DNA of 63,318 bases, the filler included, from Conidiobolus incongruus B7586 (taxonomy: Eukaryota), in the NCBI GenBank assembly GCA_000697335.1. It is 8 parts of 8 records of this genome, joined end to end, with 100 filler letters (N's around TTAATTAATTAA, not from the genome) between each part and the next. Parts side by side here need not be neighbours in the genome. Positions count along the whole stretch, not along the records: positions 21,343 to 46,121 come from JNEM01006003.1; positions 46,222 to 48,211 come from JNEM01006005.1; 6 more parts are not named here. The stretch is one strand, 5' to 3'. Shown here piece after piece: positions 1 to 63,318 of the stretch. Position 1 is the first letter of the stretch. Each line of letters opens with the position of its first letter. A program made the translations under genes and the position numbers. The notes below the pieces were generated by a model. It saw only the letters and a program-made list of their open reading frames with translations, was not told where the DNA came from and searched no databases.

Positions 1-513
1 TAATAAGTGAGTATTAATTATTATAATAAATTATAATAGTATATATTACTTTTATTTAGTTTTTAAAAGAAAATTTATAAATAATAAACTTTATATTATT
101 TTTTTAAATAAAACTATTTTTAATTAATATTTTATATAATAATTATAAAATATATAAATTTAATGATATAAAAAATTTTCTAATTAAAAATAATTAAAAA
201 AAAACTATTATATTTAATATATTCTTTAAATTATAACTTATGTAATTATAATTAACTCAAGTAATTAAAAAACTAGCAAATAAAAGAAAATTTTTATTGG
301 AAAATTTAATTGATTTATAAAAAATTAAATTTTAGTTTTTAATAAAAAACTGTTTTTTAAGTGTTAGAAGTTTGTTAAAAATATAACAAAAAGTTATTAA
401 TAATCAAAGAAATTAATAAATTTATAATATATATTTATTTTTATATATTATATATCAAAATGTTTATTTATTTTTAATTGCAAAAAATTCCCATTATTTA
501 AAATATAAAGTAA
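1..513 (+). mobile_element. 3' part of a hypermutated mariner-family DNA transposon (truncated by the window start)
   Basis: Aligns by eye to ~16490-17027. Ends in the right TIR ...AAAAAATTCCCATTATTTAAAATATAAAGTAA followed by TA. Confidence 0.8.
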
Positions 514-1033
514 TATCTAATAATATATTATTATTTTGATCATAATGAATACAAAATTCAATTGATATATTTATGAGTTTGTTAATGAATTATAAGCTAA
601 TTTCTGAAAATACATAACTTTGAATGAATATAAAAGTAGTAATTATTGTCATAATATAAGCATTATATTAATCAAATTCATCTATATCAATACACCATAT
701 TTAAACTTCCCAAAATTTAAAATTATCAAAGTGATTTTGGTAATGTGAAAGATGTGCTAAATATTTATTTTAAACACTGGGATTCTAGATTAACCAAGTT
801 AATAATAAAACCAATTAAAAATAATCTAATAAATATATAAAGCAAGTTATTCTTTTTAAGTTTGTATTTTTAGATTAGTCATTAAATCATTTCAAATTCA
901 AATTCAAATTCAAATTTATATACATAATACCAATTAAAGACACTTTATTCAAATAACTAATAAAAAATTAATACAGTAAATTATGATTAATCAAAATATA
1001 ACCCATTTTAATTAATAGAAAGACGTAAAATTA

Positions 1034-1898
1034 TCAATATTTTCCATAATAAGGAATTTGATACCTTTATGTTTCTCTCCAGTATTCTTTTCCAACTGAT
1101 TATTCTGAACAATTTCAAAGATATCTTAAATTAATTAACTATGGCATTCTGAAAATCCTTTCTTCTCCAATAACTGTTGTATTTCATCATGAGAAATATC
1201 ATTGTATTCGACCTCTTCGTCCATGGCTTCACTGATTCATTTTGTAATTACCTTGCCATTGTAAGGTTGTCTCCAGCAATGCATACAGTTTTAAATCTTA
1301 TATGAGAACCAATATCATTGCGATAATGGATCAAAGCGCAAGCCACTGCACAGGATATCTCATACATGGAAATATATGCAACGTTGTGATGGTCAAGATT
1401 CTATTCAGACTACCATGATTCCCCGAAAATTTAGAAGCGTGAATTAAATTATTTAAACATCACATTGAGCAATAGCTCTCTTTCAAACTGCTTGCTTTCA
1501 TATCTTTTTTCCAAACCATAGAATCTTCTCAATGAGCTGTCACTGACTGATCTCTTGAAGTTCCATTGGAAGATCAATTTGGCATATTCAACATTGGCTT
1601 TCTGAATCTCATTCATCATTTCCATAGCAATGGCAAACCCGTTGTCACGTGAGTGGACAGAATGACTATAATATCCACTTTGTTCAAATAATCCCTGGAA
1701 TTGCTGAGGTCACATTAGTTGTACTGTACGACTTCAGCCCCTATCTTCTCCAATTCTTCTTGTCTAAATTTATCCAAGATACCCGCCCCGACATATTCCA
1801 AGTGATTTTTGAATTTATCCGATTGCAAGAAACTATATACCACAGAATATCTTTAACTTTCATCAACTGCATAAATGAATACCCACTTTATTCATCAT
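1034..1898 (-). pseudogene. Degenerate NmrA-like / atypical SDR NAD(P)-binding protein
   Basis: Minus-strand pieces read ELEKIGAEVVQYN*..YLNKVDIIVI, MNEIQKANVEY, VAYISMYEISCAVACAL and EAMDEEVEYNDISHDEIQQLLEKKGFSE in different frames, with stops and frameshifts. The order of these pieces resembles the NmrA family (by-eye similarity only). Confidence 0.5.
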
Positions 1899-2050
1899 AA
1901 CTATTAATCAATTGTAAACTATTGAAAAAAATAATGGATACGTTTATTTATTAAAAAATTGAACAAAATCAAGATTATGGAAAATATAACATCAACTTAA
2001 TGCATAATAAATTATGTAATTATATTAATAGAAAAATTATATAAAATTTA

Positions 2051-2928
2051 TTAAAGTACTTGAATACCATTTTCCTTTTGATTTAAAGCATTTTGATCGT
2101 TATTCAAATGATCAATATTGTTATAAATCATCCAATCATATTTCAATCCTTGGATATTTAGAGTTTGATGATTTTTCAATTGATCAATATCATAAGTTAA
2201 TTTGACATGGTAAAGTGAGCAATTTCTTGGAAATGATAAATTGAATGAAGGAGGAAAGAAATCATTGAAGAATTGTAAAACTCCTCCATGAGTGACGAAT
2301 AGAACGGTCTGAGGAGACTCGTCTTCGGGGAGGTCAATAAGATGTTTTTGGATAATTTTCACTGTAAAATTCTTGATACGTCCTCCAAATGCTGGATCAT
2401 TTTCACCAGTGCGACATATGCATTGCTCGATGGTTTCTTTAAAAAGCAGTTTTGCATGAGCCTCTCCAACAGATAAACCAGTAATAATTCCGATATCCTA
2501 ATTCAATCATTTTTTAAATAAAATAATCAAATTTACATCAATAATATTTACTCTTTCTCTCAATTCTTTAACATAGCTAACATTATAATTGGATTTTTGA
2601 TTTAATAAATATGGTTCTATAGTCTATTTGGTGGAATGAATATCAAGCTATCTAGCGATCAAAATGTATAGTTACTTGTCTAGTTCTTTTTAAATCACTA
2701 CAATAAATTTGATTAAATTGCCAATTTAATTGGCTTAGCCTCTGACATAATAATTTAGCCTGATATTGGCCAGTTGCATTTAATATAGTATCTTTATTAT
2801 GAATTTGATTAATGCTATATATTAATTATATTAATGATATTATTACCAAATTGACCTTGAAACTTTCTTGGAGGTACGTTATAATCCGTCTCTCCATGTC
2901 TTATTATAATTAAATTTAATTCTTTCAT
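2051..2928 (-). CDS. Histidine phosphatase / phosphoglycerate mutase family protein (4 exons)
   Basis: Spliced reading MKELNLIIIRHGETDYN..FQGQFDTILNATG..YCSDLKRTRQT..ELRERDIG..VLFVTHGG contains the RHG, SDLxR, LRE and THGG motifs. Three GT-AG introns. Confidence 0.9.
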
Positions 2929-3242
2929 TATTAATATAAATATATTAATGAGGACTTAATTTTATTAATAAGTACTTTTAAAATATTAATAAAAAATTAT
3001 GGGTTGATTAGATTATTAATAACCAGTTTAATTTTAATATCCCTATTTAATTCATTTAATCCTTAAAATATTCAACAAAAAAAATCAAAACATTTGTATA
3101 AATAAATTTTAAATCTAAATATATCCATTTATATTAGTACTGATTATAAATTAAATCTTGATTAAGAGATAAGATGAATTATATCTCTCATTTGAAATAA
3201 TTATTTTAAATATACAAATAATTTGTAATAATAATAGTCAAT

Positions 3243-4766
3243 ATGATAATAATCAAAAATAACATAAAATTAAATAATTTATCATCGAATTTTTTAATAA
3301 AAAATTTTAAAATAATTAAATCTATAATGACAGAAGTCCATAAAATTAAAACTGAAAATGAGAGTTTAAATTATGAAAATAATTTAGTTGAGGTATTACA
3401 AATATTTGTTAATAATATTATTTTAAGGTTAACATTTTTATATTTAAGGGAAACTTACCTGTATTGACTGATTTACATAAAAGAAATCATACTTATTTGA
3501 GAATTTCTTTAACTGAAAAGTGTAATTTACGTTGTAAGTATATATATATATCAACATTATCTAAATATTATTAATAAATATTGTTAAGGTACTTATTGTA
3601 TGCCTGAAGAAGGAGTTCCTCTAACACCTAAAGACCATCTTCTAACAACCGATGAAATTGTGCAATTGGCTAAATTATTCGTGGACCAAGGTGTTGACAA
3701 AATTAGGTTGACGGGAGGTGAACCAACTCTGAGACCTGACTTGATAGATTTAATAAGTAACATGATAATATTAAATATAATATATCTTATTCATTTTATT
3801 TATAGGTAGATTGAATGAATTAAAGCAAATTGGTTTAAAGAGTATTGGGATCACATCAAATGGCATCGCTCTAAAAAGGAAATTGGTTAAATTGAAGGAC
3901 GCTGGTTTAGATAGTTTGAATTTGAGTTTAGATACTTTAGATCCTTTTCAGTTTCAGATTATGACAAGAAGAAAAGGTATTCATTCTTTTGTATTATTAG
4001 CTGATAAAATAAAACTAATAATTTTGTAGGATTAGAAGCTGTACTAGAATGTATAAATCAATCTGTAGAAATAGGCATTCCCAATGTCAAAGTGAATACT
4101 GTAGTAATGAAAAATATAAATGATAAGGAAGTACTTGATTTTATCGAATTAACTAAAGATAAAAAATTACAAGTTCGTTTTATTGAATACATGCCATTTG
4201 ATGGTAAATATTTTTATATCATTATATTTATATTGATCCATATTAATTATTCTTTAAAGGTAATAAATGGAAGAATAACAAATTAGTTCCATATAAAGAA
4301 TTATTAAAATCCATTAAAGAAAAATATCCTAATTATTATAAATTGAAGGATGGGCCTAATGATACTACCAAAGTAATTCATTTAGCATTTTATTGATTAT
4401 ATCATATTAATGAAATTGATTAGTATTATAAAATACCCAATTACGAAGGCAATTTTGGTTTTGTTACATCCATGACGGACCACTTTTGTAATACTTGCAA
4501 CAGGTTGAGAATTACAGCTGATGGCAATCTAAAGGTAATTTAATACCAGTTATTCCTTATTAAATCATAATAACCCTTTCTTTGTATAGGTGTGTCTCTT
4601 TGGCAACGCCGAAATAAGTTTAAGAGATATGCTGAGATCCAACATCCAAGAAGAAGAAATGCTGAATTTAATTAGTATGGTAGTGAAAAGGAAGAAACCA
4701 TCTCACGGAGGTGCTGATAATATCCTCAAAATTAAAAATAGACCTATGATTTTAATCGGTGGTTAA
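3243..4766 (+). CDS. moaA: GTP 3',8-cyclase (molybdenum cofactor biosynthesis, radical SAM; MoaA/MOCS1A/Cnx2 type), 8 exons
   Basis: [19 protein letters not shown] (CX3CX2C), [46 protein letters not shown] (second Fe-S cluster) and C-terminal RPMILIGG*. Seven GT-AG introns. The basic N-terminus resembles a mitochondrial presequence. Confidence 0.95.
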
Positions 4767-5112
4767 TGAATATATTATATACATATATGTATTCCAGGAT
4801 TTTTGAATTGTAATTTATGTTTAATAAAAATCATTTAAGTGTATTATATATATATATATTTTCAAATAAAAAGATTCAATAGCTCTCATGACTGTTTTCC
4901 TCAACTATTAATTAAATTAATAGTTATGATATTTCTATATAGTAATATATATTTTATCAATACTTAAGATATAATCTCAACAATAAAGTTAATTAACTAG
5001 TGAATAACGTCCCATAATATTTTTTAATTACTTTTACAAATATAAAATTTTTATAAGTTGAATTAATTGATACGTAATATTTGGATTATATTAAATTGAA
5101 TAACAAATAAAA

Positions 5113-5897
5113 ATGTCTAAAACTCAAGAAAAGCAAGAGTTAATCGATTTAACTTCCCTACCTTTGCCGGCTTTAAAACAAGTTAGATCTCAATTAGATG
5201 AAGTAATATAGAAATAATCTTTGGCTGAATAATAATTAATTTTCTTAATTATAGGAAATCAGTGTATTGAGCAATAGCTTTAACCAATTAAAGAGAGCTC
5301 AGTCTACTTTCGCAGACTGTGGTAGTTGCTTACAAAATTTGAAGACAGCTGAAGAAGGTAAATTATTTTATAATCGTAAATTTATTAACTAATATATTAA
5401 TACTTTTATAGATCAAAAAATTTTAATTCCACTAACGTCATCTATATCCTTTTTCATATAATTTGTTTTTTTTTAATTTTATTAATTTTTATACTATACT
5501 TCTTCCTTAATTCTATTCTTCTTTTACCTCTATGTTCCAGGCCAAGTTAAAGATATTGAAAAAGTTATTATTGACGTAGGTACAGGTTATTATGTTGAGA
5601 AGGTAAATATAAAATAAATTATCAATAATATTTTATTTGGTTTATTAATATTAATTAAAAAATAGAATTTAGATGAAGGCATTAAATATTTTGACGATAA
5701 AACTGAATTTATCCAAAATGGCTTGAAAGATTTAGAACAAAATATTAATGCTAAACAGAATAATATGGATGGTAATTTATTCATCATCATTTTTAAATAA
5801 TACATATATTAACTAAATTTTTATAGTGGTTTTACAAGTTATCAATATGAAAACTCAAGAAGCTCAAAATCAAGTTAAAGATGATAAATCTAAATAA
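5113..5897 (+). CDS. GIM5: Prefoldin subunit 5 (alpha type), 6 exons
   Basis: [39 protein letters not shown]..|[41 protein letters not shown].. contains the signatures PLTSSLYVPG and [11 protein letters not shown]. Confidence 0.95.
5444..5527 (+). other. U12-type (minor spliceosome) AT-AC intron in prefoldin 5
   Basis: 5' end ATATCCTT, branch site TTCCTTAAT at 5503-5511, 3' end TTTTAC. Removal restores LTSS|LYVPG. Retention gives an in-frame TAA. Confidence 0.93.
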
Positions 5898-7750
5898 TTT
5901 ATTTGATCTATTAAATTTATCTAAATTTCAATCACCATTTTTTATTTAATATATTAATAATTTCGATTTACAGTTTATTGATTCATCTTTAACATTAAAA
6001 TAATGGTTAAAATATATTATTTTAAGGCTACTTAAATATTAATTTTTCAATACTTCAATTTATATTCTAGAATCTCCAATCAAATTCGATAAAAATGATT
6101 TGCTAGAATTATTAATTATTAATTTTCTAAATGATTCAGAGTATAAGCAATTTCATTAAATAAAAATAATTTTAATACTAATTTGATATATTTCATACAA
6201 TATATATATTCACATCATATAAGAGAGGATCCTCATTATCAATAATATGTAAATTTATTAAATTTTACTGAGAAAAACTTTATTATCGACATTTATAAGT
6301 ATAATGAGTTAAAATTTGATGAATATCAAATAATCTGAAAAACTATTATATTTTAATATTATTTTAAATAAAATTCAATTTTATTATTTTTAAAAATTCT
6401 AATTCATTATCAATTTATTTCAATTAATCAAATCATAATATTCTTGATATATTGATTAATTTTCTACTCCACAGTAACCCAAGCTATTAATCATTAATGA
6501 TTTATATTGCTATTATAAAACAAATTTACAATATCTATTTTTAATATTTTATAATATAATTATTTGGAACTTGAAAGGTACAATGAACACTTAATAATTA
6601 GTTAATAACTTGATAGCCCAGCATAATGTCATATAATAATATCATTCAACAACTGTAGAATACATAATTTGTTCAATTTTTAACTATAAAAGTAAATAGA
6701 TTTTATATTTTATAAATTGAACTATATTTTATAGATATTTTTTAAAGATTTAAATACATTAATTTTCAAAATTTGATGATTATTTTTATTTTATTAATCA
6801 TCTATTTACACATTTAATCGAACTATTAATTAAAGTGGTTTTCATACTAATATTTTTAGTTAAATAATGTTTTTGATTCAATAATGTGAATACAATAATA
6901 TGAAATGTTCCTCATTTTTTTTCAATTTTTTTGTAATGTGTAGTTTCGGAAGGAGGAGGGAGGTTTATTAGAGAATAGATTTATATTTCAAATTTTATCC
7001 TAGTCAATAGTATTATCGCAAAAACTCTGTTTCTTTGCGAATTAACATTAATATAATTTGATATTCTCCTGAGTAATAAATGATAGTTTATTCTATCTTA
7101 AAGATTGGTATTGTTTAATCATAATTAAATAATAACTGAGTGTTTAAATACAAACTTACTCTTGCGAAATTAGAATTTAAATTAATCTTGAAAGAATACA
7201 GTGTTAAATATAAAAATATTTTTAATTTCTGATTAGTAAAATTTTTATAACTTGATCAAATATATCGTTAGCTTAACAATGAGACTTAGGATTGATAAGA
7301 AATGTTCATTAAAAATAATATTCTTAGTTTAATAAACTATTCAAACTTAACAGATAAAATATTGATATACTAGATAAATAATAATAATAATAGTAATAAT
7401 AGCAACCTATATTAACATAAATCATGATACCAATTAATAAAAAATACGAATAGGAATATTTTGTTGAACATTAAATATTGATAGTTATCAGATATAATCA
7501 TTTGATGTTGACCCCTATCCCTATTGTCCAAAGTCTCCCCATTAATTGATATTTATTTATAAACGTTGTACACATAAATACTGTTTTTACTCCCAATTAA
7601 TCTGAACAGTTATATTAAATAATCATACTGGATTGTAAGGGAAGATTTTATATATTCATATTTCATCCATGAAATGGTATATAAGTTTATCTTGGTCAAA
7701 ATTCATAATGTTGATTTTTAACAATTAATTAATTCAACATATCAATAACA

Positions 7751-8199
7751 ATGAGCTCCAAAACCGTTTTTTACTTTTTTTTCTGCTTTAATGGCTCAAG
7801 ATACTGGGGGAGATGGTGCCAAATATCTCCAAGAAAAGAACTGTGGAACTGGTTTGAACTGCATTCAAGATTGTTACCCCAATGCTCAACTCAAAAGCGA
7901 TGATGCTCAAACTTTGTTGACTGCATTTTTAGCAAATGTGGCAAAGAAAAGGAAAATCAAACCAAGTATGTCTACTATATCTCCAGCTGCTACGCTAACA
8001 GTACCAAGTCAGACAAGGATGGCTAGGACTAGAAACATGACAAGGACAATATGGATAAGGATGATTCAATTCTGACGATAAAATCTCCACCAAAGGTGCT
8101 GACAAGTCCAAGGCCAGTGAAATCTTCCCCAATAACAGCAGTGCTATGACTTTAGTTAGCTCTGGTACCTTAGCTGCTTTCTTGTCAATTGCCGTCTAG
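7751..8199 (+). pseudogene. Disrupted small Cys-rich secreted, probably GPI-anchored, surface protein
   Basis: Signal-like start MSSKTVF.. frameshifted in a T run; Cys-spaced core (KNCGTGLNCIQDCYP..DC..SKCG..SSCY); D/K-rich linker with two TAG stops; hydrophobic tail NNSSAMTLVSSGTLAAFLSIAV*. Confidence 0.55.
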
Positions 8200-9913
8200 G
8201 CCCACTAATTTAATTATATTTGAGTAATTTATCAGACCAATATATTCCTATTAATATTCAAGTAAACCCGTTGATGAAATAATTAATAAAAACCAAATTT
8301 AATTTTTTCAGTATTCATTGGAATTATGCTCAATAATATTTCAGAGTATATTCATTAACAATATTATAAACTCCTTCTATTTATATACTTTTGAAAAATT
8401 GATAACTCTTAATTGTGGATATATATCCTTTAGTTGATTCGGCTCCAAAAATACTAGTAAATGGATAATATTGAACCGATTCAATTTTTATTAATAAACC
8501 AAAATAAAATAATATATTATGGTCACTCTAATATTATAATTAGATACCATAATAAGGAATAAGTATATCTTTTATAAAAATGAAAACTTAAATAATATAC
8601 CTGTTATTGATTGATAAGTTTGAATTTTACTATATAAAGAAATTACTAAATACATATATTGAATAAAAATTTGATAATTAGCTCCATAACTTGGTTAGAT
8701 AAAAAAAAGTAAATTATAATATTCTGAACTATTTAAATTTTATATTACTCTTTAAAGTTATATTTCAAGTTTTTGTAATATTTCTAAAATAAATTGCTAA
8801 AATCTAATGGATTTAAAGATCTATTGATAAAGAAAAACAATGTCTAAAGGTTCTTTTAGCTATCAATTTAAATACTGTAGTATTATTTCAACCAGAAAAA
8901 AATACAAAAAGAATGCCAAATCACAAGTAGAGAATGTAGATCATTGAGAATCAAATATTGTTGTATAATTTTCTAATAAATAAAATTCGTAAATATAAAT
9001 TCAGAATTGATTTTGTTTTCAAAAGATATATTAATTATATGGTTTAAAGCGTTAAAATAATGATATTGTATAATATATATAATTTTTAGTTATTATTACT
9101 AATTTATATGATATTTTTCATATTGAATTGTGATTCTAGCGAACTTTTCAAATTCACATATCAATATACAAAGATTAAAATCAAAATTTTCAACTTATTT
9201 GGTTTAAATAATCACTTTATAATATCAAATTGTATATATTTCAATAAATTTAAACATATTGAATTGATTTTTTTAGTTTCATGATTGGTGAGGATTGATG
9301 ACTATAATTGAGTAAAAAATAGTATTGAAATATAAAGTAATTTTTACCCTTAAGTAATTAAAGTATTGTAAGCATCATTTATTAACATTGAGAATAACAT
9401 ATGCAAATTATATCTATTATTATCTCTTTAATTTTCAATACAGTATTTTTGAAACCTTAATATCATAATTTAGCTGATTAATAATTGAGCGTTTGTTTGA
9501 AACACTCACATATATATAAATTAATTACAATCAATTCATCTTACATTAATCTCAAAATACATCATATTAACAATCTCACTAAAGTAATACTTCAAAGATG
9601 TATTTATTATACTATATCAATTCCAATAACTTGAAATAAAATCTCAAAGAAATCTAATAAAAAAATCTAAATTTAGTGATGGATTTAAAGTTTAACTTGA
9701 AAAGTTTTAGTATTAAAATTTGAAACTTTAAATTTTCAAGTAAATTCAAATTAATGAAATTTGAATCGTATTTCTTACAATTTAGTTGAGTTACAAATTG
9801 TTAATATAAATTAATTTAAATAGCTTGAAGTTTCCTTTAGATTGAATAATTCTTGATTGTTTTTAAGTATTATATTTAATATTTTATCATTGCTTATAAT
9901 AAGATTTTTCAAA

Positions 9914-11422
9914 ATGCATTATAAAAAGAATCATAAACATTTTTGGTTGATTTATTTGCTATTGGCTAGTTTGTTAGCTGGTGGTCGATTGCCACAATCT
10001 CAGAATGCAAATATAATCGTAGAATCTTTGAGATCTCAAATGAGTTCAGATACTAGCAACTGTAATAAAATTGATGAGGAGGGGAATAGTGCTTTAGATG
10101 AAGATTTTTATCATAATTTCTCTGCTGAAGATGATCTCGATTTGAAAGGAATTCAGCAGAGTTATAGAACTCATTTCGTTGCTGACGGTAGAATTCATGA
10201 TATAGATATTGACTCGGGAGTTGAAGACGTTAACATACCAAAATTTAAATATTGTCCAGCTCAGTATCCGGTGGATGGTAAACGTATCAATCGAAAAAAT
10301 TTACCCCAGCACTGCCAGGATTCTACAATGAGTACCAAGGTTGGATTTGATCATCCTGTGGATATTCCCACTACTGGTGGTGATACTCTCCCTACTTCTT
10401 ACAGGGTAGGAGTAAGTCCACCACTTCCACAAAATTATAAACTTGTATTCATGGATGATTTTGACGGGGATAAGCTTGATCGTTCAAAATGGTATCATGA
10501 AGTAAATTGCTGGGGAGGCGGCAATGATGAACAGCAATGCTATGTAGATCATCCAGATGTCCTCAGTGTACAAGATGGTAAATTGGTTATGCGAGCGATC
10601 AATGTGCCCGGGGGCTACCAATTAGGCCCTAATGATCATTGTAATGCTGACCCATCAATCATCCCAGACCAAGCATGTACAAAACGACTCCCAGTGAAAA
10701 GTGCAAGAATCAGGACGTATAACCCCAATAATCGCGCTGCAGGCTCTTGGAAATATGGTCGTTTCGAAATGAAGGCAAAACTTCCACACGGAAATTATCT
10801 TTGGCCAGCATTTTGGATGCTTCCCACAGATTATAAATATGGTACATGGGCAGCATCTGGTGAATTCGATATAATGGAGAGCAGAGGTCAAAAACCAGAC
10901 GAAATAGGACATACTCTTCACTATGGATCAAAGTGGCCCAAGAATGTATACAGTAATAAGATGTACTCCCGCGAAGGCCTCAGTAATGAATTCAATGTGT
11001 ATGGCTTGGATTGGGACGAAAAGGCAATTCGTTTTTATGTCAATGATAACTACATTTATCAAGTAGAGACTGCTAGAGATTGGACGTCTCCCGCAGCTAA
11101 AGATTCTTCACCATATACGGCACCTGGTCAGCCATGGGACCAAGATTTCCACATCATTTTGAATCTTGCAGTTGGTGGTAACTTCTTCCCAGGTGGTAAA
11201 TTTGATCCCAACACTGATCCCAAGACATGGGGCCAAGAATTCATCATTGACTGGGTCCGAGTATATCAGCCAGATAAAACAGCAGCATATGGTCATCAGA
11301 GTAATCACACTTCATGGGATTATCCCGATAAGAAGAATCATCCCAATCGATCACATTCAACAAATCACCAATCAGTACAAGCACCAATTCCCATTCATAA
11401 ATCATCTCATACTACATATTAG
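9914..11422 (+). CDS. Secreted GH16 beta-1,3-glucanase (laminarinase / glucan-binding-protein type), intronless
   Basis: Signal peptide after the ATG at 9914. Motifs GGGNDEQQCY, WKYGRFEMKAKLP, LWPAFWMLP, catalytic SGEFDIME (ExDxxE), PWDQDFHIILNLAVGG and IDWVRVYQ. Confidence 0.93.
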   Translation: MHYKKNHKHFWLIYLLLASLLAGGRLPQSQNANIIVESLRSQMSSDTSNCNKIDEEGNSALDEDFYHNFSAEDDLDLKGIQQSYRTHFVADGRIHDIDIDSGVEDVNIPKFKYCPAQYPVDGKRINRKNLPQHCQDSTMSTKVGFDHPVDIPTTGGDTLPTSYRVGVSPPLPQNYKLVFMDDFDGDKLDRSKWYHEVNCWGGGNDEQQCYVDHPDVLSVQDGKLVMRAINVPGGYQLGPNDHCNADPSIIPDQACTKRLPVKSARIRTYNPNNRAAGSWKYGRFEMKAKLPHGNYLWPAFWMLPTDYKYGTWAASGEFDIMESRGQKPDEIGHTLHYGSKWPKNVYSNKMYSREGLSNEFNVYGLDWDEKAIRFYVNDNYIYQVETARDWTSPAAKDSSPYTAPGQPWDQDFHIILNLAVGGNFFPGGKFDPNTDPKTWGQEFIIDWVRVYQPDKTAAYGHQSNHTSWDYPDKKNHPNRSHSTNHQSVQAPIPIHKSSHTTY

Positions 11423-11931
11423 ATCAAGTATAATTAATTCATCCCAATTAACTATATTTTTTATCAAATAAATAATAATTTTCTAATATAATATAAAAAT
11501 AATAATGGTATTGAATATTAATTTATAACAATTGAATTATCTTCTTATTTATTTTAACTTATTTTAATTAATATTTATTTATTTATTCATTTTGATAATC
11601 AAAATTCAAATGAATATATATAATAAAATATTGAATTAATATAATATTTAATTATAATACTATGATCAATAATACAATATATAATAATTACTATTTAAAA
11701 GGGGGTTTGAATAGATGTTATAATATGAAATAGAGTATGTATTGAGTGATCAATTGAAAAATTTGAAACTTATTCATTACAAATTCATATTTTATCAATC
11801 GAAGTGTTGGTATTAAGTTGAATTGTATTACATTTCAAATAGTGTTTAAATTCACCGTTTGTTGAATATAAATGGAAACTTTGGAATGTAACTTGATTTT
11901 TATGATGCTATTCTATATAAAACATAGTTGA

Positions 11932-12399
11932 ATGATTCCTTATTATTATTATTATCACTATTCAATTAATATTTTAAGCTGTGGATTAATATGGCTAAAT
12001 TTTATAGCATTGTTTGATTGCAACGCTTGGCACCAGTTGAATATACCTCATACAACACCTGGTAAGGGAGTAGGCATTCCTCCAATTACTTTCACAATTG
12101 TAAATCCTAAGCCAACCACGAATCCAGGAGCCCCATCCATTCCGATTGGTCAACCTGCACCTACGCCGTATCCGCCATCTCCCACTACAGCTCCTCCATC
12201 TAATACACCAGTCTGGCCAATTCAACAGAATCTAGATATCTTCTGGGCCCTAAGACCGCCCCAAAAACCGAGTATTTGGGACCCTTTGTGGAGTGTCCCA
12301 ATTCTTTTTACCAATGTGTTTTGGGCTGTTCCCCTATTACCACAACCTCCAAAATTACCAAAATACTTTACACCTTCTGAATCAGAGCTTGAATCATAA
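11932..12399 (+). CDS. Hypothetical Pro/Thr-rich, probably secreted protein
   Basis: 155-aa ORF of coding-like GC in an AT-rich background, with a hydrophobic N-terminus, Pro-rich middle and Trp-rich C-terminal part. No family recognised. Confidence 0.6.
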   Translation: MIPYYYYYHYSINILSCGLIWLNFIALFDCNAWHQLNIPHTTPGKGVGIPPITFTIVNPKPTTNPGAPSIPIGQPAPTPYPPSPTTAPPSNTPVWPIQQNLDIFWALRPPQKPSIWDPLWSVPILFTNVFWAVPLLPQPPKLPKYFTPSESELES

Positions 12400-12784
12400 A
12401 TCATACATTATTGGGTAAATTGAACATTATCATATTTTTTTATTTATTCAAAAAAAAATACTATTAATACATTATTACAACATAAAAATTTATTATTATA
12501 GAATTTTATTAGCATATAGACAATATATCATTAATAAAAATTTATATCTATAAAATATTTTGTATTTATTGATAAATATCATACATATATGTTTTGTTCA
12601 AATATAGTTAAGTATTTTGTATAGTAAATAATATATTATGGAAGTGGAGTTATTGGATATTATCGGGTTTGACATGAAATTGGTATGGTATTCTCAGATG
12701 GAAAAAACTTTGAAATAACCAACAAGTTGTGGACCATCAGATAACGGTGATTAAAAGGAAAACAAAAGCGTTAATAAAGAGAAT

Positions 12785-13177
12785 TTAATCTGTTTGCATA
12801 TCGGTAGTCTGTTGCTGCTCCTTCCTCTTAGCATTCAACCTCTTACCATTATCCGTACCCAACCCAGCTGCCATTTCCGCCTCCTTCTGAGTATAAGGAG
12901 CTTCCTTCAACAATCTTAATCTCTTCTTATGGTATTTACCTCTTCTGTGCTCACTCAAGGAAGTTTCATCAATAAAATATTTACTACATTGAATACAATA
13001 GTGTTGAGCTAACCCTGGTAAATCAGGATCTACTTCCTGATTTTCTAATTTAGAAGCGTTTTCAGGTTCTAAATCTTCATGAATTTGGTCCAAGTCCTTA
13101 GTTCTACGTCTCAAACGATATTTACGTTTAATATCACGAATTCCTCTATGTTTACGACTTCTGGCTAATCTACCCAT
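12785..13177 (-). CDS. BUD20: C2H2 zinc-finger ribosome biogenesis factor (Bud20/ZNF593)
   Basis: RRRTKDLDQIHEDL, DPDLPGLAQHYCIQCSKYF..HRRGKYHKKRLRLLKEAPYTQKEAEMAAG. Confidence 0.95.
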   Translation of the reverse strand: MGRLARSRKHRGIRDIKRKYRLRRRTKDLDQIHEDLEPENASKLENQEVDPDLPGLAQHYCIQCSKYFIDETSLSEHRRGKYHKKRLRLLKEAPYTQKEAEMAAGLGTDNGKRLNAKRKEQQQTTDMQTD

Positions 13178-15576
13178 TTTTTATTTTTATGTTAATTTTA
13201 AATTAAATTTAATTAAAAAAAATATTTTTTTTATTTAATTATTTATTTTAATAAATTCTATAAATTTTTCTTTTTAAATAATAATTTAATTTTAAATTAT
13301 TATTAAAATTATTTTCATAATTTAAATTTTTTTTATGGGATTATTAAATTAATTTTAATTTTTTATATATTTTTTTTAATTTTTAGAGAATATAATGAAT
13401 CATGTAGAATGTGATAACCATTTATTGCTACAAATTGAATCGTAGTATTTCCTATTTTAAAAATTTTATATAATATTTTTGAGAAATAATTTTCAATAAA
13501 ACATTGAATAATAACTACATTTTAACTGAATTCTATATTTAACACTATAATTTAACTTTGATGATATGATTTAAAGATTTGGCTATATCCTTAATGTATA
13601 TTTCTATATTTTTATATATTTGATTATTTTAAACATTAATATAAAATTAATTTCCAATATATTACTATACTCTTTTATATCAAATATCAAATTTTTAATA
13701 TCTCATAATACAATAATTAAATTTTATGATGAAAATTTGAAAATTTCTTGTAATGGTTAAAAATTTAAACAAGGACATTGCAATCTATTGTATATCAAAT
13801 GTTCTGAGTGTAAAATGACAATTGATATAATTTTTTTCAATTAATACAATTAATAGTCACCTAAAAACTATTGACGCAATATTGCCGATATATTTAATCA
13901 CTTTATATTTAAATTTTTTAGATTGATTATATTCTTTAGCTAGATTTTTGGATATCTTATAAACTGAATGATAACTATAAAAATTCAATTGATAATTATC
14001 TGGAAGGGATTACTGTTATAAATCCTTAAAGATCGATTATATCAATTAATAACAATATATAAAAAATATAAAATGTATTTTAATCAACTCTAATTTAAGA
14101 TTTATTTATATAAAAATATATCTTAATACTCATGGGAAACGGTCTTATTTGGGCAAAATATGTTTAAAATATAATGGCAAATAAATGGTGTAATTTATCA
14201 TATTATTTTATTTCATTATTAGTCATATAAAATTAAAGATCACTATGAAAGCTTCAACTAAATATTTTATTTTAAATAGACCAATTTAAGCATATTAATA
14301 TTAAGTCAATGTATTATTATCTCATTTTAACTTTGGAATAGAAAAATCAATCAAATGATCAATATACAAGTTTAATAGCATTTAATCACTTATTTTATTC
14401 AATATATATGTTTATTAATTTAGAGAATATTAAGTTCTAAATTAAATTCAAATCAAAGAATTGTCAGATAATTTTTTAAATTTAAAACTTTAATCCTTTA
14501 AAACAGATAGTCATCGATTAGAAAATAGTCAGATAAAACTATTCTCAATTATTTGGAGTTATCTGATTTAATTTATCAATATTATGAAATAAAAAAATCA
14601 CTTGATATTTTATATTTAAAAATAAATTTTAATGAGTATAATGATTTATTAAAAAATAATCAATAATTATTAATTAATTTAGTCATAAAACCAAATTATA
14701 TTTATTTTTAAAATGTTTTAATAAAATATCATTAATTATTGTTAAAATTGATAATAATAATAATGAAAATTTATATTAGAAATATTATTTAAAAATTAAT
14801 TTAATTAAAGTTTTATATAACTCATATTTCATTTTTTAACTTTCATCAATTATTAAAATGAACTTATATTTATAAAATCTATAATAATAAATAAAAATTT
14901 TGTTTAATAAAATTGTTTTTATCAATAATAGCGTTTAAAATTCTTATATATCATTTTTTATAATTGGATTAACTCTTAATTAATCAAATAATTTATAATT
15001 TTAAAGTTAATATTATTAATTAAAGTCTTGATTTAATTGATATATATGTTTTTTTCTTTTCCCTCTTAATTCTTGTTTTTTTTTTGATATTTTATCATTA
15101 ATTTTTTAAAAATAAATTTAAATTTAATATTATATATTTAATACAGTCTAATATAAATCTAAAATATCTATATTGACTTATTTATTTAGCAAGCTAAAAT
15201 ATATTTTATTTATTTTTATATTATCCTGTTATATTTATACCATATTACAAGCTATAGTATTTTAATACTAAGTTTTCCTTTGTATTATATCTATTATATT
15301 AATAGTTTATTATTTAAATATATAGAATAGTTAGTTTAGATTTAAAATAATATTTTGATATATATTGAAATAAAGAGATATATCTAAAACTAAGATTTAC
15401 TAATTTAAATTCTTTATAAAATAAAATCTTAAGTTTTTGGTTAAACTTTGATAAGTTTTTTATAGTTTTATTTATTTTATATTTTTAATAATTTTTTGGT
15501 AAATAATAAGTTAGTTATTTTTTAATCAAAGCAAGTTTAGATTTTAATATATCTTATATTTATATAATTAATTTAA

Positions 15577-15676
15577 NNNNNNNNNNNNNNNNNNNNNNNN
15601 NNNNNNNNNNNNNNNNNNNNTTAATTAATTAANNNNNNNNNNNNNNNNNNNNNNNNNNNNNNNNNNNNNNNNNNNN
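15577..15676. other. Artificial scaffold spacer; identical spacers at 21243-21342, 46122-46221, 48212-48311, 52560-52659, 55310-55409 and 61227-61326
   Basis: Each is N44 + TTAATTAATTAA (stop codons in all six frames) + N44 = 100 bp. Confidence 0.98.
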
Positions 15677-15730
15677 TAATAATTCACTATAAAAGCTTTT
15701 TTTTAATAATATTTAAGTAAGATTTACTTA

Positions 15731-17027
15731 TTACCTTAAGTTTAAAATAATGAGAAATTTTTTAATTTTTGTTTTTTCAAACATATTATTAGTTTGAAAT
15801 AAATAAATATATACAAAGTTAATAAAAAATTATATATTTTTGATATATATATATTTATAATAATTTTTTTGATTAAAAAATTAACTTTTTAAAATTAATT
15901 ATTTAATTTAGTTATATTTAAATTAAATAATAATCATCAAAAGTTTTTTATTTTAATATTAGTAAAACTTAACTAAAAGTATTTTAAAATTATTTAAAAT
16001 TTATAAGCAGCTTTTATAAATGAAATATTATTTAAATTAACAATTTATTGTTAAGTAAATTACTTTAAAGTTAAGTGAGAAACTATCAAATACCTATTAA
16101 AATCTAAAAGATTAACTTTAATTATTATTCTTTTAAATATTAATAGAATTAAAAAATATATTGAAAAGTATCTTTTTATTTCAATTAAAAAATTATTTAA
16201 GTATTTTAATATTAGTTTTATAAGTATTCTATATATATTAAAGTTTAAACTCAAATTAATAAATAAAAATATAAAATAAATACCTTATAATTTAATTAAA
16301 GCTTGAAAAGAAGCTAGAGTAATTATTGTTTAATAAAACCTATTAAAATATTACTAGAAGTTTAAACTTTTATAGTAAATAATTACAATTAATGAATCTT
16401 AAATCTTTATATATAATCATTTACTAAAACACAAATAAAAATATCAGATTAAATTAAATTAACCCTTTTTATAAATATCTTTAAATAAACAAATATTAAT
16501 TATTATAATAGATTATAATAGTATATGCTATTTTTATTTAATTTTTAAAGGAAAATCAATTACTAATTAACTTTATATTATTATTTTAAATAAAAGTATT
16601 TTTAATTAGTGTTCTTAATATAATTTGAGAAAACTTATTATTTTGTATAATAATTACAAAATATATAGATTTAAAGTTGTAAAAAACTTTCTAATTAAAA
16701 ATAACTGGAAAAAATTATCATATCTAGTATATTCTTTAGATTATAACCTATATAATTATAATTGCTTTAAACAATTAAAAAAACAGCTTATAAGAAAGAC
16801 AATTTCTATAAGAAAATTTAATTGGTTTGTGAAATATCAAATTTTGACTTTTAATAAAAAGAATTGTTTTTTAAATATTAGAAGTTTGTTAAAAATATAA
16901 CAAAAAATTATTAATAATAAAAGAAACAATTAAATTTATATTATATATTTATTTTTATATATTATATATTAAAATGTTTATTAATTTTTAATTACAAAAA
17001 ATTCCTATTATTAAAAATACAAAGTAA
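15731..17027 (+). mobile_element. Full-length (~1.3 kb) hypermutated mariner (D,D34D-type) transposon
   Basis: TA-flanked, with imperfect ~30-bp TIRs (TTACCTTAAGTTTAAAATAATGAGAAATTTT / AAAAATTCCTATTATTAAAAATACAAAGTAA). Transposase relics: K*IPYNL (WVPHxL), TINES*I (TxDESWI), ILYNNYKIY (LHDNxxxH), YSLDYNLYNY (YSPDxxPxDY). Confidence 0.85.
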
Positions 17028-17029
17028 TA

Positions 17030-17623
17030 ATAATAGTTATTTTAATTTTTTTCAGATTTAAATAATTTATAAGGTATTTATTTTATATTATTATTAATTA
17101 ATTTAAGTTTAAATTTTAATATAGATAAAATCCTTATGAGATTAATATTAAAGTATCTTGATAACTCTTTAACTAAAATAAAAGCTGTTTTTTAATATGT
17201 TATTTCATTTTATTAATAATCAATAAAGTAATAATTAAAATTAATTTTTTAAATTTTAATAAATTTTGAATAATTTTTCTTTTAATTTTAAAATAATTTA
17301 TATAGTGATAAATAGTTAATTTATATCATACTTTATTATTAAAAGCTATTTAATAATTTTAAATAGTTTTAATAGATTTATAGTTAAGTTTTATTAATAC
17401 TAAAATAAAATTCTTTTGATGATTATTATTTAATTTAAATATTATTATATTAAATAATTAATTTTTAAAAATAATTTTTTAATCAAAAAAGTTATTATAT
17501 ATATATATAATCTAGAACTTTATAATTTCTTATTTATTTTATATACTTTTAAATATTCAAAATTAATAATATGTTTGAAAAATCAAAAATTAAAAAATTT
17601 CCTATATTTTAAATTTAAGGTAA
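17030..17623 (-). mobile_element. 5' half of a second mariner copy in inverted orientation; it continues at 15677-15728 and hosts the 15731-17027 insertion
   Basis: The reverse complement matches ~15731-16325 including the left TIR. The reverse complement of 15677-15728 matches ~16330-16385. Confidence 0.8.
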
Positions 17624-20600
17624 TATCCATATAAAAACAAATATATATATTTCTATTAATATCAATATATTATTAATAGTCTTAGTAATTCTATGATAAC
17701 ATCCCTATATTACAGTATAATATAATTTCCCTTCATTAATATTTTTATAAAACCTTAACAATTATTTTAGTTTTTTTGTAATATGTATTATATATATATC
17801 TCTTCAAAATATTTTTAAATCAGGTAGTCATTTTAAGCAATTCATATCCATTATGTGCATAAAGCCAATGGTTGAAATTCCTCAATAACCTGTATTTCAA
17901 CTTGGTTTATACCATTATATGATTTTTATAAAACCATATTGGAATCATTATAATTCTGAATAAATAAACAATGAAATTTAGCAAAAAAAGGATATACCTA
18001 AAAATTATATGTAACATTTAGATTTTATTATCAAATTTATTTACTTTGTTATATCATTGATTGGCTGTTATTAGATTCACTATTATATGTAAAATATAAG
18101 ATTTGATGAAATACATATTTAATTATGAAACAATTTTATATTAATATTTGTAAACAATGATTTTTTGCAAATTAGTATTAACGTTTTGTCTACCCTTGAT
18201 ATAATATTTCGAACAATTAATGGATGTCACGATATATTTCATCCATTAAATGGTCGTTGTGATTTTGAAAAAAGTGACACTTGACTGCATTTTTTCAAAT
18301 ATCAAGATCAATCAATATCAATATTATATATGCTACTAAACTCTAACAACTATATTTACACTATTATAAAATAATTACAATTACATCAAATCCTGATTTT
18401 CAAACATGTATAGTTTTTATAAAATAGCAACCTTGTATTTGTATTTATAAAAATATATTAGCATTCTTAATATCATTGAAATAGAGTTAAGGTTATTGAT
18501 CATTCCACTGACCTTACAATGGCAATTACAGGGATTAATAAATTGAAACATATAGATAAAACTGTTTTTAACAATAGAGCTTTTCCCAATTTATTGATTC
18601 CTTTTTCGATGTTGAATGAATAAAATCATATTGTTTAAATTATAGTCGATTGAATATTGGATGATAAAAATAGAATATTGATATTAAATAAATGATCCAA
18701 TCCTTTAAGGTAAGTCTAGGATATTAATTAATATATATACCTTTAATATAATGATTCCACCATCTAAATATTTTAAAATTATATTTTGAAATCAAAATTT
18801 AGAATGAAAATTGCAGTAATTTGATAATATTATGTTTATCAAATATATGTAAACATTCTTATATTTTTTGAGAAATAATGAACCATTATACAGTATTGAA
18901 CAACAGATATATAATTAATTTGTTAATATCTCAAAAAAAGTTTTATTAATTTAAACCAAATACTTAAAATTTTTCGAAAATAATTATCAATGATCAATCG
19001 AATACTAAATCAATGAGTTTGAAAAACGATTTTGGATGCAATTGTAATTACTTTGAATCAATGAAATATTGCTAAAATTAGCTGCGAACATTTGTTCAAG
19101 TAATTGTTATAAATAAAATAATTTCTGTGCCAATTATTATGGTAACTCTGCAGTTATTAAATTGGTTAATCCCTTTAGTGAGAATAAAGAGTCGTGCAAG
19201 CGTCTTTCAATTATTCGTTGCATGTGCACAGGAGCTGGATGCTCATTATATTCAAAAGAAATTAACAATGCAAATTGATTTATGAACTCGGGTTACCTTA
19301 ATCTTGTTCCAAACCAACTTGATATGAACTGAAAGGAGCTTCGATCAAGACATGAAGAACTCGAAAAATATTAATCGAGAAAAGAAGAAAACCATATCTT
19401 AGTCCATAATGGACTTAGATCGATGTTATTTAGGAAACAAAGCCATACTCAATCTGAAGGTATACTCGGTAAAATAAGCAACACATGATGTCAATATAAT
19501 ACTAATGACGGCGCATGCGTATTCAACAACCTATCCAAACAATTAAAACCTTGCAGAAATAAAATGACTTCTACTGAACTTATCATTGATCAAATTATCA
19601 GAAATATAATTAAGATCCTCTGGAATTTAATGAGATTCGAAGTAATGTTCACAAGATTAATCATAAACCTAAATTTAGTTTTTTGGTGATATGTTAATAG
19701 GTCCGAACGCAGTGTTGCTATAGTGATGCTTCCTTTGGATATGGTGCTCAGTACACTATTTTATATTTATTTGAAATAAATAAAGCTTTTGGAAGTATCA
19801 ATAACAATACAATCGACTATGGTGGTGTTAAAGAAGATATCATGCGATTAACCTACAATCATTCCAATTTATCAGTGAGAATACCTGTAAACAAAAAATT
19901 TTATATATTTATGACTCATTTTTATTAACTCAAGCTGGTGCGGGAAGTTTTGTAATAGATCAAACATGAGTCAATATGAACTCGATAATATGAGCAGTAA
20001 AATCTCAGACTAAATGATGTGAACGATTTTAATAAGGATAAAAAAGGAAATCACACCACTATTAGTAAGTCATTGGTTTTATAATATGGTCCTTATTAAG
20101 CTTTAAGTATTATAACCAAAATATGGGAAAACTCTTAAATAATGTATTGATTGAAGTGAGTAAAGCCTCATGTTATAGTACTTTTGTCTAGAAAGCATTA
20201 TTCGCAGATTATAAGATTTATAGTGAGTGGGTTACTGCATATGGAATCCCATTCAAAGATATTCCTTTACTCACAAATACTTCTATAACTGAGTGCGAAG
20301 AGTAGCAACTAAGATACCCAGTTGAATATAGAAATATTTTTCGGTCACGCCAGAAAATTGTTGTAAGATTGGAATTGATAGTAGTATAAGATTATTAATA
20401 ATGATGCTGTATATATTCTGATTAAATATTTTAATCACCCAGAATATAAATACATAGTTTTGTTTATTTGGATATGACAATGTTTTTTAATATGATAATA
20501 AAATCTGGAGTTTAATAATTAGTTTTTAAAACGTATTGATATATGTTATTGGATGAAATATTAATTTCACTTGACTATTCAGGTTTTAAAACATTCTGTC

Positions 20601-20901
20601 ACTTATTATCTGTCTTACTTTTCAGGAACTGGTTTAATATATGATTATATATTTAACCCTGATGAAAATAATAATTAATGAAATTATAATAGAATAGAAA
20701 TTTCGAGGTCAACTTATATCAGATAAATATTCATAATCGTGTGATTCTGTATCCTTAAATTAAATATATTAAACTGATTTCTTATTAAGGATAGGCAGTA
20801 ATAAAGCTTTGGTTGCTTTGAATTAAAATGTATGATATTATACTGATACTTATTTGTCGAAGTAATGTATTTCAATATATCAATGAATAAATATTCAGAG
20901 G

Positions 20902-21242
20902 TTATAAATGCTCGAAATCTAATCTCAAATCTTTTGTAGCCAATGTCAAGTTGACATCAACTGGTAATGGCTTACCACTTGGATATGATCCAGATGGATT
21001 GATCTGATAGCGTCGAATAAGATATGAAATTATTATCCTCATTTCTGCCATTGCAAATCTCCATCCAAGGCACATTCTACTTCCTCCTCCAAATGAAAAC
21101 CAATTGCATTCTAACTTCTTAGTATCAATCGCTCCATTTAAGAATCTTGTAGGATCAAACTCATTCGGGTTTTTGAAATAGTCAGGATTTCGATGAATCG
21201 AATAGATGTTAGTATAGATTTTGGTACCAGCTGGAATCAATA
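20902..21242 (-). CDS. Cytochrome P450, C-terminal fragment (5' part lost in gap)
   Basis: IPAGT..IHRNPDYF..FDPTRF (PERF) and heme motif FSFGGGSRMCLG. Confidence 0.93.
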
Positions 21243-21342
21243 NNNNNNNNNNNNNNNNNNNNNNNNNNNNNNNNNNNNNNNNNNNNTTAATTAATTAANN
21301 NNNNNNNNNNNNNNNNNNNNNNNNNNNNNNNNNNNNNNNNNN

Positions 21343-21863
21343 CTAATATCATCACTGGCCAAGGTACTGCTATGTTGGAATTGGAAGAACAAGCTAGAGA
21401 GATGGGATATGAGTTAGATGCCGTCATTGCTCCAGTCGGTGGTGGTGGTTTATTATCAGGAACCTGTATTTCCGCTAAAGGAATCAATCCTGAAAAACCC
21501 ATACCAGTGTTCGCAGGAGAACCTAAGGGCGCTGATGACTGTTATAGATCCTTGCAAGAAGGAAAATTAATCCCTATGGTTGATCCCAAAACCTGTGCCG
21601 ATGGCTTATTAACCAGTATGAAGGAACACACCTATGCTATTATTAAAGATCATGTCGAAAAGGTATATACTGTAGGCGAGGATGAAATTCGTGCTGCTCA
21701 AAAATTAGTTTTGGAAAGAATGAAGATTGTCATTGAGCCTTCTTCAGCTGTGCCTATAGCTGCTTTGCTTGATAAAAACAATATTCAGACCGAATATCCT
21801 CATATTAAAACTATTGGTGTAATCATCAGTGGTGGAAATATTGATTTGACTAAATTATTCTAA
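21343..21863 (+). CDS. PLP-dependent serine racemase / threonine dehydratase family protein, C-terminal fragment
   Basis: ITGQGTAMLE, VIAPVGGGGLLSG, TCADGL, ERMKIVIEPSSA and IISGGNID. The 5' end is at a gap. Confidence 0.9.
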
Positions 21864-22349
21864 AATATATAATTATTTATTGATAAAAAGTGAATATTAT
21901 CGTTATGTAATGTAATATTTTGAAATAAAAAATTACTTTATCGATCTTATTTTAACCTATTATACAATTTTTTAATAATGTATTTTTATACCATGATTGA
22001 CAAAATAATATTTAATAATCATTCGATTTTACCAATTTATTGTAATTTTTTAAAAATCTGAAAATAAATTGTGATAATTCAACATAGGGGTTTGTGTAAT
22101 AATGAAAATCTAAAGATATAATATGAATAGGATGTCCATTATTTATAGTTGTAAGATAAATATATATATATTCTATAACTATTAAGAATATTAACCTAAA
22201 ATAAAGTAGGTAGTAATTTATTTAAATCATTGATAAATCATTGTAATTTAAATTCATATATATTTTTAAATAATGTTGATAATATAGTTTTAATACGATT
22301 AAAGATAATTGATTTTACATTGATATTTGCAATAATATCATAAATTGAA

Positions 22350-23704
22350 TTATAATTGAGCTTCTTCACCATTAATAAATAATCTGAGAAGGTTCAAATC
22401 TTCGTCTAAGAACAAGAAATCGGCATCGGCACCACAGTTCAAAGTACCCTTTCTGTCTTGGATGCCCAAAACTTGAGCTGGGTGAAGTGTGGCAGCTTCA
22501 ATGGCTTCAACAGTTGTACATCCTGTGAATTTCTTGAAGTTTTGGACACATTCGTACATCTTGACATTGGATCCGGCAATGGTGTCAGTGCCAGCAATTG
22601 TGATTTTCTTACCCTTAACTTCAACGTTCATCTTACCCAAAGTATAAGAGCCTTCAGCTAAACCGGCGGCAGCCATGGCATCAGTGACTAAACAGGCACC
22701 CTTAGGGTGGGAGTAGTAAGCGATCTTAACTGAGTTGGGGTGAACGTGGACACCATCACAGATGATGCCATAGAATGGGCGTTCCAAAGAAGATCCAAGT
22801 AAACCAATACATCCAGGATCTCTGTGGTGGAATTGATTCATAGCATTGAATAAGTGAGTAACCATCTTAGCACCTCTGCGAACACCTTCTTCAGCCACTG
22901 TGGTGGGAGCAGCAGTGTGACCCAAGCTGACAGCGGGAATTCTCTTAACTAACTCGGGAATGGCATCAAGCATACCTTCAACATCAGGTGCGACGGTAAT
23001 CAAGCTGATAGCCTTATTATGATTGTCAAGGTTACCATAGACAGATTCTAAATCTGAAATACCGTTCTTGGCATCTCTGAGAGTGTTGACATCATGAGCA
23101 CCATACTTCAAATCGCTCATGAAGGGTCCTTCAAGATGGGCACCCAAAATTTCAGCACCGTCTTCAACAGTACCCTTTCTAGGAACTAAAGCAGGTAAAA
23201 CCTAATCAAATGGATACTTTTAGTTACCAAAGGTAAAATTAATTAATAATGAAGTAGTTACTCTTTCGTAAACATTGGGGAAGGAACTGACAATGGTGGG
23301 GCAGTAAGAGGTAACACCCTGATCTAAAATAGCTTTGGATACTTTTTTAAGACCTTCTTCAATGGTTTGGTAATCACCAGTGAAATCAACACCGTAAGCA
23401 CCTAAATAAAATTGAACGAAAATAATTAGCTATGTGAATAGATATTTTTTGGATAATAATACTTACCATTAATTTGTAATTCAATAAAACCGGGGACTAC
23501 TAAAGAGCCTTGAGCATCAATAATTTGATCAGGTGAACTCTTTTCTTCATAGAAGAGTTGAGCAGGGTCAACAAACTTTCCGTCTCTAATCCATAAATAA
23601 TCATTTTCGATAATTTTGCCATCTTTTAAAATGCGACCATTGATAATTTTGGTGATTTTGTTGTTAGATACTAATGAAGTTGGACTTTCGACTGATGGAG
23701 GCAT
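22350..23704 (-). CDS. DAC1: N-acetylglucosamine-6-phosphate deacetylase (exons 23704-23467, 23401-23262, 23201-22350)
   Basis: VVPGFIELQING|AYGVDF, GVTSYCPT, GAHLEGPF, SLGHT, THLFNAM, DGVHVHP, LVTDAM and TIAGS. Spliced length 1230 nt, in frame. Confidence 0.96.
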
Positions 23705-26164
23705 TATGATATGTGATATGAGTTAAAATAAAGAAATAATATTATTAACTTAATGTTCAAAATAGTATAATGAAAAAACATGGAAATGGAAAGATATCGC
23801 AATGATTTATAGTCCTTAGGTTCAACAATGTGTTATGATAAGTTGCCACCCTCCAAAGACTCAACGTTTAATTCCCATTCTTCTCTCGGTTATCTTAATT
23901 AAATCTTGAGCTTCAGCCAATCAAATACCGCTATCAAGTACATACAATGAGTTCAAAATAAATGAGTTAAATTGGTAGGAAATTGAGTGGGTAAAATTGC
24001 ATAAACCATTTATGAAATCATTCATTCCATTTGTTACTTGTGGAATAATTCCATATCCTTCACCCACTTGTCACTGATACCTTCTTTACGGTATAAGCCA
24101 TACACTTTGCCAGCCACGTTATTTTTCATACCTATTCACAATCGCTATCACCATAGCTTTATCAATCAATTCATCAACCATATCATTTTAACTTAATTAA
24201 TCTGATTAATATACCAAAGATTTTGAAAATTAAAATTTATCAGATATTAAAAAATTTAATAAATTTGATTAAATTTAGATAGTTTTTTAATTGTCCCATC
24301 ATAATCAACCTATTTTCCATTGATCCATATATTTTTTTAGTAAATTTTCGAAGTTTATATGTCACTTGATATTTTTAATATATTATCACATTATTTAAGT
24401 TTGATATATTAGGATGGTTAGATTAATAATTTTAGTATTATTTGCTATAATTTCTGTAAGATATAATATCACAACAATGCATGCATGGTAAGCAGTAGTA
24501 ATAAATGATTTGATATTTTTTGATAAAGTGAAATTATTAACAAACTAGAGAAAACAATTAAAATCACTTTCCCATTAAATTAAATCCGATATCAGATTAT
24601 GGAATAGTCACTCTTTTCAACATTTACCAAAATAAACAAAATTTTAACCAGTATCTAATAATTATAAATAACAACATAAGTTATGATCGTTTCATGAGTT
24701 AAAAATTATAAATATTATCATCGAAATTTATTTGAATAATAGATTTAGAGAATATAAAATATTAGTGTGATGTTTGTTTGATATATTAGATTACAATCAC
24801 TTTCCCACCATATCGGGACAACTCAATTGTATTATTCCCTTAACCCCTTTTGGCCATCTGATTACATTGATAGAAACTAAGTGACTTGGATAATATTTCG
24901 AAAAAAATTGTATCAATATGATAAATAATTAATATTATTTCAAAAGTTGGTGAATACAAATTATTTTAGTACCTAAAATGATTGGCTTATTGATTGAGAT
25001 AGCGGTCGAATTAACTTTTAAAATATTCAGTTTAAAATTATTACATCATAAAGAGTAAAATATTATAAAATTTGAAAGGTTGTGTTATTAACTATTCGAT
25101 GATATATTAATAGTTGATATAAGAACAAAATTTAATATAAATTTTATGAATAAAATTATCAATTAATTATTAGATTGAAAATATAATACAATAGAATTTC
25201 TAATGAAAAGTTAAAATCTAATACTTGGATTCTATTTTTATTATCTCAAGTTAATATATTATAATTCAGTTTTGATAAAATATAAAGAATAATGATTAAT
25301 AACACAATTGAGCAAATATTTGAATAGTGTAATAATATTTTTGATTGGAAAGTTGAATTAACTATTTTGAATTTTATATTAGCTGTGAACTAGGTTTTAA
25401 TAGCACTACACAATTGGATACAATGATCGAAAAAAAATTTAATAGTATAGAATGCCACTGTTTGATAGTTTCTAATAACTATTTTCCATATATAGATTGA
25501 ACTAGGTAAATAGATTATTCAAGTATATAAAGATATTTTTGAATTTATCAAATTTATGGTAATGTTGTATGGTTATTATTGTTTTCATTTTCCCATATTT
25601 TTTTTCAGTTCACTGAAAAAAAATATTAAAATCAGCGCAACGCAAGTCATATATAATTATTAAAGGTTTTTTAATATTGAATACATTGATAAAATTCGAA
25701 AAATAATTAAATTGATTAATAAAGAAATTAACAAATTGAAGAGATTATTAATAAAAAAGAATAATAAACATCAAACAAACAACCATATTATATATTCGAA
25801 CATTAGCAAAGGTATCTTTATACAACTACATTATACGATAGTTGAAGAATTTAATAATGTATCAATATAACAAGCAAAATTTGATTAATTTATTAAAAAA
25901 TAGCTTGGTAACTATTAGGATTAAAACTTTTCAATTACTGTTAAAATACTTTGATAAGAACTATACATATATATTATATCAAATATTAAAAATTAGAATA
26001 TACATGGGATTCCTATTAAAATGTTTATAGATTACTTTGATTATAAAAATGAATAATGGAAATAAAAAAAATCTTATAATATCTATAGATGATAAAAATA
26101 TATTTTAAAAACAAGAGTATACACATAAAAATTAAAAAAAAATGTATAGTAGGCATTTTCCAAA

Positions 26165-26236
26165 AGCTCTGCCTGAGAATCGAACTCAGATCGCAGGATT
26201 CAAAGTCCTGAGTGCTAACCATTACACCAGCGGAGC
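26165..26236 (-). tRNA. tRNA-Gln(TTG)
   Basis: GCTCCGCTGGTGTAATGGTTAGCACTCAGGACTTTGAATCCTGCGATCTGAGTTCGATTCTCAGGCAGAGCT folds as a cloverleaf with intact A/B boxes and a T4 run at the 3' end. One C5:A68 mismatch in the acceptor stem. Confidence 0.92.
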
Positions 26237-26246
26237 ATAATAATTT

Positions 26247-26802
26247 TGTCACGGTTATTAGCTCTTGGAGCGTCATTGAGGACACTGACACAGCCATTCT
26301 GTAGGCCAGATTGTGAAACATGATACCTACCAGCTGGGGTAAACTACCAATGATCAGATCTCTGGCTATTCGGCCTTGATCACTTGTAAATGGGGCTTTG
26401 TACAGAGCGACTAGACCAGCAGCAACAGTGGCGGCGTTAGGATCCGACATGCTAAAAGATGGAATCAAGGAATATCAATAGGAACGGGTTTAGAAGGATT
26501 AGTGTAAAATGACTCAAGTGGAACTATAAGCAGTTACTTGAGTATACCAAAAGGGTTGGCTTTGGATGTAGGAAAAAGGTTTATTAATGTAAGAAAGTAA
26601 GGTAAGAGAGAGAGATCAAGAAGGGAGCCGAGCCCTTCTTATACTTAAGTGAAATATATAGGCATAAGTATGCACGGATGAGTAACAGTGAGGTCACTCA
26701 GACGTGGACTGGTAAAATGTTGATAAGGCCTAATTTGGTTAATCAGGTACTTAATAGTGAATTGGAGTGAAGAAAGGTATCAATTAGGTAGCAATCGTCA
26801 CA
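26247..26802 (-). mobile_element. Solo LTR (556 bp) inserted 10 bp upstream of tRNA-Gln
   Basis: TG..CA termini with imperfect inverted ends (TGTCACGGTT / AATCGTCACA); 5-bp TSD AATTT at 26242-26246 and 26803-26807. On the minus strand: TATAAG (26643-26638), a CT-rich tract and AATAAA (26585-26580). Terminal 67 bp identical to 61327-61393. Confidence 0.9.
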
Positions 26803-28447
26803 AATTTAAATTATGAACCTATTTATTCTAATTAATATGCTCACTTATAAACTAATAATTTGTATTTATATACTTATATCAAACCATTTTTAAAATCTTT
26901 TCACTTTTTTCCATCTATTATTTTCTCACTACAATTTTGCTAAAATTTTCATCTTTTTTATACTTCAAATTCTATCAATCTTTATTTAATCCATAACTTT
27001 AATTCTTTATAATGTACTTTTTTAAACCATTTACTTCATTTCATCTAACACAGAACAATAATCTTATATAATTATATTTTATATCAAATATCAATTGGTT
27101 AAAGTAATTTTTTAAATTTATCAAAATAGCCATATAGTATACTTTAAAATGAGGTGATCAAATAATTATATTTTATCTATTGTTAATTTAAAAATAAAAT
27201 CATCATATTGTAGCGGATCGGGACGTCCGCTCTCTGTTTAACTTAAATTATACATCACTGTTTCGAATATAAAGCACATACAAGTGCCATGAAGGACCCT
27301 TGTTCGATGCGAAACTGGGTCAACAGCTACATCAGTGATTCAACGCATTGTAATAAAGATTGATAACACTATAAAATCACTACTGGGCACATATTTGCTC
27401 GAGGGTCATTTCGATCTGGGTTAAGCTCCATAAATTGATATTTTAATATAGCTCTTTAAAGCATCTCATTAGCCACCTTTGGCCAGATTTATTGAATCTA
27501 CTTGAACTTTATTGTAAGGCTACATTCCAGCAGACTTGAAATAGAGTAAATATTTTTGTTTTGGATATTAGAAAATAATTCAGATTTTTGATGAATCATT
27601 CAGTCTATTCTGAAATTAATAAATTTATAATCAATATATAATGTATACTGGAAGAAAAGATATTACTATTTATATTTTTCATAACATAGAAATTCTTAAT
27701 ATGGTTGAATGTCATTGTTTTTCTAATACTAAATTTAAATTGTTAAATTTGATATATGGTAATTACAACTGCTATTTAAACAATATTTCTATTACTTATC
27801 CTTAATTTTAGATAATTATAGTATATTTAAGGTATATTATTTATAATTATACATAATATTTTAATTCGCTCATTTTTAACTAATAATAATTGTTTTTCAA
27901 TATGGAACTAAATTGTCCGCAGTAAATCCATAGACTTTTTGAGATCTAATGATTTTCTTAATTGATCCATTGTGAAAACTGAGAATTTTTTAGTTAATGA
28001 TAGTCATTAATATAACTATAACCGTACTGTCGGAATCAATAATCCTTTAAATTATTTACTATTGGATTATTGATATTAATATTTTATTATTAATAAATAA
28101 ATTTGGAAAACAAATATATTTTTAGACAATAATTTGGTTAAAATAATTAACAATTTTCATGATTTTTAGTAAAATTATCTTTAAAATTTTTGGGAAGCTA
28201 GATATCATTAGCAACTGATGAAATATAAAATATTTTTAAATAACAATGTTATATATGAAAATTGAATAGATCAACTTGGAATAATCAAACATCTTTGATT
28301 ATAAATAATTTATTGGATATGCAATCCGCAGCTTAAAATCCATTAATTTGGATGCAATTTTTATGTATCCCTTAATAGTAATAATTTTGGTTTAACTCCT
28401 TTCGAATATAAACTTCTTAAAAATTGTAGTATAGTGGTTGTGAATAA

Positions 28448-28792
28448 TTATGATGTGGATTTCCTTCGAGTATCTAAAACATCTGGAAGGTCTACAGAAT
28501 TATCACTTATCTTCTTGATCATATCTTCACTGGTTTCTTTTTCCATTGGGAAGAGTTGGTCAGCGTACTTGAGCAGCATGCACCACCCCAGGACAAAACA
28601 TAGTTGAGCTATGATTTGAATGTATTGGAAGCTTAGGAATCGATTGGCAGTGGGATACAGGGCTAATATAGTTGGGATTATCCAGAAAATTGCTTTTTTC
28701 ATCAGTTGATTAAGTCTGACTTCTGAATCTTTGAAAGAAATATAGTCTATAATGTGAGAGATCATTTTCATTAATAAAAAGATTATAACCAA
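28448..28792 (-). CDS. Hypothetical small membrane protein (about two TM segments)
   Basis: ORF with two hydrophobic stretches (KAIFWIIPTILALY; IQIIAQLCFVLGWCMLL) and raised GC. Start codon uncertain. Confidence 0.45.
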   Translation of the reverse strand: MVIIFLLMKMISHIIDYISFKDSEVRLNQLMKKAIFWIIPTILALYPTANRFLSFQYIQIIAQLCFVLGWCMLLKYADQLFPMEKETSEDMIKKISDNSVDLPDVLDTRRKSTS

Positions 28793-29180
28793 AAAACTAA
28801 TAGATTATTAAATAAATGATGGGTTTAACGGTTATTAGTATCTTGAATTATAGATATATTTAAAGTCATAGAATTCCAAATTGTAGAGTGTCACCTCATC
28901 AACTACAGGTATTACTGTAATAATGTTATTGCATTTTTTATCCAATTCAGAATAATAATAACCTGTTGGCGATTACATCAAACAGGAGAAAAGTCCAATA
29001 AATTGACATTTTAGGTAATTTGAGACAATTTTATGTAGTATAAATACCTAAATTAAGGTGAAAAATATTCGAGTGAAATGTAAATTATTGAATGACTACA
29101 AATATTCAGCCTAGAGTTATTTATATATTTTAATCAAATATTATTAGTTTGGTGGTATTGTACTACTTGTAAATATTACC

Positions 29181-29786
29181 ATGGCGTATTATCGTTTCGT
29201 TCAATGCTTTCCAGTATATAGGAATAATGAAGATGAATTGGAATCTCAGCATAGTCGATCGAATCATAATACTAATATCACCTCAGAAAGCAACCAGCTC
29301 AAATGGTACCAGCTGATATTTACATGGAAATACCATGACTATTATCTATCAGTCTTGAGATCTAACACTAAGGAAACCATGAAGCAATTACAGAATTATC
29401 TAATAGTCGGATTCGTTATTGAATTAATAACCATATTGTTAATTGCTGTACTAATATATGTGGCATCAATACTAATCAAATTAAAATATCATCACCTGAA
29501 TAGTCTATTTTCAATTGTCAATGTTACATTGGTAATCGTAACAATATCTCTAATAGTGGTATTCTCCTGCATTTTTTACCTAAGATATGTCCAAGTTAGA
29601 TCAGCTCTCAGTAAGTGTGGCACCATTCCAATGCTAAGAGAATTTACTATGCATTCCAATTATCAGATGTCATCACATACGTTGCCTTTGTATGATGTAG
29701 CTTGTCAAAGTCCTCCTAGTTATCCCAACGACTCTTATTGTTTGCGATCTATAGTTCATGATATGTCACCAAGGTATGAATCTTGA
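29181..29786 (+). CDS. Hypothetical two-TM protein with LPxY/PPxY motifs (paralogue A)
   Basis: Two long hydrophobic helices, then SSHTLPLYDVACQSPPSY. Confidence 0.75.
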   Translation: MAYYRFVQCFPVYRNNEDELESQHSRSNHNTNITSESNQLKWYQLIFTWKYHDYYLSVLRSNTKETMKQLQNYLIVGFVIELITILLIAVLIYVASILIKLKYHHLNSLFSIVNVTLVIVTISLIVVFSCIFYLRYVQVRSALSKCGTIPMLREFTMHSNYQMSSHTLPLYDVACQSPPSYPNDSYCLRSIVHDMSPRYES

Positions 29787-30282
29787 AAGTTTATCATTGC
29801 AAGTATTAGTAAATATTATTTAAATAAGTGTCATTTTAAGTTGAAATCATCACAAAATTGGAAAATTATAATAATTTGATAAATTTTGGATTGCTAATTA
29901 AACCATTGAGAAAACATTTTATTAAAATCAATACATCTGTAAAGATGTTATATTCATTGGTTCCCATATCCACTAATAATCTAATTATAATCTACTTTAA
30001 AACTAAACATTTATTTTTTTACTTGATTGAGGAGTGATTTAGTTGGTTAATTCAACCTTTTTCAAAAATATATTGATAAATTGAAATTAAGTTTTAAAAT
30101 TGTTAAATTGGGCAAAAGGGGAAATTTCGATACAGTTTGGCTTAATTCGAATTTTTAGAAATTGAAGAGTTGGGACTGCTATTTCGAGTGATCATCATAT
30201 AAATACTCATTGGGATAATGTTTTCTGGTCTAGTGTTATTTATCTTTAGACTACTGGTTAGAGTATTTATTCTTGGAATAGT

Positions 30283-31005
30283 ATGATTTGGAGGATATTT
30301 CATTTTAGATATAATAATGAATCAAACAATAATGGAAATAGATCAATATCACCAGAGCCATTAACACAGATTAGGGTTGAAACGAATTCACCACAGTCCC
30401 AGCCTGCAGTTTCAAGACTTCAGGAGGATATTGTACCAAGATGGAGGTCTCTTCTCTTTATCAGTAACTATCAAGCATGCTTAAAACGCGTCAAAGACAC
30501 CAATTCCATATTGAATCTCAATCAATTCAAAAAGAACCTCATCTACAGTTTTTACTTCAAAATGCTGTCCATCTCATTTCTAGCCATCATTCTCATCTGC
30601 TTCTTTTACTTCACAGAAATGTTCTCAAAAGAATTGCCTCCCTATTTCTACAGCATCAAGGGTATAGTAATAGTACTGACTTTGAGTGCTATTATGATCC
30701 TCATTATTCAGTTGGACACTCGCATTATTAAAATCAAGAATGCAATTAAAATGCTAAATTTGCACAGAATACCCCCGACAGTTCAAGTTACAGTCACGCA
30801 GAGCTCATATTCCACATTGCCAAGGTATAACGATGCTTGCGATATTCCTCCGATGTATTCGACGGTCAATATGGCACCAGTATCTCAATCACTCTCAAAT
30901 TCGAGTATAACTAGAGAAATAGAGCAAGTATCTCAATCCATATCAAATTCGAATTCCAGTATACCTAGAGCTGTGATGAGAGGCTCCAATGATTCAGTTA
31001 ATTAA
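30283..31005 (+). CDS. Hypothetical two-TM protein with LPxY/PPxY motifs (paralogue B)
   Basis: Same layout as 29181-29786, with SYSTLPRYNDACDIPPMY and a short internal duplication VSQSLSNSS / VSQSISNSNSS. Confidence 0.75.
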   Translation: MIWRIFHFRYNNESNNNGNRSISPEPLTQIRVETNSPQSQPAVSRLQEDIVPRWRSLLFISNYQACLKRVKDTNSILNLNQFKKNLIYSFYFKMLSISFLAIILICFFYFTEMFSKELPPYFYSIKGIVIVLTLSAIMILIIQLDTRIIKIKNAIKMLNLHRIPPTVQVTVTQSSYSTLPRYNDACDIPPMYSTVNMAPVSQSLSNSSITREIEQVSQSISNSNSSIPRAVMRGSNDSVN

Positions 31006-31773
31006 TTGTTTTCGTTTATTATATAGATTATAGCATACGAATCGATAGATTCTTGAAATAATTAATGATTTTTAATATAAATTCATTCTTTATTTTGATT
31101 TCATGTACTGTATAGTCACTTTAACAATCAAACTCATAATTTGTGATATAACAAAATTCACTACGATATCACATCAAAATTATTAGCCATTTCAATTAGG
31201 TATAACCATGAATAGTCCTCTCTTTAGTTTTGTAATATTGTATTTGTATTATAAAATAATTTTGAAAAATTTCAAAATTTGTAAGATCGTCAATAATTAA
31301 AAAATTAAACCAATTCAATGGTTCTTAGATGAAATATTAGAAATTATAAATGCTTTGGATAATACTCAAGCGCAAACAATAGAGTCAATAGGATTGAATA
31401 TGGATTATATATTGAAATTAAAGGAAAAAATACCTTCTTAAATAAAAACTACGGCGATTGCAGCATTGTTTCAACCTTTATAGCTCATTTAGCTATATCA
31501 TAATATAATTACTAGAACAACAATAAATATATATGGATAGATTTAGAGTTGCCAAATGATATATATATTATTATATGAAAATGTGTTTCAAATTCTTTGA
31601 AAAATAATATATATTACTCAAACACTTTAGTTCATATTGTGTAAAGTTTTAATCGTCTTTGGAATTATATATCCTCAAATTTAGATTCAATCTTAGATAG
31701 TTATAAACAGAACGAGTCACAATAGATTTAATAATTATATACATAAAATTTATTCAGAAAAATATAGTCTGAG

Positions 31774-33885
31774 TTATTGAGTGGCGAACCAGTATAAGGT
31801 ATTGGTAAGAGTATTACCGTCATCAACACCTCTATCGGAATTCAAAAAGTCTCTCAAACCGCCCTGCTTGTCAAAAATACCTTTGGCCATAAAGACGAAG
31901 GTACGCCAGCCGCTGGAGATAGGGGGGTCGGAGCGGGTTAGAGCTTGACTCAAGATGGGATACAGCTCACGAATCCAATTCTGATCCAGCAAGTTGTGGG
32001 AGATTGGAGTAAATGGAAGCATTTGAATACAATGGATGAATTCAGCATTTTTGCCGAACCAGGTAGCATAGTCGGCCTTGGTGTTCCATAATATGCCAAC
32101 AGTCTTATTTTGGGCGAAGACGTCGGGCCACACGGGAGGTTGTTGACTACTGTCCATGTGCCAGTATCTGCGACATGATCGGATTTCCATAGTGGTCAAA
32201 AGATTGCCAAGGTTGGAAAGATTGGTGTCATTTAAGGCGAGACCAAGAAGATAGATGGCATAGTAAGAGTTCACAGCTTCGGATGTACTCTCCTGGTTCT
32301 TTCCGTCGAAGAAGTCGAATAATCCACTGGCCCAGCTGTGGCCGTCATAGAAATCAAACATTCTAAACTTGGGGAAGTAGGGATCGTTGCCGTTGGGATT
32401 GGCGTAATCTCTGATTAAATCGTAGACATGTGCTCTATACTGATTAAGCCAGTTAGGATCGTACTTGCCAATAATCGCAGCTGCATAAACGAAGTAGCCA
32501 TAGTGGAAATGATGATCATTGTAGGCACCATTGCCAAAATCTGCATTGCTATCCCTGTAACCATTCAATGTCACGATACCACACCAAGTGCCATCATAAA
32601 CCAAAGGGTTGGGATTCTTGGACAAAAGCCAGGGTTCAATATATCTCTTGGCCTTGTCAATGATTCCACTAATGAGATAGTGAGCACCGACATGCTCAGC
32701 CATTAATGCGAGTTTAGCAATCTTGGCCAAAGATTTACCGTAAAAGTAAGGGTCTTGGACATTATCGGGAATTTCCAATTTAACATCCTCCTTCAACGCT
32801 TCCTGAATCACGTTGACTAGGTTGGGATCCACATTGCGAGGTGCGTGCCATTGGATTGTGTTCAGATCCTCCAACATTGTCCACTGATCCCCAACAACGG
32901 CTGTCATCGGTCCCTTGATGCATCGATATCCAGTCAAGTTGACGGTAGATTGATTCACTAAGCATTGTTGGTGGTGTGGTAAACTTAACATCAACACTGG
33001 CAAGTTACCACCACGCTTCTTGAAGCTATAATGAATATAAGCTTGACGATCGCTAGGGAATTCATAAACGACGGTAGCTGAAACAGGGTAGGTAGAGCTG
33101 AACTGGTCCAAGACTTGGAGATTTTGATCGACATTTTCAGGGACATAAGCAACACGTAGGGTTCCGTTGAATTGACCATTAGCCACGAGACTGTTGAGGG
33201 TGTGGGACCAGCTGATAGGAGCCGAGGCATAGAAGACCCAGGTTTGGCCATTGTTAAAAGTGACAGTAGTACGTCCATTCGAGGTGACAACCGATAAAAT
33301 AGCGTGAATGGTGGAGAATTCCAAGGTGGCATTGGTCAAGTCCATAGTAATATAGGGACACCCTCTGACGAAATAAGCGCGCATTCTTGTGTTGTCATTA
33401 TCATTACCCCACTGCAAACTTGCAGATAAATCATCCTCATTGATAAGTTTGCGAGGCATGTTGGACGATTCTCCAATCTTCATAGTCCAATTGGCTACGA
33501 ATGGGCTGATCACATAGTCGGCTGTGGGTGTCAAGACAGGGTAACAGATGACCATACCGTTATCTGACATTTGGAGGATGTAAGGATATAAAGGCAAATA
33601 ACTCTTACCCTCATTTAACACGAGATTCTGCCACCATCTGTTGGTTTGGTAAGGACCCTGACTTCTATTCCAAATGCCAGTAGGACCCTGCAAATTTTCA
33701 GAGTGAGGTGGATAAGAAGGCTCTCCATATGTCAAGTCGGCCATCGATTCGGAACTCTCTACAAGGGAAGAATTACCCTCGAAGAAGGATAATGGTCTGG
33801 TCTTCTCTCTGACGCTGGTTTTAGGGCCCTCGGCTGGGGTACGATCCCAAAAAGCTGAAATCCAAGATTTGGGTAAAGATAGCAT
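31774..33885 (-). CDS. GH81 endo-1,3(4)-beta-glucanase, intronless, no signal peptide (Acf2/Eng2-like)
   Basis: PYQTNRWWQN, DPYFYGKSLAK, ADFGNGAYNDHHFHYGYF, FDFYDGHSWASG, NQESTSEAVNSY and IQMLPFTP. Confidence 0.95.
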   Translation of the reverse strand: MLSLPKSWISAFWDRTPAEGPKTSVREKTRPLSFFEGNSSLVESSESMADLTYGEPSYPPHSENLQGPTGIWNRSQGPYQTNRWWQNLVLNEGKSYLPLYPYILQMSDNGMVICYPVLTPTADYVISPFVANWTMKIGESSNMPRKLINEDDLSASLQWGNDNDNTRMRAYFVRGCPYITMDLTNATLEFSTIHAILSVVTSNGRTTVTFNNGQTWVFYASAPISWSHTLNSLVANGQFNGTLRVAYVPENVDQNLQVLDQFSSTYPVSATVVYEFPSDRQAYIHYSFKKRGGNLPVLMLSLPHHQQCLVNQSTVNLTGYRCIKGPMTAVVGDQWTMLEDLNTIQWHAPRNVDPNLVNVIQEALKEDVKLEIPDNVQDPYFYGKSLAKIAKLALMAEHVGAHYLISGIIDKAKRYIEPWLLSKNPNPLVYDGTWCGIVTLNGYRDSNADFGNGAYNDHHFHYGYFVYAAAIIGKYDPNWLNQYRAHVYDLIRDYANPNGNDPYFPKFRMFDFYDGHSWASGLFDFFDGKNQESTSEAVNSYYAIYLLGLALNDTNLSNLGNLLTTMEIRSCRRYWHMDSSQQPPVWPDVFAQNKTVGILWNTKADYATWFGKNAEFIHCIQMLPFTPISHNLLDQNWIRELYPILSQALTRSDPPISSGWRTFVFMAKGIFDKQGGLRDFLNSDRGVDDGNTLTNTLYWFATQ

Positions 33886-34988
33886 ATTTTCTATTTGAAG
33901 TTGATAATTTGATTAATAATAAAATATAAACAAATATTCACAATTTAAAGTAGTTAACAAAAAACTATTAATTAAAACTGATACCAATATATTAATTAAA
34001 ATACTATGAACTAATCCGTATTTATATTACTTATAAGATGGACGGATAATCGAGTTTAACATAATTTAAAGGTTACTGCCACTCTGAGTACTGGATTAAA
34101 TGAAATCACCTTTCATTGATCATCCGTTAAATAACTTATGAGAAAAATAATTTTGCTAAAACTTGTATAATCATCATTAGATTGTATCTCCTTTAAAAAC
34201 CTCACCCAGTTGCATAAATTAGAGACTGATCCAAATTTCCATTCTACATTGATTGGTGTATTTTATCTCAGACAATAAGACTTCATGCAATCTATTGTAC
34301 CTTTTCCTTAAGATTTACCCTATTTGGTTATTTTTCATCTCTATTGGAGTTAATTTTCTCGAGTAATTTTAAAATCAGTCCATTATTAGAACTTGTCAAA
34401 TTCGTTATGAAACTCAATAAGTAAAAATGTATCATTTAATTGTATATATTTCCAACAACCAATATTTTCAATCTTGTTTATTGAGACCCTTTAAATAAAT
34501 ATGCCATATCAATTGAATTTTAATATTATCCTTAATTAAAATATAATATTTCTAATTTAATAAATTTGCGAATTTCAAGTTATTAATTACTATAATTAAA
34601 AAAAATATTTTTTTAATAAAATAATTAATTTAAACTAATTAAATATTTTAATTATACCTTAATAGTCATAGTCTAAAAATTATTAATATAAATTAAAAAC
34701 ATTTAAAAATCCTTAATAAATAAAACAATATAATTGAATAATTTTTTAAAATACTATATTTTCTTCAAAATTATTTTTTAAAGTATTATTCAAATTAATG
34801 GAATAGTGAAATATTAGTTAAATAATTTTAATATTAAATTGAATTAGTTTTTACACTTTCAATTTTCATATAATAATTTCATTTTTAACATCTACTCAAA
34901 TTGAAAAAAATAATAATTTTAAGCATTGTTAAAACAATTTTTTTCATCACTAGTATTAATACCGGACATTTGTTATTATACAATTTGG

Positions 34989-35544
34989 TGGAATATTCGG
35001 GTGATATAACCCTATAATACAGTTGTACATTTTCCAGTGTTTAAAATCATGTGAATATATTATATGATTTTGTACGCAATTATACATATTGAAAACTTTA
35101 GATGTACACTCTTAAATAAATTAATTATTGCATTATTTTTTCAACAATCAAACTATTTAAATAAATTAACACTTTTAATCAATTATTCTCTATTTGATTA
35201 CAATATGCGTAAATTTTTTATATTGTTGATAATAATAACCAAATTGATTAAGCTAATAATTCAATTATATTTAGACATAATGTTGAATTTAAATAGTTGA
35301 ATATTGTATTTATATGAATTTAATTTGAATAATTTATAATTAACTATTTCATTTAATTGAAACTTTGATTATTATAATTTATATTTATTCTTAATTTCTA
35401 AAAATGAATTTAAAGTTAAACAATTTAATATTTCACGAAAAAATCTGAAAATAGATATTATTGATTTAAATATCCAATTATATTGAAACATTTTGATTTT
35501 GTGCTTGTGTTCGAAGTATATGATTATATCACCCGAATATTCCA
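34989..35544. mobile_element. Putative MITE (non-autonomous TIR element)
   Basis: Perfect 21-bp terminal inverted repeats TGGAATATTCGGGTGATATAA (34989-35009) / TTATATCACCCGAATATTCCA (35524-35544) around AT-rich non-coding DNA. No clear TSD. Confidence 0.65.
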
Positions 35545-38500
35545 ATATCATTATTTTATGATACAGTATTCATTGGGAAACGAGATTAATTCACATTATA
35601 CTATAAATACTATATATGAAAAAGATGCTTGATTCCAAAAAATCAATAGTATAACATTATATAATAGAATCTGAATTTTATGATGATATAACTATTTTTT
35701 TATAAATTCATTTTTTCCTTACGTTTGTTCAATAATATCGTGTGAATTTATCGAGGTATAACTAATTTAATTCAAGAATCTGGTATCTATAACCTGCTAT
35801 AAATATAAATTTTTGAATTTTTCTGAATTAAGTTTTTTACTTAAAAATCAGATATTATCTTTTACATGAATGATCTCAACATTTCAATTAATAATTATTA
35901 CTTTGATTATATAATAATATTTATCATTTTATTTTTTAGATGATCAATTAAAATTTAAAAAATATATTTTTTTGGATAATAAAAATTCCTATAAGTTTTT
36001 TTATCTGGTTGAATTATACTTAAATTTTTTCAATCAAAATATAAAATTATTACAATAAAGATAAATTGAAATGAGTATTACATTAAAAATAAATTATATT
36101 AATTTCATGTAATATTAAATAGTCAATAATTATACCTATATGAAAATAAATTTATTACAAATATGCATTAACCTAATTGTTAAAAGAGTTTAATTTCAAT
36201 AGCTGGATAGATATGTTAAAATCTAGAACTCAATCAAGAACTATATTATATTGTTTATGGACTTGCAAAATATAGCTAATGTGAGACTGTTTTTTCAGGT
36301 AAGTAGTTACATTTTAGCAAGTGTGGGAAAAATACAGTCTTCTCAAGGGTGATCAGCTATAAGGGCGCCTGAATAGCATATTTTTCAGAATAAGGATTAG
36401 TTTGGATTACGCTTAAACCAATAACTCTGTTGTAAGTAGCTATCTCACGCTCACAACATCAAAAGCACTTTGTAAGTTACAGGTAAGGAAAAAGTAGATA
36501 TTAGAAGGTAGATCAGAAAAGGATATAATACTTATTATGTGCTAACTAGAAACTATTTTCATCTTAATAAACTTAGAATAGATGACATATTTTGCTTATT
36601 TATTAAAGGTGGAGTTCTTACTGATCTCTTTCTTGTCTAGCTTATCTCTTTGATTTCTCAGTTCAGTATGCAAAATAAAGTTTTTATAACGGGGATAGAA
36701 AATTACTCCAATATTAATTATTGTATCAACTTATAATCTACAGTATAGTTCCTTAAGCTATATATATTAAACACATATATTATTTTAAATAGAATTAATA
36801 TATTTATAAAAGTTGGAGAAATTTAACATTAGTATTAATTTCAATTAACATCCTCTTTGATTTATCAATTAATATATAAGCATAGTGGTAAATACCAATA
36901 TAGAATAGAGGAAGAGTTAATATAAAAGTAGTGTGACATAGAATGTGGTATTATAATGTGGTTGTAATGTGCAAATATAAACAAAGTTTAATTAAGCTTT
37001 GAACTGGGATAAGTCACTGATATATTAAGATTTATATTAGATAATGCTAATATATTATAATATTGATAGGATATAGTTTCAATTTTAGAAATAATAAAAA
37101 AGATAAAAAATAGTAAGAATTAAGAGAAAAAAAAACCTAGTTTATTAAATAATTCAATGTTATTTATATAATTAATTTAGTTATAAAAGTATAAATTAAT
37201 CATATAATTTATAGTTAATTGAATTATATAAAAATATATATAAGAATTTAAAAAACTAGTTTTTTAATACTCTTTTAATAAATTTCTTAAAAGAAACATA
37301 CTCTTTAGATTTTTACAAATAGATATAATAGGTTAAGATATTCTTAATATTTTTTAAAGGTTCTTATATAACTTCTTTAATAAGATAACTTATCTATTTT
37401 ACATAAAAATAAAGCTTATTCCTAATAGATTTAGATTTAATTATGTAATTAACATAGTATTTTTTTCTCTATCTTAATTAATAATTTAATGTAGTTTTAA
37501 AGTTTTTAATTGATTAAGAAAAGTATTAATATCTTCAAAATAAGGCTTGATTTTGAATATATAAAAGATAAAGTTGATCTTTAAAGTTAAAAGTAATTTT
37601 AAGATAATATTTTCAATATTTAAATCAATAGATTAAATTTTATAAGGATTATAATATAATAGCAAGTATTTTAGATTTAAGTTAGATTTAAGTAAGGTAA
37701 GTTTAAACATCAATTATTCTAAGTATACAAATATATTAATGTTAAATTTAAGAGGATTTTTAAATAACTTTAAATATTATTGTTTTATAATCCTTTAATG
37801 TTCTTCCAAGTTAAATTTAACAAAGAAATTAATATATTTGATATTAGATTAAAATTCAACAATATCTAAAGATAAATTGATTTAAAGTTTTAAAGCAATT
37901 ATTAAATTAGGATATTTATTATAATTAATAAAATAAGAGTTAAAACCTGTTGATTTATTATTAAAAATGTTAAATAAATATTATAATTGTTAGATATAAA
38001 TATTTTAATTTAATTGATTAGTGTTAATATAAGCTTTAATCATTTGGTTTAAGCTTTTAATAGTTTTTTCAATAAGTTTATTAGTTTAATAATAATTGAT
38101 AATAAATATAGCTAGATTAATCTTAAAAGAAAAAGATAATAACTTTCAAAATTAAAAGTTGAATTATATATTTTTATCAAATATAATAGTTTGTAGAACT
38201 TTATAATAGGTAAAGATATTAAAGAATAATAATTATATAATATTTTTAATTATAGAAGTTTTAAGATAAAGAATAGAATAAATATACTTAAAGAATAAAT
38301 TAATTACAATTAGTAAGTTATTATAATTAATTATTAATTTAAGAATTTCTATGAAATTAGGTTAGATTTATTATTAAGTTTTATTAAAAACTTATAGGGG
38401 AATAAATTCAATATATTTTAATTAGGTATTATATTTAGTTTTTTAGCATATTTCACAAGTATTAATGTATTTCTAAATTAATTCAATTAAAGAAAGTTAG

Positions 38501-40253
38501 TAATAACTTATTTTAATTCTTTTAACAGTCTTTAATTAGTTTTAATATTTTTTAACAAGTAAGTTATAATATTTATTAAATATTGCTTGTTAAATCTTAA
38601 GAATATTAAAGATATATAGACAATTATTATAATATAATAAGTTATCAATGATTTTAAATCTTTTAACATATTTTAATTAGTTTTCTAATAGTTTAAAAAG
38701 TTTTTTTTAATTAAAATAAAAAAATCATCATTTGATAATGTTTTTTAAACTAATTTAATAAATTCTTTATTGCCTTCATTAATAATTATTAAGTTAATAT
38801 TTACTAGCTTTTTATAATTAGAATAAAAGGATAAATATATAAGATTTTTTAATAAAGTATCTATAATAAAATTTTATTCACTTAAAAAATATTAGATAAA
38901 AAAATTAACTTAAATAATTTTAATCTATTTAACTTATTTTCTTGATAAGTACTTTTGAGTATTTAAATAAATAAGTGATTTGTGATTTATAAGTATTAAA
39001 AAAATTATAAGATAAGAAATATAAATGATTTTTAAATATTTCTATTAAAGCAAAAAGTTTTTATTTATAAACTAGGTATTTTAATTTAGCTGGTTTTATT
39101 TTTCTTAACTAGAATATTATAAGCTTTAAGATAATATTTATAAAATTAAACTTAACTTACTCTTCTTTATTTATTATTTTATTTTAAAGTTAAAAGGTAA
39201 AATATTAATTAAATTTAAACTAAGTTAATTATTTACTAATTATAAAAAAATTAAAGTTAGTAAAAATAATAATAGGTACTTTAAAATTAAAAATATATAA
39301 AGTAAAAATATTGGTAATATAGAAAATTAAAGCATTCATGTAAAAAATATATAATAGGGTTTATTTAAAAAGAGAGTTTTTTCTTAAGAAATTAGTTAAA
39401 AAAGTTATAAATTCAACAAAAAAATTAATGAAATCTTTAAAATAATATAATAATCTAAATATAAAAATAAGTTAATTTTTTTTTATAAATATAATAAAAG
39501 CTTTTACTTTATTAAGTTTAATTAGATTAATGTTAATTCCTTAAGAAAAAACAATATAATTATAAAAATAGATAAAAAAACACTAAAAATATATTTTAAT
39601 AACTTTAAAGGTAATTTATGTTTTTGAATAATTTGTAAAATTTGATTAATATATTAAATATATTCTTTTTAGTTTTTAAATAGATTAAGATATTATTAAA
39701 ATAAGTAATAATAAAGTTATTAAAAATAAGGTTAAAAAGGGAATTAATGAATTAAATAAAAATTACAAAACATTACACAATCTAAAGTTTATAATAATAA
39801 ATTTATAATAGCTTAATATAATATTGAAAATAATTAAAATAATAGAGTTTTCTTTAACTTTAATATTATAGTAATTATTTCTAATATTTAATTTAATGAA
39901 TATAATAGATTTAAGTAGTTTATTTTTAATATTATATTGGTTTAATAATAAAGTTTTATCCTTAATAGTTTTAGAGTTTAAAACATAGTTATTAATATAT
40001 AATCTTCAACCACCATTAACCTTTTATATAAAAAGAATAAGAGATTTTTATAATCAGGAAAAAAGTTTAATATGCCTATTTTTAAATAATTTTTAAATTT
40101 CTTCTTTTAAAGTTTAATATTATTTAAAAGATAAATAGTAAATAATTTTTAAGTATAGTTAAATACTTAAATGGAGTTTAATTTTATATTTAATATTATA
40201 TTTAAAAAGTAATTTATTCACAAGTTTAAAAACATTAGTATATTAACTTACTA

Positions 40254-41826
40254 CACTAACCTACAAAAGTGAGTCATAAAATCAAAAATATATATATTTT
40301 AATTTATAACTAAAACAATTGTATATATTAGATTACTTGAAACTATAATATATAATTAAGGTATATTATTTAATAATAGATAAATATATTTAGATATATT
40401 TAGTAAGCTATTAGCAAAAATATTAACCCTTAATATTTAACCAAGATGAGTTATAAATTTGCAGGTTTTTGAGATAAAGGGATATATATAACAATATATA
40501 ACTATATCTTTTTTCTCTTTTTGCTATTATTTTATATAATATTTTACAGATATACTAAATTCTTTTTATTAGTATTATTATACCTAAATCCCTCTCTAAA
40601 AAAATCTACTTGCACATTAATCAACTTTATAAAGAAAGTAAATCAACTTGTGATATTGCTAGAATTACTAGTGTTAGCTAGTCTACTATAGCTAAGGTTG
40701 TTAAGAATAGCAATGAAGAAACATTTAAACCTAAACTTAAATGTGCTAAAATCATAGATGAACATGATGAGAAGTATATCTATAGGTTAGTTAGTACAAA
40801 CAAATATAGTACTACTGTAGAAATATAGCAAGAATTACAAGACTATACAAGAATATTAGTTAGCACTGATACTATTATATGTGCTTTACATTAGCATAGA
40901 TACCACTTACACTTTAAAAAAAAACACCCCCAACTAAAGAAATCCCACTATAAAGCTAGGTAGGAGTTTAAATGTCACCACTAATGTTGAACTGAAACTA
41001 ATTAGAGTAAGGTTATTTAGTCTGATAAAACAAAAATATACCTTAGTAAATCTGATAAAAAAGTTAGATGCTTTAGAAAAGATACAGAACTACTTTATGA
41101 CCATTATGTTAATTTTACCCAAAAGTATAGTGGTGGGTTAATTATTGTTTGGGGATATATGTTGTCTTTAAGTATAAGGTATCTTTGTAAAGTTAATAAG
41201 GGAATTAATGTTGAGATGTACTAAAATATTGTGAACAATGAATTGAAAAAAACCATTGAATGGTATAGGTTAAACAAATCTAATGTTATTTTCTAGCAAG
41301 ATAATACTTCTTGCTATACTACAGCTTTTACTACTAAATAGCTTAAAAATAACAAGATAACAGTTATGAAGTGGCCTCTTTAATCTCCTAACTTTAATCT
41401 AATTAAACACCTTTAGGATTAGTTAAAAAAAGCTATTAAAGCTTTCCCCCTAGTAAAAAATTTAGATCAACTTTGGGAATATGTTCAAGAAGTATAGAAC
41501 AAGATTAACCCTTCTTAGTATAAGAAGTTAGTTGATTCTATACCCCACAAACTTAAAGAAGTTAGAAAAGCTAAAGGTAGATACACTAGGTTTTAATTTT
41601 TTTTTATCACCAAAAACCTACAAATTTATAACTCACCTTAGGTAAAATTTAAGGGTTTATATTTTAACTAATTAATAGCTAAATATCATCATTTAATGAT
41701 ATATATAACTAATAAATATAATAGATTTTAATTATTTAATTTAGGTTTATTTCATTAAATATTAATCAAGTTATTAGTAAAAATATAAGTGTTTTTGATT
41801 TTATGACTCACTTTTGCAGGTTAGTG
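40254..41826 (+). mobile_element. Tc1-family (DD34E) IR-DR transposon, copy 1, least degraded
   Basis: TA-flanked; 35-bp outer TIR CACTAACCT[A/G]CAAAAGTGAGTCATAAAATCAAAAA; inner repeats ~170-215 bp in. Colinear transposase ~40579-41596: KSTCDIARITSVS*ST (HTH), VI*SDKTK (WSDE), F*QDNT, WPL*SPNFNLIKHL* (WPxQSPDxNPIEHLW), AKGRYTRF*. Confidence 0.93.
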
Positions 41827-43428
41827 TATATTATATAAAAAGTAGTTATTAGTTATAACTTCATTAAAATTAATAAATAAAATATTAATAAATAAATAAT
41901 AAATAAATATATATATCTTTATAGATTATGAAAATTTTTAATTAGTTTTTTATATTAATTTTTGTTTATAATAATAGTATTATTTAACACAATTATAGAA
42001 TTAATATTAGGTAAAATATTTAATAATTTTATAATAGGGTAATATAAATGTTTTAAGATTAATTCTACTAATTTCTTTTAAATTATAAAAAAAAATAAAT
42101 TTATAACTTTTTAAAGTAATATTCATAAATAAAAAACTATGGTATTTAAACTAATTTTAACCTAGTATAAAATTATAACTAATATTACCAACTAAGAATT
42201 TAATATATTAAGAGTAGCTAAGAAATAGTAATAAATATTTAAATATAATATTAAATATTTATTTTATTAAATTATTAACATATTTAATTATTAAGCAGCT
42301 TTTTTAAATAGGTAAAAATAGTTTTATAATAATAAAAAAAGAAATAATATAATTAAAACAACTAAAGTTAATTAAAACATAAACAAGTATATCTATAAAA
42401 TATTTAGTTAAAAAAAACAATAAAGTGATAATTAAAAGTAAAAAATTATAAGGTAAATTAGTTACTAGAATATTTTTAATTTCTAATAATTTAATTAATT
42501 AGATCTCTTTAATATATATAGTTTAATTTTTGGAATTATTAGTTTATTAGAACTTTTGTGTATTAGATTAAAATCTATTAATGAATTATAAAAGAAGTAA
42601 TTTTAAAGTTATATTAATATTATTCAGGTTTAATTTATAATTAGTAGATTAAGATTATTAAAAATTAAACAGATATTGTTTTTTAAAAGGATATTTATCA
42701 TCTTTATAATTAATTTAAATTATTTAGAAATAATAATAACTTTTATTGACTTTTAAATAAGTTTTAGCTTTTTCATTAAAAGTTTTCTTATAGAGCTTTA
42801 AAACAGAAATATATATTATTTGAGATTTAAGTAACTAAAAGTAAATTTTAAAAGATTAATTTTTAAGATAAAAAATTTAATTATAAAATAAAAGATATCA
42901 TCAATTATTATTACTATATTACAAATATTAAAAAAAATATAATATTAAAATATTCCCAATTAATTAACTAAAGTTTTATTTGAAGATTAAAGTATTATAA
43001 TCACTTATAGATTTTTTTTAGTGATATTTAATATGTTTAAATATATCTCATTAAATTTCTTAAATAATTACCTTATAGAAGTTTTTTATTGAATTTAAAA
43101 AAGCTTTTATTTTGTTAATTAAACTTAATTTTTTAAATAAAATTTCTTTTTAAAAGCTTTTTCTAATTATTTAATGGTTTATATTTTTATAGTAGGTTAT
43201 CCCCTTAAAAACTCTTTATAATTAAGTTCATAATAAATTAACTACTAAATATAAGTTATTTTTTTTCAAATAAAATAACTAATTTAAAGATATTCTTTAA
43301 ATCTTTATTAAAAATTAAATTAAAATAATTTTTTATAATTTTAAAATAATATTCAAGATTGTAGAGGTTTTTAAAACTATTATAAATAGTTAATTTATTT
43401 TTAAAAATATTAAAAAGATAGTTTAATA

Positions 43429-44997
43429 TACTAACCTAGAAAAATAAGTCATAAAATCAAAAACACTTATATTTTTACTAATAACTTAATTAATATTTAA
43501 TGAAATAAACTTTAATTTAATAATTAAAATCAATTATATTTATTAATTATATATATCATTAAATAATAATATTTAGCTATTAATTGGTTAAAATATAAAC
43601 CTTTAAATTTTACCTAAGGTAAGTTATAAATTTATAAGTTTTTGGTAATTAAAAAAATTAAAACTTAATATATTTATCTTTAACTTTTCTAACTTCTTTA
43701 GGTTTATAAGGTATAGAATCAATTAACTTTTTATATTAAAAAGGGTTAATTTTATTTTATGTTTCTTAAATATATTTTTAAAGTTGATTTAAATTTTTTA
43801 CTAGAGGGAAAACTTTAATAGCTTTTTTTAACTAATCTAAAAAGTGTTTAATTAGATCAAAGTTAAAAAATTAAAAAAGCTATTTTATAACTATTATCTT
43901 GTTATTTTTAAGTTATTTGGTAGTAAAGACTATAGTATAAGAAAAAGTATTATCTTATTAAAAAATAACATTAGATTTGTTTAACCTATATTATTTAATA
44001 GTTTTTTCAATTTATTATTCAAAATATTTTAGTACATTTTAATATTAATTCCCTTATTAACTTTATAAAGATACTTTACACCTAAAAACAACATATATCT
44101 TTAAATAATAATTAACTTATAATTGTACTTTTAAGTAAAATTAACATAATAATTATAAAGTAGTTCTATATCTTTTCTGAAGCATTTAGCTTTTTTATTA
44201 GATTTACTAAGATATATTTTTATTTTATTAAACTAAATAACTTTATTCTAATTAGTTTTAGTTTAATATTAATAGTAATATTTAAACTCCCACTTAATTT
44301 TATAATGGGATTTTTTTAATTAAGGGTGTTTTTTCTTAAAATATAAGTGATATCTATGTTAATATAAAGTATATATAATAATATTAGTGTTAAATAATAT
44401 TCTTATATAGTTTTATAGTTTTTGTTATATTTCTACAATAATACTACACTTACTTATATTAACTAACCTATAAATATACTTCTTATTATATTTATCTATA
44501 ATCTTAATATTATTAAGTTTAAGTTTAAATTTTTTTTATTATTATTCTGAATAGCTTTAATTATAATAAACTAACTAACACTAGTAATTCTAATAATATT
44601 ATAAGTTAATTTATCTTTTTTATAAGGTTAATTAATATATAAATAGATTTTTTTAGAGAGGGATTTAGGTATAATAATACTAATAAAAAAATTTATTATA
44701 TCTGTAAAATATTATATAAAATAATAACAAAGAGAGAAAAAAGATATAGCTATATATTATTAAATATATCCCCTTATCTCAAAAACCTACAAATTTATAA
44801 CTCACCTTAGTAAAATATTAAAGGTTAATATTTTTGCTAATATTTTACTAAATATATCTAAATATATTTATTTATTATTAAAATATATACTTCAATTATA
44901 TATTATAGTTTTAAATAATCTAATATATATAGCTATTTTAGTTATTAATTAAAATATATATATTTTTGATTTTATAACTTACTTTTATAGGTTAGTA
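43429..44997 (-). mobile_element. Tc1-family transposon, copy 2 (inverted, more mutated)
   Basis: Full-length reverse-complement match to copy 1; TA-flanked; TIRs degraded by transitions. Confidence 0.9.
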
Positions 44998-46221
44998 TAT
45001 ATTAACTATAATAAAATAACTAGTTTATTAGATTTAAGCTTTTTAAGTTATATTCTTCTTAACTAAAAGTTATTTAATATAGATTTCTTAAAGGGTAATA
45101 AGCTTTTAAAGACTAAAGTTTTAAATTCACTTAGTAATTAAATTACTATCATTATTAAAATAATATGAGGCTATTTTTGTGATAGTATTATAGTATATAA
45201 TATTAAATTTAAATAAAATAAATTATAGATAAGCTTCAAAATAATAATAAATATATTTGATATAAATAATTATTAATTTCTAATAGGTTTTAATTGTTTT
45301 ATTATTGTTATTATATAAGTATAGTATTAAATACTAATATAATATAAAAGAAAACTTAATATGAGAGTAATGTGATATAAAATATAATACTATAATATAG
45401 TTATAGTGTATAAATATAAACAAAGTTTAATTAAGCTTTAAACTAGGATAAGTTACTAATATATTAAGATTTATATTAGATATTGCTAATATACTATAAT
45501 ATTAATAGGATATAGTTTTAATTTTAAAAATAATAAAAAAAAATAAGAAATAATAAGAGTTAAAAGAAAAAAACCTAGTATATTAGATAATTTAATGCTA
45601 TTTATATAATTAAATTAGCTATAAAAGTATAAATTAATTATATACTTTATAGTTAATTAAATTATATAAAAATATATATTGGAATTTAAAGAATTAGTCT
45701 CTTAACATAATATATTCCCAAATTTATAATAATATTTTTTAATTAAAACTTATTGAAATACAATACTAAATAATATATTTTAAAATATTTTTAAGGTTTT
45801 TATTTTCCCATAAAATTTTAAATTTCTTTTTTTTACTTAAATATTTCAATACCAAGATTATTAGCTTGTTTATAGTTTATTTTTTTTATTATTTATATTA
45901 AATATTATAGATTCAAGCTATAAAATATTTTTATATAGATATTTATATTTTTTTAAATTTAAAAAATATAATTTCTGAAGATAAAATAAATTGGGATAAT
46001 ATTTCTCAAATCAGCTTTTATTAGGGAATAATATTATAATTCTGTATTATTATAATTCATAATAATAAATTATATTTCTTGTGATTATTCTTATATTAAT
46101 ATTTATTTTATATCTTTATTANNNNNNNNNNNNNNNNNNNNNNNNNNNNNNNNNNNNNNNNNNNNTTAATTAATTAANNNNNNNNNNNNNNNNNNNNNNN
46201 NNNNNNNNNNNNNNNNNNNNN

Positions 46222-48211
46222 TTTTTAAAATTATTTAAAACTTAAAAACAGCTTATAAAATTGATATTTATCTAAAATTACTATATATTGCTAAATTTGT
46301 GATTTTAAAGTTAGAAAAAATATTACTTAAAATATATTATAGTTTAAAAAATTAATTTTAAATATTATTTATTATTTATTATTAAAATAAAAAAATATAT
46401 TGACAAATATCTATTTATTTTAATTAAAGAATTATTAAGATATTTTAATATTAATTATAAACTAACTTATAAAAGTAAGTTATAAAATCAAATATATATA
46501 TATTTTAATTAATAACTAAAACAATTGTATATATTAATTTATTTGAAATTATAATATATAATTAAAGAATATTATTTGATTATAAATAAATATATTTAGA
46601 TATATTTAGTAAACTATTAACAAAAATATTAACCCTTAATATTTAACTAAGGTAAGTTATAAATTTGTAGGTTTTTAAGATAAAAGGATATATTTAACAA
46701 TATATAACTATATCTTTTTTCTCTCTTTGTTATTATTTTATATAATATTATATACATATATTAAATTTTTTTTATTAGTATTATTATACTTAAATCCCTT
46801 TTTAAAAAAATTTACTTGTGTATTAATTAACTTTATAAAAAAGATAAATCAACTTATAATATTGTTAGAATTACTAGTGTTAACTAGTTTACTATAGTTA
46901 AAGCTGTTAAAAATAACAATAAAAACAGATATAAACTTAAACTTAAATATGTTCAGATTATAGATAAATATAATAAGAAGTATATTTGTAAGTTAGTTAA
47001 TATAAGTAAATATAGTACTGTTATAGAAATATAACAAGAACTATAAGATTATGTAAGAATATTAGTTAGTATTAATACTATTATATGTGTTTTATATTAG
47101 TATAGATACTATTTACACTTTAAGAAAAAACACCACTAATTAAAGAAATCCTACTATAAAGCTAAGTAAAAGTTTAAATGTTGCTACTAATATTAAACTA
47201 AAATTAATTAGAATAAAGTTATTTAGTTTGATGAAATAAAAATATACTTTAGTAAATCTAATAAAAAAACTAGATATTTCAGAAAAGATACAAAACTACT
47301 TTATAACCATTATGTTAATTTTACCTAAAAGTACAATAATAGATTAATTATTGTTTAGGGATATATGTTATCTTTAGTTGTAAGGTATCTTTATAAAGTT
47401 AATAAGGGAATTAATACTAAAATATACTAAAGTATTCTAAATAATAAATTAAAAAAACTATTAAATAATATAGGTTAAACAAATCTAATATTATTTTCCA
47501 GTAAAATAATACCTCTTGTTATACTCTAGCTTCTATTACCAAATAGCTTAAAAATAACAAGATAACAGTTATAAAGTGGTTTCTTTAATCTTTTAACTTT
47601 AACTTAATTAAATACCTTTGGAATTAGTTAAAAAAAGCTATTAAAGCTTTCCCTTAGCTAAAGATTTAAATCAACTTTAAAAATATATTTAAGAATTATA
47701 AAACAAGATTAACCTTTCTTAATATAAGAAGTTAATTAATTTTATATCTTATAAACTTAAAGAAGTTAGAAAAGCTAAAGGTAGATACATTAGGTTTTAA
47801 TTTTTTTATCACTAAAAACCTATAAATTTATAACTCACCTTAGGTAAAATTTAAGTATTTATATTTTAACCAATTAATAACTAAATATCATCATATAATG
47901 ATATATAATATTAATAAATATAATACATTTTAATTATTTAATTTAAGTTTATTTCATTAAATATTAGTTAAGTTATTAGTAAAAATATAAATGTTTTTGG
48001 TTTTATGATTTATTTTTATAGATTAGTATATAAACATATTATATATATTTAAGTTTAAACTTAATTTAATTAATAAAAATATAAAATAAACACCTTATAA
48101 TTCAACAAATATTTAAAAAAAATTAGAATAGTGACAGTTAAACTAAACTTATCAAAATATAACCAAAACCAAAGGTTTTTATATTAAATATCTATAATTA
48201 ATGAATTTTAA
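46222..48211 (+). mobile_element. Internal part of a mariner copy (46222-46459 and 48029-48211) interrupted by Tc1 copy 3
   Basis: The two flanks match ~15980-16220 and ~16220-16400 of the mariner and join at a duplicated TA. Confidence 0.75.
46460..48028 (+). mobile_element. Tc1-family transposon, copy 3
   Basis: Full-length match to copy 1; TA-flanked; heavily transition-mutated. Confidence 0.9.
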
Positions 48212-48311
48212 NNNNNNNNNNNNNNNNNNNNNNNNNNNNNNNNNNNNNNNNNNNNTTAATTAATTAANNNNNNNNNNNNNNNNNNNNNNNNNNNNNNNNN
48301 NNNNNNNNNNN

Positions 48312-51300
48312 AGAACAAAATTTGTCACCAGATTACTAGAAAGATTGGGTGTGAGTGTCCATTTCAAAGAACCTGTCTTATTAGTTGGTGAAACTGGTAC
48401 TGGTAAAACAACCGTCGTTCAACATCTCGCCAAACTCCTTAATACCAATTTAATTGCTGTAAATCTGTCTCAACAAACGGACTCCTCAGAATTGCTTGGA
48501 GGTTTCAAACCAATCGATTCAAACGCTTTAGGCAAAATGCTCTATGCCAACTTTACAGATTTGCTCTATAAAACATTCCCTCAACAGGGTAATGAAATTT
48601 TGAATATGGCTCACAGTATTGTCAACAAGAAGCAATGGTTGAAATTAGCCAAATTAATTAAGAAAACTATTACCAAAGTCGAACAAACTTTTGCCGTTCA
48701 ATCCCCCACCAAAAAGCCCAAGACAAATGGAACAGATCGTATGGAACTCTTGTCAGATTGGCTGAAACTGTCAACACAGGTTCAAGATCTCGAAAATCAA
48801 TTAGCCAAATCAGATAAAGCTTTAGTATTTCAATTTATTAAAGGTACACTCACCAAAGCCATCGAAAATGGAGATTGGTTATTGCTCGACGAAATTAATT
48901 TGGCTACTACAGAAACTTTGGAATGTTTGAGTGGTCTTTTACAAGATTCTAACGGCTCTATCCTACTATCCGAAAAGGGCGATACCGAGCCAATTCGTAG
49001 ACATCCCAACTTTAGAGTGTTCGCTTGTATGAATCCCTCGACCGATGTTGGTAAGAAGGATTTACCTCCAGGGTTTAGAAACAGATTTACAGAGTTTTAT
49101 GTACCTTCTCCTGATACTAATCAAGAAGATTTAATTGCTATTATTGAGCTCTATATTTCAAAGCTGGCTCATGGCGACAACTCTGCCGTGATGGATGTAG
49201 TTGAATTCTATCAAAAATCTAAGCATCTTCAGATTTCTAGATCGATTGCTGATGGTGCCAATCAAGCTCCTCATTTTAGTATTCGTACACTTACTCGTGC
49301 ATTAAATTATGTCAGTCGCGTCACTTCCATTTTTGGACTTCGCCGTGCTTTGTTCGAAGGGTTGTCGATGTCATTCACTACTCAACTCATTCCAAAGAGT
49401 CAAAAAGCCATGAAAGATCTCCTATTCTCCACAGTTTTGAGAGTATATGACAATCCTCAACAAATACTAAGTCTGAATCCTAAACCTCTATCACTTGAGC
49501 AGAGAGACAAATACGTCCAATTCGGCTCCTATATCTTACCCAAAGGACCTTTGGAAATCAATCCCGCAGACACTGCAAAATATATTCAAACTGCATCTGT
49601 CAAGATCAATTTGCACAATTTGGCACGTGTTGTGATGGATGGAAGAGCTCCCGTTCTCATTCAAGGTCCCACCTCTGCCGGTAAAACAAGTATGATCGAG
49701 TATTTGGCTAAGAAGACCGGTCATAAATTCGTTCGTATCAACAATCATGAACACACTGATCTCCAAGAGTATATTGGATCTTACATTTCAAAAGACGGTA
49801 AACTGATCTTCCAAGAAGGTGCCTTAGTCGACGCCTTACGCAACGGCCACTGGATCGTACTTGACGAATTAAATTTAGCGCCTTCTGATGTTCTCGAAGC
49901 TCTCAATCGTTTATTGGACGACAATCGCGAATTATTAATTGCCGAAACGCAACAAATCGTCAAACCTCACCCTCACTTCATGCTATTTGCCACCCAAAAT
50001 CCAGCCGGGCTGTACGGAGGTCGTAAAACTCTGTCCCGAGCATTTCGCAATCGTTTCTTAGAGCTTCACTTTGACGAATTACCTGAAGACGAATTGGAAA
50101 TTATTTTGACGAATCGATGCAGTATCCCTCCCTCCCACTGTAAATTATTGGTCGAAACCTATACCACTCTTTTCAGAATTCGTAAAACTACCCGAATTTT
50201 CGACGGTAAACATTCTTTTATCACCCTTAGAGATTTGTTCAGATGGGCGAATCGTCACGCACAGGATAAACACGAATTAGCTAGGAATGGGTACATGATC
50301 TTAGCGGAACGTGTACGCAAACCCGAGGAAAAGCAAGCAATTTTGGAGGTTTTGGAAAAGGTCATGAAGACCAAGATTGATATTAATTTGATGTATAATG
50401 AATCACCTCAAATTCATGAAGCTTTCGACAAGTTGAAGAAATTGAACAAGTTTAATTCTATTGCTTGGACTAATGCCACAAAGAGACTGTACTCCCTCGT
50501 TTACGAATGTCTAAAGCATAAGGAACCCGTATTGTTGGTTGGTGAAACGGGATGTGGTAAAACAACAGTATGTCAAATCCTTTCCACAATTCTGGAGCAA
50601 GATTTAACCATTCTTAATTGTCACCAAAATACCGAATCTTCCGATATTTTGGGTAGTCAACGTCCCAACCGCAATCGCGTGTTAACATCCCAAGCTAGAC
50701 AATCGATCATTGATGTTATGCGACTAGCTTATCCTGAATCCTCCCAAGAAGATTGGATAAATTTGGACCCCAGTTCCCTCGCCGACAACTTTTTGAAATT
50801 AGCTCAAATTCCCTCCAACTCTAATCCACTTTCGCCACACGTTGCGAATGGCACTATATCTGTCCAATTACTTGAAGATTTGAAAGCTCAGTGCCAAAGC
50901 TTTTCCGAACTCTTCACATGGCACGACGGCCCTCTCATCCAGTCTATGAAGCAGGGTGGTCTGTTCCTCCTTGATGAAATTTCCCTCGCTGAAGATTCCG
51001 TCCTAGAACGTTTGAACAGTGTTTTGGAACCTGAAAGAACTTTGTTCTTAGCTGAAAAGAGCTCAGAAACCAATGAATCTTTGACTGCTGTGGAAGCTTT
51101 CCGATTCTTAGCTACCATGAATCCTGGTGGTGACTATGGTAAAAAAGAACTATCTCCTGCTTTGAGGAATCGTTTCACCGAAATTTGGGTCCCTATGGTT
51201 GAAGAGCGCTCGGATTTGGAGATTATAATTCGCAAGCAGTTGGATCGTTTAAGTGATTCCGATGCCGTCGAATACTCCAACCGCATCTTGGACTTTATCG

Positions 51301-52559
51301 AATGGTTCGGTAAAGATATCGTTAAATCCGAATCCAAACAATTATTCAGTATTCGTGACATTTTGTCATGGGCTAACTTTATCAATCTCAACTATTCCGA
51401 TAGAGCCGATCTTCACTCTCTCTTCGTCCACGGTGGTTGTGTAGTATTTTTAGATGGGTTGGGTTCCAACTCCTCCATGGTCAGTTTGTCAATGACGGGT
51501 CAACATCAAATTTACGAATTACGCAAGAAGTGCTTAGAAAAATTAGGCAATAATCAAATTCCCAGCGATGATTTGAAACGCGATTTCTATCGCTTTGCAA
51601 TGGATGAATCTGATGACGATGTGCAGTACGCCCAGAGTTTGGTTTACGATTCTCAATCCGAATTTGGTATTGGTCCCTTCCGAATTCCCAAGAATAATCA
51701 TGCTCCCAGCAAGAATTTCTTTTCGATCGACGCTCCTACCACCTTCGACAACGTTCGCAGAGTGTTGAGAGGCTTGCGTATCGGTAAATCTATTATGCTC
51801 GAAGGCAGCCCGGGTGTGGGTAAGACCAGTTTGATCCAAGCTTTGGCGGACATGTCCGGCAACAAGTTGGTTAGAATTAATCTCTCAGAACAGACCGATC
51901 TCATCGATCTCTTCGGTACTGACTTACCCGTAGAAGGCGGCAAAGGCGGTGAATTCTGCTGGCGAGATGCACCATTTTTGCAAGCTATGCAGAATGGCTG
52001 GTGGGTATTATTAGATGAAATTAACTTGGCGTCCCAATCCGTCCTCGAAGGTCTGAACTCATGCTTAGATCATCGTGGCACCGTCTACCTCCCCGAACTC
52101 GACAAGGAATTCACGAAAGCGCCCGGTTTCCTCATGTTTGCAGCCCAGAATCCATTGCAGCAGGGTGGCGGTCGCAAAGGTTTGCCCAAATCCTTCATCA
52201 ATAGATTTACTCAAGTGTACATCGAACCACTCTTGACTAAAGATTTGCAAATTATTTGTAAGAGATCTTTTCCACAAATCGAATCTTCGTTGGTTGATAA
52301 GATTTTACAATTCAACAGTCAGTTGCACCACTTGACCATGGTCGAAAACAAATTCGGTAAGTTAGGTCAGCCTTGGGAATTCAATTTGAGAGATGTGTTC
52401 AGACTTCTCACATTACTCACTAAGGATGTGTTATGTGATAGGAATTCCCAATTACCACTGAGACCTGAATACTATTTGGATGTGATTTATTTGCAAAGAA
52501 TGAGAAGTTTGGAAGATCGCCAAGCTCTTCTGGATCTGTATTTCAGTATTTTCGGCAAG
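48312..52559 (+). CDS. MDN1: Midasin (Rea1) AAA+ ATPase, internal fragment, contig 1
   Basis: Tandem AAA modules GETGTGKT, GPTSAGKT, GETGCGKT and GSPGVGKT, each with an LLDE-type Walker B and an NRF-type motif. Open at both gaps. Confidence 0.96.
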
Positions 52560-52659
52560 NNNNNNNNNNNNNNNNNNNNNNNNNNNNNNNNNNNNNNNNN
52601 NNNTTAATTAATTAANNNNNNNNNNNNNNNNNNNNNNNNNNNNNNNNNNNNNNNNNNNN

Positions 52660-55309
52660 CTTGCCGAAAATACTGAAATACAGATCCAGAAGAGCTTGGC
52701 GATCTTCCAAACTTCTCATTCTTTGCAAATAAATCACATCCAAATAGTATTCAGGTCTCAGTGGTAATTGGGAATTCCTATCACATAACACATCCTTAGT
52801 GAGTAATGTGAGAAGTCTGAACACATCTCTCAAATTGAATTCCCAAGGCTGACCTAACTTACCGAATTTGTTTTCGACCATGGTCAAGTGGTGCAACTGA
52901 CTGTTGAATTGTAAAATCTTATCAACCAACGAAGATTCGATTTGTGGAAAAGATCTCTTACAAATAATTTGCAAATCTTTAGTCAAGAGTGGTTCGATGT
53001 ACACTTGAGTAAATCTATTGATGAAGGATTTGGGCAAACCTTTGCGACCGCCACCCTGCTGCAATGGATTCTGGGCTGCAAACATGAGGAAACCGGGCGC
53101 TTTCGTGAATTCCTTGTCGAGTTCGGGGAGGTAGACGGTGCCACGATGATCTAAGCATGAGTTCAGACCTTCGAGGACGGATTGGGACGCCAAGTTAATT
53201 TCATCTAATAATACCCACCAGCCATTCTGCATAGCTTGCAAAAATGGTGCATCTCGCCAGCAGAATTCACCGCCTTTGCCGCCTTCTACGGGTAAGTCAG
53301 TACCGAAGAGATCGATGAGATCGGTCTGTTCTGAGAGATTAATTCTAACCAACTTGTTGCCGGACATGTCCGCCAAAGCTTGGATCAAACTGGTCTTACC
53401 CACACCCGGGCTGCCTTCGAGCATAATAGATTTACCGATACGCAAGCCTCTCAACACTCTGCGAACGTTGTCGAAGGTGGTAGGAGCGTCGATCGAAAAG
53501 AAATTCTTGCTGGGAGCATGATTATTCTTGGGAATTCGGAAGGGACCAATACCAAATTCGGATTGAGAATCGTAAACCAAACTCTGGGCGTACTGCACAT
53601 CGTCATCAGATTCATCCATTGCAAAGCGATAGAAATCGCGTTTCAAATCATCGCTGGGAATTTGATTATTGCCTAATTTTTCTAAGCACTTCTTGCGTAA
53701 TTCGTAAATTTGATGTTGACCCGTCATTGACAAACTGACCATGGAGGAGTTGGAACCCAACCCATCTAAAAATACTACACAACCACCGTGGACGAAGAGA
53801 GAGTGAAGATCGGCTCTATCGGAATAGTTGAGATTGATAAAGTTAGCCCATGACAAAATGTCACGAATACTGAATAATTGTTTGGATTCGGATTTAACGA
53901 TATCTTTACCGAACCATTCGATAAAGTCCAAGATGCGGTTGGAGTATTCGACGGCATCGGAATCACTTAAACGATCCAACTGCTTGCGAATTATAATCTC
54001 CAAATCCGAGCGCTCTTCAACCATAGGGACCCAAATTTCGGTGAAACGATTCCTCAAAGCAGGAGATAGTTCTTTTTTACCATAGTCACCACCAGGATTC
54101 ATGGTAGCTAAGAATCGGAAAGCTTCCACAGCAGTCAAAGATTCATTGGTTTCTGAGCTCTTTTCAGCTAAGAACAAAGTTCTTTCAGGTTCCAAAACAC
54201 TGTTCAAACGTTCTAGGACGGAATCTTCAGCTAGGGAAATTTCATCAAGGAGGAACAGACCACCCTGCTTCATAGACTGGATGAGAGGGCCGTCGTGCCA
54301 TGTGAAGAGTTCGGAAAAGCTTTGGCACTGAGCTTTCAAATCTTCAAGTAATTGGACAGATATAGTGCCATTCGCAACGTGTGGCGAAAGTGGATTAGAG
54401 TTGGAGGGAATTTGAGCTAATTTCAAAAAGTTGTCGGCGAGGGAACTGGGGTCCAAATTTATCCAATCTTCTTGGGAGGATTCAGGATAAGCTAGTCGCA
54501 TAACATCAATGATCGATTGTCTAGCTTGGGATGTTAACACGCGATTGCGGTTGGGACGTTGACTACCCAAAATATCGGAAGATTCGGTATTTTGGTGACA
54601 ATTAAGAATGGTTAAATCTTGCTCCAGAATTGTGGAAAGGATTTGACATACTGTTGTTTTACCACATCCCGTTTCACCAACCAACAATACGGGTTCCTTA
54701 TGCTTTAGACATTCGTAAACCAGGGAGTACAGTCTCTTTGTGGCATTAGTCCAAGCAATAGAATTAAACTTGTTCAATTTCTTCAACTTGTCGAAAGCTT
54801 CATGAATTTGAGGTGATTCATTATACATCAAATTAATATCAATCTTGGTCTTCATGACCTTTTCCAAAACCTCCAAAATCGCTTGCTTTTCCTCGGGCTT
54901 GCGCACACGTTCCGCTAAGATCATATACCCATTCCTAGCTAATTCGTGTTTATCCTGTGCGTGACGATTCGCCCATCTGAATAAATCTCTAAGGGTGATA
55001 AAAGAATGTTTACCGTCGAAAATTCGGGTAGTTTTACGAATTCTGAAAAGAGTGGTATAGGTTTCGACTAATAATTTACAGTGGGAGGGAGGGATACTGC
55101 ATCGATTCGTCAAAATAATTTCCAATTCGTCTTCAGGTAATTCGTCAAAGTGAAGCTCTAAGAAACGATTGCGAAATGCTCGGGACAGAGTTTTACGACC
55201 TCCGTACAGCCCGGCTGGATTTTGGGTGGCAAATAGCATGAAGTGAGGGTGAGGTTTGACGATTTGTTGCGTTTCGGCAATTAATAATTCGCGATTGTCA
55301 TCCAATAAA
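52660..55309 (-). CDS. MDN1: Midasin internal fragment, contig 2 (redundant with contig 1)
   Basis: Reverse complement of ~49910-52559 with identical protein and a few synonymous differences. Confidence 0.9.
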
Positions 55310-55409
55310 NNNNNNNNNNNNNNNNNNNNNNNNNNNNNNNNNNNNNNNNNNNNTTAATTAATTAANNNNNNNNNNNNNNNNNNNNNNNNNNNNNNNNNNN
55401 NNNNNNNNN

Positions 55410-58400
55410 TGAAACTGTATAATTAGAGCAAACGAATTGGAACAAACCGAAATTGATACTCTTGATGTATGCTTTAAGCTGAGCCAAAATATCTTTCAAA
55501 TTGTTGACATCGCGATCATGCTTGATCCTAGCATTAAATAACTTATTCGCTATCAAATGATAAGCACCAACTAACTGGCAAAACTTATTGGACTTGTCGA
55601 CTGAATACTTTTCGAAACATTGGACTAATTGTGATAGCGAGAATAGAGTCTTTTCCATATCGAGCCAGTAAGGATCCTTGGGAATTTGAGTTCTTTGGGA
55701 CAATAATTGCAATGAACCCAACGTACTCGCGTGATATTTAGCTAAATTGACTAGTGGCAAATTCTGAGACGCGTTCAACATTCTCAAAATTGACATGGTC
55801 GTCACTGACTGGAACAGTTGTGTAGGTCCAAATAATGTTGACGAAGTGGGATTATTATTGAAGGAGGTGGGCAACAGGTGATTGAAACTGACTGTCCAAT
55901 GTCTCGAGAACCACAAATTCATCATTTCAAGAAGGATGGCTACAACTTTTTGGGGAGATGTAGATCCCGACTCTAAACTCCAGAGCATCAATTGGTGGGC
56001 GAAGAAATCAGTAACGGGTCGCGAACTGTGGGACAGCGATTGGATCAACCACTTTTCAAAGTCAGATCGAATATTAGGTAGAGATTGATATTGGAGGGAT
56101 GTAGCCTCCCAAATTCTTGAAATGTAGTCACTTTCCGAACTGATGGACAAGTTGTCGAAAATTGAGATAGCGGAAACGAATACGGGATCGGTATCCTGCG
56201 TCAATTTGGAAGTTTTAGTATAATCGTCTTTCAGCTTATGGATGTGGGCCAAGTAGTCATTCACGGAAGTTTTTACGAGGCCTTTGAGCTCTTCGGTATT
56301 GGGATTGCCAAATTTCATAATGTACAGACTGGCTAACGCTTTCAATGTGGTGCGTTCAATACCTTCAGAACGTTGTAGGAAAGGAATGTTGAAGCCGGTA
56401 TCAGACATGTTGGTGTACAAATCCACGGTTTGTAACTGAAGTGCGATATGATCCAACAATTCCCGCTGATCGATACTCGTCAATGTAAGTCCGTGCAATT
56501 TGTTCCAAATGCGTTTCATAGACTTGTTGGATGACACGTCAATAAATTCAAATATGGAGTTAGCAATCTTTTCAACCATTGCGAAGCTCTCCAAATTGTT
56601 AAAATTATTAGCAGCCTTTGAAATTTTTTGGACAAGGATGCCGAATTTGGAATAATCTAACTGAACCTCGTCAGTGTAGGTGTAAAATTCACGAATTTGA
56701 GTAACCAAGTCACTCAAGTGAGATTCCTTAGATCTTAAATTCATTCCAATAGAAAACACTACAGCTTGGGCCAGTTGCAAACAAGCTTTGAAGAATGGAT
56801 AGAACAGTGTAACAAGCTCAGGATCTTGACAATTGGGATAGTTTTGATACAGTTCAAATCGTAAACTCTGTTCGATCAGTGTCCATCCAGTGATCTTTTG
56901 AGCGCATTGAGTTTGGAAGCGTTGGTGCAAGTGTTCGAGGGAGTAGTATTGGGGTAGAATTCGCAGCTGCTGGCACAGTTGGTTGATCGCTTGCCACGTG
57001 TTGGTGACAGGTTCGACATTGATGCTTTCGATACGCTGTTTCAACGAGATGTAGAAACTGGTATTGGCTGGAAGGTACACAGGTTGGGACTTGAACAATT
57101 CTGTAGAAATATCCAACTGTTGAGCAAGTTGTTCATACAATTGGTTGAGCGTTTGGAATAAGGGATTGGAATCCAGTTCACTCAAGAATCTGACATAGTG
57201 CTCGACAATGTGATTCGAATTCGATTGGCCTTCAAAAATTCGATTCAAAATTAAAATCCTCAATTGGTAATCGTTACCAGTTGTCATTTCGACAAAGTAA
57301 GACAATGCAATATTCAATTTAGAAATCCATGAATCGTCCAGCATGTCGGGGACATTCGATACCAAATCCATAAGATAGGCAGCTTGGAGACGGATAATAA
57401 ACAGTTGGGAGTCGTAAGAAATCAATTCAGATGGAGGTTTACGGAGAGCTTGGGCAAGTTCTTGCTCATCAACCATTCTAGAAGACAGTAACTGAGTGAT
57501 TTCGTTGGGTTGCAACTTGTAGACAGTTTGGATAGATTCAAACAAGGCTCTATCGAAGGAGTAACCCCTCTGCATACGTTCAGATACCCACTGGATCAGG
57601 AAGGCCAAATCACGGGACCTTCCTTGCACCAGTTCGAAAGCTTGAAGCTCTTTGGTGGGGTTGGATACCAAATGGTGCAAGATGTAAATGGCTTGGATTT
57701 GATTGGCATCAATAATACCTTTACTTTGCGCAATTTGGAATGAATCTAACCAGTTCAAGGACCAATCGGATGTGGGTGGGAAACAGATTTCAATACCACG
57801 ATTTCTCATGGGACGAGATAGTTCACCATAGGAGGGATCCATCGTCAAGAAGATGCGGAAGTTGGGGTGAGGGTGGACCCAGTATACTTCACCATTGGCT
57901 TTAAGACCACGTTCGTGCACCATGAGAGATCCGTTGGTTTCAAGGAGAGGGTTGAGACGATCCAAAACGGAGGGATGACATAGGTTGGCATTGTCGATGA
58001 GTAACCAGTGGCCTTGCTCCATAGCGGTGACCAGAGGACCATCGACCCATTCGAATCTTCCAGAAACAGATTGCTGAAGTAAAGATTGAAGTTGATTGTA
58101 AAGAGATATAATAGGCTGAACCCAAGCATTTTGGCACAAATTCTTATCCAAGTTGAGAGCTTGAATGACAGTGCTAATCAAATTGATAATGGACTGAACG
58201 ATAAAGTCAAAACTCTCGGAAGATTTCAAAGACTGGACCTGGTATTTTAACTGTTCTAGAGCACTGAGATGGGTTAACAACTGATTGCGGTTGTCGGCAT
58301 GAAGAGATTGGGTTACGGTAAGATGAATCTGACCGATTACATCCATGATCAGATCCTGAAGCTTCTGTCTGTAGCGAGTGGGCTCCATCTGTTCGAAACC

Positions 58401-61226
58401 ACCCAACAGCTCCATAGCGTCGACACCGGAATTCATAGAGAATTCGACCAACTTGTTTTGTGTTACAGATGCGAGCCACTTGACGACGCTGGACTTGCCG
58501 CATGCTTGGGGACCGATTAAAATGGACATCCATCCCATTTCCACACATTTCATCATGCTTTCAATCACTTGAAGTTGGGATTGTAACAGGAGACATGGTG
58601 AGGGTTGTAACGAGATAGCGACTTGAGACGATTTGGATAGTATGGATTTACCAATTCGAATCAAATCATGGTTCAATGAGTAAGTAATGGGAGGTTGAAT
58701 GAGATTTTCGTATTGCTTGCCGAAAATACTGAAATACAGATCCAGAAGAGCTTGGCGATCTTCCAAACTTCTCATTCTTTGCAAATAAATCACATCCAAA
58801 TAGTATTCAGGTCTCAGTGGTAATTGGGAATTCCTATCACATAACACATCCTTAGTGAGTAATGTGAGAAGTCTGAACACATCTCTCAAATTGAATTCCC
58901 AAGGCTGACCTAACTTACCGAATTTGTTTTCGACCATGGTCAAGTGGTGCAACTGACTGTTGAATTGTAAAATCTTATCAACCAACGAAGATTCGATTTG
59001 TGGAAAAGATCTCTTACAAATAATTTGCAAATCTTTAGTCAAGAGTGGTTCGATGTACACTTGAGTAAATCTATTGATGAAGGATTTGGGCAAACCTTTG
59101 CGACCGCCACCCTGCTGCAATGGATTCTGGGCTGCAAACATGAGGAAACCGGGCGCTTTCGTGAATTCCTTGTCGAGTTCGGGGAGGTAGACGGTGCCAC
59201 GATGATCTAAGCATGAGTTCAGACCTTCGAGGACGGATTGGGACGCCAAGTTAATTTCATCTAATAATACCCACCAGCCATTCTGCATAGCTTGCAAAAA
59301 TGGTGCATCTCGCCAGCAGAATTCACCGCCTTTGCCGCCTTCTACGGGTAAGTCAGTACCGAAGAGATCGATGAGATCGGTCTGTTCTGAGAGATTAATT
59401 CTAACCAACTTGTTGCCGGACATGTCCGCCAAAGCTTGGATCAAACTGGTCTTACCCACACCCGGGCTGCCTTCGAGCATAATAGATTTACCGATACGCA
59501 AGCCTCTCAACACTCTGCGAACGTTGTCGAAGGTGGTAGGAGCGTCGATCGAAAAGAAATTCTTGCTGGGAGCATGATTATTCTTGGGAATTCGGAAGGG
59601 ACCAATACCAAATTCGGATTGAGAATCGTAAACCAAACTCTGGGCGTACTGCACATCGTCATCAGATTCATCCATTGCAAAGCGATAGAAATCGCGTTTC
59701 AAATCATCGCTGGGAATTTGATTATTGCCTAATTTTTCTAAGCACTTCTTGCGTAATTCGTAAATTTGATGTTGACCCGTCATTGACAAACTGACCATGG
59801 AGGAGTTGGAACCCAACCCATCTAAAAATACTACACAACCACCGTGGACGAAGAGAGAGTGAAGATCGGCTCTATCGGAATAGTTGAGATTGATAAAGTT
59901 AGCCCATGACAAAATGTCACGAATACTGAATAATTGTTTGGATTCGGATTTAACGATATCTTTACCGAACCATTCGATAAAGTCCAAGATGCGGTTGGAG
60001 TATTCGACGGCATCGGAATCACTTAAACGATCCAACTGCTTGCGAATTATAATCTCCAAATCCGAGCGCTCTTCAACCATAGGGACCCAAATTTCGGTGA
60101 AACGATTCCTCAAAGCAGGAGATAGTTCTTTTTTACCATAGTCACCACCAGGATTCATGGTAGCTAAGAATCGGAAAGCTTCCACAGCAGTCAAAGATTC
60201 ATTGGTTTCTGAGCTCTTTTCAGCTAAGAACAAAGTTCTTTCAGGTTCCAAAACACTGTTCAAACGTTCTAGGACGGAATCTTCAGCTAGGGAAATTTCA
60301 TCAAGGAGGAACAGACCACCCTGCTTCATAGACTGGATGAGAGGGCCGTCGTGCCATGTGAAGAGTTCGGAAAAGCTTTGGCACTGAGCTTTCAAATCTT
60401 CAAGTAATTGGACAGATATAGTGCCATTCGCAACGTGTGGCGAAAGTGGATTAGAGTTGGAGGGAATTTGAGCTAATTTCAAAAAGTTGTCGGCGAGGGA
60501 ACTGGGGTCCAAATTTATCCAATCTTCTTGGGAGGATTCAGGATAAGCTAGTCGCATAACATCAATGATCGATTGTCTAGCTTGGGATGTTAACACGCGA
60601 TTGCGGTTGGGACGTTGACTACCCAAAATATCGGAAGATTCGGTATTTTGGTGACAATTAAGAATGGTTAAATCTTGCTCCAGAATTGTGGAAAGGATTT
60701 GACATACTGTTGTTTTACCACATCCCGTTTCACCAACCAACAATACGGGTTCCTTATGCTTTAGACATTCGTAAACGAGGGAGTACAGTCTCTTTGTGGC
60801 ATTAGTCCAAGCAATAGAATTAAACTTGTTCAATTTCTTCAACTTGTCGAAAGCTTCATGAATTTGAGGTGATTCATTATACATCAAATTAATATCAATC
60901 TTGGTCTTCATGACCTTTTCCAAAACCTCCAAAATTGCTTGCTTTTCCTCGGGTTTGCGTACACGTTCCGCTAAGATCATGTACCCATTCCTAGCTAATT
61001 CGTGTTTATCCTGTGCGTGACGATTCGCCCATCTGAACAAATCTCTAAGGGTGATAAAAGAATGTTTACCGTCGAAAATTCGGGTAGTTTTACGAATTCT
61101 GAAAAGAGTGGTATAGGTTTCGACCAATAATTTACAGTGGGAGGGAGGGATACTGCATCGATTCGTCAAAATAATTTCCAATTCGTCTTCAGGTAATTCG
61201 TCAAAGTGAAGCTCTAAGAAACGATT
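55410..61226 (-). CDS. MDN1: Midasin internal fragment, contig 3 (extends through the sixth AAA module into the linker)
   Basis: Overlaps contigs 1 and 2, then continues with GPQACGKS, LLIDNANLC and RPMRNRGIE followed by a helical linker. Confidence 0.95.
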
Positions 61227-61326
61227 NNNNNNNNNNNNNNNNNNNNNNNNNNNNNNNNNNNNNNNNNNNNTTAATTAATTAANNNNNNNNNNNNNNNNNN
61301 NNNNNNNNNNNNNNNNNNNNNNNNNN

Positions 61327-61393
61327 CAATCTGGCCTACAGAATGGCTGTGTCAGTGTCCTCAATGACGCTCCAAGAGCTAATAACCGTGACA
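61327..61393 (+). mobile_element. Terminal 67 bp of the same LTR family, 10 bp upstream of tRNA-Ala; truncated by gap
   Basis: Exact reverse complement of 26247-26313, ending ..TAATAACCGTGACA. Confidence 0.9.
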
Positions 61394-61403
61394 CAATTTA
61401 AAA

Positions 61404-61476
61404 GGGGAATTAGCTCAAATGGTAGAGCGCTCGCTTAGCATGCGAGAGGCACGGGGATCGATACCCCGATTCTCCA
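61404..61476 (+). tRNA. tRNA-Ala(AGC)
   Basis: GGGGAATTAGCTCAAATGGTAGAGCGCTCGCTTAGCATGCGAGAGGCACGGGGATCGATACCCCGATTCTCCA has G3:U70, anticodon AGC, the eukaryotic Ala ATCGA T-loop and a downstream T4. Confidence 0.96.
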
Positions 61477-61816
61477 TGTTTTAAAACTTGTTTTTTATTT
61501 ACAAATATTTTCAATATGAACACTCTTAATATTTTAACTTCTAAAATGTAAAAAATTAATATTATTAGTTTTGATTATATTTTTCATTTGATACAAATGA
61601 TACGATCAATATCATTAACTATTATAGATGATAAGTATATTTTTCCTGATCAGTCAATTTTATTGGTTCTTGCTATAATACGTTAGCAGATTAATTACAC
61701 TTTGTTCATAATAGTTGAACAATTTCAAAATATATTTGAGCAGTCGAGGCTCAAAATTTTAATTCATACTTCAGCAATATTTATTGTTATCACCTAATAT
61801 TCTCACAAAAAAATTG

Positions 61817-61946
61817 ATTGGCTCAGAAGCATACAAAACAAAGATATCAATTTGTCAAACATCAGCAGTGATTGGCTAATTTCGTGACCTACTTCAACTC
61901 CATGGCTAATTGGCTAAAGTCTCGAATTGTTCGCGAATTTGATTGG
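61817..61946 (+). promoter_or_regulatory. Putative MCM3 promoter: four inverted CCAAT boxes and a TTCGCGAA element
   Basis: ATTGG at 61817, 61871, 61909 and 61942; palindrome TTCGCGAA at 61930-61937; TATAAAA ~20 bp after the last ATTGG. Confidence 0.5.
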
Positions 61947-62124
61947 ACGAAGTAAAAATATTAGTATAAAAGAAAAAATTCCTTGTAGTTTAATTTCAAT
62001 TACATCTATCATATCCAATAGCTCAATTAACTAACTTTAATAAGAGCATATTAAATTAATCAAAGATAATATTACAATAAGTTCATAATCTTTTAAAACA
62101 TAAATATAAAGATAATTAGCCAAA

Positions 62125-63318
62125 ATGGATATGAACGATTCTAACGGTCTGATAGGAGTTGAAGTACAAGCTCAAAGAATAAGGCAGTTTAAAGAATATT
62201 TTACTAATGATGTAAGAAAATAGAGTTTAATTTTCAATAATTTAATTAACATTATTATTAGGAAGGGAAGAGAATTTACCTGCATCAAATTGAAAAGCTT
62301 TTGACTAGCGAAGAAAAGAGATTAATTGTTGATTTAGATCACATTAGAGTATTCAAAGCTGAGTTAGCTGATAGGTAAGTTTTTACATAAAATTTAATCA
62401 AAATAAGTATTTATTCTAAAGTTGCATAGAATTTTAAAAGATCCCAGTAACTACTTTACCGCTCTGGAAGAAGCCCTCAAAGAAGTAGCCAGAAACACTG
62501 CCGATTCATTAGCTCTCCCATTCAACATATATGACCAATATTCTGTCGGTTTAGTTGGCAGCTTTGGTGATCACCATGTCAATCCCCGTTCATTACAATC
62601 CCGATTCATAGGAAAGATGGTCTCCCTAGAAGGTATTGTCACCAAATGCTCCCTTTTTCGTCCCAAAATAGTCAGAAGTGTTCACTATTGCGAAGCCAAA
62701 AAGACTTTCATGTACAAAGAATACAGAGATTCAACCAAATTAACCATGCCTGGGTCTAATCTTGGTGCCACTGGTACTGCTTATCCTACTACCGATGCTG
62801 AAAATAATTTATTGATGACCGAATATGGACTCTCAATTTACAAAGATCATCAAAATATTAGCGTTCAAGAGATGCCCGAAAGAGCCCCTCCTGGGCAGCT
62901 TCCTCGATCTGTTGAAGTTCTTCTCGATGATGACTTGGTTGATCAAATCAAGCCTGGTGATCGTGTCCGTATTTCTGGTGTTTACAGATCCTTGGGTGGT
63001 GGTAAAAATGGTAATGCCACCTTTCGTACCGCTTTAATTACCAATCACATCTCCGTCATTGGTTCTAAATCCAGCTCATCCACCTCTATTCCCTCCACCA
63101 TCGTTTTAACTGATGATGACAAGAGAAACATCAAACAAATTGCCAGAAGAGGTAAAATTTTTGATTTACTTTCTCAATCTCTTATGCCTTCAGTCTATGG
63201 GCACAGCTATATCAAGAAAGCTATTGCTTTGATGTTGTTGGGTGGTGTTGAAAAAAATTTAGATAATGGTACTCACATTCGTGGTGATATTAACATTTTA
63301 CTTGTTGGTGATCCCTCC
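62125..63318 (+). CDS. MCM3: DNA replication licensing factor MCM3, 5' part (two introns; runs off the window)
   Basis: GSFGDHHVNPRSL, LEGIVTKCSLFRPKIVRSVHYC, TEYGLSIYKDHQ..QEMPERAPPGQLPRS, KPGDRV and GGVEKNLDNGTHIRGDINILLVGDPS. Confidence 0.95.

Follow-up and report, generated by a model that had tools for sequence, protein, structure and literature searches.

The closest described counterpart of the intron analyzed here lies in the human gene for prefoldin subunit 5 (PFDN5). Its minor intron spans chr12:53,296,276-53,297,849 and is assigned to the U12 GT_AG subtype in Table S8 of PMC11039992. It is likewise listed in PMC8034651 and its datasets, and Table S7 of PMC10853781 gives its donor as CT/GTATCCTTT (the slash marks the exon-intron boundary), subtype GT_AG. 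According to the available part of the latter paper, a major-type donor in human PFDN5, AG/GTGGGG, can use the acceptor of the minor intron.

Among fungi, the accessible text of Larue and Roy 2023 (PMC10639083) reports no convincing minor introns in Ascomycota and Basidiomycota and their retention in early-diverging fungi, with 249 in Basidiobolus meristosporus and 205 in Rhizophagus irregularis. This agrees with the statement in the original prediction for this locus that minor splicing was lost in Dikarya and kept in some early-diverging fungi. AT-AC introns are described from Rhizopus oryzae as well as Phycomyces blakesleeanus in excerpts of PMC2846911, and minor snRNAs are described, in the portions available, from Lichtheimia/mucoromycetes (PMC4133162) and from zoopagomycete and mucoromycete fungi (bioRxiv 2022.10.12.511939, PMC4133162). 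Conidiobolus is itself an early-diverging fungus, belonging to the Entomophthorales. The U12-type introns of non-Dikarya fungi are of the same class as the intron described below and come from the same grade of organisms, and Basidiobolus is a near relative of the Entomophthorales.

Orthologous minor introns are known to differ in their end dinucleotides. Switches between AT-AC and GT-AG at a single position are attributed to Burge 1998 in the passages seen of PMC2831892 and PMC3584512, and U12DB is said in the former to hold 36 orthologous minor-intron clusters with differing terminal dinucleotides. The PFDN5 case resembles these switches but would differ in dividing fungi from animals. AT...AC ends are also shared by U2-type introns, including those of sodium-channel genes, which carry a G at position +5 (PMC2831892, in part); the Conidiobolus intron has a U12-type donor and a U12-type branch motif instead.

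The gene at positions 5113 to 5897 of the window (the whole 63-kb stretch of DNA that was analyzed) is prefoldin subunit 5 (PFDN5/GIM5, alpha type), and its features are collected in Table 1. The spliced product comprises 158 amino acids, and 137 of 156 positions are the same in the Conidiobolus coronatus prefoldin alpha subunit KXN74140.1; all six exons are intact and in frame. Together with the match of a NagA gene (see below), this places the DNA in a Conidiobolus closely related to, yet distinct from, the C. coronatus strain whose genome was sequenced. Exon 4 matches the Pfam Prefoldin family (PF02996, E 3.7e-7), and its top matches among solved structures are the human PFDN5 chains 6nr8_5 and 7wu7_5 (E 6e-8). 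The junction between PLTSS and LYVPG, created by removal of intron 3, is unbroken in 120/120 of the best homologues, a set biased towards good models. The same motif is unbroken in human PFDN5, where the junction is Ser69-Met70, and the C. coronatus model KXN74140.1 has the correctly spliced junction. The upstream neighbor, at 3222-4766 (+), has several exons and is a gene for molybdenum-cofactor synthesis of the MoaA/CNX2 type (Radical SAM, Mob_synth_C); it ends ~350 nt before the prefoldin start.

TABLE 1 Exons, introns and predicted intron 3 splice signals of the PFDN5 gene, in window coordinates
Feature	Position	Strand	Evidence or remark
Exon 1, coding part, 90 nt from ATG	5113..5202	+	Alignment with C. 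coronatus KXN74140.1
Intron 1, GT-AG major type, 52 nt, phase 0	5203..5254	+	Gene model
Exon 2, 103 nt	5255..5357	+	Gene model, homology
Intron 2, GT-AG major type, 54 nt, phase 1	5358..5411	+	Gene model
Exon 3, 32 nt, last codons PLTSS	5412..5443	+	Gene model, homology
Intron 3, predicted U12-type AT-AC, 84 nt, phase 0	5444..5527	+	Gene model, motifs, homology
Predicted U12-type 5' splice site ATATCCTTT	5444..5452	+	C, not G, at +5; C also at +6
Predicted U12-type branch-site motif TTCCTTAAT	5503..5511	+	8/9 positions as in TTCCTTAAC; branch A predicted at 5509 or 5510
Predicted AC 3' splice site	5526..5527	+	First AC 3' of branch motif
Exon 4, 75 nt, LYVPG...GYYVEK	5528..5602	+	Pfam and human PFDN5 matches
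Intron 4, GT-AG major type, 63 nt, phase 0	5603..5665	+	Gene model
Exon 5, 106 nt	5666..5771	+	Pfam/homology
Intron 5, GT-AG major type, 55 nt, phase 1	5772..5826	+	Gene model
Exon 6, 71 nt including stop codon	5827..5897	+	Homology

An 84-nt AT-AC intron between PLTSS and LYVPG had been proposed at 5444-5527, and the present gene model reproduces its coordinates, donor and AC end. The intron is the third of five in the gene and lies in phase 0; its first letters are ATATCCTTTT and its last letters are TTTTAC. The donor ATATCCTTT fits RTATCCTTT through +9 and is placed at the homology-defined exon end, and the branch motif TTCCTTAAT fits the consensus UCCUUAAC at all but the final base (T instead of C); both consensus sequences are those given in the available text of PMC2846911. 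A TCCTTAAC-like branch, the criterion used for U12-type introns, is present in TTCCTTAAT. From the end of the branch motif to the end of the intron there are 16 nt, slightly more than the optimum of 11-13 nt stated in the accessible part of PMC3584512. A distinct polypyrimidine tract is not expected of U12-type introns; here pyrimidines account for 14 of the last 16 nt, and the intron as a whole is 85% A+T. Phase 0 is less common among minor introns (~22%, in the portion of PMC10639083 available). When an 84-nt excision was tried in 11 registers, canonical ends (AT...AC) appeared in the register of Table 1 only, and shifts of 1 to 5 nt either way produced no GT-AG, GC-AG or other AT-AC pair. 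Folding of the intron revealed no structure.

Retention of intron 3 brings in-frame TAA codons at 5459, 5474 and 5483, and the protein then ends after 80 amino acids. The premature stop foreseen in the original prediction is present, although there are three in-frame stops and not one. The earlier description of the splice signals as canonical stands for the donor and the AC end and has to be softened for the remainder, given the terminal T of the branch motif, the 16-nt spacing and the pyrimidine-rich 3' end. The G at +5 expected of a U2-type AT-AC intron is replaced by C. On the sequence evidence as a whole, intron 3 is very probably a U12-type AT-AC intron.

Taken singly, the motifs are not enriched in the AT-rich window: the donor motif has 6 matches (3.6 expected) and the branch motif 12 (13.8 expected). 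The composite of donor, branch and AC was observed once; over 200 dinucleotide shuffles made block by block its count averaged 0.03, and 5 of the 200 reached 1. For the 8-nt donor to fall exactly at the homology-defined exon end, the chance is ~2e-5. Sites other than 5444 were judged from a list of 35 [AG]TATCC[TC] sites in the window. The two best of these were both rejected as minor donors: site 2493, which is the reverse of an exon boundary of a phosphoglycerate-mutase-like gene, and minus-strand site 36526, which has no open frame around it. The latter begins a 55-nt stretch, 36526-36472 (-), whose donor ATATCCTTTT is fully U12-type, which contains the branch-like TTCCTTACC and which ends in AC; no open frame and no Pfam match were found around it, and no second copy was found in the window. 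This stretch is probably a chance match, and it may otherwise be a non-coding or UTR intron. Because it is an AT..AC stretch outside any gene, U12-like motifs can arise by chance in DNA of this window.

The existence of U2-type AT-AC introns, the pyrimidine run ahead of the AC and the pronounced minor-intron loss reconstructed for the Zoopagomycota ancestor (PMC10639083, in the text available) could be taken to mean that intron 3, though a genuine AT-AC intron, is handled by the major (U2) spliceosome: it would then be of the U2 type, or a relic in a lineage that has lost its minor machinery. We regard this as very unlikely. The donor has C at both +5 and +6 and follows the U12 consensus through +9, where the U2-type introns have G at +5. 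The other four PFDN5 introns differ from it in pattern: all of them start with GTAA, and 3/4 have TAAC/CTAAT/TTAAT-type sites 15-27 nt from an AG. In addition, a full U12 donor and branch within an intron of such A+T content are what would be expected under selection by U11/U12. There is also only a slim chance that the Conidiobolus lineage lost or strongly remodelled U11/U12/U4atac/U6atac and that the intron is a relic now removed by a hybrid or major spliceosome; the reconstructed loss in the ancestor of the group speaks for this reading, but it is opposed because the donor and branch signals are intact.

Allowing only GT/GC-AG introns gave 69 models open to the normal stop, the longest of which encodes 149 amino acids, and neither PLTSS nor YVPG is kept in any of the 69. 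A GT-AG-only predictor would join the intron 2 donor (5358) to the AG at 5540, with the loss of 15 conserved residues. Only the excision of 5444-5527 as intron 3 restores the conserved PFDN5 protein. Because no such model keeps PLTSS or YVPG, predictors confined to canonical sites would mis-annotate PFDN5. The original prediction had said as much, and the faulty models of two chytrids (see below) bear it out; the correct model of the closest relative, C. coronatus (KXN74140.1), does not. Such open models, together with the U2 bypass form of human PFDN5 (PMC10853781, in part), might suggest that the fungal gene is in fact spliced at canonical sites, for example from 5358 or 5376 to AG 5540, yielding a protein without PLTSSLYVP and making the AT-AC pattern a coincidence. 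This is exceedingly unlikely, as all 69 models lose PLTSS and YVPG, which are contiguous in every one of the 120 homologues. Moreover, compared with C. coronatus, conservation in exon 3 and at the beginning of exon 4 is level with that of the rest of the protein, which would not be expected of intronic DNA.

The minor intron of animal PFDN5 that the original prediction mentioned does exist, and at the same codon boundary; its GT-AG subtype had not been anticipated. We infer the position of the human intron, at the Ser69 boundary, from the CT at the end of the exon, because an exon ending in CT fits Ser69, and from read-through models of snakes (see below). The human and Conidiobolus introns would accordingly share the gene, the inferred boundary PLTSS/[ML]YVPG, phase 0, the RTATCCTTT donor and the CT exon end. 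They differ in that the human intron is GT-AG and ~1.57 kb long, whereas the Conidiobolus intron is AT-AC and 84 nt long.

A metagenome scan was run with the pattern [IV]PLTxS followed by RTATCCTT, in which a U12 donor was required and either AT or GT was allowed. It returned at least 115 loci. Among the 115 listed, 11 are PFDN5 genes, in 7 sequence groups, and the other 104 were dropped as chance matches that are not PFDN5. The donor after PLT[SGC]S is GTATCCTT (GT) in 11/11 of the listed PFDN5 loci, a count that, like those that follow, shows presence and not frequency, since the pattern itself demanded a U12 donor. In the five loci for which the next exon was fetched, the introns are 91-1433 nt long and AG-terminated. 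Each has a sequence resembling a branch site at a distance of 10-14 nt from the intron end (5/5) and, as in the window, a GT 75 nt after the minor acceptor (5/5). An AG 135 nt upstream of the minor donor, corresponding to the position of intron 1, is found in 9 of the 11 listed PFDN5 loci. Animals have a GT-AG minor intron at the codon boundary of intron 3. As to plants, PFDN5 is absent from the human-Arabidopsis alignment file of PMC2426677.

Protein models that read through the intron reveal its donor as a short peptide, in that a GTATCCTT donor is translated as VS[FL] and a ATATCCTT donor as IS[FL]. Conceptual read-through of the window's own intron 3 gives 14 protein letters (not shown). 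When 50%-identity representatives were searched with a read-through fragment ending in VSF, there were 84 hits, a set biased to the GT form. After the motif, these continue with VS[FL] (n = 52), IS[FL] (n = 2), another V-start (n = 6), the spliced sequence (n = 21), something else (n = 2) or unrelated sequence (n = 1), and the counts show presence and not frequency, given that the query ended in VSF. Organism names were drawn from the 5 named among 20 representatives looked up.

The named VS[FL] read-through models come from the snakes Thamnophis and Vipera and the beetle Dendroctonus; those of the snakes have a nearly human PFDN5 sequence and read through directly after residue 69. The named IS[FL] models belong to two chytrids: KAJ3091934.1 is from Quaeritorhiza haematococci and XJO74301.1 from Batrachochytrium dendrobatidis. 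A second Batrachochytrium model, EGF82251.1, in the same cluster as XJO74301.1, shows the IS[FL] read-through too. All three chytrid models (...PLTxS-ISF) are missing LYVPG. As read from these peptides, the chytrid donor is likely of the AT type ATATCCTT, and a minor intron would explain the faulty public PFDN5 models of the two chytrids. Read-through peptides of this kind give the subtype of a minor intron from protein databases alone. The snake, beetle and chytrid read-through models (P0309, P0318, P0330, P0256, P0263 and P0258) are all without LYVPG. The six V-start peptides other than VS[FL] (P0279, P0307, P0312, P0324, P0325 and P0329) may reflect conversion of the intron to the major type in some lineages.

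Although the window consists of draft pieces with N spacers and contains triplicated sequence elsewhere, there is next to no likelihood that an assembly or sequencing error made AT-AC out of a GT-AG intron, or that this is a pseudogene. Such a change would take two independent errors, one at each intron end, the remaining donor TATCCTTT is of U12 type whichever base comes first, the chytrid models point to the same AT start, and the exons are all intact and in frame.

In minor splicing, U11 binds the donor and U12 pairs with the branch site with a bulged A, followed by the action of U4atac/U6atac and U5. The pathway is established (PMC3584512, in the sections available). Applied to intron 3 as a minor intron, the U11 snRNP would read the donor ATATCCTTT, U12 would pair with TTCCTTAAT while bulging A5509 or A5510, and U6atac/U4atac with U5 would complete the catalytic centre. 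The first AC downstream, at 5526-5527, would then serve as the 3' site. Unspliced RNA would reach a stop after 80 codons, with two further introns still downstream, and would be a likely target for degradation. These signals suggest, as the original prediction proposed, that Conidiobolus incongruus may have a functional minor spliceosome. No minor snRNAs were found within the 63-kb window, where Rfam (gathering and E <=1) gave two tRNAs only.

We hold it to be highly probable that intron 3 is an AT-AC intron with U12 signals, likely removed by the minor spliceosome and likely derived from the common ancestor of fungi and animals. The intron is likely older than the fungus-animal split, and its AT-AC form is likely old within the fungi (chytrids and Entomophthorales). 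It would have been retained with AT-AC ends in the chytrids and the Entomophthorales, and with GT-AG ends in the animals. With AT-AC likely common to fungi as distant from each other as these two, against GT-AG in animals, one subtype switch would account for the distribution, and such a switch likely separates fungi from animals at PFDN5 intron 3. The direction AT-AC to GT-AG, on the animal side, would be the more likely one because it follows the trend in the literature (PMC2831892 and PMC3584512, as far as available).

The end dinucleotides may also have consequences for how the gene is spliced. The human PFDN5 acceptor is a dual-type site that a major donor also uses; with an AC end this would not be possible. 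According to the accessible text of PMC3584512, the mixed combinations AT-AG and GT-AC are disfavoured, so that a major bypass of the human type (exon-1 donor, same acceptor) would be closed in the fungus. With its AC end, fungal PFDN5 would thus depend strictly on minor splicing.

Subtype switches have been published, as have minor introns of early-diverging fungi, and the finding is in that respect unsurprising to a specialist. Its interest is that a human minor intron, that of PFDN5, which is mis-spliced in RNU4ATAC and RNU12 disease data, would be extended to early-diverging fungi. The locus would be a clean and readily checked example of fungi and animals differing by a switch of subtype, AT-AC versus GT-AG, the human major bypass possibly being absent from the fungus, and intron 3 could serve as a marker of minor splicing in Entomophthorales.

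C. coronatus, Entomophthora muscae and Entomophaga maimaiga are included in Fig. S1 of PMC10639083, and the orthologous intron of C. coronatus may already be catalogued in that 2023 survey. We found no text on minor introns of Conidiobolus or Entomophthorales in the literature passages available, and no paper on a fungal PFDN5 minor intron. In the available portion of the 2025 C. coronatus genome paper (PMC12387763), spliceosomes are not mentioned. The supplements obtained for PMC11039992 and PMC9887622 hold no Conidiobolus rows, and the passages seen of PMC8280824, PMC9887622, PMC7367187 and PMC2426677 contain nothing on Conidiobolus.

The window is composed of eight pieces separated by seven 100-nt N spacers (the first at 15577-15676), with a 12-nt all-frame stop linker. 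Because it consists of eight joined pieces, gene order across the spacers is not reliable. A midasin (MDN1-like) fragment occurs three times, on separate pieces (49910-52559, 52660-55309 and 58716-61226), at 99.7-100% identity; these copies reflect redundancy of the assembly and do not form a gene family. A dispersed, AT-rich repeat ~1.6 kb long, with ~85% identity between its three copies, lies at 40240-41892, 43424-45014 and 46448-48090 and had no Pfam match in the frames tested. The two tRNA genes are located at 26165-26236 (-) and 61404-61476 (+). Finally, a NagA gene carried by another piece matches C. coronatus KXN73418.1 with 268 identical positions out of 283.

What the first reader, a model, noticed from the sequence alone, without database searches (positions are those of the whole stretch)
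26237..26807. tRNA-gene-targeting LTR retrotransposon: the same LTR end sits exactly 10 bp upstream of two different tRNA genes
Seen: a 556-bp TG..CA element with a perfect 5-bp TSD (AATTT) ends 10 nt (26237-26246) before mature tRNA-Gln. An identical 67-bp LTR end lies 10 nt (61394-61403) before tRNA-Ala on another contig, in the same orientation relative to the tRNA. The spacers and tRNAs differ, so these are independent insertions rather than a segmental duplication. Both tRNA genes in the window are occupied. Established: S. cerevisiae Ty3 integrates at Pol III start sites via TFIIIB with 5-bp TSDs, and Dictyostelium DGLT-A/TRE elements target tRNA genes. Inference: this is a position-specific, Pol III-tethered LTR family in an early-diverging fungus, possibly an independent origin of tRNA targeting. 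I cannot check whether it has been described.
Basis: partly seen in the sequence, partly recalled or inferred. Interest (0 to 1): 0.9.

Follow-up and report, generated by a model that had tools for sequence, protein, structure and literature searches.

The report
tRNA-homing retrotransposon in an early fungus
The 556-base end repeat of a jumping gene sits exactly 10 bases in front of different tRNA genes in a Conidiobolus-like fungus, facing the same way at every junction we could see, so it likely homes in on the tRNA transcription machinery as yeast Ty3 and Tj1 do, although many copies show no tRNA at that end.

Summary
Observation confirmed: a 556-bp TG..CA LTR with a 5-bp TSD, and an identical 67-bp end, each lie 10 nt upstream of a different tRNA gene. 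The host is close to Conidiobolus coronatus. Run contigs add support: one clear and one probable further tRNA-Gln junction in the same register; a tRNA A-box signal at exactly 10 nt in 1 of 4 flank consensus lines; and three head-to-tail LTR pairs, each 5 nt apart, as repeated insertion at one cut site predicts. [quoted passage not shown] New: an ORF starts 204 nt inside the LTR and shows a third-position bias among variants, likely the Gag start. Against: 2 of 4 flank lines show no tRNA signal and most such flanks are long, so targeting is not shown for all copies; the opposite LTR end was not visible. No gag-pol was recovered, so superfamily, tether and independent origin are untested. Verdict: a probable Tj1/Ty3-like Pol III-targeting element in Zoopagomycota, not found described in nine literature searches.

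The parts
26247..26802 (-). 556-bp LTR (solo, or collapsed full element); sense strand inferred to be minus, so the U5 end faces the tRNA
   Evidence: multi-copy in run contigs
26242..26246 (.). tRNA-proximal copy of the 5-bp target-site duplication
26803..26807 (.). distal copy of the 5-bp target-site duplication
26237..26241 (-). 5 nt of host DNA left between the TSD and the mature tRNA 5' end
26165..26236 (-). tRNA-Gln(TTG) gene, target; one non-standard pair in the acceptor stem
26247..26450 (-). 68-codon ORF that starts inside the LTR and runs open off its U5 end; likely Gag N-terminus (inferred; no homologue found)
   Evidence: no hits
26655..26660 (.). TATA-like hexamer (palindromic, so it does not give the strand)
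26617..26641 (-). 9-bp hairpin just downstream of the TATA-like sites; whole-region fold not better than shuffles (z -1.31)
26580..26585 (-). AATAAA, the only one in the LTR, on the minus strand; candidate poly(A) signal
61327..61393 (+). identical 67-bp U5 end of a second LTR copy at a contig start
61394..61403 (+). 10-nt spacer (predicted TSD in the first 5 nt; its partner is off the contig)
61404..61476 (+). tRNA-Ala(AGC) gene, target

Best explanation
This is an LTR of a multi-copy retrotransposon family that lies exactly 10 nt upstream of several tRNA genes in the tRNA's own direction, and its integrase likely docks on the RNA polymerase III initiation factors bound there and cuts at a fixed distance. 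Shown: LTR anatomy, 5-bp TSD, two window junctions, one clear further junction, stacked LTR pairs 5 nt apart. Inferred: staggered cuts 10 and 5 nt before the mature 5' end; a new copy lands between an older copy and the tRNA, which builds LTR-5 nt-LTR stacks; LTR-LTR recombination leaves solo LTRs; the gag frame starts inside U5. Taken by analogy with Ty3 and untested: TFIIIB (Brf1/TBP) as the tether, and Ty3/gypsy membership. A part of the family (unknown size) has no tRNA at the U5 end.
For: 2 of 2 window tRNA genes, same offset and strand, different spacers. table 3: five rows point to one contig aligned from 26210 inside tRNA-Gln through a spacer that differs at 4 of 10 listed positions into a variant LTR (depth 41.6 and 22.7 in the two runs, equal to a joint where that LTR diverges); two rows point to a second contig aligned from 26213; the X2 flank consensus of 15 contigs matches the recalled A-box/D-arm motif at 8 of 8 positions only at distance 10 (null: 0 of 5000 intergenic draws, 2 of 5000 whole-window draws at n=15; at any distance 3-14 at most 12 of 5000), and its letters differ from both window tRNAs, which points to further isotypes; 3 of 3 distinct head-to-tail LTR joints listed have 5 nt between the LTRs, each a different 5-mer, and in 3 of 3 the U5-side end is damaged, as expected if the younger copy sits nearer the tRNA. 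Orientation: AATAAA and the ORF are on the tRNA's strand; 9 of 13 listed variants in the ORF are at third codon positions (p 0.009), 7 of 13 synonymous (p 0.028). Precedent: Tj1 5-11 bp upstream, all forward (PMC4600332); Ty3 integrase bound to Brf1/TBP acts as a ruler (10.1101/2021.07.27.453949).
Against: table 7: U5-end flanks in 11+14 contigs (X1) and 7+15 (X2) have a median loose length of 255, longer than a break in a multi-copy tRNA gene would leave; 2 of 4 consensus lines have no tRNA signal and look like random intergenic DNA, and a third scores only 6 of 8 (null about 6%). The motif test was chosen after seeing the lines. X1 and X2 are one sample and may be the window's source. The tables are cut (334, 282 and 1099 rows hidden) and no U3-end flank was shown, so reverse-orientation insertions were not seen either way. 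The listed ORF variants are linked within a subfamily and are 13 of 40 shown rows out of 374. No gag-pol, PBS or integrase was found.
Confidence: 0.75

Rival explanations
1. The family has only a partial or subfamily-limited preference: some lineages or some events hit the tRNA start at 10 nt, while many insert in AT-rich intergenic DNA (fallback sites), or tRNA-adjacent copies are simply the ones that selection keeps.
For: Long AT-rich U5 flanks without tRNA signal in 2 of 4 consensus lines; 291 of 486 contigs laid in X1 are under 95% alike, so older subfamilies are in the pool.
Against: Selection alone does not give a one-nucleotide register or 5-nt stacks; a variant (older-looking) LTR also sits at 10 nt from tRNA-Gln. 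The tRNA-less U5 flanks could be reverse-orientation copies or sites whose tRNA was lost.
Confidence: 0.15
2. The element recognises DNA sequence (tRNA 5' half, or its own LTR end) rather than bound Pol III factors.
For: Fixed offset from the tRNA 5' end; tandem LTR joints.
Against: The Gln and Ala 5' ends and spacers share little sequence; known LTR elements at tRNA genes use protein tethers (PMC5911963 passages).
Confidence: 0.05
3. Assembly artefact or chance: repeat-to-repeat misjoins place an LTR end beside multi-copy tRNA genes.
For: The window is a fragmented assembly with near-identical duplicate contigs; the Ala contig starts inside the LTR and its junction was not checked in run data.
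Against: Perfect TSD at the Gln site, unique spacers, the same register in separately assembled run contigs, chance about 1.6e-5 per end.
Confidence: 0.03

Closest known systems
Tj1 of Schizosaccharomyces japonicus (PMC4600332: passages and Discussion read; PMC10085805: passages)
   Same: [quoted passage not shown]
   Different: LTR here is 556 bp against 244 bp; begins TGTGA not TGTCA; holds an ORF start; register so far is exactly 10; host is in Zoopagomycota; relation of RT/IN unknown.
Ty3 of Saccharomyces cerevisiae (PMC6673722 and 10.1101/2021.07.27.453949: passages)
   Same: Narrow window at the Pol III start, 5-bp TSD, several tRNA isotypes, solo LTRs left behind.
   Different: Ty3 inserts in both orientations in wild type (as stated in PMC4600332) and near a start site 10-12 nt upstream; here the TSD's proximal end is 5 nt from the mature 5' end. 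The TFIIIB contact is shown for Ty3 and untested here.
Beta/Tca8 (Candida albicans), Tyl3/Tyl6 (Yarrowia), DGLT-A (Dictyostelium) (PMC5911963, PMC5006619: passages)
   Same: Ty3/gypsy LTRs known from genome position upstream of tRNA genes.
   Different: Wider windows (6-30 bp, 13-33 bp); DGLT-A in either orientation; other host lineages.
Ty1 of S. cerevisiae (gag start inside the LTR: recalled, from no call)
   Same: A gag frame that begins within U5; association with tRNA genes.
   Different: Ty1 uses a window of about 1 kb (PMC5911963 passage) and, as recalled, has only about a dozen codons in the LTR against 68 here.

Membership tests
LTR retrotransposon (LTR/solo LTR) | TG..CA ends with short inverted repeat | tested here: met
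LTR retrotransposon (LTR/solo LTR) | 4-6 bp target-site duplication | tested here: met
   5 bp at the Gln site
LTR retrotransposon (LTR/solo LTR) | dispersed multi-copy family with promoter and poly(A) motifs | tested here: met
   486 and 574 contigs laid, many distinct flanks; TATA-like and AATAAA motifs
LTR retrotransposon (LTR/solo LTR) | internal gag-pol, PBS and PPT between paired LTRs | tested here: inconclusive
   no internal region in the window; no homologue of the LTR ORF
Ty3/gypsy (Metaviridae) | pol order RT-RNase H-IN and RT phylogeny | not testable with these tools
   no pol sequence recovered; no genome held
Pol III-targeting LTR elements (Ty3/Tj1 type) | narrow insertion window at the tRNA 5' end, across different tRNA genes | tested here: met
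   10 nt at Gln, Ala, one clear and one probable further Gln locus, and an A-box signal at 10
Pol III-targeting LTR elements (Ty3/Tj1 type) | the large majority of copies lie at Pol III genes | tested here: inconclusive
   many U5 flanks lack a tRNA signal; U3 flanks not shown
Pol III-targeting LTR elements (Ty3/Tj1 type) | dependence on Pol III factors (integrase-TFIIIB contact) | not testable with these tools
   needs integrase and an assay
Tj1 / Tf1-sushi chromoviruses | fixed orientation relative to the tRNA gene (Tj1) | tested here: inconclusive
   all junctions seen are forward and 3 of 3 stacks are head-to-tail, but only the U5 end could be examined
Tj1 / Tf1-sushi chromoviruses | self-priming PBS and integrase chromodomain | not testable with these tools
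   internal region missing
Tj1 / Tf1-sushi chromoviruses | LTR ends TGTCA..TGACA (Tj1, Tosmo, Tcry1; PMC10085805 passage) | tested here: not met
   U5 end is TGACA but the U3 start is TGTGA; a weak feature

The most novel reading that the evidence does not exclude
An orientation-fixed, single-nucleotide-precise Pol III-targeting retrotransposon lineage in Zoopagomycota, unrelated to Ty3 and Tj1 (an independent origin of tRNA targeting), which stacks new copies at one site and carries the first 68 codons of Gag inside its LTR.
Probability: 0.25. Interest if true: 0.78.

Novelty: new variant of a known kind. Interest (0 to 1): 0.58.

Why it matters
In the reviews read (PMC5911963, PMC7175516: passages), tRNA-upstream LTR elements are listed only for ascomycete yeasts and dictyostelid amoebae. 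A case in Zoopagomycota makes an open question testable: is Pol III targeting an old property of one retrotransposon lineage or repeated convergence in compact genomes? An RT/integrase tree would decide. Fixed orientation was called unique to Tj1 by its describers (PMC4600332), so a second case would help find what breaks intasome symmetry. A one-base register is also of interest for safe-harbour integration tools, and the contrast with the Ty3-inflated genomes of related Entomophthoraceae (PMC11105155 passages) bears on genome-size evolution.

Tried and rejected
No whole genome is held, so the genome-wide distance plot could not be made. Run search: 24 runs listed, 21 hold a part, 4 hold half or more and are one sample; no RNA holder listed; 4 of 24 were laid. 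X5 and X6 gave 6 and 1 contigs; their LTR pieces are identical at depth about 4, read as carry-over (inference) and not used as other species. The Ala junction remains unchecked in run data. LTR ORF homologue searches were empty: longer proteins (376 candidates, none), 50% representatives (two hits that are repeat artefacts), Pfam, PDB sequences, metagenome and viral contigs; the Atlas gave no answer. LTR-end pattern in metagenome contigs: 0. Single-sequence AlphaFold model is two helices, pTM 0.43: generic, so no fold search was run. LTR RNA fold is not better than shuffles. TATATA was rejected as strand evidence because it is a palindrome. Depth sums were not used as copy number. Segmental duplication rejected (different tRNAs and spacers). 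Two-LTR-circle junctions as source of the tandem joints judged unlikely because the three 5-mers differ (inference). BUD20 placed the host only among early-diverging fungi. Earlier-findings look-ups by place and by sequence were empty; one search returned nothing on this topic.

Full report
Observation. The window is eight contigs joined by N-padded linkers. At 26247-26802 lies a 556-bp, 42% GC element in AT-rich DNA, with TG..CA ends and AATTT on both sides. Its tRNA-facing end is 10 nt from the mature 5' end of tRNA-Gln(TTG). The first 67 bases of the last contig are an exact copy of that end and lie 10 nt before tRNA-Ala(AGC), same orientation, different spacer. These are the only two tRNA genes in the window. 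The TSD 5-mer is at about 1.2% of local positions and the offset has a chance of about 1.6e-5 per end. The 10 nt include the TSD, so the cuts would be 10 and 5 nt from the mature end.

Host. A GH81 glucanase on the same contig as the Gln site is 82% identical to that of Conidiobolus coronatus, 59% to Entomophthora muscae and 57% to Neoconidiobolus; BUD20 gives early-diverging fungi as best named hits. The host is thus a Conidiobolus relative (Entomophthoromycotina, Zoopagomycota).

LTR anatomy. Read on the tRNA's strand the LTR has TATA-like sites at nt 143 and 160, a 9-bp hairpin, a CT-rich tract, the only AATAAA at nt 218, and an ATG at nt 353 that opens a frame running without a stop to the LTR end. 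That segment is 49% GC against 37-38% for the rest; a shuffled segment is stop-free in 3.5% of trials per frame. Of the 40 variant rows that one search shows (334 more hidden), 13 fall in this ORF: 9 at third positions (p 0.009) and 7 synonymous (p 0.028); the antisense frame that shares third positions also scores 7 but has 3 stops. The 12 indel rows shown all lie outside the ORF (36 hidden), and one deletion inside it removes a net 39 nt. The variants are linked, so the p values overstate. I read this as the Gag N-terminus inside U5 (inference); no homologue was found. [quoted passage not shown]

Other copies. One search listed 24 runs; four from one sample hold most of the stretch. I laid two of them and two weak holders. 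X1 and X2 gave 486 and 574 contigs over all identity bands, so this is a multi-copy family with young and old members. They may be the window's own sample, so they are not a biological replicate, but they show loci absent from the window. (a) Five rows of table 3 point to one contig aligned from 26210, inside tRNA-Gln, through a spacer that differs at 4 listed positions, into a variant LTR; two rows point to another aligned from 26213 (my reading of the 'from_end' column as distance to the aligned end). That is one clear and one probable further junction in the same register; a 1-nt indel in the spacer cannot be fully excluded because rows are hidden. (b) Table 5c has 6 rows; 4 are LTR-to-LTR joints, 3 distinct. 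Each leaves exactly 5 nt between head-to-tail LTRs, each a different 5-mer, and in each the U5-side end is damaged. Re-insertion at the same two cuts predicts exactly this: old LTR, TSD, new LTR, TSD, 5 nt, tRNA. That these stacks end at tRNA genes is not shown. (c) Table 7 gives four consensus lines for flanks at the U5 end. One (X2, 15 contigs) matches the recalled A-box/D-arm motif at 8 of 8 positions at distance 10 and at most 4 at other distances; null draws reach this in 0 of 5000 (intergenic) and 1-2 of 5000 (whole window). The test was chosen after seeing the lines.

Against. The matching X1 line scores 6 of 8 (null about 6%), and the other two lines (11 and 7 contigs) have no signal and agree about as much as random intergenic DNA. 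Median loose length is 255 in all four, longer than a break in a multi-copy tRNA gene would leave. So a substantial part of the family, at a likeness threshold of 80%, has no tRNA at the U5 end. These may be reverse-orientation copies, off-target or fallback sites, old copies whose tRNA was lost, or an untargeted sister family. No U3-end flank was shown (282 rows hidden), so orientation is not fully tested. No contig spans the LTR, so solo versus collapsed is open, and the Ala junction is unchecked in run data.

Mechanism. Most likely (0.75) the integrase is tethered by Pol III initiation factors and measures a fixed distance, as the Ty3 integrase does with Brf1/TBP (10.1101/2021.07.27.453949, passages). 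Shown: register, TSD, stacks, direction at the junctions seen. Inferred: cut positions, stacking order, solo-LTR formation, Gag start. Untested: tether, superfamily, priming, origin.

Comparison. Tj1 is the best match in behaviour: 5-11 bp upstream of the mature 5' end, all forward, called unique in that respect (PMC4600332, passages and Discussion). Ty3 places the TSD's proximal end within 20 bp of the mature end, near a start 10-12 nt upstream (PMC6673722, passages). Beta/Tca8, Tyl3/Tyl6 and DGLT-A have wider windows (PMC5911963, PMC5006619, passages). The element works like Tj1/Ty3; membership of Ty3/gypsy or Tf1/sushi cannot be claimed without pol.

Novelty. Nine full-text searches listed no paper whose title or abstract start describes tRNA-targeted LTR elements in Conidiobolus or other early-diverging fungi; for most hits I saw only the listing. 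Passages of PMC11105155, PMC7175516, PMC10085805 and PMC3248453 ('tRNA' occurs 0 times in its main text) did not mention it. The library lacks most subscription journals and Repbase, and I read no supplements, where such a family could be listed.

Verdict. Real feature; probable Pol III-targeting LTR family in a new fungal phylum, Tj1-like in offset and direction, with an unusual ORF start inside the LTR.

Noticed in passing
window 27209-27524: A second, unrelated 316-bp LTR-like segment (38% GC, 6-bp inverted ends TGTAGC..GCTACA) about 400 bp beyond the U3 end of the main LTR; no matching TSD, single copy in the window.
   Followed up: partly
window 40252-41829, 43426-44999, 46292-48112: Three copies (83-87% alike) of a 1.6-1.8 kb very AT-rich element with terminal inverted repeats, MITE-like non-autonomous DNA transposon.
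   Followed up: partly
window 48312-52559, 52660-55309, 55410-61226: Three overlapping contigs of one midasin-like AAA ATPase gene (name recalled from the translation), 99.66-99.96% identical: alleles, recent duplicates or redundant assembly.
   Followed up: no
window 26165-26236: The LTR-occupied tRNA-Gln has a C-A mismatch in its acceptor stem; could be decay after insertion or a natural variant.
   Followed up: no
window 26455-26645, run contigs: Many family members keep both LTR ends but diverge or are replaced in the middle, starting right at the ORF's upstream edge (joints from 26455), which suggests subfamilies with different R/U5 leaders.
   Followed up: no
window 12-537, 15729-17625, 36869-37267, 45308-45705: Further AT-rich dispersed repeats of 400-600 bp, 80-86% alike.
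   Followed up: no
window 22353-23704 (-), 31774-33885 (-), 12788-13180 (-), 62125-63318 (+): Host genes: an intron-containing amidohydrolase like N-acetylglucosamine-6-phosphate deacetylase (recalled), GH81 glucanase, BUD20, and an MCM-family helicase start (recalled).
   Followed up: partly

Follow-up and report, generated by a model that had tools for sequence, protein, structure and literature searches.

RIP-like C:G-to-T:A mutation of an LTR element and nested Tc1 transposons in a fungus placed outside Dikarya

Are transposons mutated by a RIP-like process in fungi other than Dikarya? The question is raised by a CpG-free, repeat-rich stretch of the genome of Conidiobolus incongruus B7586 (GCA_000697335.1), for which a sequence-only reading had proposed such a defence in an early-diverging lineage. 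In Neurospora crassa and further Pezizomycotina, RIP is a premeiotic process that depends on RID and DIM-2. The window, that is, the whole stretch of 63,318 nucleotides analysed here, is a chain of contigs with seven linkers between them.

Results

The main block (36,875–45,707) is one Ty3/gypsy-like LTR element with two nested Tc1 copies. Its LTRs, direct repeats of each other on the minus strand, occupy 36,875–37,269 (3′ LTR in element orientation, about 395 bp) and 45,314–45,707 (5′ LTR); the former ends in TA..TA, which is TG..CA after TpG>TpA and CpA>TpA, and the latter in TA..CA. The bases TAATA at 36,870–36,874 recur at 45,708–45,712 and are a candidate target-site duplication, although a 5-base match could be chance in AT-rich DNA; the right-hand TAATA opens a CpG-free, AT-rich repeat with a composite RIP index above 0 that runs to the contig end (45,708–46,121). 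In the interior (37,270–40,251, minus strand), TYFNNILIYLKT near 39,703 (minus strand), which contains the YFNN picked out earlier, is what we take to be the RT motif, and an integrase core in one frame is presumed likewise from knowledge of the family; an integrase zinc-binding domain lies at 38,431–38,589 (minus strand; Pfam Integrase_H2C2, 23.4–24.1 bits, below the 25.5 cut-off). A Pfam search of this interior gave no RVT, RNase H or Chromo match, and of the earlier label "chromovirus" the Ty3/gypsy-like LTR element is confirmed but the finer class is not, with Integrase_H2C2 at 24.1 against 25.5 bits and no Chromo match. The part between the two insertions (41,829–43,426, minus strand), in which a Pfam search found no match, is assigned to gag/protease by position only, and the 5′ internal end (45,000–45,313, minus strand) by its position between the second Tc1 copy and the right LTR. 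The interior has a GC skew of +0.24 on the plus strand, the coding (minus) strand being G-poor relative to C.

The least mutated Tc1 copy, c1 (40,252–41,828, plus strand, flanking TA included; GC 22%), has 16 in-frame stops and no frameshift. It matches Pfam HTH_Tnp_Tc3_2 (31.9 bits) and DDE_3 (24.3 bits), SB100X (5cr4_A, E 3.2e-30) and, ungapped, the intact homologue P0241 (338 aa, E 5.7e-83). Copy c2 (43,427–44,999, minus strand; GC 14.5%) has 24 stops in the c1 frame. Because the window consists of contigs chained by linkers, the third copy, c3 (46,458–48,030, plus strand), sits on the next contig, a separate one of 1,990 bases (46,222–48,211); the CpG-free block of about 11 kb, previously read as contiguous, is thus split between two contigs by the linker at 46,122–46,221 (N44-TTAATTAATTAA-N44). 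The flanks of c3 are unlike those of c1 and resemble repeats at 15,982–16,402 and 17,141–17,372; the flanks of the copies are unrelated, and each copy is bounded by TA dinucleotides. The decayed motifs *SDK and SPNFNLIK were located where Sleeping Beauty has WSDE and SPDLNPIE, and the mutated terminal inverted repeat pair was also found in these copies.

The three copies are colinear, as had been claimed: their alignment of 1,577 columns contains 273 transition, 33 transversion, 6 gap and 7 three-state columns, with C/T (136) and G/A (137) columns in balance. Transitions and transversions number 45 and 2 in c1, 191 and 13 in c2, and 167 and 18 in c3. Of the codons that differ from P0241, those that C>T/G>A alone can explain and those that T>C/A>G alone can explain number 83 and 13 in c1, 125 and 12 in c2, and 117 and 6 in c3; the direction of change, polarised by this intact homologue, is C>T/G>A. 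The mutated-cell rate per site is 45% at CpA, 29% at CpT and 17% at CpC, and the 5′ base matters little (NCA 0.41–0.52, NCT 0.22–0.36, NCC 0.13–0.21); visible sites unmutated in all three copies amount to 17 of 131, 74 of 198 and 47 of 78, respectively. Reference Arg residues are replaced by H, C, Y or a stop, the products of CGN deamination, at 10, 9 and 11 positions, and therefore CpG was also hit. The context preference is CpA > CpT > CpC, with CpG also removed. The statement that most changes were CpA/TpG to TpA needs correction: CpA leads in rate per site, but CpA and CpT hits are about equally numerous (183 vs 177).

At 12 of the 26 stop columns a sister copy retains CAA, CAG or TGG, and the stops of c1 stand opposite W (six), Q (three) and R (two) of P0241. 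Hits are independent in each copy: sites mutated in both c2 and c3 number 54, 36 and 8 against 50.5, 28.7 and 4.6 under independence. Thirteen stops common to all three copies exceed the independent-hit prediction, and the copies may therefore stem from a progenitor that was damaged before it spread. Copies c1 and c2 show no strand clustering of hits, and c3 shows weak clustering (z −2.3). Over about 400 bp the two LTRs are separated by 48 transitions and 10 transversions (2.5% transversion divergence), with kept versus hit sites of 6 vs 22 for CpA, 22 vs 25 for CpT and 8 vs 1 for CpC; since the LTRs of one element carry the same spectrum, the mutations arose after integration.

Only repeated DNA carries the changes. 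No CpG occurs from 36,691 to 48,412, where about 65 would be expected, in agreement with the absence noted earlier by eye, and a second CpG-free stretch covers 14,932–18,182. The repeat blocks (14.4 kb in total) contain 1 CpG against 73.6 expected, yet 103 GpC, whereas the unique-DNA control (7.5 kb, 18% GC) contains 48 CpG against 61 expected and 60 GpC; the ratio (CpA+TpG)/(ApC+GpT) is 0.62 in the former and 1.38 in the latter (Fisher p 1e-22), and unique DNA does keep both CpG and CpA. In 500-bp windows, the composite RIP index exceeds 0 in 26 of 26 within the repeat blocks vs 2 of 90 outside (both at +0.09). The dinucleotide ratios flip at 537/538 and 17,625/17,626. Genes show CpG observed/expected near 1, and GH81 and other genes that share a contig with the relics remain unaffected. 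A second signature block (14,903–17,625), spanning a contig join (15,577–15,676) and with an index above 0 in all four scored windows, has repeat families in common with the main block, and a third small one (1–537) is a repeat of 16,494–17,049. The several mariners named earlier were not confirmed, what remains being LTRs and unclassified AT-rich families; in older repeat families A<->T transversions are numerous and Ts:Tv is near 1.

The same signature is found across the family in four public runs of one sample (X1–X4), from which contigs with at least 80% identity to the Tc1 element were taken. In X1, 23,885 of 493,904 contigs lie on the element; 250 places vary, 243 of them by transition (C>T 79, G>A 79, A>G 47, T>C 38), with an indel at only one and G:C>A:T vs G:C>T:A at 158 vs 1. 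The corresponding transition counts are 239 of 245 in X2, 251 of 258 in X3 and 239 of 245 in X4. The family grew to thousands of copies, and contigs in X1, X2 and X4 that join 40,250 to 41,827 are host-repeat copies without Tc1.

Judged from gene trees and an AT-AC intron, the host lies outside Dikarya, near Entomophthoromycotina/Zoopagomycota, as the sequence-only reading had supposed. An MCM3 fragment clusters with Neoconidiobolus and Entomophthora (SH-aLRT 99), Dikarya forming a separate clade (99); it is 91% identical to its best match and 59% to named Entomophthoromycotina, and the host forms a separate long branch in this comparison. MDN1 is placed among zygomycete lineages, outside the ascomycete clade (100). 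Both markers are on contigs other than the block, tied to it by shared repeat families and co-occurrence in the same runs. The U12-type intron (5,444–5,527, plus strand), in a prefoldin-5-like gene, is real by its sequence, with ATATCCTT at the 5′ end and TTCCTTAAT 16 nt upstream of the 3′ AC; the exon that follows matches 6nr8_5 (prefoldin 5) residues 60–84 from its first codon (E 6e-8), and this contig too has repeat families in common with the main block. The host being Zoopagomycota-like, the process would therefore not be limited to Dikarya.

Discussion

In all respects visible in sequence the pattern is RIP-like: almost only transitions, on both strands, CpA-preferring, repeat-confined and post-integration. 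Our preferred explanation, held with about even confidence, is that a full-length Ty3/gypsy-like LTR element with two nested Tc1 copies (the third on the next contig) underwent C:G-to-T:A change after integration through a repeat-targeted, RIP-like cytosine-deaminating defence. Repeats would be recognised as such by homology or heterochromatin; an enzyme of the DNMT family or a deaminase would then turn C (or 5mC) to T (or U) in double-stranded genomic DNA, in repeated light rounds and not in a single heavy burst, and the Tc1 family that this conversion may have killed accounts for several percent of assembled contigs. As in Neurospora, repeats alone are changed, by C:G>T:A transitions only and on both strands, CpA is preferred, TpA/ApT is high and (CpA+TpG)/(ApC+GpT) low, stops derive from CAA, CAG and TGG, and AT-rich relics adjoin untouched genes. 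Differences from Neurospora are a Zoopagomycota-like host instead of an ascomycete, a milder preference for CpA, CpT hits being almost as numerous, the loss of CpG from repeats and a Tc1 family of thousands of copies. That copy number weighs against the preferred explanation, as does the possible spread of a damaged progenitor, which would be odd for efficient RIP. So does the scarcity of strand clustering among hits in c1–c3, since in Neurospora such clustering follows single RIP events.

It is possible, though we think it less than probable, that no homology sensing was involved: heterochromatic transposons would be methylated at CpN by a DIM-2/DNMT1-type enzyme, and slow mitotic deamination of 5mC would build up C>T at CpA and CpG across millions of years. 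The scarcity of strand clustering and the loss of CpG from repeats, with genes near 1 observed/expected, are in line with this. Among c1–c3, transitions track transversions, which counts against the preferred explanation, although gradual build-up fits equally with many light RIP rounds; and the transversion divergence of the LTR pair makes the element old enough for slow 5mC deamination. In PMC8016269, functional Dim2 of Zymoseptoria tritici is described as promoting mitotic C>T specifically at CpA; the case here resembles it in that transposons show C>T at CpA, which may have accumulated gradually, but in that ascomycete 5mC has been measured and the enzyme is known. A DIM-2 homologue is reported from early-diverging Phycomyces in PMC13297926, which, against methylation, also describes 6mA as largely replacing 5mC in early-diverging fungi. 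The order CpA > CpT > CpC and CpG loss are expected equally from RIP.

Neutral decay of old dead transposons under strong AT mutation bias is very improbable: the window's unique non-coding DNA, too, has only about 18% GC, and A<->T transversions are frequent in older repeat families, but this unique AT-rich control lacks the dinucleotide signature, G:C>A:T outnumbers G:C>T:A by 158 to 1 in X1, and gaps occupy just 6 Tc1 columns. A slightly poorer candidate still is editing of single-stranded transposition intermediates (e.g., APOBEC-like action on cDNA), by which copies would be mutated before integration; the GC skew of the LTR interior and the 13 common stops would suit it, but LTRs, identical at integration, are 48 transitions apart with the same context order, Tc1 transposes as double-stranded DNA with C/T and G/A columns balanced, and c2 and c3 hits fit independence. 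DNA damage, amplification errors or low-complexity misassembly can scarcely be credited in this redundant, fragmented assembly (seven linkers, three overlapping MDN1 contigs), given unaffected genes on the same contig, variant classes that agree across four runs (though of one sample) and errors that would ignore transposon boundaries, reading frames and dinucleotide context.

For Microbotryum and other Pucciniomycotina, a RIP-like hypermutation that targets TpCpG has reportedly been described (Hood et al. 2005, as cited in PMC11105155). There too transposon copies are hypermutated by transitions outside Pezizomycotina, but the TCG target differs from the 3′-base order A > T > C, with little 5′-base effect, found here. 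Two published findings count against the preferred explanation: a kingdom-wide k-mer screen of scaffolds over 50 kb only found strong signatures only in four Pezizomycotina classes (PMC12543289), and RID is given as ascomycete-only in a 2026 review (PMC13297926). The novelty of a RIP-like defence in an early-diverging lineage is weaker than had been supposed, the RIP-like pattern and the non-Dikarya host both standing, since RIP-index signals have already been published for Entomophthorales (PMC11105155, eLife 2024): there, the composite index marks 24.2% of windows in Zoophthora radicans and 2.4–5.7% in others, RID-like proteins with two DNA_methylase domains occur, and RIP outside Dikarya is suggested. 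The lineage is broadly the same, as are the indices and the suggestion, but the evidence there is window composition alone, offered with its authors' major caveats, whereas here copies were aligned, polarised by an intact homologue and seen to have mutated after integration; what is new is this alignment-level case.

Tc1 copies and the surrounding LTR element

Self-comparison of the window reveals a 1.58-kb element in three copies with pairwise identities of 83–87%, namely c1 (40,252–41,828, plus strand), c2 (43,427–44,999, minus strand), and c3 (46,458–48,030, plus strand), of which c1 is the least mutated and reads as a single unbroken frame when its 16 stops are taken as X. The element shows what is expected of Tc1/mariner transposons: terminal inverted repeats (TIRs) are present, TA stands on both sides, and c1 matches the helix-turn-helix family HTH_Tnp_Tc3_2 of Pfam (31.9 bits; cut-off 31.5), together with a DDE_3 match of 24.3 bits that lies under the cut-off of 28.6. 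Translated c1 also aligns with the catalytic domain of Sleeping Beauty (SB100X, 5cr4_A; E 3.2e-30) with two one-residue gaps, and without any gap with P0241, an intact transposase homologue of 338 residues (E 5.7e-83). The copies are dead, since the catalytic Glu has been changed to Lys. The stop-masked translation gave no match in a word-based protein search and 6,524 matches in an exhaustive one. The 90% cluster of P0241 has 14 members, found on ~1.2-kb contigs of other public assemblies, and an active relative of the family may still exist somewhere; an exact search of metagenome contigs with the c1 TIR returned 0 matches. The flanks of the copies resemble one another only at the level of shuffled sequence, so that the three copies represent three separate insertions, and the idea of c1 and c3 being copies of a single nested insertion was rejected. 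The several mariners that the sequence-only reading had placed in the block were not recovered, no further ones being found there beyond the Tc1 copies.

Both c1 and c2 lie within an LTR element on the minus strand, delimited by direct repeats of ~395 bases at 36,875–37,269 (ends TA..TA) and 45,314–45,707 (ends TA..CA), with TAATA outside both LTRs as a candidate target-site duplication, and measuring ~5.7 kb without the two inserts. The nesting is confirmed by public-run contigs that join 40,250 to 41,827, that is, by copies of the host element devoid of Tc1. The element had been described as a chromovirus, a kind of Ty3/gypsy element with LTRs, the order RT-RNaseH-integrase, and a chromodomain at the C terminus. 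It is Ty3/gypsy-like and has an LTR pair; a Pfam search of its frames with E values up to 5 gave no match to Chromo, RVT, or RNase H, which hypermutation may hide, and an Integrase_H2C2 match at 38,431–38,589 is near-threshold (24.1 bits; cut-off 25.5). A YxDD pattern search yields mostly noise in such AT-rich DNA, and its single match readable as a reverse transcriptase motif is TYFNNILIYLKT near 39,703, which, read by eye, we take to be a mutated Y-x-D-D-ILIYS. On the plus strand the LTR interior has a GC skew of +0.24 (37,300–40,251) and +0.15 (41,829–43,426), the Tc1 copies having none; the coding (minus) strand of the interior is thus G-poor, which could be inherent to its base composition or could point to an additional G>A process acting with strand bias on the retroelement.

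Spectrum, direction, and context of the mutations

The alignment of the three Tc1 copies, proposed earlier as a check on the nature of the changes, contains 136 C/T, 137 A/G, 33 transversion, 7 three-state, and 6 gap columns among its 1,577 columns, with only 138 invariant G or C columns. The changes are overwhelmingly C:G>T:A transitions (273 transition versus 33 transversion columns), as in repeat-induced point mutation (RIP). The same spectrum is seen in the wider family, as sampled in four public runs (X1–X4) of one sample, picked by the MDN1 region, the contigs of which were aligned to c1 at an identity of at least 80%. In X1, where 23,885 of the 493,904 contigs match c1, transitions account for 243 of the 250 variable places, an indel occurs at one place, and 158 places are G:C>A:T against 1 that is G:C>T:A; X2–X4, all from the same sample, agree with this spectrum. 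Since ~24,000 of the ~490,000 contigs in each run (4.8%) match the c1 element, the family must hold thousands of diverged copies, a number to be taken as a rough contig count. Less mutated copies are present elsewhere in the genome, as judged from 6 of 38 checked places at which c1, c2, and c3 all read A or T but G or C prevails in the family.

The direction of change is evident from the stops, as a sister copy retains CAA, CAG, or TGG in 12 of the 26 stop-bearing codon columns, and from comparison with P0241. Among the codons that differ from the latter, those explicable by C>T/G>A changes only exceed those explicable by T>C/A>G changes only, by 83:13 in c1, 125:12 in c2, and 117:6 in c3 (binomial p ≤1e-13), the test being made against the protein sequence of P0241 and asking whether any synonymous codon would fit.

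As to context, 45% of the copy-by-site cells are mutated at CpA, 29% at CpT, and 17% at CpC, with little effect of the 5′ base; the visible sites left untouched in all three copies are 17 of 131, 74 of 198, and 47 of 78, respectively. A predominance of CpA-to-TpA changes, as had been claimed, is therefore borne out in terms of rate, but it is milder than stated, the absolute counts at CpA (183) and CpT (177) being nearly equal. Nor are the changes limited to CpG, an outcome that had been named as telling against a RIP-like process. CpG itself has left no trace in the Tc1 DNA alignment. However, Arg residues of the reference have given way to His, Cys, Tyr, or a stop, as deamination of CGN codons would produce, at 10 positions in c1, 9 in c2, and 11 in c3, and Cys or His of c1 is often Tyr in c2; these replacements suggest that CpG was probably a target as well, on both strands.

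Composition of the repeats and of unique DNA

In a scan of the window, CpG is absent between 36,690 and 48,413, in agreement with what had been seen by eye in the main block, and also between 14,932 and 18,182. The five hypermutated repeat blocks, when pooled (14.4 kb, 14% GC), contain 1 CpG versus 73.6 expected from base composition and 103 GpC, whereas the control, consisting of fifteen 500-base windows outside the blocks with a GC content of at most 20% (pooled 7.5 kb, 18% GC), contains 48 CpG versus 61 expected and 60 GpC. The blocks and the control differ in (CpA+TpG)/(ApC+GpT), at 0.62 versus 1.38 (Fisher p 1e-22), and in TpA/ApT, at 1.19 versus 0.88. RIP is conventionally indicated by TpA/ApT ≥0.89, (CpA+TpG)/(ApC+GpT) ≤1.03, and a composite index above 0. 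The blocks lie on the RIP side of all three thresholds, the composite index being positive in all 26 scored windows inside them, as compared with 2 of the 90 windows elsewhere, each with a value of +0.09 (p 7e-24). The objection that unique AT-rich DNA might carry the same spectrum is answered, within the window, by the control, which keeps most of its CpG and a high CpA+TpG ratio. Low GC by itself is also insufficient for the signal, because windows of 12–17% GC outside the blocks (for example, those at 14,501, 34,501, and 6,001) are clearly negative.

The borders of the signal follow those of the repeats: similarity to other repeats of the window ends at 537/538 and 17,625/17,626, and the index ratios switch no more than 250 bases away from these points. 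Within the window, repeats are affected and neighboring unique genes are spared, as in RIP; the window holds no single-copy transposon relic. The 750 bases to the left of the LTR element (36,119–36,868) are intermediate, with (CpA+TpG)/(ApC+GpT) of ~1.0, TpA/ApT above 1, and 4 CpG kept, and could represent leakage of the process into the flank or an older relic.

Timing and independence of the mutations

The two LTRs of a retroelement are identical at integration. Those of the present element are now separated by 48 transitions and 10 transversions; mutated versus kept sites number 22/6 at CpA, 25/22 at CpT, and 1/8 at CpC, in the same order as in Tc1. This divergence indicates that the process acted on integrated DNA and not on a transposition intermediate. 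Furthermore, c2 and c3 share roughly the number of mutated sites that independence predicts, and hence the copies were mutated separately. Together, the LTR pair and the c2/c3 sharing conform to the expectation for RIP that integrated copies are each affected independently.

The private transversions of c1, c2, and c3 (2, 13, and 18) are in step with their transition loads (45, 191, and 167), and a strand-run test of the mutated sites detected no clustering in c1 or c2 and a weak one in c3. The tracking of transitions by transversions and the nearly random strand runs favor a gradual process, or light action that recurred, over one heavy burst. Thirteen stops (40,679, 40,982, 41,003, 41,018, 41,222, 41,381, 41,420, and six more) are common to the three copies, exceeding the independent prediction at average rates; they mark either very hot sites or an already damaged progenitor mobilised in trans.

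Placement of the host

The best named matches of the MCM3 fragment are from Neoconidiobolus thromboides and Entomophthora muscae (59%), and one match is 91% identical. In the MCM3 tree of 29 rows, the fragment, which has a long branch, groups with these Entomophthoromycotina (SH-aLRT 99), with Dikarya forming a clade of its own (99). In the MDN1 tree (1,664 columns), which contains neither basidiomycetes nor Entomophthorales, the host is excluded from the ascomycete clade (100) and placed beside Coemansia, a position to which a long-branch warning applies. The two trees, drawn from the markers that had been suggested for this purpose, thus exclude the host from Dikarya and from the ascomycetes.

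The presence of a U12 intron, which had been put forward in support of such a placement, is likewise corroborated at the sequence level. Introns of the U12 type are marked by the 5′ splice site ATATCCTT, a TCCTTRAY branch site 10–20 nt from the 3′ end, and AC (or AG) at the 3′ end. The putative AT-AC intron of 84 nt at 5,444–5,527 (plus strand) starts with ATATCCTT and carries TTCCTTAAT 16 nt upstream of its 3′ end; its removal would restore the frame, and the exon that follows matches prefoldin subunit 5 from the first codon. On either side of the AT-AC intron, this prefoldin-5-like gene has short GT-AG introns of the ordinary kind. The MCM3, MDN1, and intron markers are on contigs other than the main block; the intron contig and the block have repeat families in common, and the runs found by MDN1 are full of the Tc1 family.

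Origin of the pattern

The description of the repeats as RIP-like in a genome outside Dikarya holds as far as the pattern is concerned, which is real and strong, but does not settle the mechanism, as the sequence fits a methylation route too. We regard as evenly balanced the proposition that a RIP-like mutator aimed at repeats, converting C to T in integrated copies, made the pattern. This reading is preferred because the full set of RIP hallmarks is seen and because CpG, CpA, and CpT are all affected on both strands; in addition, relatives are described as carrying RID-like genes with two methylase domains (PMC11105155). Silenced transposons that were methylated and then deaminated would be a possible but less likely source of the same changes, and the only other one that remains: Dim2 is reported to act likewise at CpA in mitotic Zymoseptoria (PMC8016269), whereas 5mC is said to be scarce in early-diverging fungi according to a recent review (PMC13297926), a point that also speaks for the repeat-directed mutator. 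Editing of transposition intermediates fails the test of the LTR pair, and neutral AT drift fails the comparison with unique AT-rich DNA and cannot yield a 158:1 ratio of G:C>A:T to G:C>T:A. With an artefactual origin, the changes would have no reason to follow the borders of the elements and their reading frames.

RIP is regarded as a trait of Dikarya, in practice of Pezizomycotina. In its canonical form it requires duplicated sequence, with thresholds of length and identity, takes place in the premeiotic or sexual phase, and goes with a RID/Masc1-type DNMT gene. In the recent kingdom-wide screen of Badet and Croll, based on scaffolds longer than 50 kb, strong signatures were limited to four classes of Pezizomycotina (PMC12543289). 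According to Stajich et al., composite-index signals occupy 24.2% of the windows in Zoophthora radicans, 2.4–5.7% in other Entomophthorales, and 17.4% in Neurospora, the claim for Entomophthorales being one of window composition with stated caveats (PMC11105155). In contrast to those signals, the present evidence comes from copy-by-copy alignment. In the main texts of the papers searched, we found no alignment-based case of RIP in Zoopagomycota, Conidiobolus, early-diverging fungi, or elsewhere outside Dikarya, and only the eLife paper of Stajich et al. combined 'RIP-like' with Conidiobolus; its per-genome RIP tables, deposited in an external repository, may include closer relatives. The present case adds a better-documented instance to a phenomenon that has been proposed before in this region of the fungal tree, providing for a zygomycete-grade fungus a polarised spectrum, a context order, and proof of post-integration action from the element's own LTR pair, with a family of thousands of copies available for study. 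Whether RIP exists outside Dikarya, and by which enzyme, can thereby be put to the test in an organism of a named kind. We tentatively suggest, as an idea somewhat short of evenly balanced, that a homology- or repeat-directed C-to-T mutator operates in Zoopagomycota on a non-RID enzyme or a RID ancestor, possibly without a regular sexual cycle; if so, RIP-type defence would be older than the split between Dikarya and zygomycetes or would have evolved twice.

Contigs and other genes of the window

The window comprises contigs at 1–15,576, 15,677–21,242, 21,343–46,121, 46,222–48,211, 48,312–52,559, 52,660–55,309, 55,410–61,226, and 61,327–63,318, joined by seven identical linkers of 44 N, TTAATTAATTAA, and 44 N (15,577–15,676, 21,243–21,342, 46,122–46,221, 48,212–48,311, 52,560–52,659, 55,310–55,409, and 61,227–61,326), so that adjacency across a linker carries no meaning. 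The main block, taken previously for a single contiguous stretch of ~11 kb, is accordingly the end of one contig plus an entire contig of 1,990 bases. Four contig ends fall inside hypermutated repeats (15,576; 15,677; 46,121; 46,222–48,211), indicating that the assembly breaks there; because contigs break exactly at the mutated repeats, screens that drop fragmented assemblies can miss such genomes.

Three MDN1 stretches that are 99.7–99.96% identical (49,910–52,559, 52,660–55,309, and 58,716–61,226) were considered as unmutated genomic repeats speaking against RIP and rejected, being overlapping contigs of the same 2.5 kb of one gene. Between one pair there are 7 transitions and 2 transversions (99.66%), and the third stretch departs by 1 base, a pattern suggestive of a second haplotype or nucleus type left unmerged in the assembly. 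The gene complement of the window is of a fungal type (GH81, GH16, a SUR7-like ORF, P450, MCM3, and MDN1), and two tRNA genes (Rfam RF00005) are found at 26,165–26,236 (minus strand, 60 bits) and 61,404–61,476 (plus strand, 58.6 bits).
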